Assembly: GCF_963921235.1 (NCBI RefSeq)
Contig: NC_086103.1
Location: 19,468,001-19,532,000 of the forward strand
Direction: 5' to 3'
Origin: Mobula hypostoma
Lineage: Eukaryota
Length of the DNA: 64,000 bases
Positions 1 to 64,000 of the stretch are shown piece after piece. Under the pieces are notes generated by a model. It did no database searches, was not told the DNA's origin, and saw nothing but the letters and a program-made list of their open reading frames with translations. Position 1 is the stretch's first letter. Each line of letters starts with the position of its first letter. The translations under genes and the position numbers were made by a program.

Positions 1-539
1 TGGACCTTACAGATAGAGGGAGAATTTATTTTCTGAATTAATCAAAAACAAGTGATACTCCAATTTTCTAGCGGGTGAATTGGTAAGGTAATGCACTATA
101 TTGCACATGAGGAAAGTTAGTAATTGAAGAGGATTAATACTTTTCCAGCTTTGCAATTTTCATTTTTGATTTTTAGTCAAATGTTGACAGGTTTTGGAAT
201 TTTTCATTTGATTTGGCATGATACGTAATATTTTGTAGATTAGCTCAAAAATCCTGCTTCAATTTTGAATTTAGAAATGGAGGTGGTAAACTGTGGAGGC
301 TGAATAATTTTCTAGGCACAGAAGGTGACATAGACAGATGGAAGGCAGAGGTGATTTGGATGAACAGGCCTGGTGAAAGCAAGTGTTTTCTGAACAAATG
401 GTTTAAGTTCTGGTATTGACTGATTCATTCACTCACTGAATGCATTTCTTATGTGATTGCTCGAACAATGACCAAGTCAGGAAGCTCCAGAGTTCACGAG
501 CACCATGGAAGGAAAGTCATGTGAGAAATGGCTAATTAT

Positions 540-815
540 GCATTTCAGAGATGTGAATACACAGGATCAGATAAAGCTACATCGGGTTGTAAATTCAGCC
601 AGCTGCATCTTGGGCTTAACCCTCCTCAGCATCAAGCGCATCTTCCAGAGCTGATGCCTTAAGAGGTTGGCATCCATCATTTAGGACCCCCACATCACGG
701 AAATGCACTTTGCACATCTCTACCATCAGGGAAGAGGTGCAGCAACCAGAAAACATACTGTTTTAGGAACAGCTTCTTCCAGTCTGCTAAACATTTCTAA
801 ATGGACAATGAACCA
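540..815 (+). mobile_element. Rex1/Babar-type LINE 3' fragment
   Basis: Degenerate match to the C-terminal region seen in the copies at 29680-30545 and 37500-38600. Confidence 0.6.
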
Positions 816-839
816 ATCAGTAGCACTAGCCTGACAGTT

Positions 840-1520
840 GTAGAAGATGATTGCCTCTTTGACAGGAGGTCTGTACCTAGTGGAGTTCCACATGGATCAG
901 TGCTGGGTCCGTTATTATTTGTCATCTACATCAATCTCTGGATGTAAACATGGCTAACTGGATCAGCAAATTTGACACCAAGATGAGGGTGGACTGGACT
1001 ATCAGAGCTTGCAGTTAGATCTGGAGCAGCTGGGGAAATAGGCTGAAAAATAGCAGATGGAATTTAATGCAGAGGAGTGTGAGGTGTTGCACTTTGGGAG
1101 GACCGACCTGGATAGCTTTTACACGGTGAAAGGAATGACACTGAGGTGCGCTGTAGAACAAAGAGATCTGGGAGTACAAGTCCAAAATTCATTTAAAATG
1201 GCCTCATAGGTAGATCAAGGTGTAACAAAGGTGTTTGACATATTGGCCTTCATTAATCAAAATATTGACGACAGAAGTTGGGATGTCTTGTTTAAGTTGC
1301 ATAAGATATTGGTGAAGCCTAATTTGGAGTATTGTACAAGGTTGGTCATCGACTTGCAGGAAAGATGTAAATAAGTTTGGAAGAATACAGAGATATTTAC
1401 AAGTATGTTGCTGGGACTGGAGTACCTGAGTTCCAAGGAAAGATTGAATAGGTTTGGACTTTATTTCCTAGAATGTAGAAGGCTGAGGGGAGATTTGATA
1501 GAGGTAAACAAAACTATGAG
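840..1520 (+). mobile_element. Old CR1 LINE RT fragment
   Basis: Degenerate SGVPxGSVLGPLLFVIYIN region through to the C-terminal RT/tether region. It ends abruptly at 1520. Confidence 0.75.
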
Positions 1521-4500
1521 GACAAACAACATTGGACCCAGTACAGATCCCTGAGGCACACCACTAGACACTGGCCTCCAATCTGACAAACAGTTATCCA
1601 CCAATACTCTCTGGTGTCTCCCATCCAGCCACTGCTGAATCCATTTTACTACTTCAATATTAATACCTAATGATTGAACCTTCCTAACTAACCTTCCATG
1701 TGGAACCTTGACAAAGGCCTTACTGAAGTCCATATAGATAACATCTACTACTTTACCCTCGTCAACTTTCCGAGTAACCTCTTCAAAAAATTCAATAAGT
1801 TTTGTCAAACATGACCTTCCACACACAAATCTATGTTGACTGTTCCTAATCAGAACCTGTCTATCCAGATGATTATATATACCATTTCTAAGAATATTTT
1901 CCATCAACTTACCCACCACTGACGTCAAACTCACAGGCCGATAATTGGTAGGTTTTCTCTTAGAACCCTTTTTAAACAATGGAACAACGTGAGCAATACA
2001 CCAATCCTCCAGCACCATCACTGTTTCTAATGACATTTGAAATATTTCTGTCAGAGCCCCTGCTGTTTCTACACTAATTTTCCTCAAGGTCCTAAGGAAT
2101 ATCCTGTCAGGTCCCGGAGACTTATCCACTTTTATATTCCTTAAAAGCACCTGTACTTCCTCTTCTTTAATCATCACAATTTCCATAACTTCCCTACCTG
2201 TTTCCCTTACCTTACACAATTCAATTTCCTTCTCCTTAGTGAATACCGAAGAAAAATTGTTCAAAATCTCCCCCATCTCTTTTGGTTCCACACATAGCTG
2301 TCCACTCTGATTCTATAAGGGACCAATTTTATCCCTCACTATCCTTTTGCTATTATACCACTGACGTCAAACACATAGGCCGATAATTGGTAGGTTTTCT
2401 CTTAGAACCCTTTTTAAACGGAGGGTAATATAACCGTAGAAACCCTTTGGATTATTTTCACCTTACTTGCCAAAGCAACCTCATATCTTCTTTTAGCTTT
2501 TCTAATTTCTTTCTTAAGATTCTTTTTACTTTCTTTATATTCCTCGAGCACCTCATTTACTCCATGCTGCCTATATTTATTGTAGATATCTCTCTTTTTC
2601 CGAACAAAGTTTCCAATATCCCTTGAAAACCATTGCTCTCTCAAACTTTTAACCTTTCCTTTCAACCTAACAGGAACATAAAGATTCTGTACCCTCAAAA
2701 TCTCACGTTTAAATGAGCTCCAATTTTCTCTTTCATCCTTCCCATAAAACAAATTGTCCAAATTCACTCCTTTTAAATCCTTTTGCATCTCCTCAAAGTT
2801 AGGCTTTCTCCAATCAAAAATCTCAACCCTGGGTCCAGACCTATCCTTCTCCATAATTATATTGAAATTAATGGCATTGTGATCACCGGACCCGAAGTGC
2901 TCCCCAACACTTACCTCCGTGACCTGCCCTATCTCATTCCCTAACAGGAGATCCAACACTGCCCCTTCTCTAGTTGGTACCTCTATGTATTGCTGCAAAA
3001 AACTATCCTGCACACATTTTACAAACTCCAAACCTTCCAGCCGTTTTAAAGTATGGGCTTCCCAGTCTATGTGTAGAAAATTAAAATCTCCCACAATCAC
3101 AATCTTGTGCTTACTACAAATATCTGCTACCTCCTTACACATTTGCTCCTCCACTTCTCACTCCCCATTAGGTGGTCTATAATACACCCCTACAAGTGTT
3201 ACCACACCTTTCCCATTCCTCAATTCCACCCAAATAGTCTCCCTAGATGACCCCTCTAATCTATCCTGCCAGAGCACCGCTGTAATATTTTCTCCAACAA
3301 GCAATGCAACACCTCCCCCTCTTGTCCCACCAATTCTATCACACCTGAAGTAATGAAATCCAGGAATATTTAGTTGCCAATCACACCCCTCCTGCAACCA
3401 TATTTCACTAATAGCTACAACATCATATTTCCAGGTATCAATCCATGCTCTAAGCTCATCCACCTTTCTTACGATGCTCCTCGCATTAAAATAAATGCAG
3501 TTAAGAAATTTTCCACCTCTTACTCTCTGTTTATCACTAATGGTTCAAACAACTTTACTATTTTCTTTTTCTTCCTTCTCCCCTACATCTGTTCCTACAC
3601 TCTGTTTCCCCTCTCCCCTTGTATCTAGTTTAAATCTACTGGAGCCTCTAGCAAACCTACCTGCAAGAATATTTGTCCCCCTCCAGTTCAGATGTAAACC
3701 GTCCTGCCGGAACAGGTCCCACCTTCCCTGGAAAACTGCCCAATTATCCATAAATCTGAAGCCCTCCTTCCTGCACCATGTCTTTAGCCACATGTTGATC
3801 TGCACTATCTTACTATTTCTAAACCCGCCTGCACATGCCACAAGTAGCAATCCTGAGATTGCTATCCTGGAGGTCTTGTCCTTTAACTTGGCACCTAACT
3901 CCTTGAACTCACCTTTCAGGACCTCCTCACTCTTCCTACCCACATCATTGGTCCCTACATGGACCACGATATCTGGCTGCGCACCCTCCTTCTTGAGAAT
4001 ACTGAGAACTCGATCCGAGATATCACGGACCTTGGCACCAGGGAGGCAACAGACCATCCGGGATTCTCGATCTCTTCCACAGAACCTCTTATCTGTCCCT
4101 CTAACTATCAAATTCCCTATCACTACTGCTCTCCTCTTTTCCCTCCTTCCCTTCTGAGCTGAGGGTCCCGTCTCGGTGCAAGAGATGCAACCACTGCAAC
4201 TTGTCCCTGGTAGGTCGTCCCCATCAACAGTATCCAAAACGATGTACTTATTATTGGTGGGAATGGTCACAGAGGTGCTCTGCTCATTCTGTCTATTCCC
4301 CTTCCCTCTCCTGACAGTCACCCAGCTACCTGTCTCCTGACTCTTAGGGGTGTCTATCTCTCTGTAACTCCTGGTTATTTCTGCCTCTGCCTCCCGAATG
4401 ATCCGAAGTTCATCCAGCTCCAGCTTGAGTTCCCTAACTCGGTGTGTCAGGAGCTGCAGCTGGATGCACCTTTTACAAGTGTAGTCATTAGGGACAATTG

Positions 4501-4795
4501 TGCTCGCCCTGACTTCCCACATACAGAGCACTAAACTGCCCTAACTACTGCCTCCATTACCTACTCTTAAGGTAATTAGATTTATTAAAGGAACTTACCC
4601 GGCCTTACCTCACTTGGAGTGAAATTCCTCGTTAGCCTCTGCTCGCTGAAGCCTCTCGAACCAAAACCTTCCTACTCTGTCTCCCTCTACTCCGTCGCCC
4701 GCTCCGTTAGTCTGCTCACTTTTTAACTCTCCCGCTGCCTCACGGTCTTTCATGCGCTTGCGCAGTCGTACCCTGTTCAACTGCCGAAGAAATCA
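1521..4795 (-). mobile_element. CR1 LINE with 5'UTR, ORF1 and frameshifted ORF2, 3'-truncated in RT
   Basis: ORF1 3545-4531 has the Cys-rich N-terminus and an SGNH-esterase-like region (HVGTND, DGLHLN). Endonuclease pieces are 3158-3463 and 2414-3154. RT piece 1461-2291 has NYRPVSLTSVVGK, YMDFSKAF and GVPQGSVLGP. Confidence 0.92.
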
Positions 4796-4974
4796 CCGTT
4801 CACTATTACTATTACCATTACTGTAACACTATTACTGTAACAGATGAGATGGAATTCACTGTGATCTGTAAATGAGTGATAAAGTGTGTAACATTTATTA
4901 TATCGACCTGCATGAAAGAGAGGAGAACTCGTTAAAATGTTAAAATGTCATTCGGTAGCGAGTGATGAGAAGCC

Positions 4975-5610
4975 TCCATAAAACCATCAGACATAGGAGC
5001 AGCATTAGGCCATTCAGCCCGTCGAGTCTCCTCTGCCGCTACATCATGTCTGATTTATTATCCCTCTCAAATCCATTCCTCTGCCTTCTCCTATTAACCT
5101 TTGATGCCCTGACTAATCAAGAACATATCAATCACCGCTTTAATTTAATTCAACAGATTCAACACACTCTGGCTGAAGAGGTACCTCTTCATCTTTGTCC
5201 TAAGTGGATGATCCTTTATTCTGAGTCTGTGCCCTCTGGTCCTAGACTCTCCCACTATCAGAAACATCCTCTCCACATCCACTCTGACCAGCCTTTACAA
5301 TGTTCAATATGTTTCAATGAGACCTCCCTCGTTCTTCTAAACTCCAGAGAGGATAGGCCTCGAGTCATCAGGTACTCCTCGTTCTTAACCCTTTCATTCC
5401 CAGAGTGATTCTCATGACACTCCTCTGGACCCTCTCCAAAGCCAGAATATCCTTTCTGAGATAAGGGGCCCGAAATTGCTCACCATTCTCCATGTCCAGT
5501 CTGAATAATGTCTTATAAAGCCTTGACATCCTTGCTTTTATACCCTAATCCTCTCAAAATCAATGCTGACATTGAATTTACCTTCCTTACCACTTAATCA
5601 GCTGGAGGCT
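4975..5610 (-). mobile_element. CR1 3' fragment
   Basis: Antisense CR1 3' end (ataggagcagcattaggccattcagccc) plus C-terminal ORF2 remnants. Confidence 0.7.
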
Positions 5611-6121
5611 AACCTCTAGGGAATCCTGCACGAAGACTATTGAGGCCCTTTTTAGTTAATGACTTGTAATGATGCAATTTGAAATAGTTCCCACCATAGA
5701 TTTTCTCCTCCTGATCTATGTGTTATTATCCTCAATGTCCTCTCATTGCCCGATCTCCGTCAGGAGTTTAAATGGCAGGGAAACAGATCCTTCGGTTCAG
5801 CTCTTCCACCCTAAACAAGATATTACACAAATGGGATGAGCTTAGATTGGCAAGGACAAGATGTACTGAAGAGCATGTTTCCATTCTCTACGACTCCATG
5901 GTTTTCAGACTGCCAACGTCTCCTCCTTCATACTGTTGATATGTATCAGGATATCACTGTTTTCTGGCCTGAATTCATTAATTTCCATGTCCTCTGCATG
6001 GTAAATACTGATGAGTATCCACACAGACCTGGCCATGAACTCTTCCTGTACTATCTTTAACAACCTCCTACCAGACAAATATATTCCAGCCCAATTCCTA
6101 CAGTGAGCTAACAGCACTTAC

Positions 6122-6391
6122 CCGTGTCAACAGTAAAATCTGCTTGCCCTGTCCCAACAATGTTTCTGTTTTCCCGCACTTCACACTGATACAACTTCCC
6201 ATCCTCCACTGTAACGTGTCGGACAATCAGATAGACGGTGTTATTCAGGCGGATCTGATCAGTGTTTCTCCTGTTCTGCTGGGATGAGCCCACTGGTTTC
6301 CAGTGGAGACTGACGGTATCTGGGAGTCTGGAGATGGTACAGCTGAGGGTGACGTCACTGCCCATTACAGGTGATCGTGGATTTGCTACAA
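6122..6391 (-). CDS. Gene 2 C2-type Ig exon, intact (90 codons; paralogue of 59088-59354)
   Basis: Acceptor ttctcacag|TT and donor ACGG|GTAAGT. VVANPRSPVMGSDVTLSCTISRLPDTVSLHWKP...KLYQCEVRE retains both Cys. Confidence 0.88.
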
Positions 6392-7783
6392 CTGTGAGAA
6401 ATAAGACCATAAGTCAAAATGTCACAGGAGCAGAATTAGACAATTCTGACATTTGTGTCTGTTCTGCCATTCTATCATGGCTGACTTACTTCCTTTTGCA
6501 GGGCCTTTCACCTCCCTTCTCCCTGTAACCTTTCACACCCTAACTAATCAAGAACCTATTAACCTTTAAATATATCCAATAACATGATCTCCACAGCCAC
6601 CTGTGGCAATGAATTCCATAGATTCTGCACCCTCTTGCAAAAGAAACTCCTCCTCATCTCTGTTCTATGGGACATTCTTGTAGTCTGAGGCTGTGCCCTC
6701 TGGTCCTATACTTTCCCACTATCTCCCACTATATTTGGTGGGTATATTGAATGAGTGGAGTGAGTAGTAACATGTCCAATGATTGGGTTCAAACTGACCT
6801 CAGGAGCTGACTGTGATCAGCCTTGTGTCTTGCTACAGGACAGAGAGAGTGTTGGGTCTCCGACACAGAATAATACAGTGGACACACAAACTCTCAGTCT
6901 GGTTACACCAAATTCAGTGAGACAGAGCAGAGGGAATGAACTCTTTACCACACCTCCTGAACCTGATGGAATGTCAGGGTTCAGCTTAGGGTCAAACAGT
7001 TCGGACACTATCTGTGGATGCCAACCATGGGGTGGTTCCCTGACACAGAGGCCAGTGTTGCTGTCTCACAGCTCCAGTGACCCTAGATCAATCTTGAGCT
7101 ATGTTACTGTCCGGAAATGGCACTTCCTCCCTGAAATCCTGTGGCTTTCATTCAGGTGATCTTCCCGTATCCCAGCCACAGGATGGTTGGTTGCATGGGG
7201 AATGAACCAGTTCAGTCTGACTCCATCTTTGGGTTACTGGCACACTTCATTAAGACCCCACCATCATGTCAAATGATACAGTGTACACAAAACAAACATC
7301 AAAGTGGTGAAAAGCTCAGAAATCATTTAAATCTCTGAAGTCCCAAAATGCACCTTATCATGAGTCCAGTTACTGAGCCTCCATGAGGGACGGCTCTTTT
7401 AGAGAGACTGGTTCTCCAGATGCCTACCCAAAGTTTTCATCAGTACTGATGAAGATGTAATCAGACCTTCAAAGGGTTTCTCAATTGCCCCAATACAAGG
7501 GTGAGTCACCAGTCAGTTTCCATTGCTGAGCTGTACCTCCAGGAGCAGAACTTTCCACCTACACACATCAAAGTTGCTGGTGAACGCAGCAGCAACTTTG
7601 ATGTGTGTTGCTTGAATTTCCAGCATCTGCAGAATTCCTTGTGTTTACGAACTTTCTACCTGTTAGTTTAATTGAGCAGAGACTATGAATCTGACATGAT
7701 CCCAATAAAACTTCCAGTGCTAGAAATTAAATTATTCATGAAGAAGAACATTTTTCACACATCGCATACTTAGTCCCACTTGC

Positions 7784-8130
7784 CCTTGATTCCAAAAATT
7801 TCGTATTGCTTCAGGATTTCATGAGTGGTCTCTGTTTGCGCCAAGATGATAGATCCTGCAAATTTAAAAGTGGGATGCCAAACTATCAAGTCAACAGTAC
7901 CACTGGTGTTGTGCTGTCTATAGTCAGAAAGAAATCCTTCTTTTAGAAGTTTATTTCGCAACGTGGAGTCCACCCTCTGGATGCTTCTTTATAAAATGTC
8001 AGAAGCCGCCATGTGACTTGCTTGGAGCTAGGTTTCCAATTTCAGACAACAGTGCCATTTCCAGGAATGTTTGGTTCAGCTAACAAAATTTTATCTGTCT
8101 TATCAAAAATGTATAAATGATTGGGAGTTT
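7784..8130 (-). pseudogene. Gene 2 Cys-less V exon, disrupted (paralogue of 59675-60019)
   Basis: Acceptor ttttaacag|AA. There is an in-frame TGA at 8044-8042, and the 347-nt length is not a multiple of 3. The 3' half (GTVDLIVWHPTFKFAG...KQYEIFGIK) aligns to gene 1 exon C in a shifted frame. The donor is AAGG|GCAAGT. Confidence 0.8.
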
Positions 8131-8469
8131 CTGTTAAAATGAAGAAACAATGAAAGTGTTTTAGCATGAAATCACAAATGTTTAATTCTACTTCACTCAG
8201 TATTGGTGTTCCATTGGTGCAGTACTACTTTTACTCAATTGATCACAACATAACCCCAAACACAATTTAAATGATAAGTTGGTTCGCATGTACCTGGATA
8301 CATCTCCATGATGAGAATCTATACTGCAGAAGAATTTTTGAAAAATAACATGTGGATTTCTGGCACAGGATGCGTGATGCTTTGCTTTAGTGAATGATGC
8401 TACACAAGGGATTTTGGCTTGGCAAAGGTTTCTAGACCTCTGCTTGGTGCAGATATGTTGTACACCAAA

Positions 8470-11400
8470 GGCAGGATTTTATGTCATTACCCTGCAGCCC
8501 CGGCAAGTTCCTGAACACAGCTCTGTCTTGCACATGCACTTCCACATGTGAATTCACTCACCTGCTGGGCAAATTCCCACAGGCAGTGTGGTGCATGGGG
8601 TGGAGCACCACATTTCCACAACTGGTTTGCCGATCCACACCCTTGTGTGTAGACTAGACTCAGAAAAGCTGGCAGCACAAAGGCCGATTTTGCAAACATG
8701 TAAATGGTTGGCATTTTACGCAGGTCGGGTGGGCTTTGGGGTTCGCCCTCTATATGGTCCCCAAGTCTGATGGTAGTTGCCGTACAAGCGGCAATTACCG
8801 CTGCCTTAATGAGACCACAACCACCGATCATTACCGGGTTCAACATACTCGACTCGAGTCGAGTCGCTTTTTATTGTCATTTTAACCATGAACTGCTGGT
8901 ACAGTACACAGTAAAAACGAAACAGCGTTCCTCCAGGACCACGGTGCTACATGAAACAGCACAAAACTACACGAGAGTAAATGAGATAACACAAGGCTAC
9001 ACTACACTACATAAGATAACACAAAAACTACACTAGACTACAGACCTACACAGGACTACATAAACTGCACAAAACAGTGCAGGGCAGTACAATAAATAAT
9101 AAACAAGACAATAGGCACAGTAGAGGACAAATTACAATACAATAATGAATTATGTAGATGTCAGTCTAGTCTCTGGCTATTAAGGAGTCTGATGGCTTGG
9201 GGGAAGAAACTGTTACATAGTCTGGTTGTGAGAGCCTGAATGCTTTGGTACCTTTTACCAGGTGGCAGGAGGGAGAAGAGTTTGTATGAGGGGTGTGTGG
9301 GGTCCTTCACAATGCTGTTGGCTTTAAAGATGCAGCGTGTGGTGTAAGTGTCTGTAATGGCGGGAAGAGAGACCCCGATGATCTTCTCAGCTGACCTCAC
9401 TATCCACTGCAGGGTCTTGTGATCCGAGATGGTGCAATTCCCGGACCAGACAGTGATACAGCTGCTCAGGATGCTCTCAATACAACCTCTGTAGAATGTG
9501 GTGAGGATGGGGGGTGGGAGATGGACAGAAAGTAGAGACACTGCTGGGCTTTCTTCACTATGGAGCTGGTGTTGAGGGACCAGGTGAGATTCTCTGCCAG
9601 GTGAACACCAAGAAATTTAGTGCTCTTAACGATCTTTACGGATGAGTCGTCGATGTTCAGAGGAGAGTGATCACTCCGTGTCCTCCTGAAGTCAACAACC
9701 ATCTCGTTTGTTTTGTTCACATTCAGAGACAGGTTGTTGGCTCTGCACCAGTCTGTTAGCTGCTGCACCTCCTCTCTGTATGCTGACTCGTCGTTCTTGC
9801 TGATGAGACCCACCACAGTCGTGTCATCGGTGAACTTGATGATATGATTCAAGCTGTGTGTTGCAGCACAGTCGTGGGTCAGCAGAGTGAACAGCAGTGG
9901 ACTGAGCACACAGCCCTGGGGAACCCCCGTGCTCAGTGTGATGGTGTTGGAGATGCTGCTCCCGATCCAGACTGACTGAGGTCTCCCAGTCAGGAAGTCT
10001 AGGATCCAGTTGCAGAGGGAGGTTTTCGGCACATTTAGCCAGAAAGGTAAGTTTTCTCTAAAGTGGACACTCAGAGGCTACCCCCAGGTGCCTGCATCTG
10101 CTGAGGACAATCTCAAAACCACTGTTATAACCCCATTTTTCCTGTTTGAGTTTGGGCTGAAAAATGCAGCACAGACATTCCAGCAACTAATGGACACTGT
10201 GTTAAAAGACTTTCAATTTTCTTTTTGTTTTCCTGGAGGACATACTTGTTGCCAGCACATCCAAAACTGAACACTTACCACACCTCCACATATTTATCAG
10301 GTATTTAAGCCAATATGAACAGATTATTAATCCAGCCAAATGCTAGTTCAGGTTGCCTACTATTGACTTTTCCAGTCAATGCATCTTTGCAAAAGGTGCT
10401 GTCAAAATTTCCCACTATTATGGACTTTTCATGAACCTGCACTACCAAAGCCCTGTAAGAATTTTGAGGTGTGGTGAATTTCTTTCTCCATATCATTTCC
10501 TGAGCTGCTGAACTTATGCTCCACTTCAAAAGTGCCCTTAAAACTAATGCAGCCAATAGCATGCTGTGGCCGATTGCCTCTCATGGCCTGCCCTTGATTG
10601 CACACACATCAGGTTTGATGATGCCAGCAGTTGAGCTGTACAATGTCTCAGCTGGTCTCCCTCCCCTCTAGTGCCTCTGAATTGGAGGCAGACTGTTTTA
10701 AACTCCATTCGAGGCCTCTCACATCTGAGCAGGAAGGCTTCACAGAAAGCGGATGCTTTAAAGTTTGTGTGGCATAGCCTTAGGAAGGACATGCGAGACT
10801 GGAATGCAGCCTGTGTTGTGTGCCATTGGGTGAAGATTAATTGTCATGGGCGGGCACCATCAACACCTTTTGAAGTCCCAGTGTGATGGTTTGACCATGT
10901 CAACGTGGATCTAGTTGGTCCTCTCACCTCCACCCCTGTGGTTTAACGCATCTCCTTGCCATGGTGGACCACACCACCAGGTGGCAAAAGTTAGTCCCTC
11001 CAACGTCAATGACAGCTGCAGACATGGCTCAGCAATTCATCAATACCTGAGTGACTCAGTTCAGCACCTCATCTGATAAATCTTCTGACTGCATTTCCCA
11101 ACTCACACAGACTTCTAGGCTGCAATGGCTCAGAGCCTCTGGGTTAAACTGCATCATGACATGGCATATCGCCCGCAGTCCAATGGCCTGTGTGAGCCAC
11201 TTCAGCATTTCTTAAAGGCTGCTCTCAGGACCTTTCGGATGGAATAGTGTTGGCACCATTGTCTTCCGTCAGTCTGCTGGGGCTCAGAATGGCCACAAAA
11301 GAGGACTTGCAGTGTTCCACTGCAGAGCTGGTTCACAGGCAACTGCTTTGGGTGCAGGGTGATTTTATTCCTGGCACCACAACTGCCTGAAAGGCATCTC

Positions 11401-11644
11401 AGCAGCTTTCTGCCCTCCACAGTAAACTCAATTCTTTTACTCCTATTCCAGCCTCCCATCATGGCATACAGCACTCTTGGGTTCCGATTGATCTAAGTTC
11501 CACCTTGTTCATTTTTCTCCACCATGATGCACATGATTACCCTGTAAGGCCCCTTATGATGGCCTGTTCTGTGTTTTAGAATGGGGCAAAAAGACTTTTA
11601 TTGTTGACTGGAAAGGTAAACTATTATGTATTTCATGTCGCTTT
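8470..11644 (+). mobile_element. Degenerate Ty3/Gypsy pol (RT-RNaseH-INT), split by later insertions; resumes at about 19065-19110
   Basis: HGVEHHISTTG..RLDSEKLAA, SPLYMVPKSDG and FGLKNAAQTFQQLMD are present. The integrase tail RFK at 11640 continues as LTHQD after 19064. Confidence 0.8.
8851..10022 (-). mobile_element. Rex1/Babar-type LINE, 5'-truncated, nested in the Gypsy RT
   Basis: ORFs 9466-10032 ([36 protein letters not shown]) and 9161-9541, with a simple-repeat 3' tail. Confidence 0.88.
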
Positions 11645-11696
11645 AAACTGTTACGAACCCCGTGACAGGAATAAAGAACCAGCAGAGATGGAAAAC

Positions 11697-13134
11697 AAAC
11701 AACACACATCAAAGTTGCTGGTGAACGCAGCAGGCCAGGCAGCATCTATAGGAAGAGGTGCAGTCGACGTTTCAGGCCGAGACCCTTCGTCAGGACTAAC
11801 TGAAGGAAGAGTGAGTAAGGGATTTAAAAGCTGGAGGGGGAGGGGGAGATGCAAAATGATAGGAGAAGACAGGAGGGGGAGGGATGGAGCCGAGAGCTGG
11901 ACAGGTGATAGGCAGAAGGGGATACGAGAGGATCATGGGACAGGAGGTCCGGGAAGAAAGATGGAGGGGGGGGGGTGACCCAGAGGATGGGCAAGAGGTA
12001 TATTCAGAGGGACAGAGGGAGAAAAAGGAGAGTGAGAGAAAGAATGTGTGCATAAAAAAGAGTAACAGATGGGGTACGAGGGGGAGGTGGGGCCTAGCGG
12101 AAGTTAGAGAAGTCAATGTTCATGCCATCAGGTTGGAGGCTACCCATACGGAATATAAGGTGTTGTTCCTCCAACCTGAGTGTGGCTTCATCTTTACAGT
12201 AGAGGAGGCCGTGGATAGACATGTCAGAATGGGAATGGGATGTGGAATTAAAATGTGTGGCCACTGGGAGATCCTGCTTTCTCTGGCGGACAGAGCGTAG
12301 ATGTTCAGCAAAGCGGTCTCCCAGTCTGCGTCGGGTCTCACCAATATATAAAAGGCCACATCGGGAGCACCGGACGCAGTATATCACCCCAGTCGACTCA
12401 CAGGTGAAGTGATGCCTCACCTGGAAGGACTGTTTGGGGCCCTGAATGGTGGTAAGGGAGGAAGTGTAAGGGCATGTGTAGCACTTGTTCCGCTTACACG
12501 GATAAGTGCCAGGAGGGAGATCAGTGGGGAGGGATGGGGGGGATGAATGGACAAGGGAGTTGTGTAGGGAGCGATCCCTGCGGAATGCAGAGAGAGGGGG
12601 GGAGGGAAAGATATGCTTAGTGGTGGGATCCCGTTGGAGGTGGCGGAAGTTACGGAGAATAATATGTTGGACCCAGAGGCTGGTGGGGTGGTAGGTGAGA
12701 GCCAGGGGAACCCTATTCCTAGTGGGGTGGTGGGAGGATGGAGTGAGAGCAGATGTACGTGAAATGGGGGAGATGCGTTTAAGAGCAGAGTTGATAGTGG
12801 AGGAAGGGAAGCCCCTTTCTTTAAAAAATGAAGACATCTCCCTCGTCCTAGAATGAAAAGCCTCATCCTGAGAGCAGATGCGGCGGAGACGGAGGAATTG
12901 TGAGAAGGGGATGGCGTTTTTGCAAGAGACAGGGTGAGAAGAGGAATAGTCCAGATAGCTGTGAGAGTCAGTAGGCTTATAGTAGACATCAGTGGATAAG
13001 CTGTCTCCAGAGACAGAGACAGAAAGATCTAGAAAGGGGAGGGAGGTGTCGGAAATGGACCAGGTAAACTTGAGGGCAGGGTGAAAGTTGGAGGCAAAGT
13101 TAATAAAGTCAACGAGTTCTGCATGCGTGCAGGA
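11697..13134 (-). mobile_element. Penelope-like element, 5'-truncated (RT C-terminus + GIY-YIG endonuclease)
   Basis: ORF 12094-13152 has YYKPTDSHSYL and GVIYCVRCSRCGLLYIGETRRRLGDRFAEH. TSD AG(C/A)AGAGATGGAAAAC at 11681-11696 and 13135-13150. Confidence 0.93.
11761..11798 (-). ncRNA. Minimal type I hammerhead ribozyme in the Penelope tail
   Basis: UAGUC-CUGACGA-AGG-GUCUCGG-CCU-GAAA-C-GUC-GACUG gives stem I AGUC/GACU, stem II AGG/CCU, the conserved core and a GUC triplet. Confidence 0.8.
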
Positions 13135-14012
13135 AGAAGAGATGGAAAACACTTTGGAGTCCAGTATTGCTATTAACTAATATTTATTTTAGTATCTATG
13201 CAATACAGTAATATAAATGTACATAAATCAAACAGGTTAGCAATGATTACATATATAAGTAAATATATCAGCAAGTGTGGAAATATATGTATGAAAAACC
13301 AAGCTTCTTTAAGTCTAGGGGTAAGAAGATACAGTCTTACGATGATGAGTAAAGTTCAGTTCAGTTCGTGGTATTGAGTTGAGTAGTGATGGAGAGAGAG
13401 AGAGAGGAAAAGATTTGAGTCTCCAGGTGAGCTGACGCCATCGATCTTCTCATTGTCCTTCAAAATCCTTTAAAAGTCAGTGAGGCTGGACACATGGAAA
13501 ACTCCCCACCAGTCAACCCTTTTCATTTTTCCACTGCAAGAGCGACTGATCGATCTGCCTGATCGATCCTCCAAAACCCACTTTTCCTGTGGGCACAACA
13601 ATGTTCATTCAGTGTCCAGAACATGTGTCTGAGGTCTATCATCTGACCTCCTATTTTATCTTCCCGTGCTGAGCATCAACTGTCATTCAAATAACTCCTC
13701 CTTCCTCTCTCTGTGAAAGAAATACAAGCAGGCAAAAGTCCTTGAGAAGTGTCAACAACCTGCCGAAAAACATAACATCGAGTGTCCATTAAATAACGCC
13801 CTCGGTCACCATAGCAACTTACGAGCTGCTCGGTGCTGTCTCCAACTCAGCAGAAATCCGAAAGTTAACCAGTTCCTTCTCGTGCCTTAAAGTGACAGTC
13901 CAATAGTTAGTCTTCGACACCCTCTCTCTTTTCAAAACAACAGGTCGGTGTTAAATAAATCTCTCTCTTTTCATAACCATAGTTCATAGGGGTAATTCAG
14001 GACCCCGTCACA

Positions 14013-14024
14013 CTCCGCTTCCTC
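14013..14024 (-). promoter_or_regulatory. Polypurine tract
   Basis: GAGGAAGCGGAG immediately before the 3' LTR. Confidence 0.7.
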
Positions 14025-17000
14025 AGGAAAAAAATTCTGACGAAGGCAAGAATTTTTTTTAGTCTAAATGTAAAGTACAGAGTTGGAAACAATACAGGTG
14101 AAATCATCAGGTGACAGAGCAAAAATGTGTACAATTTCCAACTTAATATCTGGATAACTAATCAGCTATAATATTGTCAGTACCTTTCCAATGTTTGATT
14201 TTTAAGTCACACTCTTGAAATATCAGACTCCAATTTAACAACCTTCTATTTTTATCCTTCATCTTAGTTAGAAATATCAACAGATTATAATCCATGTAAA
14301 CCACAAGTGGTCTCTGGGCAACAGAAAGATTTCAAGGTCTCTGTACATAGACCTTATGATGTTGTAATGCCAGAATAAGTGCTAGTAATTCCTTTTCAAC
14401 AGTTGAATAATTTTTCTGGTGTACATTAAAGTTCTTTGAGAAATAAGCTACTGGATGTTCAATGTCATTCACTCCTTCCTGTAACAGTACGGCCCCAGCA
14501 ACTTTGTCACTAGCGTCTATTGCTATAGAAAATGGCTTTGAAAAATCAAGAGCTTTGAGCACAAGATTATAACAAAGGATGGTTTTCAGATGTTCAAATG
14601 CCTACTGGCAAAGGTCATTCTATACAAGTTTTTCACCCTTCCCCAGGAGTTTTGTTAGGGGGAGAGCGATGTCAGCAAAGTTCTTACACAACTTACAATA
14701 ATACCCAACCATTTCTAAAAACCTTCTTAAAGCTTCCTTGCAGGCCAGAACAGGAACTTCAGCAATAGCTTGAACTTTGGTCTGTACAGGAGCCAGTTGG
14801 CCTTGGCCCTCCACATAACCCAGATATGTAACTGTGACATGGCCAAACTCACTTTTAGTGAGGTTCACAGTAAGATTGGCCTTGGAAAGTCTGTCAAACA
14901 GTTTTTCTACCGCTGCAATATGCTCTTCCCATGTGTCATTCCAGACCACTAAATCATTGATATAAGTCCCTGTGCTTTCTAAACCTCCAATCACAGAATT
15001 GATCATTCCTTGAAATGTCTCTGGAGCATTTTTCATCCCGAAGTATAAAACATTGTACTCATACAGTCTAGACGGTGTCACAAATGCTGATATCTCTTTA
15101 GCCCTCTCTGTTAAAGGAACACCCCAGTATCCTTTTAACAAGTCAATCTTAATAAGGTATTTAGCCTTCTCCACTCTATCAATACAGTCATCCATTCTCT
15201 TTCCTTGTTCTTTCTTGTTTCTAATTCCTTCTTCAACCCTTTTACTTTTTTCAAAGTTCATTCTATGAAGATGCCGTTTCATAGGCTGGGCTGAATTTAT
15301 GAAGTGATGCACTGCACTTGTGCCCCATTTCAAAATGCCAATTAGTCCTTTCATTTGCTTTTGCAACCTAGGGTCCAACTGATGGACCTTATCAGTAGTA
15401 TTTTCCAAAACAATGGAATTCTGACATTTTGGTGAGACTAGATTCAGTGGGTAAACATGTTTTTCCACTCCATTATCAGATTCCATGACTCCATTTTGTT
15501 CCATAACAATTCTCCCAGCTGCAATTCTAGCAAACAAGTGTCTTATTTTGATTCGACCATCTTGTAAACTTCCCTTTGCAAGGACACAAAGCTTATTAAA
15601 TCTCTTCCAGAGTTACCTGAGTAGGGTCAAAGGTCCTTTTAGCCTGTAACTGAATACAAGTTCCAACAAACTACCCTTCACTGTCTTCTGAATTGAATCT
15701 CCAACAATAAATAAGAGGAGGGGAACCCCCTCATCCCAATTTTTTCCAATTTCTCACACAATATGTTTTAATCATGGTCTTCAGAGTTGAGTTGAGCCAT
15801 TCCAAGCTTCCCTTGGACTCTGTGTGATATGTAGATGACACCATGTGTTTAGCTTCCACTTCTCTAACTATCTCCTGGAATGTTCTCGAAGTAAAGTTAC
15901 TGCCCCGGTCAAATTGAATTCCTTTGGGTAGATCTACCAGTGTGTAAAACTTACTGAATGCTGTTACCACAGTCTTGGCTTCCGTGTTTTCAAAAGACAT
16001 TGCTTCAGGGGACCTAGACACAGCACACACAATTGTTAACACATACTGATAACCAGCTGCCGTCTTTTGCAACGGGCCTACACAATCCACTATGATCCTA
16101 GGAAAAAGTTCTCTAAGAGCAGATATTGGTTTAAGTAGTGTTACCTAAATAACCTGATTAGATTTCTCCTCAACTTGACAGGTATGGCAAGTCCTGTTAC
16201 AATTCACAACATCCTTTCTTAAACTAGGCCAGTAAAATTCCTTCGTAATCCTGTTCACTGTCTTTCTCACTCCATGCAGTCCACCTAAAGGCATACTGTG
16301 AGCCATGTTTAAAATTTCAGCCCTGTAAACTTTCAAAACCACCATGTGACTTGTAGGCACAGTGGCTGGTCTCCACTTCCTAACACCCCATCTTTAAGGT
16401 AATGTCCCACTGATGCTCTCTGAACCTTCTGTCCTGTGAGAGCTATCTCCCTTAAAGCCACCATTCCAGAATCTCGCTTCTGTTCCTCTATAAATTCTTT
16501 CCTCAATAATGACAAATCTTTCTCATACACCTTACTTTCCTCAGCCTTACTACCCTCTAAAGTCCTGCTGAAATCTGAAAGGTAGAAAAGTCTGTGACAC
16601 ATCATCATAATTTAAACCTCTGGTCTTGCTATCATAGGCCTCAACAGCAGCTTTGCTCATCAGCTGAACAGCCATTCAACCTTATCTTGGAGAGGTGTCA
16701 ACATGCCTCCATTGTTTACTAAACTCAGCACCATCATCAGGCTTATGAGAACCATGTATACATTATGGAAGAGACCAAACAATCCACCCATCTGATTATG
16801 ACCTTCACTTTGACTTGCTTCCATAACATCACCCTGAATAACAGCATGACCTTGCAGGTGTTCAAATGTCCAAACAAAATTCCACAGAGTAGCACATCCT
16901 TGCTCAGCAGGCCTTTGTCCTGCGAGCAGGGTCAAAGGTCGCGCAACCAATCCAACCTTTTCCAGCATTTCATCCAAAAATCCAGGAAGAGCACTTTTCC

Positions 17001-18067
17001 CATTATTTTCATTAACACTGACCTCATCAATTTCCACTTCTTCACCAACTTTTAAAACAAAGTCTAATACAAGTGACTGAGAATCCTCACATTCCACTGG
17101 TACCAAGGTTAACCCCTTATTCACTGAACCAAGACCCTCTGGGCACAAAAAAAATGCATTCCTTTCCACCCAAGCCAGGCACCTCAGACTTCAACTGAGC
17201 CTTAGCACGAGGTTCAGAATCCTGTGAAATCACAGGTACTTCAACAACCTGAACACATTCAGTCGGAACAGCTGCCTTGTCTGGGCTGTCATCACTTGTT
17301 CCAGTTTCAAATTCAAGGTCACCCCGAACCTCCCAGCTATTCTCTGGCAAACTCTCATCTGGAGTAAACTCAATCTCGTGGGTTAAAACTTCTTCGTCTC
17401 CTTTCTTATCAAACCCCTGCAGAGTAGTGGCATCCTCTGCATCTGGGTATGCCCTTATATCATCAAGAACACAACTTTTCAATTCATCACACAAAACAAG
17501 CCCTTCTGTGCTGTAAAAATCATTAGGGTCCGACACTAAATCTCTTTGATGCAACCTCTCCCTTTTAAACTATCTCTGCCTTTCTGCCACGTGATCTTCA
17601 CGTTGCCATTTCTCCCTTTCGAGCTGTCTTTCTCTTTCTGCCTCTTCTCTCCGTTTTGCTGCCTCTGCTCTCTATTTTGCTGCCTTTCTAGCCTCTCTCT
17701 TGAGTTGTTTTAATTTCAATTCATGCTCCATTCTTAATTTTTCCAACTGAAGCTGAAGCTCATCCTCAGCAGATTCACCTTCCACGAACAACTCTAACGC
17801 CTCCTCATCAAAAGTTCCCTTATCTATATAATGCTGGGTTGTTACCGTCTGCATCTGAGCTCTCTTCATTTTAGTGGTCACCTTTAGTTTTACCTTTTGA
17901 GCGATTGCCAACAGCAGAACCATCGTAGCATCATCCAACGCTTCCGGGGTTGGTTCCAACAGGAACTCCTCAACACTAACATCCACTTCTGCTGTATTTC
18001 CACACAACCAAATCAAAAGGGATTTTCCCTAATCAACTCAAACAAGCCTCCCACCCAATTTGTTCAT

Positions 18068-18086
18068 ATCACGGACGCAGGCCCCA
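18068..18086 (-). promoter_or_regulatory. Primer binding site, tRNA-Pro-like
   Basis: TGGGGCCTGCGTCCGTGAT starts 4 nt inside the 5' LTR and resembles the tRNA-Pro PBS TGGGGGCTCGTCCGGGAT. Confidence 0.55.
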
Positions 18087-18090
18087 ATTT

Positions 18091-19060
18091 TGTCACGAAC
18101 CCCGTGACGGGAATAAAGAACCAGAAGAGATGGAAAACACTTTGGAGTCCAGTATTGCTATTAACTAATAATATTTATTAGTAACTATGCAATACAGTAA
18201 TATAAATGTGGATAAATCAAACAGGTTAGCAATGATTATATATAAGTAAGTATATCAGTAAGTGTGGAAATATATGTATGAAAAACCAAGCTTCTTTAAG
18301 ACTAGGGGTAAAAAGATACAGTCTTACGACGATGAGTAAAATTCAGTTCAGTTCAGTTGGTGGTATTGAGTTGAATAGTGATGGAGAGAGAGAGAGGGAG
18401 AGATTTGAGTCTTCAGGTGAGGTGACGCCATTGATCTTCTCGTCCTTCAAAATCCTTTAAAAGTCACCGACTGTGACTTTAACAGAAGGGACCAGTTTTC
18501 TGTGGTGGAGCTATCCTCCAGGCAAGGGTGGACACATGGACAACTCCCAACCAATCAACCCTTTTCCTCTTTCCACTGCAAGAGCAACTGATTGATCCGC
18601 CTGATTGATCCTCCAAAACCCACATTTTCTGCGGGCACAACAATGTTCATTCAGTGTCCAGAATATGTGTCTGAGGTCTATCATCTGACCTCCTATTTTA
18701 TCTTCCCGTGCTGAGCATCAACTGTCATTCAAATAACTCCTCCTTCCTCTCTCTGTGAAAGAAATACAAGCAGGCAAAAGTCCTTGAGAAGTGTCAACAA
18801 CCTGCCAAAAATCATAACATCGAGTCGCCATTAAATAACGCCCTCGGTCACCATAGCAACTTATGAGCTGCTCAGTCCTGTCTCCAACTCAGCAGAAATC
18901 CAAAAGTTAACCAGTTCTTTCTCGTACCTTAAAGTGACAGTCCAACAGTTAGCCTTCATCTCTCTCTCTCTTTTCAAAACAACAGGTCGGTGTTAAATAA
19001 CTCTCTCTCTCTCTCTTTTCAAAAGCACAGTTCATAGGGTTAATTCAGGACCCCATCACA
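18091..19060 (-). repeat. 5' LTR of the Gmr1-type element (970 bp)
   Basis: tgtcacgaacccc...ggaccccatcaca, homologous to 11649-14012. Confidence 0.92.
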
Positions 19061-19494
19061 AAACTGACCCACCAAGACCCTGATGGTTGAACCACCATAC
19101 CCCAGCATCATGATATGACCATGTGCGTGTTAGTAACACCCCTGGATGAGCCAGAGAACCTGGCGATTACTTCAACCAAGGCACATACGACCCAAATCAT
19201 GTGGTTTGTACAACCTCCAGACAGACTCACAATGATGGTTTTGGTGAGTTTGGGGAGCCCTTGTAGGGTAATGGCTGACAGATGACACATATTGTTCATA
19301 ATATAGGCTGTCCTACATAATTCACAAACACTGTCATTGAGTAGTTGTGTTCACTTCAAGAGACGGTGTCTGATATAATGACATCAGTGTAAAGTGACTG
19401 TGCTTGGTTTGTTCATAATGGAAGTAAAGGGTTGTTGCTTTTGTTAAGCATGTAAAATGAATCTCGCATGTTTTATTCACAAAATCCACACACA

Positions 19495-20180
19495 CTAGGG
19501 AGTCTTACATTAGTTGTATGAAAATTGTTGAAGAATCTTGTTAGGGACAGGGAGTTCTCTCATCTGGACAACCAGATGGCAGGAATAGTCAGCATGTCTT
19601 GTGTGGGGGCATCCTGTCCTACCAACCTGATCGACTTTTTTTGAGGAGATGACAATGATGATTAGTGAGGATAGGACAGTGAATGTTGTATACATGGACA
19701 TGGTAAAACTTTCAACATGATCCCCAGTGACCAACTGATACAGAACATAAAGCCACATAGGATCAATACAGACTTGGTAGATTGGATTCCAAATCAGCTC
19801 GGCTATAGTAGACAAAGGGAAGTGCTAAATTGGTGTTAGTTTGACGGGAGGTCTGCGACCAGTAGTGTACCAAAATGATCATTGATGTAGGCCAATGATT
19901 TGGAGAAAAATGCAAGTATTTTGATCAGTAGTTTTGCAGATGACATAAAATTTGGCAGAATTGAGGATAATGAGTAAGATCGACAAAGAATTCAGTAGTT
20001 TATAGATCAGTTATAAATTGGGACAATGCAATACCAGATGGAATATAATCCAAAAAAATATGATGTGTTGACCTTTAGGAGAGATTGGTAGGGGCCTGGA
20101 ATTTGCTGCCAGGGAACGTAGTAGAAGCAGATACAGGGACAACATTTAAGAGGTGTTTAAACATTGGCATGGACAACTTG
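19495..20180 (+). mobile_element. Old CR1 RT fragment (paralogous copy at about 43605-44290)
   Basis: Degenerate VNVVYMD...WIPNQL region that shares decay marks with the 43.6-44.3 kb copy. Confidence 0.7.
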
Positions 20181-20409
20181 GGAAAAGCATGTTCCTGTGC
20201 TGTCCAGTTCACATTCCAAGGAGAAAAGTTCCCCAATATAAAACATATTTATAATCCAGAACAACACTGTGATGGTTCCTCCAAACCCGATGTTTTTTAG
20301 AGATTGTAGTTTTTTTTTAATCAATTTTCAAACACAAACAAGTGAACACCACCAAGAGCCTGTCCTGATCCAACCTTAAGGATGCCATAAACAGGAAATC
20401 TCATTAATA

Positions 20410-20990
20410 CTTATATTTCCTGAGGGAGCAAGAGAAGTTTGACTTGTCCCCATTGACCCTCAGCAACTTTTATTGATACACCATGGGAATCATCCAATCT
20501 GGATGTATCACACTTTGGTCTGGCAACTGCTCTGCACTTGGCCACAAGAAAATGCAGAGCTCTATACATAGCCCAGTGCAGTGTGGAAACCAGCATCACC
20601 TCCATGGGCTCCATCTATACTTCCTGCTGCCACAGTAAAGCGGCCAACATAATCAATAACCCATCCTCCTCAGGAATTCTCTACCATTGGACAGAATGTA
20701 CATTGTACTGAAAGCATGTATCGCCAGGCTCTACAACAGCTTCTGTCTCACTGTTATAATAATGTTGATCAGCTCTCTAGTATGATCAGATGGACTCTTT
20801 ATCTGGCAGTTGAACTTGTTTTGCTGTTGCACCTAAATGCCTGCCCGCACTGCACTTTCTCTGCCACTGCTGCAGTTTATTCTACATTCTGTTTCTGTTT
20901 CCCCAGGTACGACCGAGACACACAGGGTAATGAATTGGTCTATATGAATAGCATGTAAGACAAGATTTCCACTGCACTTGCGACAATGAT
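20410..20990 (+). mobile_element. Old Rex1/Babar-type 3' fragment
   Basis: Degenerate YFLRxxxKF..TLSNFY..CITxWSGNCS region. Confidence 0.55.
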
Positions 20991-21858
20991 AAACCAACAC
21001 CAATAAAAAGCACTATTGACTGAGGAGTATCTTCAGTAAATAACTCTGTATCAGAAAACAGTAACTTTGCAAAAGTTCCATATTTTTGACACTTTCAGAT
21101 ATTTCTCTCTTTTCAATTTCTTTGAAATAGATGAATAATATGTTATGGAATACTAAGATTTCACAAACTGGGAGACAAGTTGGACAACTGTTCAGATCCT
21201 GGTAAAGTTCGTGAGATATTGTTTTAGTCTGGAAACTGAAAACATATTTATGCAGACTGTAAGGTGCAGAGTTGTGGACATAAAGACCACATTTACTATC
21301 TGAATAACTAGCGCATGACTTCGAGAAATAGGTTATAATTTAAGGAATTGAAGTAGCAGCAGGCTATTCGGCCCATCGTGTCTGCACTATCGGTATTTAA
21401 GATTATTCTGACCTGCTTCCTCAGCACCACTTTCTTCTACTGACCTCATGTCCCATATTTGCTTGAACATCCAAAACGTTATTGATTCTTGTACTAGGTA
21501 TAATAAAAAAAAGATTTTTCTTCTCTTATCTTTGCCTGACTCCAGACACCCAAGAATTCTGTATGTTTGAATAGGATCATCTTGCACTCTTTCAACCGCT
21601 GAATATTCAGATCCAGTCCACTTCACCTGTTCTTGCTGAACAATATCCACAGCACCTCAATCATTGGAATATCTTTGGTGCACATCTCCATGTTATAACC
21701 AAACCATCTGCATTATTTTGTTTTAGCTTCTTGTGTACAACTTTACTGAAGGAACATCTAAAAGTCCAGACAGACCACATCCAGAGTCCCACTTGATATG
21801 TACAAGAACCTAAAATGCAGAAAACATCCGTGAGTAATCAGTGAGCTAAAGTACTTAC

Positions 21859-21874
21859 TTTGGGTGAAACCAGA
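21859..21874 (-). other. Candidate 16-nt micro-exon, copy B
   Basis: tttatttgtttcgttccttcag|TCTGGTTTCACCCAAA|gtaagt. Confidence 0.45.
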
Positions 21875-23099
21875 CTGAAGGAACGAAACAAATAAACTGA
21901 ATATCAGAAGAGAAAGCATTCTGCTGCAGCCAGTTTAAAACCTCCTTTCACAGATTCTATCCCTTTCCCTGTCAGAGTGAAACAAATAGTGAAACATGTA
22001 GATCCAGTCTTCTGAAACAACCTGAAGTCAATCTGAAGCAGATATAGTCAATGTTTTTAACACCTCGGAGTCTGAACGAAACAAAGGCTGTGTATTTGCT
22101 CATTCCAGTAACTGTTCACAGACACACCTTCTTCCTGTCACAATATAGACAAAGATTACTTTTTTCATTTCCAAGGGAAATTACAACATTTTTTGGTTCC
22201 CCTTTCAGTTGTAAGAGTACTAAATAACAGCACACTTGTTAAAATTGTCCCAAAATCTTATAATTTGCACTGATCAGGAACTAATCAAATTGTTGTAACT
22301 GAGAATATGAAATCAGAGAAATTATTATGTTCTTATGTCTGTCCCATGTGATGATCACGTCTGCACGGTAACATCATGTAGTAGAATGAGTATCAACAAA
22401 TCCGAGCAAACACCTGCTGACAGTCAACATTATCAGAAAATCTAATGAACCAGCCAAATGGCAAATGGACCAGATCAGAGCAGGATGTTGTGAGGAGGTG
22501 GGCAGTGAGGTCTCATGCTTCTCTTATTCTCTGACATTGACAGTGTATATGAGAGATATAAAGTAATGTTCTCTAATTGAATGGAAATGTGAGGCTCTAA
22601 CAACAAAAGACACTCACTGATATCCAGAATAGATTGGCCGCCGGGAAGAGATGCCTATTGATGCTCTGAGATACTGATTCCTTTCTCTGTTGGTTCACTG
22701 TAGACTTATGGTCCCACCATAAATAAGATGATATGGCAACAGTGTCACCTGGTTTCTCCAACAGCACCCTGGAATCCAGCATTCTCCACTGACATGAAAG
22801 CAATAAGGAAAGCAAGGAACAGCAAGATCTTCATCTCTTTCATGGACTAGATGAGCTGAATTGCGGGTGAAGAGGGACAAAGGCAAGACACTTGCTGAGG
22901 ACAGAACGTTCTGCCTCAGAGAGGGGAAGATCAGAAGGAATGGTGAAGGCACAGCAGGGATTAGAGCTGGGATTGGAAAAGGAGAGGAGAGTTAGTACTG
23001 CCAGAGGAAGGGAGAGGGTTTGGGTGTTCAGGGAAAGTGGAGTTGCAGGAAGATGGAGGCTCTGAGGATGATAAAGTGACGGTGGTGCCTGAGAAGCCA

Positions 23100-23565
23100 G
23101 GGGTCATCAGTCCATGGCCTGGTCTTGTTCCACGATGAGGCCACCCTCAGCATGGAGGAGCAATGCCTTATATTCCATCTAGATTGTCTCTCCAACCTGA
23201 TGTCGGTAATATAGATTTCTCCTCCCAGCAAAAAAAGTTCCATCCCTCTCCCCTCCTCTTCTATTCCGGACTCTGGCCTCTTTCCACTACTCAACTGTGT
23301 CTCACCACCCCCTGGTGTCACACCAAATTCCCTTTCTCCAATGGTCCTCTCTGCTCTCTGATTCCTTCCTCTCCAGACTTACCTTTCTTACCTTCCTGAC
23401 TTCACCTATCAGCTTCTAGCTATTCTCCTTCCCCACCCCCACCATCTTTTTATTCTGGCATCATTCCCCTTCCTTTCCAGTCCCAAAGAAGGATCTCAGA
23501 ACTAAACGTTGACTGTTTGTTCATTTCCATGGATGCTGCCTGGGCTGCCGAGTTCCAGCATCTGT
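23100..23565 (+). mobile_element. Old Penelope 3' fragment
   Basis: Degenerate DEATLxMEEQxLIF motif, pyrimidine-rich UTR and gatgctgcctgg tail. Confidence 0.65.
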
Positions 23566-23844
23566 ATAATTTCTGTGCAAAAGTCGTAGGCGTATATATG
23601 AAATGTAAGGGTGCCTAAGACTTTTACACAACACTGTATTTGTCAATATGGAGAGGAGAGAGAGTTTGTAAGTATGGCAGGGACAAAGGATATTGGAAAT
23701 ACCGAGGGTGTGGCGCTGCAGGAAGGGCGTGGGACAGGTGGCAGAGAAGAAGTGTCAGGTTTGGGGGATGGCACGGGTGCAGACACTTGTCTTGAGACAT
23801 CAGGCAAGGCCATTTGATTCCAAACAATTGGTTTATTGATCATT

Positions 23845-26800
23845 CGCTTTCTGAGAGGCGGGACTGCGCAGGCGTGTGACGTTGGGCTGTGCAGCGCGGC
23901 AGATTTAAAAGGAACAAAGCCTCATAGAGCGGGCAGCGTAGTTTGTGGGCGGCGGAGTGAGCCGGGAGCAGAGTGAAGACCTAAGGGCTTCGGCTCACCG
24001 GGCTTAGGCGGAAGCGGGCGAGGCGAGGAAGGTTTGACATTCATTTTCTGTTGTTAATTGAGGAGAGGGGCATTATGAGTGAGAGGGCAGTTTGCTGTTC
24101 TCGGTGTCGGATGTGGGAGGCCCTGGAGTCTCCAAGCCTCCCGGACGTCTACATCTGCGCCAAGTGCATCGAGATGCAGCTCCTAAGGGACCGCGTTACG
24201 GAACTGGAGCTGCAGCTCGATGACCTTCGTCTGGTCAGGGAGAGTGAGGAGGTGATAGAGAGGAGTGGAAGGCAGGTGGTCACGCCGGGGCCACGGGAGG
24301 CAGACAAGTGGGTCACAGTTAGGAGGGGGAAGGGGAAAAGTCAGGTGATGGGGAGTACCCCGGTGGCTGTGCCCCTTAACAACAGGTACTCCTGTTTGAG
24401 TACTGTTGGGGGGGACAGCTTACCCGGGGGAAGCGACAGTGGCCGTGCCTCCGGCACAGAGTCTGGCCCTGTAGCTCAGAAGGGTAGGGCAAGGAAGAGG
24501 AGGGCAGTTGTGATAGGGGACTCGATAGTAAGGGGGTCAGATAGGTGATTCTGTGGACACAGTCCAGAGACCCGGATGGTAGTTTGCCTCCCTGGTGCCA
24601 GGGTACGGCATATTTCTGATCGTGTCCAAGATATCCTGAAGTGGGAGGGTGAGGAGCCAGAGGTCGTGGTACATATAGATACCAATGACATAGGTAGGAA
24701 AAGGGATGAGGTCCTGAAAGGAGAATATAGGGAGCTAGGAAGGGAGTTGAGAAAAAGGACCGCAAAGGTAGTAATCTCGGGATTACTGCCTGTGCCACGC
24801 GACAGTGAGAGTAGGAATGCGATGAGGTGGAGGATAAATGCGTGGCTGAGGGATTGGAGCAGGGGGCAGGGATTCAAGTTTTTGGATCATTGGGACCTCT
24901 TTTGGCGCAGGCGTGACCTGTACAAAAAGGACGGGTTACACTTGAATCCTAGGGGGACCAATATCCTGGCAGGGAGATTAGCGGGGGATACTGAGGTGAC
25001 TTTAAACTAGAATGGTTGGGGGGTGGGAATCAAATTAAAGAGGCTAGGCGTGAGGAGGTTAGTTCACAACAGGGGGATGGGAACCAGTGCAGAGAGACAG
25101 AGGGGTGCAAAGTGAGCGTAGAAGCAAAAAGTACAAAGGAGAAAAGTAAAAGTGGCAGGCCGACAAATCCAGGGCAAGCATTAAAAAGGGCCACTTTTCA
25201 ACATAATTGTACAAGGGCTAAGAGAGTTGTAAAAGAGCGCCTGAAGGCTTTATGTGTCAATGCAAGGAGCATTCGTAACAAGGTGGATGAATTGAAAGTG
25301 CAGATTGTTGTTAATGATTATGATATAGTTGGGATCACAGAGACATGGCTCCAGGGTGACCAGGGATGGGAGCTCAACGTTCAGGGATATTCAATATTCA
25401 GGAGGCATAGACATGAAGGAAGGGGAGGTGGGGTGGCATTGCTGGTTAAAGAAGAGATTAACGCAATAGAAAGGAAGGACATAAGCCGGGAAGATGTGGA
25501 ATCGATATGGGTAGAGCTGCGTAACACCAAGGGGCAGAAGACGCTGGTGGGAGTTGTGTTCAGGCCACCTAACAGTAGTAGTGAGGTCGGAGATGGTATT
25601 AAACAGGAAATTAGAAATGTGTGCAATAAAGGAACAGCAGTTATAATGGGTGACTTCAATCTACATGTAGACTGGGTGAACCAAATTGGTAAAGGTGCTG
25701 AGGAAGAGGATTTCTTGGAATGTATGCGGGATGGTTTTTTGAACCAACATGTCGAGGAACCAACTAGAGAGCAGGCTATTCTGGACTGGGTTTTGAGCAA
25801 TGAGGAAGGGTTAATTAGCGATCTTGTCGTGAGAGGCCCCTTGGGTAAGAGTGACCATAATATGGTGGAATTCTTCATTAAGATGGAGAGTGACATAGTT
25901 AATTCAGAAACAAAGGTTCTGAACTTAAAGAGGGGTAACTTTGAAGGTATGAGATGTGAATTAGCTAAGATAGACTGGCAAATGACACTTAAAGGATTGA
26001 CGGTGGATATGCAATGGCAAGCATTTAAAGGTTGCATGGATGAACTACAACAATTGTTCATCCCAGTTTGGCAAAAGAATAAATCAAGGAAGGTAGTGCA
26101 CCCGTGGCTGACAAGAGAAATTAGGGATAGTATCAATTCCAAAGAAGAAGCATATAAATTAGCCAGAGAAAGTGGCTCACCTGAGGACTGGGAGAAATTC
26201 AGAGTTCAGCAGAGGAGGACAAAGGGCTTAATTAGGAAGGGGAAAAAAGATTATGAGAGAAAACTGGCAGGGAACATAAAAAACGGACTGTAAAAGCTTT
26301 TATAGATATGTAAAAAGGAAAAGACTGGTAAAGACAAATGTAGGTCCCCTGCAGACAGAAACAGGTGAATTGATTATGGGGAGCAAGGACATGGCAGACC
26401 AATTGAATAGTTACTTTGGTTCTGTCTTCACTAAGGAGGACATAAATAATCTTCCAGAAATAGTAAGGGACAGAGGGTCCAGTGGGATGGAGGAACTGAG
26501 CGAAATACATGTTAGTAGGGAAGTGGTGTTAGGTAAATTGAAGGGATTGAAGGCAGATAAATCCCCAGGGCCAGATGGTCTGCATCCTAGAGTGCTTAAG
26601 GAAGTAGCCCAAGAAATAGTGGATGCATTAGTCATAATTTTTCAAAACTCGTTAGATTCTGGACTAGTTCCTGAGGATTGGAGGGTGGCTAATGTAACCC
26701 CACTTTTTAAAAAAGGAGGGAGAGAGAAACCGGGGAATTATAGACCGGTTAGCCTAACGTCGGTGGTGGGGAAACTGCTGGAGTCAGTTGTCAAGGATGT

Positions 26801-28147
26801 GATAACAGCACATTTGGAAAGCGGTGAAATGATCGGACAAAGTCAGCATGGATTTGTGAAAGGAAAATCATGTCTGACGAATCTCATAGAATTTTTTGAG
26901 GATGTAACTAGTAGAGTGGATAGGGGAGAACCAGTGGATGTGGTATATTTGGATTTTCAAAAGGCTTTTGACAAGGTCCCACACAGGAGATTAGTGTGCA
27001 AACTTAAAGCACACGGTATTGGGGATAAGGTATTGGTGTGGGTGGAGAATTGGTTAGCAGACAGGAAGCAAAGAGTGGGAATAAACGGGACCTTTTCAGA
27101 ATGGCAGGCGGTGACTAGTGGGGTACCGCAAGGCTCAGTGCTGGGACCCCAGTTGTTTACAATATATATTAATGACTTGAATGAGGGAATTAAATGCAGC
27201 ATCTCCAAGTTTGCGGATGACACGAAGCTGGGTGGCAGTGTTAGCAGTGAGGAGGATGCTAAGAGGATGCAGGGTGACTTGGATAGGTTGGGTGAGTGGG
27301 CAAATTCATGGCAGATGCAATTTAATGTGGATAAATGTGAAGTTATCCACTTTGGTGGCAAAAATAGGAAAACAGATTATTATCTGAATGGTGGCCGATT
27401 AGGAAAAGGGGAGGTGCAACGAGACCTGGGTGTCATTATACACCAGTCATTGAAAGTGGGCATGCAGGTACAGCAGGCGGTGAAAAAGGCGAATGGTATG
27501 CTGGCATTTATAGTGAGAGGATTCAAGTACAGGAGCAGGGACGTACTATTGCAGTTGTACAAGGCCTTGGTGAGACCACACCTGGAGTATTGTGTGCAGT
27601 TTTGGTCCCCTAATCTGAGGAAAGACATCTTTGCCATAGAGGGAGTACAAAGAAGGTTCACCAGATTGATTCCTGGGATGGCGGGACTTTCATATGAAGA
27701 AAGACTGGATGAATTGGGCTTGTACTCGTTGGAATTTAGAAGATTGAGGGGGGATCTGATTGAAACGTATAAGATCCTAAAGGGATTGGACAGGCTAGAT
27801 GCAGGAAGATTGTTCCCGATGTTGGGGAAGTCCAGAACGAGGGGCCACAGTTTGAGTATAGAGGGGAAGCCTTTTAGGACCGAGATTAGGAAAAACTTCT
27901 TCACACAGAGAGTGGTGAATCTGTGGAATTCTCTGCCACAGCAAACTGTTGAGGCCAGTTCATTGGCTATATTTAAGAGGGAGTTAGATATGGCCCTTGT
28001 GGCTACGGGGGTCAGGGGGTATGGAGGGAAGGCTGGGGCGGAGTTCTGAGTTGGATGATCAGCCATGATCATAATAAATGGCGGTGCAGGCTCGAAGGGC
28101 CGAATGGCCTACTCCTGCACCTATTTTCTATGTTTCTATGTTTCTAT
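23845..28147 (+). mobile_element. Full-length CR1 LINE, two disabling lesions only
   Basis: CpG-rich 5'UTR. ORF1 24051-25010 has one TGA at 24546-24548. ORF2 25016-26293 + 26370-28049 (APE endonuclease + RT: YLDFQKAFDKVPH, FADDTKL) has a frameshift in an A-run near 26280. The tail is (CTATGTTT)n, and ATT lies on both sides. Confidence 0.95.
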
Positions 28148-28343
28148 ATTACAGAATGTCTCTCTGGTGCTTCCCCCACACTCACCTCTCCCTTGCCCCA
28201 TTTCAAACCATGATTGCCCTCTCCCTGCCCCCTTCCCACTTTCTGTATTCAAAAGAGAGCCATATCAGAATCAGGTTTTTCCTCACTCATATATAGTATG
28301 TCATGAGATTTGATTTTTTGCAGTGAAATACATAAAATTACTA

Positions 28344-28410
28344 CAGTACTGTGCAAAAGTCTCTTGCAGCCTAGCTATATGTATGTGCCTAAGACTTTTG
28401 CACAATACTG
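28344..28410. mobile_element. Tc1/mariner-like hairpin MITE end (sister hairpin at 23573-23636)
   Basis: TA-CAGTACTGTGCAAAAGTC...GACTTTTGCACAATACTG-TA inverted repeat. The two hairpins flank a core of about 500 bp that the CR1 has split. Confidence 0.65.
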
Positions 28411-28579
28411 TAGGTGGAGCAGTTTCTGTTCAATTTGGGCTCCCTCCATTACAATGACACACCTGTTGGCTCTGCTTCCTACGCTTGTACAGGACTCAAA
28501 TCTTTCATTACCTTTGCTGACAATTTGCACCCTGCTCTCATTTTCACTCTGTCCATCTCTCAATCTTTTTTTTAATATT

Positions 28580-28825
28580 TAGAGATACAGCACTGTAACA
28601 GACCCTTCCAGCTGAATGAGCCAGTGACACGTGATTACACCCATGTGAACAGTGAACCTACTATTCTATATGTATTTCAATGTGGGAGGAAATCAGAGCA
28701 TCAGGAGGAAACCCCCATGGTCATGGGGAGAATGTATAAATACCTCATACACACTGAGGGAATTGAACCCTTGACTCTGGTTTTGTAATAGTGCTTTGCT
28801 AACCACAATGCAACTGTGCCTCCAC
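28580..28825 (-). mobile_element. tRNA-derived V-type SINE (other copies about 42430-42630, 49300-49585, 49960-50250, 53380-53645)
   Basis: B box GGGTTCAATTCC and the central ttctccccatgacc..ggtttcctcctgatgctctgatttcctcccaca domain. Confidence 0.65.
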
Positions 28826-29679
28826 AAAACATATCTAAATATCACTTCCTGAAATTGCCCTTCTTCCTCTCAGTCTGGTTAGTGATGAGTGTTCATTAAA
28901 GCCGTGGACTGTAACGATCATCCTTTGTAGTTTCTGCTTTCTGTAACAAAATTCCACCAGCAGACAAGTCTTTGCCTTCACCTTGAATAGTCTGAAATTA
29001 CAGTCCTCCCTGGGCTGCATCATTGTCTTCACCAAGGCACAGCATTTCCCCAGACCACTGCAGGACGTGCATCACCTGCCTTTATTCCACTTCCCTGCTG
29101 TTATCCTGCAACTGAAAGAGACCAATCTACTGAAGCAGAGATTCACTTGCACATTTCCCAATCTAATATACTGTATTTAATGTTTAGAAGTTAGTCTCAT
29201 TGACAGTAGAAGAATCAGAACCAAATGCATATCAGGTGACTGCCTTGTAACAACCAAGAGTTTCCGGTTGCTTGTCACATTAATTCTCCATTCTAACTCC
29301 ACTCTGTTCTATCGACTGGGCAGTTATAATGAGACATAATATAACTTACAGAAGCTGCACATCAGCTGCCACAGAGGTACCTGGCATCCTTCTTGTCTTA
29401 ATATCAAATGTAATGGCATGAAGTACCATGCTTTGTCTTTGTCTCCATGATCTGTCTTTCCTCTGGTAAAATATCAGACTGTAATATTGGTTCAGCTTTG
29501 TTCTCTCTCCACAATCATGGCCCGACATGTTGAGTAATTCGCTCAGCTCTGTCTTAATATCTCCTTTTACTTTCTTTTGTTTGTTTCTGCCTCTCAGTGT
29601 TTAAGACCTCATGAACGACTTGTATATTTATCTCATCTTGTCCCATGGCAATCATGACCTTACCTCTCGGATATTACCA

Positions 29680-30780
29680 CCTTGTCCAATCCATCAATCC
29701 TCAACTCCCTAACCGGAAGACCACAGTCTGTGTGGATTGGTGATAACATATCCTCTTCGCTGACGATCAACACTGGCGCACCTCAGGCGTGTGTGCTTAG
29801 CCCACTGCTCTACTCTCTGTATACACATGACTGTGTGGCTAGGCATAGCTCAGATATCATTTACAAATTTGCTGATGATACAACCATTGTTGGTAGAATC
29901 TCAGGTGGTGACGAGAGGGCATACAAGTGTGAGATATGCCAACTAGTGGAATAGTGCCGCAGCAACAACCTGGCACTCAATGTCAGTAAGGTGAAGGAGC
30001 TGATTGTGGACTTCAGGAAGGGTAAGCCGAAGGAGCACACACCAATCCTCATAGAGGGATCAGAAGTGAAGAGAGTGAGCAGCTTCAAGTTCCTGGGTGT
30101 CAAGATCTCTGAAGATCTAACCTGGTCCCAACATGTTGATGTAGTCATAAAGAAGGCAAGACAGCGACTATATTTTGTTAGGTTTGACGCGATCTGGCAT
30201 GTCAACAAATACACTCAAAACTTTCTATAGTTGTACTGTGGAGAGCATTCTGACAGGCTGCATCACTGGTATGGAGGGGCTACTGCACAGGACCGAAAGA
30301 AGCTGCAGAAGGTTGTAAATCTCATCAGCTCCATCTTGGGTACAAGCCTACAAAGTACCCAGGACACCTTTAGGGAGCGGTGTCTCAGAAAGCCAACGTC
30401 CATTATTAAAGACCTCCGACACCCAGGGCATGCCCTTTTCTCACTGTTACCATTAGGTAGGAGATACAGAAGCCTGAAGGCACACACCCAGCAATTCAGG
30501 AACAGCTTCTTCTCCTCTGCCATCCAATTCCTAAATGGACTTTGAAGCTTTGGACAATACCTCACTTTTTTTAATATACAGTATTTCTGTTTTTGCACAT
30601 TTTTTAATAATCTATTTGATATATGTAATTGATTTACTTGTTTGTTTATTATGTTTTATTTTATTTTTTTCCTCTCTCTGCTAGATTATGTATTGCACTG
30701 AATTGCTGCAAAGTTAACAAATTTCACATCACATGCCAGTGATAATAAACCTGATTCTTATTCTGACTCTGTCCCTGACA
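29680..30780 (+). mobile_element. Rex1/Babar-type LINE fragment
   Basis: ORFs 29682-29954 ([28 protein letters not shown]), 29991-30230 and 30231-30545. Confidence 0.85.
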
Positions 30781-30959
30781 ACTTACATTGTTTTTTTTCT
30801 TTTTCCCATTTCTGAAGATTGGTTTTCTATCTGAAGGATAGCTTCTGTATTTATTGCTGCATGTGATTCATCTGCTGAGTACTTCCAGATAGTTATGTGT
30901 TTGTTTCAGGATTTGAACATCTGCACTCTTCACACATCTTCACAGAAAAGGGGAGGAAG

Positions 30960-31290
30960 CCTTGAACCGTTAACTTAGGAAGCTAGGTAGAAAGTTGAAA
31001 AGCAGGGCCTCCAGGGTAGCAATCTCTGGATTGATGCCTCTGCCACATGCCAATGAGGGTCAGAATAGGAAAATTTAGCAGATGAATGCATTGCTGAGGA
31101 TCTGGTACAAGGAGCAGGGTTTCGTATTTCTGGATCATTGGAATCTCTACTGTACAAAAGAGACGGGTTACACCTGAGCACTGGGGGATTCAATATCCTT
31201 GGGGGCAGGTTTGCTAGCACAGTGAGGGATAGTTTAAACTAATTGGGAGGGGGATAGGCAACTAACTGATAGGGCTGAGGCTGGGGCAGT
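30960..31290 (+). mobile_element. CR1 ORF1 C-terminal fragment
   Basis: ctgtacaaaagagacgggttacacctg (LYKRDGLHL) and the ORF1/ORF2 junction tttaaacta. Confidence 0.7.
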
Positions 31291-32714
31291 TGGTATTTTT
31301 ATCTTTTGTTTTCTCTTTGTGTTGGCAGCATTTTGGTTGTTTGCCATTCTTTGTTTGTCTGTAGTTCTCCATTGATTCAATTGTGTTTCTAGCATCTATT
31401 GTAAATGCTCACAAGGAAATGAATGTCGGTGAATATATGATAACAAACACAGTACAGCATGTACATTAATCATCAATTTGCTTTGAACTTTGACCCTTGC
31501 TACATTAAATTTTACAGGGAGATCCCAAATAAGTGAGCTGGTAAATCGGAGAAAATGTTTCCTCATGAAATGTGTGATTCCATAAAGGAATGGGATCAAT
31601 ATTTGTGAGTTCTAGTTTATCTCTCCCTTGAATTATCCACAATCCAGAAGCAAAAGATACATTCTTTAGTATTTTCATTCACTTTAGTGATAACTTCTGA
31701 TATCCCCAATCCATCCTGAGACTGAATTTTGGGAGGCAACTGGTCCTGACAAGAAAAGTGAGAAAAGTAGGAATCAATGTAACCAGTTGTGTTTGGGTCT
31801 CAGCCTATCTGGAGCAACCTGTGGAAAACTGGATCACCCCCTGTTGCGGTGTTAAGCACAGCTTTGGTCACAACATTTAGGGGAAGGAGTCTGCTGTGAA
31901 AAGTCATATTTGTGTTGTCTCTATCCCCCTACCACATGACCCATCTCCCACAGGTTCTCCTCAGTCAGGAACAGAAATGGACATGAAGCCAACATGAAAT
32001 GGCCGAGCGGACTCAATGGGCTGAATAGCCTAATTCTGCTCCTGTGTCTTATGCACCTCTGCTCTTATTAGATCCTACGTCCCTTCATCGGAAAGAATCT
32101 ACTGAATTTATTTTCATTTCTTCATACAAGTCCTGCTGAAAGGCCTTGACCCAAAATGTAGACTGTACTTTTTTCCATAGATGCTGCTTGGTCTGCTGAA
32201 TTCCTCCAGTATTTTGTGTGTGTTGCATGAAGGATCATATGTTCCTTCATCAGAAAGAATCTATTGAACTTATTTCCATTTCCTGATACTGGTCTGCATG
32301 TTTTGATGGTGAAAAGATCGATAACCAGGAACCAGACTGGGCTTGATCCAACAAAAGGTGGGGCAAATGCCTTCACTGCCTTATACGGGGAACTGGATTT
32401 GTTGGTAATGGGAGGCTATTGACTTGCTGCTCCTGGTTGGATCAGAATCTGTTGCCTCCTTCTGCCATTGGTCCAAAGTTCATCATGGACAGAAAGGGTT
32501 GTTTTCACTTCACAATCATCAAGATAATAATGAAAGAAGGGAGGATGTGATTCATCCCCATTCAGGGAGATTTGCAGCTGTTCAATAATGTAAATACAAA
32601 GAAAATCATTACGTCTATATTCTGTACATATTTCAAGGCGTCTGCAACTCATGTTCTCAGCATTTGTTTGTTTGTTTATTTATCTAGGTATTCCTTTATT
32701 TTTGTTGTCTTTAC

Positions 32715-34165
32715 ACAGATCATCTTCTCATTGACTTCATTAACTTTGCCTCCAACTTTCACCCTGCCCTCAAATTTACCTGGTCTATTTCTAACACCTC
32801 CCTCCCCTTTCTTAATCTTTCTGTCTCTATCTCTGCAGACAGCTTATTCTACTGATGTCTAACATAAGCCCACAAATTCTCACAGCTACTTGGACTATTC
32901 CTCTTCCCACCCTGTCTCTTGCAAAAATGCCATCCCCTTCTCGCAATTCCTCCGTCTCTGCTGCATCTGCTCTCAGGATGAGGCTTTTCATTCCAGGACA
33001 AAGGAGATGTCTTCCTTTTTTAAAGAAAGGGGCTTCCCTTCCTCCACCATCAACTCTGCTCTCAAACACATCTCTCCTATTTCACGCACATCTGCTCTCA
33101 CTCCATCCTCCCGCCACCCCACTAGGGATAGGGTTCCCCTTGTCCTCACCTACCACCCCACCAGCCTCCAGGTTCAACATATAATTCTTCGTAACTTCCA
33201 CCACCTCCAACGGGATCCCACCACCAAGCACATCTTTCCCTCCCCGTTCTTTCTGCTTTCCTCAGGGATCGCTCCCTACACAACTCCCTTGTCCATTCGT
33301 CCCCCCCATTCCTTCCCACCGATCTCTCTCCCAGCACTTATCATTGTAAGCGGAACAAGTGCTACACCTGCCCTTATACTTCCTCCCTCACCACCATTCA
33401 GGGCCCCAGACAGTCCTTTCAGGTGAGGCGACACTTCACCTGTGAGTCGGCTGGTGTGATATACTGCGTCCGGTGCTCCCGGTGTAACGTTCTATATATT
33501 GGTGAGACCTGACGCAGACTGGGAGACCGTTTCGCTGAACACCTGTGCTCTGTCTGTCAGAGAAAGCAGGATCTCCCAGTGGCCACACATTTTAATTCCA
33601 CGTCCTGTTCCCATTCTGATATGTCAATCTATGGCCTCCTCTACTGTCAAGATGAAGCCACACTCAGGTTGGAGGAACAACACCTTATATTCCATCCGGG
33701 TAGCCTCCAACCTGATGGCATGAACATTGATTTCTCTAACTTCCGTTAATGCCCCTCCTCCCCTTCTTACCCCATCCCTTATTTATTTATTTATTATTCC
33801 CCCCCCCCCTTTTTCTCTCTCTGTCCCTCTCGCAATCACTCCTTGCCTGCTCTCCATCTTCCTTTGGGCTCCCCCCCCCAGCTTTCTTTCTCCCTAGGCC
33901 TCCCATCCCATAATCCTCCCCCTTCTCCAGCTCTGTATCCCTTTTGCCATTCAACTTTCCAGCTCTTAGCTTCATCCCTCCCCCTCCTGTCTTCTCCTAT
34001 CATTTTGGATTTCCCCCTCTCCCCCTTCCCAACTTTCAAATCTCTTCCTATCTCTTCTTTCAGTTAATCCTGACGAAGGGTCTCGGCCTGAAACATCGAC
34101 TGTACTTCTTCCTATAGATGCTGCCTGGCCTGCTGTGTTCCACCAGCATTTTGTGTGTGTTGCTA
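32715..34165 (+). mobile_element. Penelope-like element, frameshifted copy of the same family
   Basis: ORF 32890-33426 (DYSSSHPVSCKNAIPFSQFLRL), GIY-YIG region at 33440-33750, and a mutated hammerhead at 34065-34102. Confidence 0.9.
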
Positions 34166-34759
34166 TCTTCTTTCTGTGTTGTTTTCATTAATTCTATCAA
34201 CTTCCTTTGTTTGTCTGTGAATGCATGCAAGAAAATTAACCTCTGGGTAGTATAGGGTGTCATATTCATACATATGACATGTAAGTATTTTGATAATAAA
34301 TTTACATTAAATTTTAAAATTTGAGCTTTAGAATTTCATGATGGGAAAATTACATCATTTTCATGTTCATTTTATTCATGGAACTCACACATGGTGTTTT
34401 CTGTGGTGAAGAGCTCCATTCTTCAATCACACTTTATCTGGTGAAGTGTTTCCAAACTTCCTGCAAGGTTTCTGAATTTCTGGCCACTTGACCAAGTGTT
34501 CAAATAGTCTACCTCTCCAACATTCAGTCCTAAAATCTGCACTCAAAGAAATTTTAAACATGAGAAATTCTGGAACTGCAGGAAATCCAAAGCAAAACAG
34601 TCAAAATGCTGAAGGGACTCAGCAGGTCAGGCAGCTTCTATAGAAATTAATAAACAATCGATATTCCAGGCTGAGACCCTTCCTCTGATCTTGTCCTGAA
34701 ATATCCACTGACTATTTGTTTCCATTGTGTCCTGAGGAATGGTCTCAGCCCAAACTAGA

Positions 34760-35780
34760 ATTCACAGAGAAGTACAGCACAGAAACAGGTCCTTCAGCCC
34801 ATCTAGTCCATGCTGAAACCATTTAAACTCCCTACGCTCATCGACCTGCACTAGGACCATAGCTTTCCATACCTCTACTATCCATGTACCATTGAAACTT
34901 CTCTTAAATGTTGAAATCGAGCTCACATGGATTAGTTGTGCTGGCAGCTCATTCCACCCTCTCAAGATCCTCTGAATGAAGGCGTTTCCCTTCATGTTCC
35001 CCTCAAACCTCTTACCTTTCACTGTTAAGCCATGACCTCTGGTTGTAGTCCCACCCAGCCTCAGTGGAAAAAGCCTGCTTGCATTTATCCTGTCTATAGC
35101 TCTCATAATTTTCTATACCTCTATCAAATCTCCTCTCAATATTCTAGGTTCTGAAGAATATAGTCCTCACCTCTTCAATCTTTCCTTATAACTCAGGTCC
35201 TCCAGAACCAGCGACGTCCTTGTAGATTTTCTCTGCACTCTTTCAACCTTGTTTACATCTTTCCTATTGGTAGGTGACCAAATTTGCACACAATACTCCA
35301 AATTAAGCCTCACCAACATCTTATACAACCTCAACAAAACATCCCATCTTCTGTACTCAATCCATTGACTTATGAAGGTCACTGTGCCAAAAGCTTTCTT
35401 TACGACTCTATCTACCTGTGACACCACTTTCAACCAATTATGTACCTGTATTCCCTGATCCCTTTGTTATACCACACCTCTCAGTGCCTTACCATTCACT
35501 GTATAAAACTTATCCTGGGTGAACCAACGGAAGTGCAAAACCTCAACACTTGTCAGCATTAATTTCCATCTGCCATTTTCAGCTCATTTTCCAGCAGTTG
35601 TGGATCCCTCTGCAAGCCATGATAGCCTTGCTCACTGTCCACTACACCCCCAATCTTGCCATCATCCGTTAATTTGCTGATCCAGTTAAACACATTATCA
35701 TGCAGATCATTCATATAGATGACAAACAACAAAGGACCCAGCACCAATCTCTCGGTATAGCACTCATCGCAGGTGTCCAG
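34760..35780 (-). mobile_element. CR1 3' fragment
   Basis: ORFs 34762-35106, 35167-35433 and 35559-35747 match the ORF2 C-terminus. Confidence 0.85.
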
Positions 35781-37030
35781 TCAAAGGTACAGGGACTGGG
35801 CATCCATAGTAAAAATAAGATGATGGGGGCCAGAGAACCTGAAATCCTTGCAAAGAACAAGAGCGTGTGAGGGGTCACAGATGTAGCTAGGAAGGGATTG
35901 AACCAGCGGGGAATAAAACAGAGCTGAGGTATGCAGATATGAGTTCAGTAGGACAGGAACAAGCTGAAACAATGGGTCTACCTGGACAAGCGGTTTTATG
36001 GATTTTGGGTAGGAGGTGGAAATGGAAGGTGTGGGGTGTGGGAACTATGAAGTTCCCTCCCCGACCAGGGAGGCCTCAAAGCTCTCTCTTTCTGGGCACC
36101 AAACCCAACCATTTCCCCTCCACCATCACCCTTCTCCACCGAGTGGAACTTGTCCTCACCCTAAACAGTTTCTCCTTTGGCTCCTCCCACTTCCTTCAAA
36201 CAAGCATTCGCTTGGGTCCCAGCTATGCCTGCCTGTTTGTCGGCTACATGGAACTGTCTATGTACCAAGTCTGCACTGGTGACCATCTCACACTTTTCCT
36301 ACGCCACATCAACAACTGCGTTGGTGCTGCTTCCAGCACCCTTGCTGAACTCATCGATTTCATCCACTTTGCCTCCAACTTCTACCCTGCCCTCAAATTA
36401 ACCTGCTCCATTTCTGACCCTCTTCTTCCCTTTTTCAATCTCACTGTCTCCAAAGAGAGCTTATCCACCGATGGCTATTGTAAACCAATAGACTCTCACA
36501 GTACCTGGACTATACCTTGTCCCACCCTAATACTTGTAAAAACGCCATCCCTTTCTCTCAATTCCTCCATCTCCACCACATCTGCTCTCAGGATGAGGCT
36601 TTTCATTCCAGAACGAAGGAGATGCCCTCCACTTTCAAAGAAAGGGGATTCCCTTCTTCCACCATCAACGCTGCCCTCAACCACATCTCTTCCATTTTAC
36701 ACACGTCTGTCCTTACCCCATCTTCCCACCACCCTATCAAGGATAGTGTTCTTCTTGCCTTCATCTATCACCATGCCAGCCTCCTCATCCAGCACATAAT
36801 TCTCCAAAACTTCTGCATCTCCAACTGGATCCCACCACCAAACACATCTTTCCCTCTCCCCCGCTTTCTGCTTTCTCTAGAGACCACTCCCTACGTGACT
36901 CCTTTCTCCATTCGTCCCTCCCCACTGATCTCCCTCCTGGCACTTACCCTTGTAAGTGGAACAACAGCTACATCTGCCCCTACACCTCCTCCCTCACTAC
37001 CATTCATGGCTTCAATCCCAAGTGCCTTTT
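35781..37030 (+). mobile_element. Penelope-like element with an inverted 5' segment (35781-36050 minus, 36051-37030 plus)
   Basis: The minus part ends FTMDAQSLY and the plus part starts at the next RT residues (IPxQxGLKAL...LVLTLNSFSF). Confidence 0.75.
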
Positions 37031-37499
37031 TCTACTTGGGTAGTGAACTTGAGTGTAATCCCATCCTCTCAAACTTCCAATGTCTGGATTGTTCACTGGT
37101 CAAAGCTCGGTTACAGTGTTTCAATCAACTGCTACCCTTTTCTACTCAGGCAGTGGAACTGAGTGAAATCCCCTCCTCGCAACTTCTGATGGCTGAACTG
37201 TTTGCTGGTCAAACCTCTAAATGTCGATTGTTTATTCATTTCCATTGATGCTGCCTGATCTGTGAGTTCCTCCTGCATTTTTGGAGTGTTCCAGAGGAAT
37301 TTTTGTCTTTCTACCTTCTTGCTAATTTAGGACTAATCGATGCCATTTCTGACCATCATTAAATTGTGTATCCAGTATTGTTCTGATAATTATCTCCTCA
37401 TCTTTCTCGACAACATAAATTCTTTCAGGGTGACTTATCCAAAACTGCACAAAACTCTTACCTTGGAGAGGTGCATGGACAGGAAGGGTTCAGAGGGGT

Positions 37500-38600
37500 A
37501 CTTTACTTTACTTTATACTTTATTGTCGTCAAACAATTGATACTAGAACGTACAATTATCAGAGCAATATTTGATTCTGAGCTTCCTGCTCCCTGGATTA
37601 CAAATATTAAATATGAAAAATAGTAAAAATTAGTAAATATTAAAAACTTATCCGTTCAGCAGTCTTATCACAGTTGGAAAGAAGCTATTCCCAAATCTGG
37701 CTGTACGAGTCTTCAAGCTCCTGAGCCTTCTCCTGGAGGGAAGAGGGACGAAAAGTGTGTTGGCTGGGTGGGTCGCATCCTTGATTATCCTGGCAGCACT
37801 GCGCCGACAGCGTGCGGTGTAAAGTGAGTCCAAGGACGGAAGATTGGTTTGTGTGATGTGCTGCGCTGTGTTCACGATCTTCTGCAGCTTCTTTCGGTCT
37901 TGGACAGGACAGCTTCCACACCAGGTTGTGATGCACCCTAGAAGAATCCTTTCTACAGTGTATCTATAAAAATTAGTGACGGTTTTAGGGGACAGGCCAA
38001 ATTTCTTTAGTTTTCTCAGGAAGAAAAGGCACTGGTGGGCCTTCTTGGCAGTGAACTATGCTTGGTTGGACCAAGTCAGGTCATTTGTGATATTGACCCC
38101 GAGGAACTTAAAGCTTTTGATCTGTTCCAGCTTTTGACCTGCGCACCACTGATGTAAATTGGGTCGTGCGGTCCGCTACTCCTTCTGAAGTCAACAACCA
38201 ATTCCTTCATCTTGCTGACGTTGAAGGATAGGTTATTGTCTTTGCACCATGCCACCAGGTTCTTAATTCCCTCTCTGTACTCAAACTCATCATTTCCCGA
38301 GATACGGCCTACAATTGTTGTGTCATCAGCAAACTTATATATTGAGTTTGATGGAAACTTGGCTACAGTGAGTACAGCAGGGGGCTGAGTACACAGCCTT
38401 GTGGGGCACCGGTGCTCAAAGTGATTGTAGAGGAGAGCTTGTCCCTTATTTTTACGGCCTGAGTCCTGTCTGTGAGGAAGTTGAAGATCCAGCTGCAGAT
38501 CTGAGTGCTAAGACCCAGGTTCCGGAGCTTAGGTTATTGGTCAAAGGGGACGAATATCAATGCGCATCTTGGTCAGCATGAACAGGTTGGGTCAAAGGGC
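37500..38600 (-). mobile_element. Rex1/Babar-type LINE fragment (another plus-strand piece at about 38690-39060)
   Basis: ORFs 37648-37875 and 37685-37936, plus the antisense RT motif KFADDTTIVG at about 38330. Confidence 0.8.
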
Positions 38601-39317
38601 TAAGTCTGGCTGAGTGGTGCCAAAATAATAACCTCATACTCAAAGTCAGCTGATAATTGACATCTGCAAGAAGAAACTAGATGTCCATGAGCCAGATATC
38701 ATCATGGGATCATAAGTGGAGAGGGTCAGAAACTTTAAATTCTTCAGTGATATCATTGCAGAGGACCTGTCCTGGGCCCTACATGTAAGTGCAATTTCAG
38801 AGAAATCTCAACAGTGCCTCTCCTTCCTAAAGAGTCTGCAAAGATTCAGAATGACATCTAAAATTTTACGAAGCTTCTATAGATGTATGGTGGAGAGTAC
38901 AATGACTGCATCATAGCCTGGTATGAAAACACCGATATGATTTTATGGAAAATCCAACAAAATGTAGTGGATATGGCCTAGTCCATCAAGGGTAACACAC
39001 TCCCCACCACTGAGCACGTCTGCATGGAGCATTGACGAAGGGTAACAGCATCCATCATAAGGATGTATGCCCTGTTCATGTTCCATAGTCTTTCAATTTC
39101 CTTTTCTAACTCAGCATATTTCTGGTGCTTTTCACTTATTGATTTCTGTATGTTATTTATGTTTGGAATGGCTATATCTATTAAGTAAGTTGTTCTTACT
39201 TATTTATCTTGTATTATTATATCCGGTGGTTCTTATGGATTGGTCATAATATAATTTGTGGGACTCTGTCTCTAAACTAGATCAGACTTGTATATATAGT
39301 AAGGTATGGTTTCTTTT

Positions 39318-39517
39318 GGTCTGGCTGGTGGTGTAGTGGCATCAGCACTGGACTTCAAGGCAGATAGTCCTGAGTTCAAATCTCAGCTGGGTCCCAACCT
39401 GGGCAGCAAAAGTATCTGCATGGAAGAAAGGCCTGGCAATCTACTTCTGCATCTTGCCATGAAAACCCTATGGTCCATGAGGTCACGATGAGTTGGACAT
39501 CAACTTAATGACTGAAC
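39318..39517 (+). mobile_element. tRNA-head SINE with RTE/BovB-like 3' tail
   Basis: A box TGGTGTAGTGG, B box GAGTTCAAATC, and tail ggtcacgatgagttggacatcaacttaatgactgaac. Confidence 0.7.
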
Positions 39518-39599
39518 ACCATTGTTTCTTTAATGAGTTTGTCTTTTTGAGCAAGACTTTGGTGAATGATGTTTGCCACTCGATTGTTCCTGTGTAAGT

Positions 39600-41130
39600 A
39601 ATCAGATTGAGTTAAACAGTGCAGGATTCTGTAATGTGTTGAATTGTCTGTGACTTATATTGGCATTTTCTGCATTTATTGTCTTGAATTTGTTGGTCGT
39701 TTTTATTTATTTTTGATATTTTTTGTGTTAACCACCTGGTTCTGTATTGCCACATGGAACCCCTCTGTTTCCAAGAGGTGGTCTCCAATTCTGAGACAGG
39801 CATTCGACACTTCTTTTTTAACATCTAGTCTGCTCAGATTGTTGGGATGTCTTCCATTGGATAACTCTTTCTACAAAAGTGATACACACAAGGGAACCTG
39901 GCCAATGCGGGAGAGAGAGAGACAGACAGAGATGGAAAGACATTGGGAGATCATGGAGAGAAAGGGAGAGAGCCATAGGACAATTCCTTCATGGATCATT
40001 TGTGATTTGCAATTAGGTAAGAGAAATGTTTTAAATTCTATCAAAACTTTTATGAAGGGAATTTTAAGAAATTTGCATTTCTTCAATTCTGTGAGTGAGT
40101 ATATTGTCACCCAAATCAAGCTTGCTTCTTGCTTGTCTGTCATACTTTAGGACCAGATATCAGACCAAAAGTTCATTACCTCTGTACTTGTTGGTAATTC
40201 TGTGCCAGGGTTGGTGACATTTTGGCACATCAAATCTAGTTTTAATTCCCTGTTTCTGAATTGATAATCCTGTTTTCTTCATGTATCTATTTAATCTAGC
40301 TATGTATGCACCAAACTGTTGGTATCATGCATCAATAACTTCTATAATGTTTTTGTTCGGCTGATCACATCTTATATGGACCTTATATTTCCTTAGCTGT
40401 TCTCTTAACTTTCTTGCTTGGGTTATCTATTTTATACTCAATTAGGAAGAATATTTCTGCTCCTAAGGTTTCAACTTTGTTTCTCAATCTGTTCTACCAC
40501 TTCTGTGCTCTCATTTCATTACTCAGTTTTGTGTTTCTATTAATGAGTGCCTTTACTTTGGGTGCATTGCACTGCACTTTTGTTAAACACGCACAGTATT
40601 TCATTGTGTGTAGTTCATCAAATGTTTTCAGTTTTCCTAAATATTGTGAGAATATAATAGTAACAATTTTTGCAAATTTAGATGACATATTTTGTTTTGT
40701 CATGTAGGGTCCTTTTGTTGGGTCAATGCCTATATATTCTGTTAACGTGGTGTTCAGTGTTAGGTTAATTTTGTCTGTAACCTCAGGTTTTGCAGAGACT
40801 CTACTTCTGTGTTGTTGCTGTTACTGTCAGGTTGTGGAACAGCTGAAGTAATTGTATTTTCATTGGCATTTTGGTGGGTTCCATCTTCATTATTTTATTG
40901 CATAGCACTCTTGTGGTCTTTAGGTTGGTTTCTTCCTAGCTCTTGTGCAACATCATGCTTAACTTGGTTTAACATGCCCATAGGGATTAAGTTTTTTTTT
41001 TCACCATCACTCTATGTTGATCTGCTATTCATTGTGTATTTACTTGCGTGAAGGGATATTGTGCTATAAACTGTTGATGAAGTTCATCTCTGTATGTTGT
41101 GATGTCAGTCTCAAGTTTCTTAACTCAATA
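39600..41130 (-). mobile_element. Degenerate R4/Dong-like non-LTR retrotransposon fragment with internal deletion
   Basis: Zinc knuckle DNKCRKCQYKSQTIQHITESC (39612-39824) and an N-terminal-like KVQCNAPKVKALIN segment (40494-40703). The clade is recalled from family motifs and was not searched. Confidence 0.5.
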
Positions 41131-41590
41131 AGATCATTGACTGTAAGATATAGGAGCAGAACTAGGCTATTTGCCCATCAAATCTGCTCCACCATTTCAT
41201 CATGGCTGATTCCAGTTACCCTCTCAGTCCCAATCTCCTGCCTTCTCCCCGTATCCTTTCACGCCCTGACTGATCAAGAATCTATCAACCTCTGCCTTAA
41301 ATATACATAAAGACTTGGCTTTCACGGCTGCCTGTGACAATGAATTCCACAGATTCATCACTCTCTGGCTAACAAAATTCCTCCTCATCCCCATTCTAAA
41401 AGGACATACATGAATCATGAGTGTTTACTTCTAATGACAATTTCATGGATATCTTTCTTTTCTAATTTCCTGAGTAGCCTCAGTTGTAAGTGAACTGATC
41501 CCCTGAGAAAGACCTGCATCAGTTGCAGTCAACACACATCAAAGTTGCTGGTGAACGCACCAGGCCAGGCAGCATCTCTGGGACAAGGTA

Positions 41591-41627
41591 CAGTCGACGT
41601 TTCAGGCCGAAACCCTTCGTCAGGACT
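41591..41627 (-). ncRNA. Second intact hammerhead motif in a solo Penelope tail (41530-41630)
   Basis: AAGUC-CUGACGA-AGG-GUUUCGG-CCU-GAAA-C-GUC-GACUG. Confidence 0.78.
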
Positions 41628-42639
41628 TTGTCAGTTGCAGTCTGTAGTTTTGGTGGTCTACTTTGAATGCCAGCTTTATCTTTTTGGGTGTTTCCAGTGC
41701 CTGCCCACCTCTTTAGCAGAGCACCACTGCTTTTTTTGCTTACTGTCATGCCCAGTGCTAGCTCTAGGCATGCAATGGCAATCCCCAGGCAGTAGTCATA
41801 TCACTCTATTCCAGAGACATCGCTCCATTTCCCCAGTGAAAGGGCATTGCTTTTTATACCTACGTCCACATTTTGGTTTCAGCTTCCCCTATTATGGAGA
41901 ACAGACAACGCAGTACTGAGGCTCCAGAGACTCCACTCTATGTTCACAGACCCAAGATCATAGATTGACTGATAGATGCATTGTTGTCTGGTTTCCCTAC
42001 ACCTGCTTTCTGATAGGAAGTGGATGGTAGGTGTTCAGAACAGACATGGTGGGCTTTTGTGTTGTATGATCATATGAGTCTACTTTGCAAACTACAGTCT
42101 TGTTTTTTTTAATAAAACTTCTCGAGGTTTTCAAGCATTGCAATTAATTTTGCTTCCACTGGTTGGTTCTAGTACAAATGCTAACTAATTCTGTTCCACT
42201 CAATTCATGCACTGTTCACTGTATAACAATGATATCAATGAGAAAAATAAGTTTGCAGATGACACAAATGGAGGACAAAGTGAACAATGAAGAGGATGCA
42301 ATGAGGGCATGAGGGTGCAATATGATTCAAGCATGTTGTCTGATTAGAGCTAATGTAGACAGATAGTACTAGTAACGATTACATTATATACATTGTCTAC
42401 ATTGAATAAAAATACATGAACTTTTTTTTAGATGTGGGGGCACAGTAAAAAAACTCTATTGGCCCAGAAAGCTTATGCTGCTCAATTACATCATGTGGCC
42501 AGATAACCTACTTGCCCTCATGTCAACGGAGGGTGGGAGAAAACCAGAGCACATGAAGGAATCCCATGCAATGACGGGGAGAAAGAATGTACTCCTTACA
42601 GGCAACAGCGGAATTGAACCAAGTTTGCTGGCATTGTAA

Positions 42640-43375
42640 TATTAAGACTATAAGGCATAGGATCAGAATGAGGCTTTTTGGCCCATCGAGTCTGCTCTGT
42701 CATTCACTCACAGCTAATCCTTTTTTCCCCTCCACAGCCCCACTCCCCAGCCTTCGCCCTGTAACCTCTGATGCCGTGTCCAATCAAGAACCTCTCAAGC
42801 TCCTATCAAGCTCTGTCTTCAATATACCCAATGACCCGGCCTCTAATATATTTCAGAAATTCACCACCTTCTGGCTAAAGAAATTTCTCCACATCTCTGT
42901 TTTAAATGGTCACCCCTCTAACCTGAGGCTGTTCTCTCTTGTCCTAGACTCCCCCACCATAAGAAACATCCTTTCCACATCTATTCTGTCAAGGCCTTTC
43001 AACATATGAAAGGTTTCAATAAAATCGCCCCTCATCCTTCTAAATTCCAGAGCTATCAAATATTCCTTTTATGATAAACACAAAATAATCTGCAGATGCT
43101 GGGGTCAAAGCAATACTCCTGACGAAGGGTTCCGGCCCAAAACATTGAACGATCTTTTCCACGGATGCTGCCCGACCTGCTGAGTTCCTCCAGCGTGTTG
43201 TGAGTGTTCCTTTTATGATGACCTTTTCATTCCCAGAATCATCCTTGTGAACATCCTCTGGACCCTCTCCAATGCTAGCACATCTTTTCTCAGATGAGGA
43301 GCCCAAAACTGTTCACAATACTGAAGCTGAGGCCTCACCAGCACTTTAAAAAGCCTCAGCATTATATGCCTCGCC
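42640..43375 (-). mobile_element. CR1 3' fragment interrupted by a Penelope tail (about 43075-43205)
   Basis: Antisense CR1 end, with gatgctgcccgacctgctgagttcctccagc inserted. Confidence 0.7.
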
Positions 43376-44586
43376 AACTTGAATCATGGCTGTAAAAGCT
43401 GAAAGAAACATCATTTGAATGATAGTAGCTCACCCCTGGACGGGCCAGAGACACTTGCTGTTACTCCAAGAGACAGTGTCTGATGTAATGACATCAGTGT
43501 AAGGTGACTGTGTTTGGTTTGTTCATAATGGTAGCAAAGGGCTGTAGCTTTTGTTAAGCATATCCAGCAACTTTCACATGTTTTATTCACAACATCCTAC
43601 TCAAACCAGGGAGCCTTACAGCAGTTGTATGGAAATTGTTGGAGAGTATTGTTAGGGACAGGGAGTTCTCACATCTGTTCAGTCAGCACGCCTTGTGTGG
43701 GAGCATCTTGTCCTACCTTTTTTGAGGAGATGACAAAGATGATTGGTGAAGGTAGTGCAGTGAATGTTCGAAACATTCACATGGTAAAGCTTTCAACAAG
43801 GTCCCCAGTGATCAACTGATGCAGAACATAAAGACACATAGGATCCATGAAGACTTGATGAATGGGATTCCAAATTGTTTTGGTCACAGTAGACAGAGGG
43901 AAGTGATCTGACTGAGAAGGTGTTAGTCTGACTGGAGGTTTGTGACCAGTGGTGTACCACAAAGATCATTTACATATGTCAATGATTTGGAGAAAAATGG
44001 AATTAAATTGATTAGCACATTAGCAGATGAAATACGATTTGGCAGAATTGTGGATAATGAGTAAGATTGTCAAGAATTCAACAGTTTATCATTCAGTTGT
44101 AAATGAGGCCTCCATCAATCAGGGTCAACCATGGATGTTGCATTCTAGATGTTTAGATTCGCAAGCCTGTACAGTACGAAATGGAGAGCAAGCTGTTGTA
44201 AATATGGACAGTAAAATGGCCAATGGATTTTAACCTGAACAAATGTGATGCATTGAACTTTAGAGGTAAATATACAGTAAATGCCAGGTCCCGCAGGGCT
44301 GCTGATGTACACAAGCACTTTGTGGTACGAGTCCACTGGTCTCTGATAGATTGGAGAAGAAGGCTCGCAGCATACTTCCCTTCAGTGATCAGCGTGCAGA
44401 GTAAAAAGTCAGCAGGTTGTGTTGCAGCTGAGTAAAACATTGGTTATAGTTGGAGTGTTGTTAATGTTCCAGTCGCAGTGGAACAACTAAAAGCCAAACA
44501 CATCACATCCACGGTCTCACGTGCTATGCACAAGCAAGGAAAATGCAGAATACAACAGCGACTAATCAGTGAGCAAAAGTACTTAC

Positions 44587-44602
44587 TTTGGGTGAAACCA
44601 GA
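44587..44602 (-). other. Candidate 16-nt micro-exon, copy A
   Basis: tttatttgtttcgctccgtcag|TCTGGTTTCACCCAAA|gtaagt. The exon is identical to copy B. Confidence 0.45.
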
Positions 44603-44654
44603 CTGACGGAGCGAAACAAATAAAAATTCAAACATCAGAGGTGCACTATTGTTC

Positions 44655-45195
44655 CTTTTACCAAATTGCATTATTATATATTTCCCAGCACTGTATTCCA
44701 TCTGCCAATTTTTTGCCCATTCTTTAATTTGCCTGAGTCCTGCTGCAATTGCATTTCTCCCTCAGCACTACCTAACCCTGCACCTATCTTCATATCATCC
44801 GCAAACATTGCCACAAAGCCATCAATTCCACTATCTAAATTATTGACAAACAATGTGAAAAGTATCAATCCCAATACTATCCCCAAAGGACCAGCATTAT
44901 TCAACCAGAAATGGCTCCCTTCACTCCCACTCACTCCCTCCTGTCTGTCAGCCATTCTGCTATCCATGCCAGTATACTTTCTGCAACACCACAGGATTTT
45001 ATCTGGTTAAGCTGCCTCATGTGAGGCACCTTATCAAATGCCTTCCAAAACTCTAGGTAAATGACATCCACTGCCTCTCTTTTGTTCACCCTGCTTGTAA
45101 CTTCCTCGAAGAATTCTAACAAATTTGTCAGACAAGATTTCCCTTAATAGAAACCATACTGTCTTTGACTTATTTTATTATTGGTCTCCAAGTAC
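44655..45195 (-). mobile_element. CR1 RT fragment
   Basis: ORF 44931-45122 (LEFFEEVTSRVNKREAVDVIYLEFWKAFDKVPH) and ORF 44674-44967. Confidence 0.85.
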
Positions 45196-45609
45196 CATTC
45201 CCTGACATTTTCCATTTTACGTTGTCAAACTTCCTTTGTGTTTCTCTGTGAAATGTTCTTGGCTTCATTGGAACTCATTGATCTAAATTATCAGGAGCTT
45301 AGTGAAGGACAATGAATCCTCAAACACTGCTCAACTATTGCCTAGGAAACAAGCAGGACAATATCGAGTAGATAACTAACACAGTAGTGTTGATCAGGCC
45401 ACAGGAAATAAAGTTAAACAGTTTAACGTAGGTGGGCGTCAATTACCTAATTGTGCAAATCGCTCTTTCTTTGACGTTTATCAAAAAGAAGATGAAACAA
45501 CATATGAAACTGAAGCAAAAACAGACAAACATGCTTCGATTTCCAAAGACGCTGAGTGTTTCAGTAATTAAGCACCCAAAGGCCTTTAAACATGTTAATC
45601 GACAAACTG

Positions 45610-47010
45610 AAACCATAGAAACCATAGAGACTACAGCACAGAAACAGGCCTTTTGGCCTTCTTGGCTGTGCCGAACCATTTTCTGCCTAGTCCCACTGAC
45701 CTGCACATGGACCATATCCCTCCATACACCTCCCATCCATGTATCTGCCCAATTTATTCTTAAATGTTAAAAAAGAACCCGCATTTACCACCTCGTCTGG
45801 CAGCTCACTCCATACTCCCACCACTCTCTGTGCGAAGAAACCCCCACTAATGTTCCCTTTAAACTTTTCCCCCCTCACCCTTAACCTATGTCCTCTGTTT
45901 TTTTTCTCCCCTTGCCTCAGTGGAAAAAGCCTGCTTGCATTCACTCTATCTATACCCATCATAATTTTATATACCTCTATCAAATCTTCCCTCATTCTTC
46001 TACGCTCCAGGGAATAAAGTCCTAACCTATTCAACCTTTCTCTGTAACTGAATTTCTCAAGTCCCGGCAACATCCTTGTAAACCTTCTCTGCACTCTTTC
46101 AACCTTATTTATATTCTTCCTGTAATTTGGTGACCAAAACTGAACACAATACTCCAGATTCGGCCTCACCAATGCCTTATACAACCTCATCATAACATTC
46201 CAGCTCTTATACTCAATACTTCGATTAATAAAGGCCAATGTACCAAAAGCTCTCTTTACGACCCTATCTACTTGTGACGCCACTTTTAGGGAATTTTGTA
46301 TCTGTATTCCCAGATCCCTCTGTTCCACTGCACTCCTCAGTGCCTTACCATTAACCCTGTATGTCCTACCTTGGTTTGTCCTTCCAACGTGCAATACCTC
46401 ACACTTGTCTGTATTAAACTCCATCTGCCATTTTTCAGCCCATTTTTCCAGCTGGTCCAAGTCCCTCTGCAGGCTCTGAAAACCTTCCTCACTGTCTACT
46501 ACATCTCCAATCTTGTATCATCAGCAAATTTGCTGATCCAATTTACCACATTATCGTCCAGATCATTGATGTAGATGACATATAACAATGGTTCCAGCAC
46601 TGATCCCTGTGGCACACCACTAGTCACAGGCCTCCACTCAGAGAAGCAATTCTCTACCACCACTCTCTGGCTTCTTCCATCGAGCCAATATCTAATCCAA
46701 TTTACCACCTCTCCATGTATACCTAGCGACTGAATTTTCCTAACTAACCTCCCATGCGGGACCTTGTCAAAGGCCTTACTGAAGTCCATGTAGACAATAT
46801 CCACTGCCTTCCCTTCATCCACTTTCCTGGTAATCTCCTCGAAAAACTCCAATAGATTGGTCAAACATGACCTACCACGCACAAAGCCATGTTGACTCTC
46901 CCTAATAAGCCCCTGTCTATCCAAATGCTTGTAGATTCTGTCTCTTAGTACTCCCTCCAATAACTTACCTACTACCGACGTTAAACTCACCGGCCTATAA
47001 TTTCCCGGAT
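45610..47010 (-). mobile_element. CR1 LINE, 5'-truncated, one frameshift
   Basis: ORFs 46499-46990 and 45687-46460, with a (CTATGGTTT)n tail at about 45610-45630. Confidence 0.92.
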
Positions 47011-48091
47011 TAATGGCCTGTGAAGTGAAATGATCAAACCCAGAAATGCTCCCATCAAAGCATCCTTCACTACAATAAGCTAAATATAAAGGAGCTTGAC
47101 ATTCTGTTCAGGGGACAGCAGGTTAATTATATGACATGAGAGAGAGAGAGAGAGAAAGAAGGAAATATTTCACCATCACTGTGAAAGGACATGATAAAGA
47201 TAAACATGGTGCAACCAAAAAGGCAGGTGCGGTTCGTGGGGGAGGGTGGGGGAGGTTGTGGGAGTAGAGATTGTATCAATACAAGGGTGATTTTCTTCAT
47301 AACAATCTCTTTCATGTAATGTTGCTACCAAAGCTGTGCTCAATACTACAGCAAGGGCTTCATCCAAAGTTGGACAGATTGCTCTAGTGAACATGGATCT
47401 TTCTGAGTGAACGGCAGACAGTCTTACCATTATGCTGTGACCAGTCCTCATTCAAATTGTGTGATCTCTCACATACCTACTCATGCAATTTGCCCTGTTT
47501 AACAAAGATACATGCCTCTGTATTCTGGTAGTAGTTTTGAATGATTATACAAATAAAACTCAAAATATGAACTTGCAAAATGATCAGTTCGTTGTAAAAT
47601 GCAACATGTAGAACCAAACCAATAGAACCAGAATCTACCCAACATTGAGTTTGCATAGAATAATATTACCATATGTGTCATGAAATTTATTAACTTAGCA
47701 GCAGCAGTACAACGTAATGCATGAAAGTTCTTGGCCTGAAATTTCAATTGTCTCTAGATTTTGCCTGACCTGTTGAGCTCCTCCAGCATTTTGTCTGTGT
47801 TACAGTGTAACATAAATGAGTGCTTAGTACCAATGTATCAGTAATTCTATTGGTCTTTTGTGTGATAATAGAGATTACCAGAGATCACAGCTGAAATGGA
47901 GAAATATCCATGAAGAGGCCTGGTCATGTAACCAACAGATAAATGAGGTTGTTGTATGAATTGGGCATGTCAGGAGCAATCACTCAACCACTCCTTTATA
48001 CCTGGAAGCCAATAAATTGCTAACACTCGGTGATCTTCATACCAAGACTGAATGAGGGTTAAACAGTGATATTGACGGCATAGTCTCTCAC

Positions 48092-48123
48092 CTTGTAAAA
48101 TCGCACAGACTTCAGAACTGGTT
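48092..48123 (-). other. Candidate 32-nt exon
   Basis: ttttcttctttctaatctgtag|AACCAGTTCTGAAGTCTGTGCGATTTTACAAG|gtgaga has strong splice signals. It is open as EPVLKSVRFYK (phase 1-0) or TSSEVCAILQ (phase 2-1). Confidence 0.35.
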
Positions 48124-48359
48124 CTACAGATTAGAAAGAAGAAAATTTAGCACCACTATTTAAGAGAGGGAGAGGGAGTGAGAATATAGAGCGGTTAGTC
48201 TGAAGTAATTTTAAAGAAGAAATATAACTGTATTTTTTATGAATTGGAGATTGGGATCATAGAAAATAATTAATAGCATTGGGTAAAGTCTATTTCATTT
48301 GATTTTATAATTTGTAATTAGCAGAATAGATAAGGGTGAATCTGTTAACATATTTCGAC

Positions 48360-48930
48360 ATCCAGAAGGTCCTTGATTAAGATGTTTCTCAAGGCGCCCA
48401 GCTCCTATTGGAACTTTCTAAGAACTTTCTACAGGAGCACCGTCAAGTTTCCTGTCAAGCTGTGTCATTGTGTGGTATGGAAGTTGCAAGGCATTGGACC
48501 ACAAGATCCTATAGAGAACAGTAAAAACTGCTGTGAGGATTACTGGGGTCTCTCTTCCCCCCATTTGTGACATTTGCTGGGAGTGTTGTATTTGGAGGGC
48601 CCGAGACATTGGTGTGGATCCCTACCACCCACCCCATAATCTCTTTAACCCAGTACGATCCAGGAAGGAGGTACAGGAGCATCAGGTCTAAGACTGCCTG
48701 CATCTTCCTCTGGCTGTGAGACTACTGAGTTCTCGTCACTACAACAGCATGCTATTTAGCGTTTTCCTGTGCTAACAGTGCACACTTTTTGAATTATATT
48801 TTAAATGATGTGTGGCAATATTTTGTTTTATGTGCTGTGTGTGATATATGTTTTGCGGGTGCACTATGGTGCACTGGAACGCTATTTTGTTTGGTTGTGT
48901 ATATGTAGTGAGATGACAATAAGCCTGAGC
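48360..48930 (+). mobile_element. Old Rex1/Babar-type 3' fragment
   Basis: FLRTFYRSTV...WYGSCK region and the typical 3' UTR. Confidence 0.6.
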
Positions 48931-50768
48931 TTGAAGAGATTATTGGAGCAAGTGGATGGGGGGAGGAACATTCTGACACATGATGAAAACAGATTGACAG
49001 ATGGAAATTGGAGAGTTTGCATAAATGGGCTGCAGTGACTTAGGAGGATGCCGTAGAGATCTGTTCTTGATCCACCTGTACACAACATGGAACCAGGTTT
49101 TACTACTAATATGAAGATAAATTACAGTGTCGCTTATGAGTCAGGCACATGCAATAAAACATGGAATAATGTAAGATGAGGGGAAAGAGAGACGGCTAAA
49201 TGACGGATGGGTAGAAAAGACTTGGATTGGTGAAGCCAAAGCTTTGCACAATATTCTCACCAAAACAGGAAAGGCAGATTTTTTTCATTTATTATTTATT
49301 TTATTTAAAGATACAGTGTAGAACAGGTCCTTCTGCCCAACGAGATGTAAGCCCAACATCCCACCTATTTAACCTGAGCCTAATCACAGGACAATTTATA
49401 ATGACCAATTAACCTACTAACCCGTACATCTTTGGACTGCAGGAGGAAACTGGAGCACCCAAAGGAAATCCATATGGTCACAGGGAGAACATAGAAACTC
49501 CTTAGGGACAGCACCAGAATTAAACTCCGATCTCCGACACTCCGAGTCTTATTGGCATTATGCTAACCACTGGTGACCCACAGTGTGGACCACAATTGTC
49601 AGATGCATTAATAATTGTTCTAGACCTACCAGATTTGTGGTTTATCTGAATGAGAATTTCATACTGAACTGTTGTGAATTCCTAAGGCACCAGACTATCA
49701 AATGTGAATGTGCTGGAATAGGACGTTTCCTCACCTACTGCATCTGACATCATGAATGAAGATGTTCCTCATGACAAGGTGCTGCCATCTACTGGTGAGG
49801 ATGAAGTACAGTCTGAGGGAAAGCTGCAGGAACAGATTGCTTGTGAAAAGGGAAAGGATTCTTATAAAAGGACAAAATAATCTTTGGTGAGTGAAGCTAA
49901 TTAACAGACAAGGGCAGTCCACTCCAGATCTACAAGGGATGGTTTTATATTATTGTGGTTTACATGGGCGGCACAGTAGTGTAGAGGTTAGTGTAATGAT
50001 TAACAGCACTAGTGATCAGTGATAGGGTTTCAATTCCCACCACTATCAGAAAAGAGTTTATATGTTCTCTCCACGATAACTTGGGTTTCCCCGGGTTCTC
50101 TGGTTTCCTCCCACATTCCAAACATGTACAAATTAGGGTTAGTGAGTAGTCGGCTTGTTATGTTAGTGCCAGGAGCATGGCAACACTTGTGGGCTGCCCC
50201 CAGCACATCCTCGTGCTGTGTTGGTCTCTGACACAATGATTTCACTGTATGGTTTGATGTTTTTGAAACTAACATCTCCATAATCTGGAACTAAAATGAG
50301 AAGGAATTCTCAGAGTTTGAATTAAAGAATGAAAAGTTTAATAAGGAAAAAAATATTTGTGACACGTACATCAAAGCTTTGAAACATAAAGTGAAATGGG
50401 TCACTTGCATCAACCACCAACACATTTAGAGGATTCCTGGGGGCAGCCCACAGGATTCTCACAAAGTGAGTCCACAATTGTTATGAAACCAAAAATAGGA
50501 AGTTGCTTGACAACCCTCACATTGTCTCTCTGCCTGTGTTAGCTCAGTTAATGTCTGCAATATTACAAAATGCTCTAAAATACACTTTTCATTCTCAAAG
50601 ACCTAAAAAATTCACTACAAATGTGCAAATAATTTAACCGGCTTTTCCAATTTGAAAAACCCAAGAAAAAAAGCATACAAGAGAAAGAGGGGGTGAAAGA
50701 TCAGGTGATGTTCCTGATCATATCAACATGCCTTTAAAATGTAAGAGAGACCTCATTTCTCCACTTAC

Positions 50769-50808
50769 CCTCACAGAAGGCCATCAAAAAGAAATATAAA
50801 CCAGACAT
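50769..50808 (-). CDS. Candidate signal-peptide exon of gene 2 (MSGLYFFLMAFCE, phase 1)
   Basis: Acceptor ttatgacag at 50819, 10 nt of UTR, ATG, a hydrophobic core and a strong donor GAGG|GTAAGT. It lies 1.9 kb past the gene 1 polyA signal. Confidence 0.55.
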
Positions 50809-52704
50809 CCTGTTTCTCCTGTCATAAGAAACGGAGAAGCAGAAAGCTAAAACAAGAACTAGCTCAGGCTTTTGTTCTGTCAGCATATCATGTACTGAAC
50901 TGGATTCAAAGGAGTTTCCCATGGACTTTGACCTATTTTGTGAGACTATCCCAATGAAGGTTTCAAAGAGATTATTGAAAACAAAATGAAAAGAAATCAT
51001 CACATTATTGCCAATTGGCCTCAGGAATAAACACAAAAAATTCTAGGATGTTCTTAGCAGATTAAGCACTGCTAAGAAATACAGATAATTTATAAAATTA
51101 AGGACTTTACCATTTTAATGCAAATCAATGATTCGCATTGATTCCAATATATTTTATCAGAGTCATAGACTGAGGTTGCATGATTGTATTAGCAGTACTT
51201 TATAACTGTGAGCTAAGTATGTGTATTAATTAAATTAGATTAGATTTAGATTAGATTCAGCTTTATTGTCATTGTGCCGAGTACAGATACAAAGCCAATG
51301 AAATGCAGTTAGCATCGAACCAGAAATGCAAAGAATAGTGTTATTTACAAACTAACTGCGAATAAAAAGTAAGTGCTACAGTACACAAATATAAAAGTAC
51401 TGAGACAGTACAATGTGGGTGCAATACTGCTTAGTGCAGTGATGTGAGGTTCAGCAGGGTCACAGCCTCAGGGAAGAAGCTCTTCCTGTGCCTGCTGGTG
51501 CAGGAACAGAGGCTCCTGTAGCACCTACCGGATGGGAGGAGAGTAAAAAGTCTATGGTTAGGGTGAGACTCACTGCTGGATGGAAAAGCTCAGCTGATAT
51601 CTCCAAAGGGATGAGTGCAGGTTCTCCTGTGCCACGAAATGACAAATTATTGTTTTGCCTCATAAGAGATGTTTAGATCAAGTTGTAGGGGGTGATGAGT
51701 TGTTGACTCTACCACAGACAGAATAATTCTTTCTTGCTAAAGCAACCCATCTGGATTCTTTTATTACTGTGATTTGTTGGCAATCTCTGATTCATTATTA
51801 TAAAATACACTCATACTTTCAGGAACTTTTTATGGTTATGCTTTGGCAAGCATTCACATATTGAGCAAACACAGACTGTTCTACTATGAATGCTTGCAAG
51901 AAAATGAATCTCAGGGTAGCATATGGTGACATATATGTACTTTGATAATAATTTACTTTAGACTTTGAACCTTGAACTTTGAACAAACAATCTGCTGGAG
52001 GAAGTCAGCGAGTCAAGCAGCACTTATCAAAGAAAGATAATTATCGATATTTTGGGTCAAATGCTGCATCTAAACTCAAAGATTGACTCATGACAATGTT
52101 TCAGTTGCCAATTTTGAAAATGAAACTTTGTGCTAGTCAATGGGAAATGATAATTTCAACACTGCTAATCCATTAGTCTCTGAGAACTCCATGGCTCCTT
52201 CAGCACTGGGAAATGGGAAGAGGTAAGCGACTTCTGACTGAATGTTGAAGATATTTCAGTATAACTTTGAATTGTGTGTCTGTATGGTGAGTATTGGGTG
52301 GCAGGGTAGTGATACTGTACATCTCTACCAAAGTTGGAATAAGGCACTCTTTCCCTCTGCTAACCTGCAGGTCACTTGGACAAGGTGTAGCAGCTGCTTA
52401 GCCCCTGCCTCACTGACCAGGGTCACATGAAGCCATGGGAACAGGTGGTGGATGGTTGTATGAGCAGCTGGTGTATATCACAAGTCCCGGTTATATGACC
52501 ACTGACACCTGGCTGTCCATCTCTGAAGGGCATTGATAATGGTTGGGGTCACCTGCCTTGTAAGGGCGCTATCCAGAAGAAGGCAGCAGCAAACCACTAC
52601 TGTCAAAAAATTTGACAAGAACAAACAGAAGACCATGATCATCACATCATACAACATGGCGCATAATGATGTTAACACCAGAAGGCGGTGTAAAATGTCA
52701 ATAA

Positions 52705-52710
52705 TTTATT
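52705..52710 (-). terminator. Polyadenylation signal AATAAA of gene 1
   Basis: Plus-strand TTTATT immediately downstream (minus sense) of both candidate stop codons. Confidence 0.6.
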
Positions 52711-52743
52711 CAATGAATATCTGCTTTCCCATTGCCTTGGCTT
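52710..52743 (-). CDS. Gene 1 terminal cytoplasmic exon, option 1 (RSQGNGKADIH*)
   Basis: Acceptor gttttcctag|A is phase-2 compatible. The TGA stop overlaps AATAAA. Confidence 0.55.
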
Positions 52744-52754
52744 CTAGGAAAACT

Positions 52755-52821
52755 TCAAACATTTTGAGTCCTGACGTTCCTGTCATTCATTCTTTTGGGT
52801 TTTTTTCTGTTTTGTGGATGT
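52755..52821 (-). CDS. Gene 1 terminal cytoplasmic exon, option 2 (RHPQNRKKPKRMNDRNVRTQNV*)
   Basis: Acceptor ctctttgcag|A is phase-2 compatible and gives an 85-nt intron. It lies in an antisense retroelement tail. Confidence 0.45.
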
Positions 52822-52906
52822 CTGCAAAGAGTAAGAATTTCAGGTTGTATACTGTATACATTCTCTGATATTAAATTGAACCATTGAAATTTTTTCTTCT
52901 CTTTAC

Positions 52907-52997
52907 CTTGTCAGGCAGCAAATTAATCCAAGGGCAATGGCCAGCTTAACCAACAAGTAAGAAACTATGATGATCAAAATGTTCGAAGGCCGGCACA
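52907..52997 (-). CDS. Gene 1 transmembrane exon with intramembrane Lys
   Basis: Acceptor cttccacag|TG (phase 1) and donor ACAAG|GTAAAG (phase 2). CRPSNILIIIVSYLLVKLAIALGLICCLTR. Confidence 0.85.
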
Positions 52998-53177
52998 CTG
53001 TGGAAGATAAAGCCAATTATTTATTTTCACTCACCGTCTCATTTAGCAGTTAAATACTCCTATCAAGTCATTCTATAAATAACGTAACAATGAAAACATA
53101 CTGTATTTTGGCAGCCAGAGTGACATTAATTTGTGTCAAAACCAAGAAAAGAGAGCTTTTCATTTCATTCAATTTGC

Positions 53178-53237
53178 CTTTTAGTGTTTGGTCATTGGCA
53201 TCTGAATATTTTGGGTCATCAGTTTCAATTAAATGTA
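53178..53237 (-). CDS. Candidate 60-nt stalk exon of gene 1
   Basis: Symmetric phase 1-1 open frame LHLIETDDPKYSDANDQTLK. The acceptor is weak (pyrimidine tract then gtaaaag) and the donor is non-canonical (AAG|GCAAAT). Confidence 0.35.
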
Positions 53238-54299
53238 CTTTTACATATAAATGAGAAAGGAAGAAATGAACGCAAGACTATCGGCTGTCTAAGCTGAAAT
53301 TTTTTTTAAATGGCTTGACGAAAGGAGCATAATTGATTCACATCCATTTATTTAATTATTTAATGATACACCGCGGAATTGGCCCAGCTGGACTTTTGAG
53401 CCACAATGCCCCAGCAACCCCCAACAAACTCAATTGACCCTAACCTAAACATGGGACAACTTACAATGTCCGTTCATCCTACCCATTCACTAGTCTTTGG
53501 CCAGTGGCAGGAAACTGGAGCACCTGGGGAAAGCTCAAACATTCCAAGGAGAGGATGTACAGAGGCACCTTACAGACAGTGCTGGAACTGAACTCCAAAC
53601 ACGGACACCCCCGTGCTAACCACCACGCTACCATAGCGCCCAGTTTTCAATCCTGGCTGCTGTTAGGATTGGGAAGATATTAACCACTTGCCTTTTTAAC
53701 TACTATACAATTTATTTTTTCATTTTTAACCTGCAATCCTACTGCTCAGATCACTGAGGTTGAGTTTGCAAGCTATGGAATGGGATAATAACGTTATGGC
53801 AGCAGCCACAAATTGCTTCAACTCTCGTCCCCTTCACTCCTGCACCTGCTGTGGCTATAGCATGTGGGCTTAACAGCAGCCTCTGTCAGCTTTCCGAAAA
53901 ATCCACCTCCATGATCTGTCTTCCCCATTCAATGATCCTGTTACGTATTTACTATTTCAGTAGTGCTTGAGTAATCTTGTAAATGTCTTGCTAAAGCATT
54001 CTGGTTCAGTAATATGCATAAATGCATTGATTGCATACAGCATCATGCTACCACATGATACATGTGCACCTCACTTAAAAGTTAGACCCTCTTTTCAGAC
54101 TCGCGTGTCTTCCTTTGTATTAGTTTAATGTTTTGAAGTTTCAAAACATAAGCTACCCCTTCAACATGTTTGCCATATTTTCTGATCGACTCAAGTCCTA
54201 TTGACTGAGTGATATCAGAAAAAGAATCAGGTTTATTATCACTGACATATATTGTAAAATTAGTTTTTTTCAAAACTGGCACTACCAAAGACATGCGAC

Positions 54300-55200
54300 A
54301 ACTTACCGGTAGTTCGAAAGCAAAGGAATTCCGTTAAAACGCTTTTTTTGAGGTAAATTGTGGTAATCAATGAAGTGAGCAAAGACGGAGCAAATTTGCG
54401 AGATGTGCCCTGCAGCTGCGCTGCAAAATCGACACACTTGGAGTTGGAGCCGTGCTGGTTGGAGTGAATGATTTGGAGGGGAGAAGATGGGACAGAGGAG
54501 TTTCAATGCCTGGGTGCAAGGGTGAATCACTCTAAACGCCGAGCTGTATTGGAGAGGTTGAGATCGGCTTCTTTGGCAGTGAAATTCAGAAAAAGGCGAA
54601 TTCAAGGCCTGGAGCAATTCACCATGGTGAGGCCCGGGTCCAACCCATACAGACTGGAAAGGCAGAGCGTTGAGAGTCGGGCAAGGTTGGATCACTCTGG
54701 GTGCCAAGCCAATTCAAAGAGATTAAGAATGGCTCCATCATCAGCAAAATCGAGGCCTGGAGTGATTCACTGACAGCAGGCCAGAGGACTACTGTGTGGT
54801 TTGGACGATTTAAATGCCAGCCCAGATAATCTGGGGACTCCTCTCTCCATGACACAAAGGCTGTGAGGCTGCTCCCAGCGGCTGTGATTCATGTCTGCAA
54901 ATTCTGTGGCAATTTGCCCTGCTGATACGATGAACTGAATGCCAAGGCTATGAGCCTATTCTGTGCTGCCCTGGGGATTTGGATCTAAGGACTCAATCTG
55001 GTTCAGAATGCTGCTGTTCTTACTCACTTGTATTGTTTATATGATTTCTCTTTGTGTTTATTTTCTCTGTGTCTGTGGGGACTGGGAAGTTGGTCTTTTT
55101 TTAACTGGGTTCTTTTGGGTTCCTTGCTTTGCAACTGCCTGTAAGCAAACAAATCTAAAGGTTGTATCATTAATACATTTTTTGATAATAAATGAACTGT
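54300..55200 (+). repeat. Interspersed non-autonomous repeat ending in a Rex-type 3' tail
   Basis: The tail gttgtat...atacattttttgataataaatgaact is shared with copies at about 34200-34320, 51890-51980 and 52790-52890. No coding signal. Confidence 0.45.
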
Positions 55201-55513
55201 ACGTCAAAAATGAGAGTAGATTGAGGTGTCTCTCCTATTCATGCCAATTAACCTCAATTTCCCTGGTCCATAAGTCTACCCTTACACCGTGCATTGTACC
55301 TCAACTCCCATTGTTTTGAGTTGCGTAGTTGGATTTTGTTTTTAAACTGCTATATTTGTGAACATCTGTAACTAAACGGTGAGTGATATAGAAAGTAAAT
55401 CTAAATAAAAAGCAAGTTACCTTACCGAAAGAGCAGCCAATCACACAAACTTGTTACAAAGCAATCACGCAAACTTTCTGTGCAGGTTACAAAGGACACT
55501 AAAAAGCACTCAC

Positions 55514-55783
55514 ACTTGCTGTTCTTCCGATATGGAATGAAAATCTTGGGTATATTTTGATGAAAAACAGCACACATCCATTTCGTCTTGTCTGCGCCAG
55601 ATTTTAGAATAATCTGCTGGAAAGATTGCCCTTCCTGTCTGAGGTCATTCAGAGTTTCCTCTTGAATGGTTTTGTCATCACCATTGATCCAAACCAGTCT
55701 CGTTGATGCAGTGACGTGAGACACAGAGCAGCTCAGGGTAATGTTGTCTCTCCCAGAATCTTCATTAGGTGGTTCAGCTGTGA
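55514..55783 (-). CDS. Gene 1 Ig exon F, C2-type WxC domain, paralogue of exon B (90 codons)
   Basis: Acceptor ttttcgcag|TC and donor AAGT|GTGAGT. VTAEPPNEDSGRDNITLSCSVSHVTASTRLVWING...KTKWMCAVF. Confidence 0.9.
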
Positions 55784-56519
55784 CTGCGAAAAACAGAATA
55801 TCATTGGGATTATGACAGCAACACCAAGTTTCTACTTGATTTTTTCAGCATAACTCAACATTGTCAATTCATCCATCCCATCCGTCCCAGAATCTGTTTA
55901 GCCTCCTAATGTCAGGTTGAAGGCATCACAGTATAAGAATAAGGACAAGTATACTGGCTACCAGCTACCTCCCCCAGGCTGTGAGGCTCCTGAACGTCCT
56001 GCTACCACCCTGTACACATTACTTATGACAGCACCAGTAACACTATACTGTTCTATATTTAATTATAAGACCATAAGATATAGGAGCAGAAGTAGGCCAT
56101 TCGGCCCATCGAGTCTGCTCCGCCATTCAATCATGGTCTGATCCAATTCTACCAGTCATCTCTACTCCCCTGCTTTTACCCCATACCCTTTGATGCCCTG
56201 GATAATCATCTATCTCTGCCTTAAGTACACCCAATGACTTGGGCTCCACAGCCACTCGTGGCAACAAATTCCACAGATTTACCACCCTGTGACTAAAGTA
56301 ATTTCTCCGCATCTCAGTTAATGCATATATGCACCTTACATCAACATTTACATCAAAGGAATAGTTTTTATTTTATCTGTTAATATTATTTTATGTGCCA
56401 TATGTGATATATGTACTGTGATTTGCACCTCCATCCCCAAGGAATGTTATTTCGTTTATTTGTATACATGTGTATGTTGAGTGAAATTAAACTTGATAGC
56501 GCACACACACACATACACA

Positions 56520-57046
56520 CACTGAGTGTACATTCATGGTTTTCTGCTGCTGTAGCCTATAAACTTCAAGGTTTGATGTGTTGAGCATTCAAGATGCTCT
56601 TCTGCACACCACTGTTGTAACATGTGGTTATTTTGAGTTACTGTCACTTTCCTGTCAGCTTGAATCAGTCTGGCCATTCTCCTTTCACCTTTCTCATTAA
56701 CAAAGCATTTTCATCCATAGAATTGCTGCTCACTGGATGTTTTTTTTTTTACTTTTTGCACCATTCTCTGTAAATTCTAGAGACAGGTGTGCATGAAAAT
56801 TCCAGGAGATCAGCATTTTCTGGGATAGTCAAACCACCCAGTCTGGCACCAACAATTAATTTCTGGTCAAGGTCACTTAGATCACATTTCTTTCCCATTC
56901 TGATGTTTGATCCAAACAACAGCTGAACTTCTTGACCACATGGGCATACTTTTATACATTGAGTGGTTGCCAGGTGATTAGCTGATTGGATATTTGCATT
57001 AACAAGCAGGTGTACAGGTGTACCTAATAAAACTGGCCACTCACTA
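56520..57046. mobile_element. Tc1-like non-autonomous element (second copy about 58330-58672)
   Basis: The two copies align over about 300 bp. Terminus gtgtacctaataaaactggccactca. Confidence 0.65.
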
Positions 57047-57130
57047 TATTTATTTTCATTGGTTTGAATAAAACATTTAAAATCTTTCAAGGAATACTTA
57101 TAATGTAACACAACAAGTGGAGTTTTTTAA

Positions 57131-57549
57131 CCCTTACATACTGTTTGGGTCAATTTTGACCCGTTTTGACATTTGACAGCAGTAAAAACACCCTAAGTGC
57201 AATTTTTTTAGCCGAAATTTGATGACTTTTCCTAAAGTGACCCAAAATGCGCAAAAATGAGAAGATATAAAAGTTTTATACTTTTGTACAGGTGCTACAA
57301 ACTTTTGTACATTGAGGCTGTCCCAGGTCAAATTTGACCCGTAACTATTGAAATGGATTTTAGATCTCTGAAACATTAATTAAGGATTAATCACCCATTT
57401 ATTAATGTCAGATATGCTATTTATACATTCTAAATATATCTGTGCTTCAAAATTTGGCATAGACACTTGCTATGAGGGGATTCTTGGGCCGGGTCAAAAT
57501 TGACCCAGTCCATACTGTGAAGGTATAGAATATGAACTGTATGTAAGGG
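57131..57549. mobile_element. piggyBac-like MITE (419 bp)
   Basis: TTAA on both sides, 11-bp perfect TIR CCCTTACATAC/GTATGTAAGGG, and three internal GGTCAAWWTTGACC palindromes. Confidence 0.85.
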
Positions 57550-57757
57550 TTAAATGTTGTCTGATTGTGGCATTTCAGAGGAAATTTTGTATGTAGCATC
57601 ATACATAAACCTTTAAGGAGAAACTTGGAGAGTTGAGAGGAAAGAAAGAGACATATGTGAGAGTAGCAGCAACTTTGGGAACAACTTGTCACCAGTTCTC
57701 TATTCATTCCTAAAATGGTAACATTTCCCTAATGACTAAACAAAACAGCGATACTAC

Positions 57758-58096
57758 CTCTGACTGTGATTAGTTCAATGGTCACATGTTTATATGATCC
57801 TGTGGAGCATGTGTAAATTCCAGCATCTTCAAACTGCACAGGGACAATCCTCACACTGAAATTCTTGCCATTCAGATTTCCCACTGTGGTTCCCAGTCGA
57901 TTTCCAAAGTAGCTCCTGTCAACGTCAATTGGCTCTGAGCTGTGAGTAGAAGCTATTTCGGCCTGCTGATTCTGAAAAAGTCGCGACCTCCAAGTCCATT
58001 TGGTTTGATTGAACTTAGCAGAAGCTTCACAGATCAGGTCCAGTTCACTGTGTCCTGTGTCAGACCGATAAACTGTGTATGTCCTATTATGTAAAT
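57758..58096 (-). CDS. Gene 1 Ig exon E, V-set domain, paralogue of exon A (113 codons; absent from the ORF track)
   Basis: Acceptor cttcttgcag|AT and donor AGAG|GTAGTA. Hand translation is fully open: DLHNRTYTVYRSDTGHSELDLICEASAKFNQTKWTWRSRLFQNQQAEIASTHSSEPIDVDRSYFGNRLGTTVGNLNGKNFSVRIVPVQFEDAGIYTCSTGSYKHVTIELITVR. Confidence 0.9.
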
Positions 58097-59087
58097 CTGC
58101 AAGAAGGGAAGAGGGAATAAAGAATTACATTTTAACAGAAGCTGAGGTATAGATGTTCCAAGTTTCTAAACTTGGCCACTGGGTTATCAGCTGGAAGGGT
58201 TGCACTGGGACAGAAAAGTCAACAGGGAGCTGGGATAAATCAGCTGCCAACCCAGATGCCTGTTGTTGAAACACTGAAGTTCATCTTCCCCAAACACGCT
58301 CCAGCAAACTGATGCATTTGGACTGGATGTAATAAGCTATCTGTTACATGATCATAGGACAGCTGCTGCTCAGTGGATGTTTATTAATTGCACCATTCTC
58401 TGTAAACTAGATCTAGAGACTGTTGTATATGAAAAGCCCAGGAGATCAGCAGTTTCTGAGATACTCCAACCACCCCATCTGGCATCAGCAATCATTTCAT
58501 AGTCAAAGTCACTTATATCACATTTCTTACCCATTCTGCCCTTTGGTCTGAACAACAACTGAATCTCTTGACCACATCTGCATGCTTTTCTGTGTTGAGT
58601 TGCTGCCACGTGATTGGCTGATTAGATATTTGCATTTTCTAGCAGGTGTACAGGTGTGGTCACTGAGTGTACAATTAGATCAAGGACAGAACGAAGTCTT
58701 TCCTCACTGAAGGATGCACTGCTAACTTTTGTGAGTGACTTTCTTTCCTACACTCAGGAGAAAGTTTCGGAAAAGATTCCAATTTCATAATGCTTGTATT
58801 GGTGTATTTAATTTATTTGTATTTCACTGTTTGTACTGAACTTGCTTTCCTCGATTTCTGTACTTTATTCCAGTTGATTCCTGCAGCAGAATTGAATCCA
58901 TTGATTCACCTGGGTGGCTCCATCAGTCTCAGTGCCACCCCTTCATTTTTACGCCATATCCCAGGGTAGAAGCATTTACCACACCCTGCAGTGAAATCCC
59001 ACGGTGGAGTGTGCTCACTGTACAATATGTGGAACAGTTTATAATCAACAACATTTCATACCTGCTCCTGGGCAGCTTTGGACTCAC

Positions 59088-59354
59088 CCTCATCCACTCC
59101 AACACTGGTGTCTCCAGTGAGAACAATGGAACCTTTTTCTTGCACTTCCCACGTGTACAGACTGGGATCTCCTGTTCCAACGTGTCGGACCATCAGATAG
59201 ACGGTGTTATTCAGGTGGATCTGATCAGTGTTGTTGTTCCTCTGGGATGAGCCTCTTGGTTTCCAGTGGAGACTGACGGTATCTGGGAGTCTGGAGATGG
59301 TACAGCTGAGGGTGACGTCACTGCCCATTACAGGTCTCTGTGAGTCGGCCTCAA
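59088..59354 (-). CDS. Gene 1 Ig exon D, C2-type domain with F-strand Cys replaced by Trp (89 codons)
   Basis: Acceptor ttccacag|TT and donor GAGG|GTGAGT. VEADSQRPVMGSDVTLSCTISRLPDTVSLHWKP...SLYTWEVQE. Confidence 0.9.
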
Positions 59355-59674
59355 CTGTGGAAACAGACACATGATGTGTGGTTCAGTTCCCCACAGGCTC
59401 TCTGAACTGCTCCAGGCAGAATTATGGAGACTGGACTAAATATATCTGAGAAATGAAAATGTTAATTTACAACCTCTCAGGGATTCCACTGGACCTAGTG
59501 CTCTGAGGATTGTTATCCACAAGATGCTTTAATATTTTTAATAAGATTTATTCTGGGCTGGGTGACAGAACTACAGCATTCCAACTGAATTCCAATAATC
59601 TGTTGGGAATATTTGTGGAATATCTCACAAAAAGTTGCTTTCTTGAACCCTTTTCAGCTTCTTGACTAACTTAC

Positions 59675-60019
59675 CTTTGATCCCAACTACTTCCCACTGC
59701 CTCAAGATGTTCCCACCTGACTTTGTCTGATTCCAGGTGAAGAGTCCAGCAAGTTGAAAGGTGGGTTTCCTGATTTTCAGATTAAGGGTACCCCAGTCCA
59801 CATGTAACCTCTGGGAAATGTCTGGTATTTTACTGAACTCATCACTCCAATGTACGGCCCACCGCTGATCTTCTCTGTGAAAAGTGGCCAATCGCTTTGT
59901 GGTTTGTTGCCCTGTGTGTGGCCTCCATTCCAAATCAATGGAGTCACTTCCAGGATTGTCTGGCCCATTCAATACAAAGTTCCCTTCCTGATGGAAAAAG
60001 TAAATAGAATTCAGGCTTC
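59675..60019 (-). CDS. Gene 1 Ig exon C, V-like domain with no cysteines (115 codons)
   Basis: Acceptor ttccttgcag|GA and donor AAAG|GTAAGT. GSLNSIYFF...DLEWRP...GTLNLKIRKPTFQLAGLFTWNQ...WEVVGIK is open and homologous to 7784-8130. Confidence 0.85.
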
Positions 60020-60554
60020 CTGCAAGGAAAACAAATGGCATTTTAAAATCAGACAACTTCTCAATCTGACCCATGAAATAATTAATACCATGGAGAATTT
60101 CATCTCAGAATACTCTAATAATAATTTACATAGGAACTTTCAGAGCAGATTGCATCAGGACAATGGAGCATTTAGCAGGAATAGGAGCAGTCACTTTCCT
60201 GCAGGTTTTAATTATACTATATTGGGTCTTAGAATCCTCAAGCATTCTCCCAGCCCCCAAATACTTTACAAAATTCAGATATATTTCCAAACATTCCTCA
60301 ATTTACAAGAAGGATGATTATCCTGGAAAACATTTCACCTTGCAAAATATTGTAAGTCAAAAAATTCGATAAGATCTGTGATAGGTGCCGTATTTTCTAT
60401 TACCAGGGGGCTGTGCAGTGCTTGTTATAGGCAATTAAAAACATGTACTGATATGGAATCAAAGGTGCTGTGGTAAAAACCGGTTAATTGAACATTTGCA
60501 ACTTGAGAAATTACTGCAATAAAAATGAAAATGACTAACAATGGAAACACATAA

Positions 60555-60860
60555 ATGGATTCATGGGGGAGTCAAGAACCAAAGGGCACAGAATTAGAAT
60601 AGAAGAATGTCCCTTTAGAACAGAGATGTGGAGGAATTTCTTTAGCCAGAGGGTGGTGAATCTGTGAAATTCATTGCCACAGATGGCTATGGAGTCCAAG
60701 TCAATGGGCATATTTAAAGTGGAGATTGATAGATTCTGGATTAGTAAAGGTGTCAGAGGTAATGGGAGAAGGCAGGAGAATGGGGTTGTGAGGATAATAA
60801 ATCAGCCGTGATGTAGCAGACTCGATGAGCCACATGGCCTAATTCTGCTCCTATGTCTTA
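60555..60860 (+). mobile_element. CR1 3' fragment (further antisense CR1 ends at about 6420-6730, 21330-21800, 41135-41410, 56060-56320, 63100-63570)
   Basis: FRTEMWRNFFSQRVVNL motif and the CR1 terminal hairpin. Confidence 0.75.
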
Positions 60861-61864
60861 GGGTCATATTGTCTTCTGATTAGAAGACGGCAGGTGGACC
60901 GTTTCATATCACTAACAGACTGGAGCATTGCCAGTGATTGAGCAATGAAAATCACAGCTCCACAAGTGGCTGGAAACAGAGGCAGCAAGGTTGCAAAGTG
61001 AAATTTAGGAATGTTTGAATGTTCAAACAAATAACTTTAGAAAAGATTTTCCAAAGTGCACAAGTATAAGTCAATGTTGAGTTTATTGTCAAGTATGATA
61101 GATGCAATAAAATACAACATTCACAGGAAAAATATGAATGAAACATAACGATGCATAATTGTGACACAAAAGAACACAATTAAAACAAAATAAAGCTCGG
61201 TCCATTGAGAGCAAAGTGGTCCTATCATTGTCCACCTATTGATTAGCGGTGTTGCATTTGCTTCAAGAACTGAATGTTTGAAAGGAAGTCGCTGTCCTTG
61301 AACTTAGTGATGTGGGACTTCAGGCTTCTTTACCTCCTGCCCAATGGTAGCCTGCAAGGTGCAGATTTCTGATGATAAACATCGCCTTCTTAAGGCACTG
61401 CCTGATGGTGGAGAATGGCAAAGCAGCAGCGGAATCCCATGGTCATTTCAGACATTGGTAGAAAGTATTGCTGCCAATTATAGTCTGGGATGCATTGCAT
61501 ATGGTGGATGAGTGAGCCAATTTGGGAAGCTCCCCAAATTTAAATTGATCCTGTGCATGGCGTCACCAAGGAAAGATGTCAGAAAAGTAAGAGAGCAATG
61601 TAAATGTGGAAACAACCTGCTGCTTTTTAAATTAAAGAAGGCTACACAAAGGAACTAAGTTGTTTTAAAAGGAGAGCTTCAATATTCACTGACCAAGCTC
61701 AGTGCTCGCCTTTTCTCAGTGAAAGAAGTTCCTCCTTTAATTTTTTTTCTCTGTCACAAGTTATGAGTTATGCAAAAGATTGCCCAGATCAGCTTGATCA
61801 TTTGTTCTCCCATTGATTTGCCTGTTACATTCTCAGATGACATAATTTCTGTGTATTCAAGTGA

Positions 61865-61927
61865 AGGTCAATGACCTTGCAGCTCCCACAATACATCAGC
61901 CTTCAATCAGAAAGGAAGTGATGTCAC
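61865..61927. promoter_or_regulatory. Candidate intronic enhancer: IR1 nuclear-receptor element + ETS/CRE-like composite
   Basis: AGGTCA-A-TGACCT at 61865-61877 and GGAAGTGATGTCAC at 61914-61927, in non-repeat intron sequence. Confidence 0.3.
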
Positions 61928-62302
61928 CAGGATCAGTGAGATGGGGAGACAAGATTGGCTTGAAGAAACAAGGGTTCCACTTGCATTGTTCTAGCTTAGA
62001 ATGGCATTTGTTATCTAAATATTTTAGAATATAAAACCAACATTAACAGCCCTATTTTCAGACATATAAACAATTGATATTGTCAATGAATTTACAAGGA
62101 GTGTGGTTGATACACACAGATCAGTCTCAGTCTCACCATTGTGAGTAATGTATATTGCTGGGTCAATTGTCTGAGGGTCTGTCCAATTATGGGGCCTCCC
62201 AAGAAGGATATACAAATAATATAAAAATATCTTTTCACGGTTGTCAGAGTGATTAGCAAGTGATAAGATTACCTGATTGACAGCAGGCATTTAGTCACTC
62301 AC

Positions 62303-62563
62303 CATTGTATTTCACATAGTATGTGACAAAAAGTGTGGGCTTATTTCCACTAAACACACCACACATCCAATTCCCTCTGCCTCTGTCAGCTTTCTGTATG
62401 ATCAGACTCAGTGATTTCTCTTCCCCAGTCAGTATTTTGTCTCCAACAGTTTTACCGGCTCCGTTGATCCAAACCAGTCTGGTTGATGCAGTGACGTCAG
62501 ACACAGAGCAGCTCAGGGTAACGGTGTCTCCCTCAGTCACTGTATCAGACGGTTCAGCTGTGA
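62303..62563 (-). CDS. Gene 1 Ig exon B, C2-type domain with WxC motif (87 codons)
   Basis: Acceptor ttccacag|TC and donor AATG|GTGAGT. VTAEPSDTVTEGDTVTLSCSVS...LVWING...RGNWMCGVF. Confidence 0.9.
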
Positions 62564-62643
62564 CTGTGGAAACAAGTTATTTTTAGATTTCAAACAGTAC
62601 ATTTTTCTCTCTGAAAGCTGCAGTAACACATTCTCACTCTTAC

Positions 62644-62979
62644 CTTTTACTGTGATTAGTTTAATGGTCACAAATCTATTTGACTCCAGAAAACACGTGT
62701 AAAGCCCCGCATCTCTGAACAGTACAGGGATAATCCTCACATTGAACTTAACACCATTATAATGTGCCACCTTGGGGACCAGCCGATTCCCAAAAGATGT
62801 CCTGTCCATGTTGATATGTTGATATCTGGATGCTGAGGCTATTTCTCTCCCCCAGCTTTGAGCAACTGTCCTCCATGTCCACACAGCTTTGTGGTAATAG
62901 GTAACAGAATGACAGATCAAATCCAGTTCACTCTGATCTGAGCCTGAGCGATAAAGTTTGTAGCTCTTTTTATATAAAG
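62644..62979 (-). CDS. Gene 1 Ig exon A, V-set domain (112 codons, phase 1-1)
   Basis: Acceptor tttgtag|CT and donor AAAG|GTAAGA. Open frame ALYKKSYKLYRSGSDQSELDLICH...WTWR...FNVRIIPVLFRDAGLYTC...IKLITVK has the B-strand Cys, C-strand Trp and D-x-G-x-Y-x-C motif. Confidence 0.9.
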
Positions 62980-64000
62980 CTACAAAGAGGAAAGAGAAAA
63001 CAAAGTTAGAATTTCTGAGATAAAGATAAAAATTGGGATAATTACCGGCAATTATAAGTGTGTTTCTTGCGCCGATCTTCACTGATTTGGTTTTTGTTAA
63101 AGTACTAAGTCCATGGGACAGAATAGTGTCAATCAGCCCATCGAGACTGCTCCTGTCATGGCTGATATATTTTCCCTCTCAACCCCAATCTCTTGCTTTC
63201 TCCATGTACCTTTGATGCCCTACAAATCAAGAGCTATCAACTTCCTCTTTAAATGTACCCAGTATTTTGACCTCCACAGCTGTCTGTGGCAATGAATTTC
63301 AAGGAATCCACCTCCTTTGCTATTCTGATGACATACCCTCTGGTCCCAGACTCCGAGACTATTTGAAACATCCTTTCCAAGTTCACTCTCTCTAGCCCTT
63401 TCAATATTCAGTAGGTTTTAGTGCGATCTCTCCTCTTTCCTCTGAACTCCAGGAAATACAGGACCAGAGCCATCAAATGCTCCTCAAACATTAACTCTAG
63501 CATTCCAGGATCATTCTCATAAATCGCTTCTACCCTCTTCAATGCCAGCATATCTTTTCTTAGAAACAAGAGAAAATCTGCAGTTGCTGGAATTCCAAGC
63601 AACGTACACAAAATGCTGGAGGAACTCAGCAGGTCAGGCAGCATCTGTGGAAAAAAGGTACAGTTGACGTTTCGGGACAATACCCTTCGGCATCTTTACT
63701 TAGATATGGAGCCTAAATCTACTCACAGTGAGTTCAAGAATGATACAGATGAGTGGAATTCAATACCTTTGACCCAAGAACCAATTCATTCAACTGGGAA
63801 GCTGGCATTGCAGCAGAAACTTCTGCTGAATGATTGAACAAGCATTCAGAAGGAGAACACAAGTTCCACATCAGAACGCATTAAGGGAAACACATAAGTT
63901 ACAGGAATAACCACCAGTACATCATCACGAACTATGCTCCCCTATTTCCAACCACAAGCAACTCTCATCAATGATGAAAAGAGAATAGGAAGGGAATAGA

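What the first reader, a model, noticed from the sequence alone, without database searches (positions are those of the whole stretch)
52705..62979. Hidden multi-Ig activating-type receptor gene with a transmembrane lysine
Seen: six Ig exons with canonical AG/GT sites, all phase 1-1 and stop-free (1818 nt, 606 aa). They are followed by a TM exon ILIIIVSYLLVKLAIALGLICCL with a central Lys, a 10-22 aa tail with no Tyr/ITIM/ITAM and no Lck-binding CxC/CxH, and an AATAAA. Established: a mid-membrane Lys with a short tail marks receptors that pair with acidic-TM adaptors such as DAP12/TYROBP (TREM, KIR2DS, activating teleost DICPs). Inference: this is the activating member of a tandem, possibly paired, receptor family in a cartilaginous fish. 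I cannot assign it to a named gene, and it may be undescribed.
Basis: partly seen in the sequence, partly recalled or inferred. Interest (0 to 1): 0.82.

Follow-up and report, generated by a model that had tools for sequence, protein, structure and literature searches.

The report
Ray activating-type multi-Ig receptor gene
This is most of an intact ray gene for a cell-surface receptor with a lysine in its membrane anchor. It belongs to a large shark-and-ray family with "on" and "off" versions, most resembles CD4 and LAG-3, and I found no paper that describes it.

Summary
On the minus strand there are six stop-free, phase 1-1 exons with AG/GT sites (1818 nt), a transmembrane exon with a central Lys, a short Tyr-free tail and an AATAAA.

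The exons are real. Their order and every junction residue match predicted proteins of Hypanus sabinus (LOC132405181, 78-90% identity per exon, same Lys-TM) and Pristis pectinata (LOC127569165).

Three corrections:
- The gene is incomplete in the window. There is no leader exon, and the orthologues carry a further leader and two Ig domains upstream, so eight Ig domains are likely.
- The proposed tail exon starts inside a high-copy repeat and is not conserved in either orthologue.
- Four RNA-type runs gave no support for exons E, F or TM, so transcription here is unshown.

The family has named members only in cartilaginous fishes, nearly all called "uncharacterized". Of 160 retrieved members, 33 carry the conserved YLLVKL-type TM with short tails and 63 carry uncharged TMs with two ITIMs.

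Its V-C2(WxC) module is closest to LAG-3 by sequence profile and to CD4 and LAG-3 by predicted structure, but it is neither gene. Adaptor pairing is inferred, not shown. The scan flagged this same stretch twice before.

The parts
62644..62979 (-). Exon A: V-type Ig domain, like CD4/LAG-3 D1. Has the Cys pair and the WTW and DAGLYTC motifs. Phase 1-1.
   Evidence: Splice sites. 90% identical to Hypanus P0043 residues 37-147. Weak Pfam Ig_3 hit.
62303..62563 (-). Exon B: C2-type Ig domain with a WxC motif (NWMC). Phase 1-1.
   Evidence: Pfam ig, Ig_3. 78% identical to P0043 residues 149-234. The WxC aligns with PWGC of human LAG-3 D2.
59675..60019 (-). Exon C: V-like Ig domain without the canonical disulfide (LAGLFTW in place of DxGxYxC). 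In most family members this is the N-terminal domain type.
   Evidence: No Pfam hit. AlphaFold pLDDT 89, all-beta. Foldseek best hits are 2B4/CD244 D1, nectin-1, P0 and CAR V domains. 87% identical to P0043 residues 236-349.
59088..59354 (-). Exon D: C2-type Ig domain in which the second Cys is Trp (LYTWEV). The change is shared by the equivalent domain in Hypanus, Pristis, Mobula, Rhinoraja, catshark and nurse shark, so it is not a defect.
   Evidence: 98.9% identical to the Mobula hypostoma paralogue P0028 and 90% to P0043. Sequences.
57758..58096 (-). Exon E: second V-type Ig domain, 47% identical to exon A.
   Evidence: Pfam V-set at 26.8 bits. 83% identical to P0043 residues 440-551 and 81% to Pristis P0031 residues 636-747.
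55514..55783 (-). Exon F: second C2-type Ig domain with WxC (KWMC), 49% identical to exon B.
   Evidence: 82% identical to P0043 residues 553-639.
52907..52997 (-). Transmembrane exon, phase 1 in and phase 2 out: ILIIIVSYLLVKLAIALGLICCL, with Lys at position 12 of 23.
   Evidence: 84% identical to the P0043 TM. The motif is conserved in 33 family members.
52755..52821 (-). Putative last coding exon (tail HPQNRKKPKRMNDRNVRTQNV plus stop). Uncertain.
   Evidence: Has an AG acceptor and an open frame. Its 5' part lies in a high-copy repeat at 52781-52888. The tails of the Hypanus and Pristis orthologues are different.
52705..52710 (-). AATAAA polyadenylation signal, 45 nt after the putative stop.
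   Evidence: Read directly from the sequence.

Best explanation
The stretch holds the 3' three quarters of a type I membrane receptor gene: six Ig exons, a TM exon and a short tail. The animal is a ray, probably a devil ray.

The gene is the orthologue of Hypanus sabinus LOC132405181 and Pristis pectinata LOC127569165. It belongs to a multigene family whose named members are all from cartilaginous fishes. Family members are strings of four Ig domain types: a Cys-less V, a C2, a V, and a C2 with WxC.

The family has two main signalling classes. One has an uncharged TM and a long tail with two ITIMs, which marks it as inhibitory. The other has a conserved TM with a central Lys and a short tail without motifs. 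This gene is of the second class.

By the rule established for KIR2DS, TREM, SIRP-beta, NKp44 and activating NITR/DICP receptors, such a Lys pairs in the membrane with the Asp of a small ITAM adaptor of the DAP12 type. Ligand binding by the ectodomain would then activate the cell through the adaptor.

Shown here: the exons, the junctions, orthology, the conserved Lys-TM class, the ITIM class, and CD4/LAG-3-like V-C2 modules. Inferred: adaptor pairing, the activating outcome, the cell type, and the missing leader plus two Ig exons upstream of the window.
For: - Exon limits, phases and the 1818-nt frame; the TM exon and tail.
- Per-exon identity to Hypanus P0043 is 78-90% in the same order, A-B-C-D-E-F-TM. 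Junction residues are the same (..ITVKVTAEP....NGSLNSIYFF....GIKV.ADSQ....VGVDEDLHN..).
- Pristis P0031 is leader-C-D-A-B-C-D-E-F-TM(K) with a 7-10 residue tail. A nurse shark protein with the eight-domain plan is on record in UniProt and nr (P0119).
- The Lys-TM motif is present in 33 of 160 retrieved relatives, from orders that span sharks, skates and rays. ITIMs are present in 63.
- The Pristis K-type and ITIM-type neighbours are 70% identical over 733 residues.
- In Mobula, the inhibitory-type paralogue P0028 shares exon D at 98.9%.
- All eight exons are open. A neighbouring copy in the same window shows what decay looks like: a stop, a frameshift and a LINE insertion.
Against: - No transcript support. 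In four RNA-type runs, depth over exons E and TM was 0 to about 5 (TM: one run at 2.2, the others 0). The little depth over exon F carries a mismatch and sits on a stretch conserved among paralogues.
- No protein identical to this gene turned up among Mobula proteins of 154-1192 aa. It may be unannotated, or called a pseudogene because of damage outside the window.
- The 5' end is not in the window.
- The tail exon is uncertain.
- No adaptor was examined. One review reports that the FcR gamma chain is absent from cartilaginous fish (PMC5742104), so the partner is unknown.
Confidence: 0.72

Rival explanations
1. The gene is a silent or recently dead copy in this species. The visible exons are still open, but the gene is not expressed, or is broken upstream of the window.
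For: Depth over exons E and TM was 0 to about 5 in four RNA-type runs. No identical protein was found in the searched protein sets, although many Mobula paralogues are there. The family clearly sheds pseudogenes: one lies at 8131-4825.
Against: About 1975 nt of coding sequence in eight exons has no stop or frameshift, and all splice sites are kept. The nearly invariant family residues are kept; the one exception, F to V in exon C, also occurs in two other members. The tissues of the runs are unknown, and immune receptors are often cell-type restricted.
Confidence: 0.22
2. The six Ig exons are two genes, or a gene plus a fragment: a four-domain CD4/LAG-3-like gene (A-D), followed by a two-domain gene (E-F-TM).
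For: A-B-C-D has the V-C2-V-C2 plan of CD4. E-F repeats A-B at 47-49% identity.
Against: There is no TM, tail or leader exon between D and E. D and E are both phase 1 and only 991 bp apart. The D-E junction peptide VGVDEDLHN is kept in continuous proteins of Hypanus and Pristis (as VEVDQDLHN), and in Mobula (VGVDEDLRM) and nurse shark (IDMNQNFHG) in looser form.
Confidence: 0.03
3. It is the ray's CD4 or LAG-3 gene itself.
For: LAG-3 is the best solved-structure sequence hit for the V-C2 module (E 4e-12). CD4 and LAG-3 are the best structural matches. It has a WxC motif.
Against: It has six to eight domains, not four. The tail has neither Cx(C/H) nor (F/Y)xxL(D/E), the motifs that define CD4 and LAG-3 from sharks to humans (PMC10768021). 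The TM carries a Lys. There are dozens of paralogues per genome. The D-type C2 domain has YxC or YxW, not WxC.
Confidence: 0.01
4. The family is the already published skate MDIR family (modular domain immune-type receptors, Cannon et al. 2006), so nothing here is new beyond one more member.
For: From my memory of the abstract, not checked here, MDIRs are built from four Ig domain subfamilies in variable numbers (one to six). MDIR1 has a positively charged TM and MDIR2/3 have ITIMs, which matches this family's plan. pIgR is the second-best PDB sequence hit for the V domain, and MDIR V domains are said to resemble CD300 and pIgR (PMC3031540).
Against: Three searches that returned skate relatives at 75-89% identity returned no Raja eglanteria or MDIR-named protein. 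The V domains here lack the extra Cys pair typical of CD300/pIgR-type V domains (read from the sequence; the rule is from my own knowledge).
Confidence: 0.2

Closest known systems
CD4 / LAG-3 family (vertebrate MHC class II co-receptors)
   Same: Alternating V and C2 domains, each encoded by one phase-1 exon. WxC in strand F of the C2 domain. One V-type domain lacks the disulfide, as in CD4 D3. The predicted V-C2 unit is a rigid rod with one strand running through both domains. LAG-3 is the best sequence-profile hit. CD4 D1D2, CD4 D3D4 and LAG-3 D3D4 are the best structural hits, at TM 0.6-0.74 against under 0.47 for nearly all other two-domain Ig proteins.
   Different: Two to sixteen domains instead of four. 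A multigene family with tens of copies per genome. The order starts with the Cys-less V. The tail has no Cx(C/H) or (F/Y)xxL(D/E); it has either a Lys-TM with a short tail or two canonical ITIMs. The ligand is unknown.
Paired activating/inhibitory Ig receptors that use DAP12-type adaptors (KIR2DS/KIR2DL, SIRP-beta/alpha, TREM, NKp44, CD300; teleost NITR, DICP, LITR)
   Same: The same logic: near-identical ectodomains joined either to an ITIM tail or to a TM with a central Lys and a short tail. The genes are clustered and fast-evolving, with pseudogenes.
   Different: No detectable sequence relation to those families: every named hit was a cartilaginous fish protein. Different domain types. The adaptor is untested, and FcR gamma is reported missing in cartilaginous fish (PMC5742104).
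Skate MDIR family (Cannon et al. 2006, Immunogenetics 58:362)
   Same: A cartilaginous fish modular family with four Ig domain types, variable domain number, and one form with a charged TM and others with ITIMs (from memory of the abstract, plus PMC3031540).
   Different: Said to resemble CD300, pIgR and TREM V domains. No MDIR-named protein appeared among the relatives.

Membership tests
Activating class of paired IgSF receptors (DAP12-type associated) | Type I membrane protein with Ig ectodomains | tested here: met
   Six Ig exons plus one TM exon. The leader is not in the window.
Activating class of paired IgSF receptors (DAP12-type associated) | Lys or Arg in the core of the TM helix | tested here: met
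   Lys at position 12 of 23 in ILIIIVSYLLVKLAIALGLICCL. Conserved in 33 relatives.
Activating class of paired IgSF receptors (DAP12-type associated) | Short cytoplasmic tail without ITIM, ITAM or ITSM | tested here: met
   Every reading of the tail is 2-22 residues and free of Tyr. The tails of the 23 K-class relatives read in full are 1-45 residues and carry no tyrosine-based motif. Which tail exon is used is uncertain.
Activating class of paired IgSF receptors (DAP12-type associated) | Inhibitory counterparts with related ectodomains and ITIMs | tested here: met
   63 ITIM-bearing relatives, including Mobula ones. The Pristis pair is 70% identical. Exon D is 98.9% identical to a Mobula paralogue of the inhibitory type.
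Activating class of paired IgSF receptors (DAP12-type associated) | Physical and functional dependence on an acidic-TM ITAM adaptor | not testable with these tools
   Needs co-expression and co-precipitation with a K-to-A control.
Activating class of paired IgSF receptors (DAP12-type associated) | Expression as a spliced mRNA in leukocytes | tested here: inconclusive
   Four RNA-type runs of unknown tissue gave next to no depth on exons E, F and TM.
CD4 / LAG-3 | Four ectodomains, V-C2-V-C2 | tested here: not met
   Six domains in the window and eight in the Pristis orthologue and nurse shark relative.
CD4 / LAG-3 | WxC in strand F of the C2 domains | tested here: met
   NWMC in exon B and KWMC in exon F, invariant in alignment A1 and aligned with LAG-3 PWGC. 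The other C2 type (exon D) has YxC or YxW.
CD4 / LAG-3 | Rod-like V-C2 unit with a strand shared by both domains | tested here: met
   The AlphaFold model of the orthologous module has a strand at residues 100-116 across the domain border. Top Foldseek hits are CD4 and LAG-3. This is a prediction, not a solved structure.
CD4 / LAG-3 | Tail with Cx(C/H) (CD4) or (F/Y)xxL(D/E) (LAG-3) | tested here: not met
   Neither motif is in any tail reading. The criteria come from PMC10768021.
CD4 / LAG-3 | Genomic position beside the conserved CD4/LAG-3 neighbour genes | not testable with these tools
   The rest of the window holds only transposon ORFs and a family pseudogene.
Skate MDIR | Sequence identity with MDIR1-5 of Raja eglanteria | tested here: inconclusive
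   No MDIR-named or Raja eglanteria protein appeared among 78, 103 and 62 hits. I could not verify that those entries are in the database, and the paper is not held.
Teleost DICP / NITR / LITR | Detectable sequence homology of the Ig domains | tested here: not met
   The exhaustive HMMER search with exon C gave 26 hits; the 16 I could name are cartilaginous fish proteins and the other 10 were not looked up. The word-index searches returned no bony fish protein.

The most novel reading that the evidence does not exclude
Cartilaginous fishes carry a large multigene family of paired receptors that I could not find described. One class has a Lys-TM and the other has ITIM tails. The family is built from CD4/LAG-3-type V-C2 rod modules in arrays of 2 to 16 domains, and this gene is an activating eight-domain member.

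The family would be a sister lineage of CD4/LAG-3. It is a candidate for the missing NK-cell or myeloid paired receptor system of sharks and rays, possibly reading MHC-like ligands.
Probability: 0.45. Interest if true: 0.75.

Novelty: new member of a known kind. Interest (0 to 1): 0.55.

Why it matters
Paired activating and inhibitory Ig receptors control NK and myeloid cells in mammals and bony fish. As far as I know, almost nothing of the kind has been characterised in sharks and rays, the oldest animals with a human-like adaptive immune system.

This family is ancient: it occurs in elasmobranchs and a chimaera. It is large, has a sharply conserved Lys-TM class and an ITIM class, and uses the same unusual V-C2 rod module as CD4 and LAG-3.

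It therefore offers a concrete set of genes for three questions. How do cartilaginous fish balance activation and inhibition? Which adaptor did they use before, or without, FcR gamma? Where did the CD4/LAG-3 module come from?

The single gene in this window is one ordinary member. The value lies in the family.

Tried and rejected
- **PDB sequence searches with single exons.** These gave only generic V-set hits (pIgR, PD-L1) for exon E and nothing for exon C. Only the family profile reached LAG-3 and CD4.
- **RNA evidence.** Two run searches found four or five RNA-type runs holding 2-9% of the words. Laying them on 52700-58699 showed that the signal was almost all transposons and a repeat at 52781-52888. 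There was no spliced joint between gene exons.
- **ITIM-type TM or tail exon downstream of exon F.** Only a chance match inside a repeat at 50015-49959, flanked by stops.
- **Leader exon in 62980-64000.** None found.
- **Exon for the Hypanus or Pristis tail peptides.** No convincing match.
- **MDIR paper.** PMC3701310 is not held, and no supplement with MDIR sequences is held.
- **Literature searches** for DAP12 or ITIM families in cartilaginous fish, DICP, and 'obscurin-like' nurse shark protein found no description of this family.
- **Bacterial promoter/terminator scan** of 62900-64000. Irrelevant to a vertebrate gene and ignored.

Full report
**What is in the sequence**

The feature lies on the minus strand. 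I recomputed stop-free stretches and all phase-1 AG and GT sites.

| Exon | Coordinates |
|---|---|
| A | 62979-62644 |
| B | 62563-62303 |
| C | 60019-59675 |
| D | 59354-59088 |
| E | 58096-57758 |
| F | 55783-55514 |

Together they are 1818 nt. Each has a pyrimidine-rich acceptor ending in AG, and a GT donor of the gtaag, gtgag or gtagt type.

The TM exon is 52997-52907. It reads (L)CRPSNILIIIVSYLLVKLAIALGLICCLTR and leaves the frame in phase 2. A further acceptor at 52822 opens a 22-residue tail that ends at a TGA at 52757-52755. AATAAA follows at 52710-52705. Without that splice, the frame stops directly after CCLTR. No version of the tail has a Tyr, a CxC or a CxH.

Pfam sees Ig domains in A, B, D, E and F but nothing in C. 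An AlphaFold model of exon C, built on 26 family sequences, has pLDDT 89. It is a V-set sandwich whose nearest solved structures are disulfide-less or ordinary V domains: 2B4/CD244 D1, nectin-1, P0 and CAR.

**The exons form one gene, and it has orthologues**

An exhaustive HMMER search with exon C found 26 proteins. Several carry the domain two or three times, and many carry it as their first domain after the leader. Every one whose name I retrieved comes from a shark, ray, skate, sawfish or chimaera and is an 'uncharacterized' or 'hypothetical' protein. Across all searches the few other names are automatic: 'CD276 antigen homolog', 'vascular cell adhesion protein 1-like', 'obscurin-like'.

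The best match to the window is Hypanus sabinus LOC132405181 (P0043, 681 aa). Exons A to F and the TM exon match it in the same order at 90, 78, 87, 90, 83, 82 and 84% identity. The residues created by each splice junction are the same.

Pristis pectinata LOC127569165 (P0031, 875 aa) has the same six domains and the same Lys-TM. In front of them it has a leader, a C-type domain and a D-type domain. A nurse shark protein on record in UniProt and nr (P0119) has the same eight-domain plan. The Hypanus model itself begins with an internal Met inside a D-type domain, so it is cut short at the 5' end.

The window has no leader-like exon and no D-type exon between 62980 and 64000. The gene here is therefore most probably eight-domain, with its first three exons beyond the window's end.

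The idea that A-D and E-F are two genes is rejected. Nothing lies between D and E, and the D-E junction is kept in continuous proteins of at least four species.

**The family is a paired receptor family**

- **Lys-TM class, 33 proteins.** They carry a TM of the form ..(S/L)GYL(L/F)VKL(A/G/V)VA(L/I)GLIC.. with the Lys in the middle. Their tails are 1-45 residues long and have no tyrosine motif.
- **ITIM class, 63 proteins.** They carry an uncharged TM (..IIGSLALLLIIILAVVLCL..) and a tail of about 80-150 residues with two canonical ITIMs, typically IHYGSI and VIYAQI.
- **The rest** are partial models, or a third type.

The Lys-TM class occurs in Heterodontus, Scyliorhinus, Chiloscyllium, Cetorhinus, Pristiophorus, Heptranchias, Pristis, Hypanus, Hemitrygon, Mobula, Leucoraja, Amblyraja and Rhinoraja. 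It therefore predates the split of sharks and batoids.

In Pristis, the K-type and ITIM-type genes have locus numbers two apart and are 70% identical over 733 residues. In Mobula, exon D of the window is 98.9% identical to that of a paralogue, P0028. P0028's close isoforms carry ITIMs.

This is the standard signature of paired activating and inhibitory receptors, and the window's gene is of the activating type. That a mid-membrane Lys with a short tail recruits an Asp-bearing ITAM adaptor is established for KIR2DS, TREM, SIRP-beta, NKp44 and teleost NITR/DICP receptors (my own knowledge). For this family it is inference. A review states that the FcR gamma chain is absent from cartilaginous fish (PMC5742104), so a DAP12-, DAP10- or zeta-like partner would be the first candidate.

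**What the family resembles**

A profile of the V plus C2(WxC) module (alignment A1, 16 sequences) finds human and mouse LAG-3 as the best solved proteins, at E 4e-12 to 6e-10. pIgR and neurotrimin follow, then many CD4 entries at about 6e-7.

The LAG-3 alignment runs without a break from the F strand of D1 to the end of D2. It puts the family's WxC on LAG-3's PWGC, and a second stretch aligns with D3-D4.

An AlphaFold model of the module (pLDDT 87) has one strand, residues 100-116, that runs through both domains. That is the rare feature used to define the CD4 rods (PMC10768021).

Foldseek gives matching results in two libraries:

| Library | Top hits | TM-score | Other two-domain Ig proteins |
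|---|---|---|---|
| PDB | CD4 D1D2, rat CD4 D3D4, LAG-3 D3D4 | 0.53-0.74 | 0.47 or below among the listed hits |
| 550,129 Swiss-Prot models | CD4 and LAG-3 | 0.59-0.70 | under 0.47, except LY6G6F at 0.66 |

So the closest known relatives are CD4 and LAG-3. Membership fails on domain number, on the tail motifs that define CD4 and LAG-3 from sharks to humans, and on copy number. The 2023 survey of shark CD4 and LAG-3 does not mention this family.

**Is it already described?**

The one published candidate is the skate MDIR family. As I recall its abstract, the summary is uncomfortably similar: four Ig domain types, one to six domains, one form with a charged TM and others with ITIMs.

I could not read that paper or fetch its sequences. 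Three searches that did return skate relatives at 75-89% identity returned no Raja eglanteria or MDIR-named protein. MDIR V domains are also said to be CD300/pIgR-like (PMC3031540). I give this rival about 0.2. No other paper I could search describes the family.

**Weak points**

- **Transcription is not shown.** Four RNA-type runs laid on 52700-58699 gave very high depth on transposons and on a repeat at 52781-52888. Depth on exons E and TM was 0 to about 5. A few short contigs on the most conserved part of exon F carry a mismatch, so they probably come from paralogues.
- **The tail exon is doubtful.** The repeat covers the acceptor and the first 41 nt of the proposed tail exon. The Hypanus and Pristis tails differ from it, so the true tail is unsettled.
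- **The gene may be unannotated or dead.** No protein identical to this gene was found among proteins of 154-1192 aa. It may be unannotated in this species, fused into a longer model, or treated as a pseudogene.

Against decay, about 1975 nt in eight exons are open and the conserved residues are kept. The copy at 8131-4825 in the same window has a stop, a frameshift and a LINE insertion.

**Verdict**

The gene is one more member of a well-known kind of system, a paired Ig receptor of the activating type with a Lys in the TM. Its family seems not to have been studied and is the nearest thing yet seen to a multigene relative of CD4 and LAG-3. Earlier notes of this scan on the same genome call the animal a devil ray, which fits the near-identity to Mobula paralogues. 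The same stretch was flagged twice by first-stage readers.

Noticed in passing
window 8131-4825, minus strand: A second, decayed copy of the same family, closest to Mobula hypostoma LOC134348858 (K-type). The C-type exon at 8131-7785 has an in-frame stop (VV*NWKP) and a frameshift. The D-type exon at 6413-6111 is intact. The A-type exon breaks off after about 27 codons at 4905-4825.
   Followed up: yes
window 2417-4540 and 1464-2312, minus strand: Long LINE-like ORFs (endonuclease and reverse transcriptase) directly downstream of the truncated A-type exon. This is probably the insertion that cut the pseudogene.
   Followed up: partly
window 52781-52888: A repeat of about 108 bp. It is present on both strands in very many RNA contigs at about 91-92% identity, with depth above 1000. 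It overlaps the intron after the TM exon and the start of the proposed tail exon. It has no second copy inside the window.
   Followed up: partly
window 56065-57100 and 58370-58620: Highly expressed repeats lie in the introns between exons D, E and F, including Tc1/mariner-like transposase fragments (ORFs at 56749-57111 and 58370-58609). They produced many false 'joints' between the two copies in the read layout.
   Followed up: no
proteins P0010, P0039, P0040, P0042, P0045, P0046, P0091 (relatives, not the window): Many K-class members share a conserved Tyr-free tail, ..KRMNR..(A/V)TGNETDD..A(V/I)ALQTLNSD(T/P)DL... It hints at a function of its own. The window's gene and its closest orthologues lack it.
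   Followed up: no
proteins P0002, P0027, P0028, P0041 (Mobula): These long-tailed Mobula members, ITIM-bearing in all but P0028, have an Arg inside the TM (VVITWVVALRLIIILVMVLCL). A charged TM together with an inhibitory tail is an unusual combination.
   Followed up: no
window 9164-18028 and 22600-47107: Most of the remaining window is transposon-derived: reverse transcriptase, integrase and gag-like ORFs. No other host gene was seen between the two family loci.
   Followed up: no
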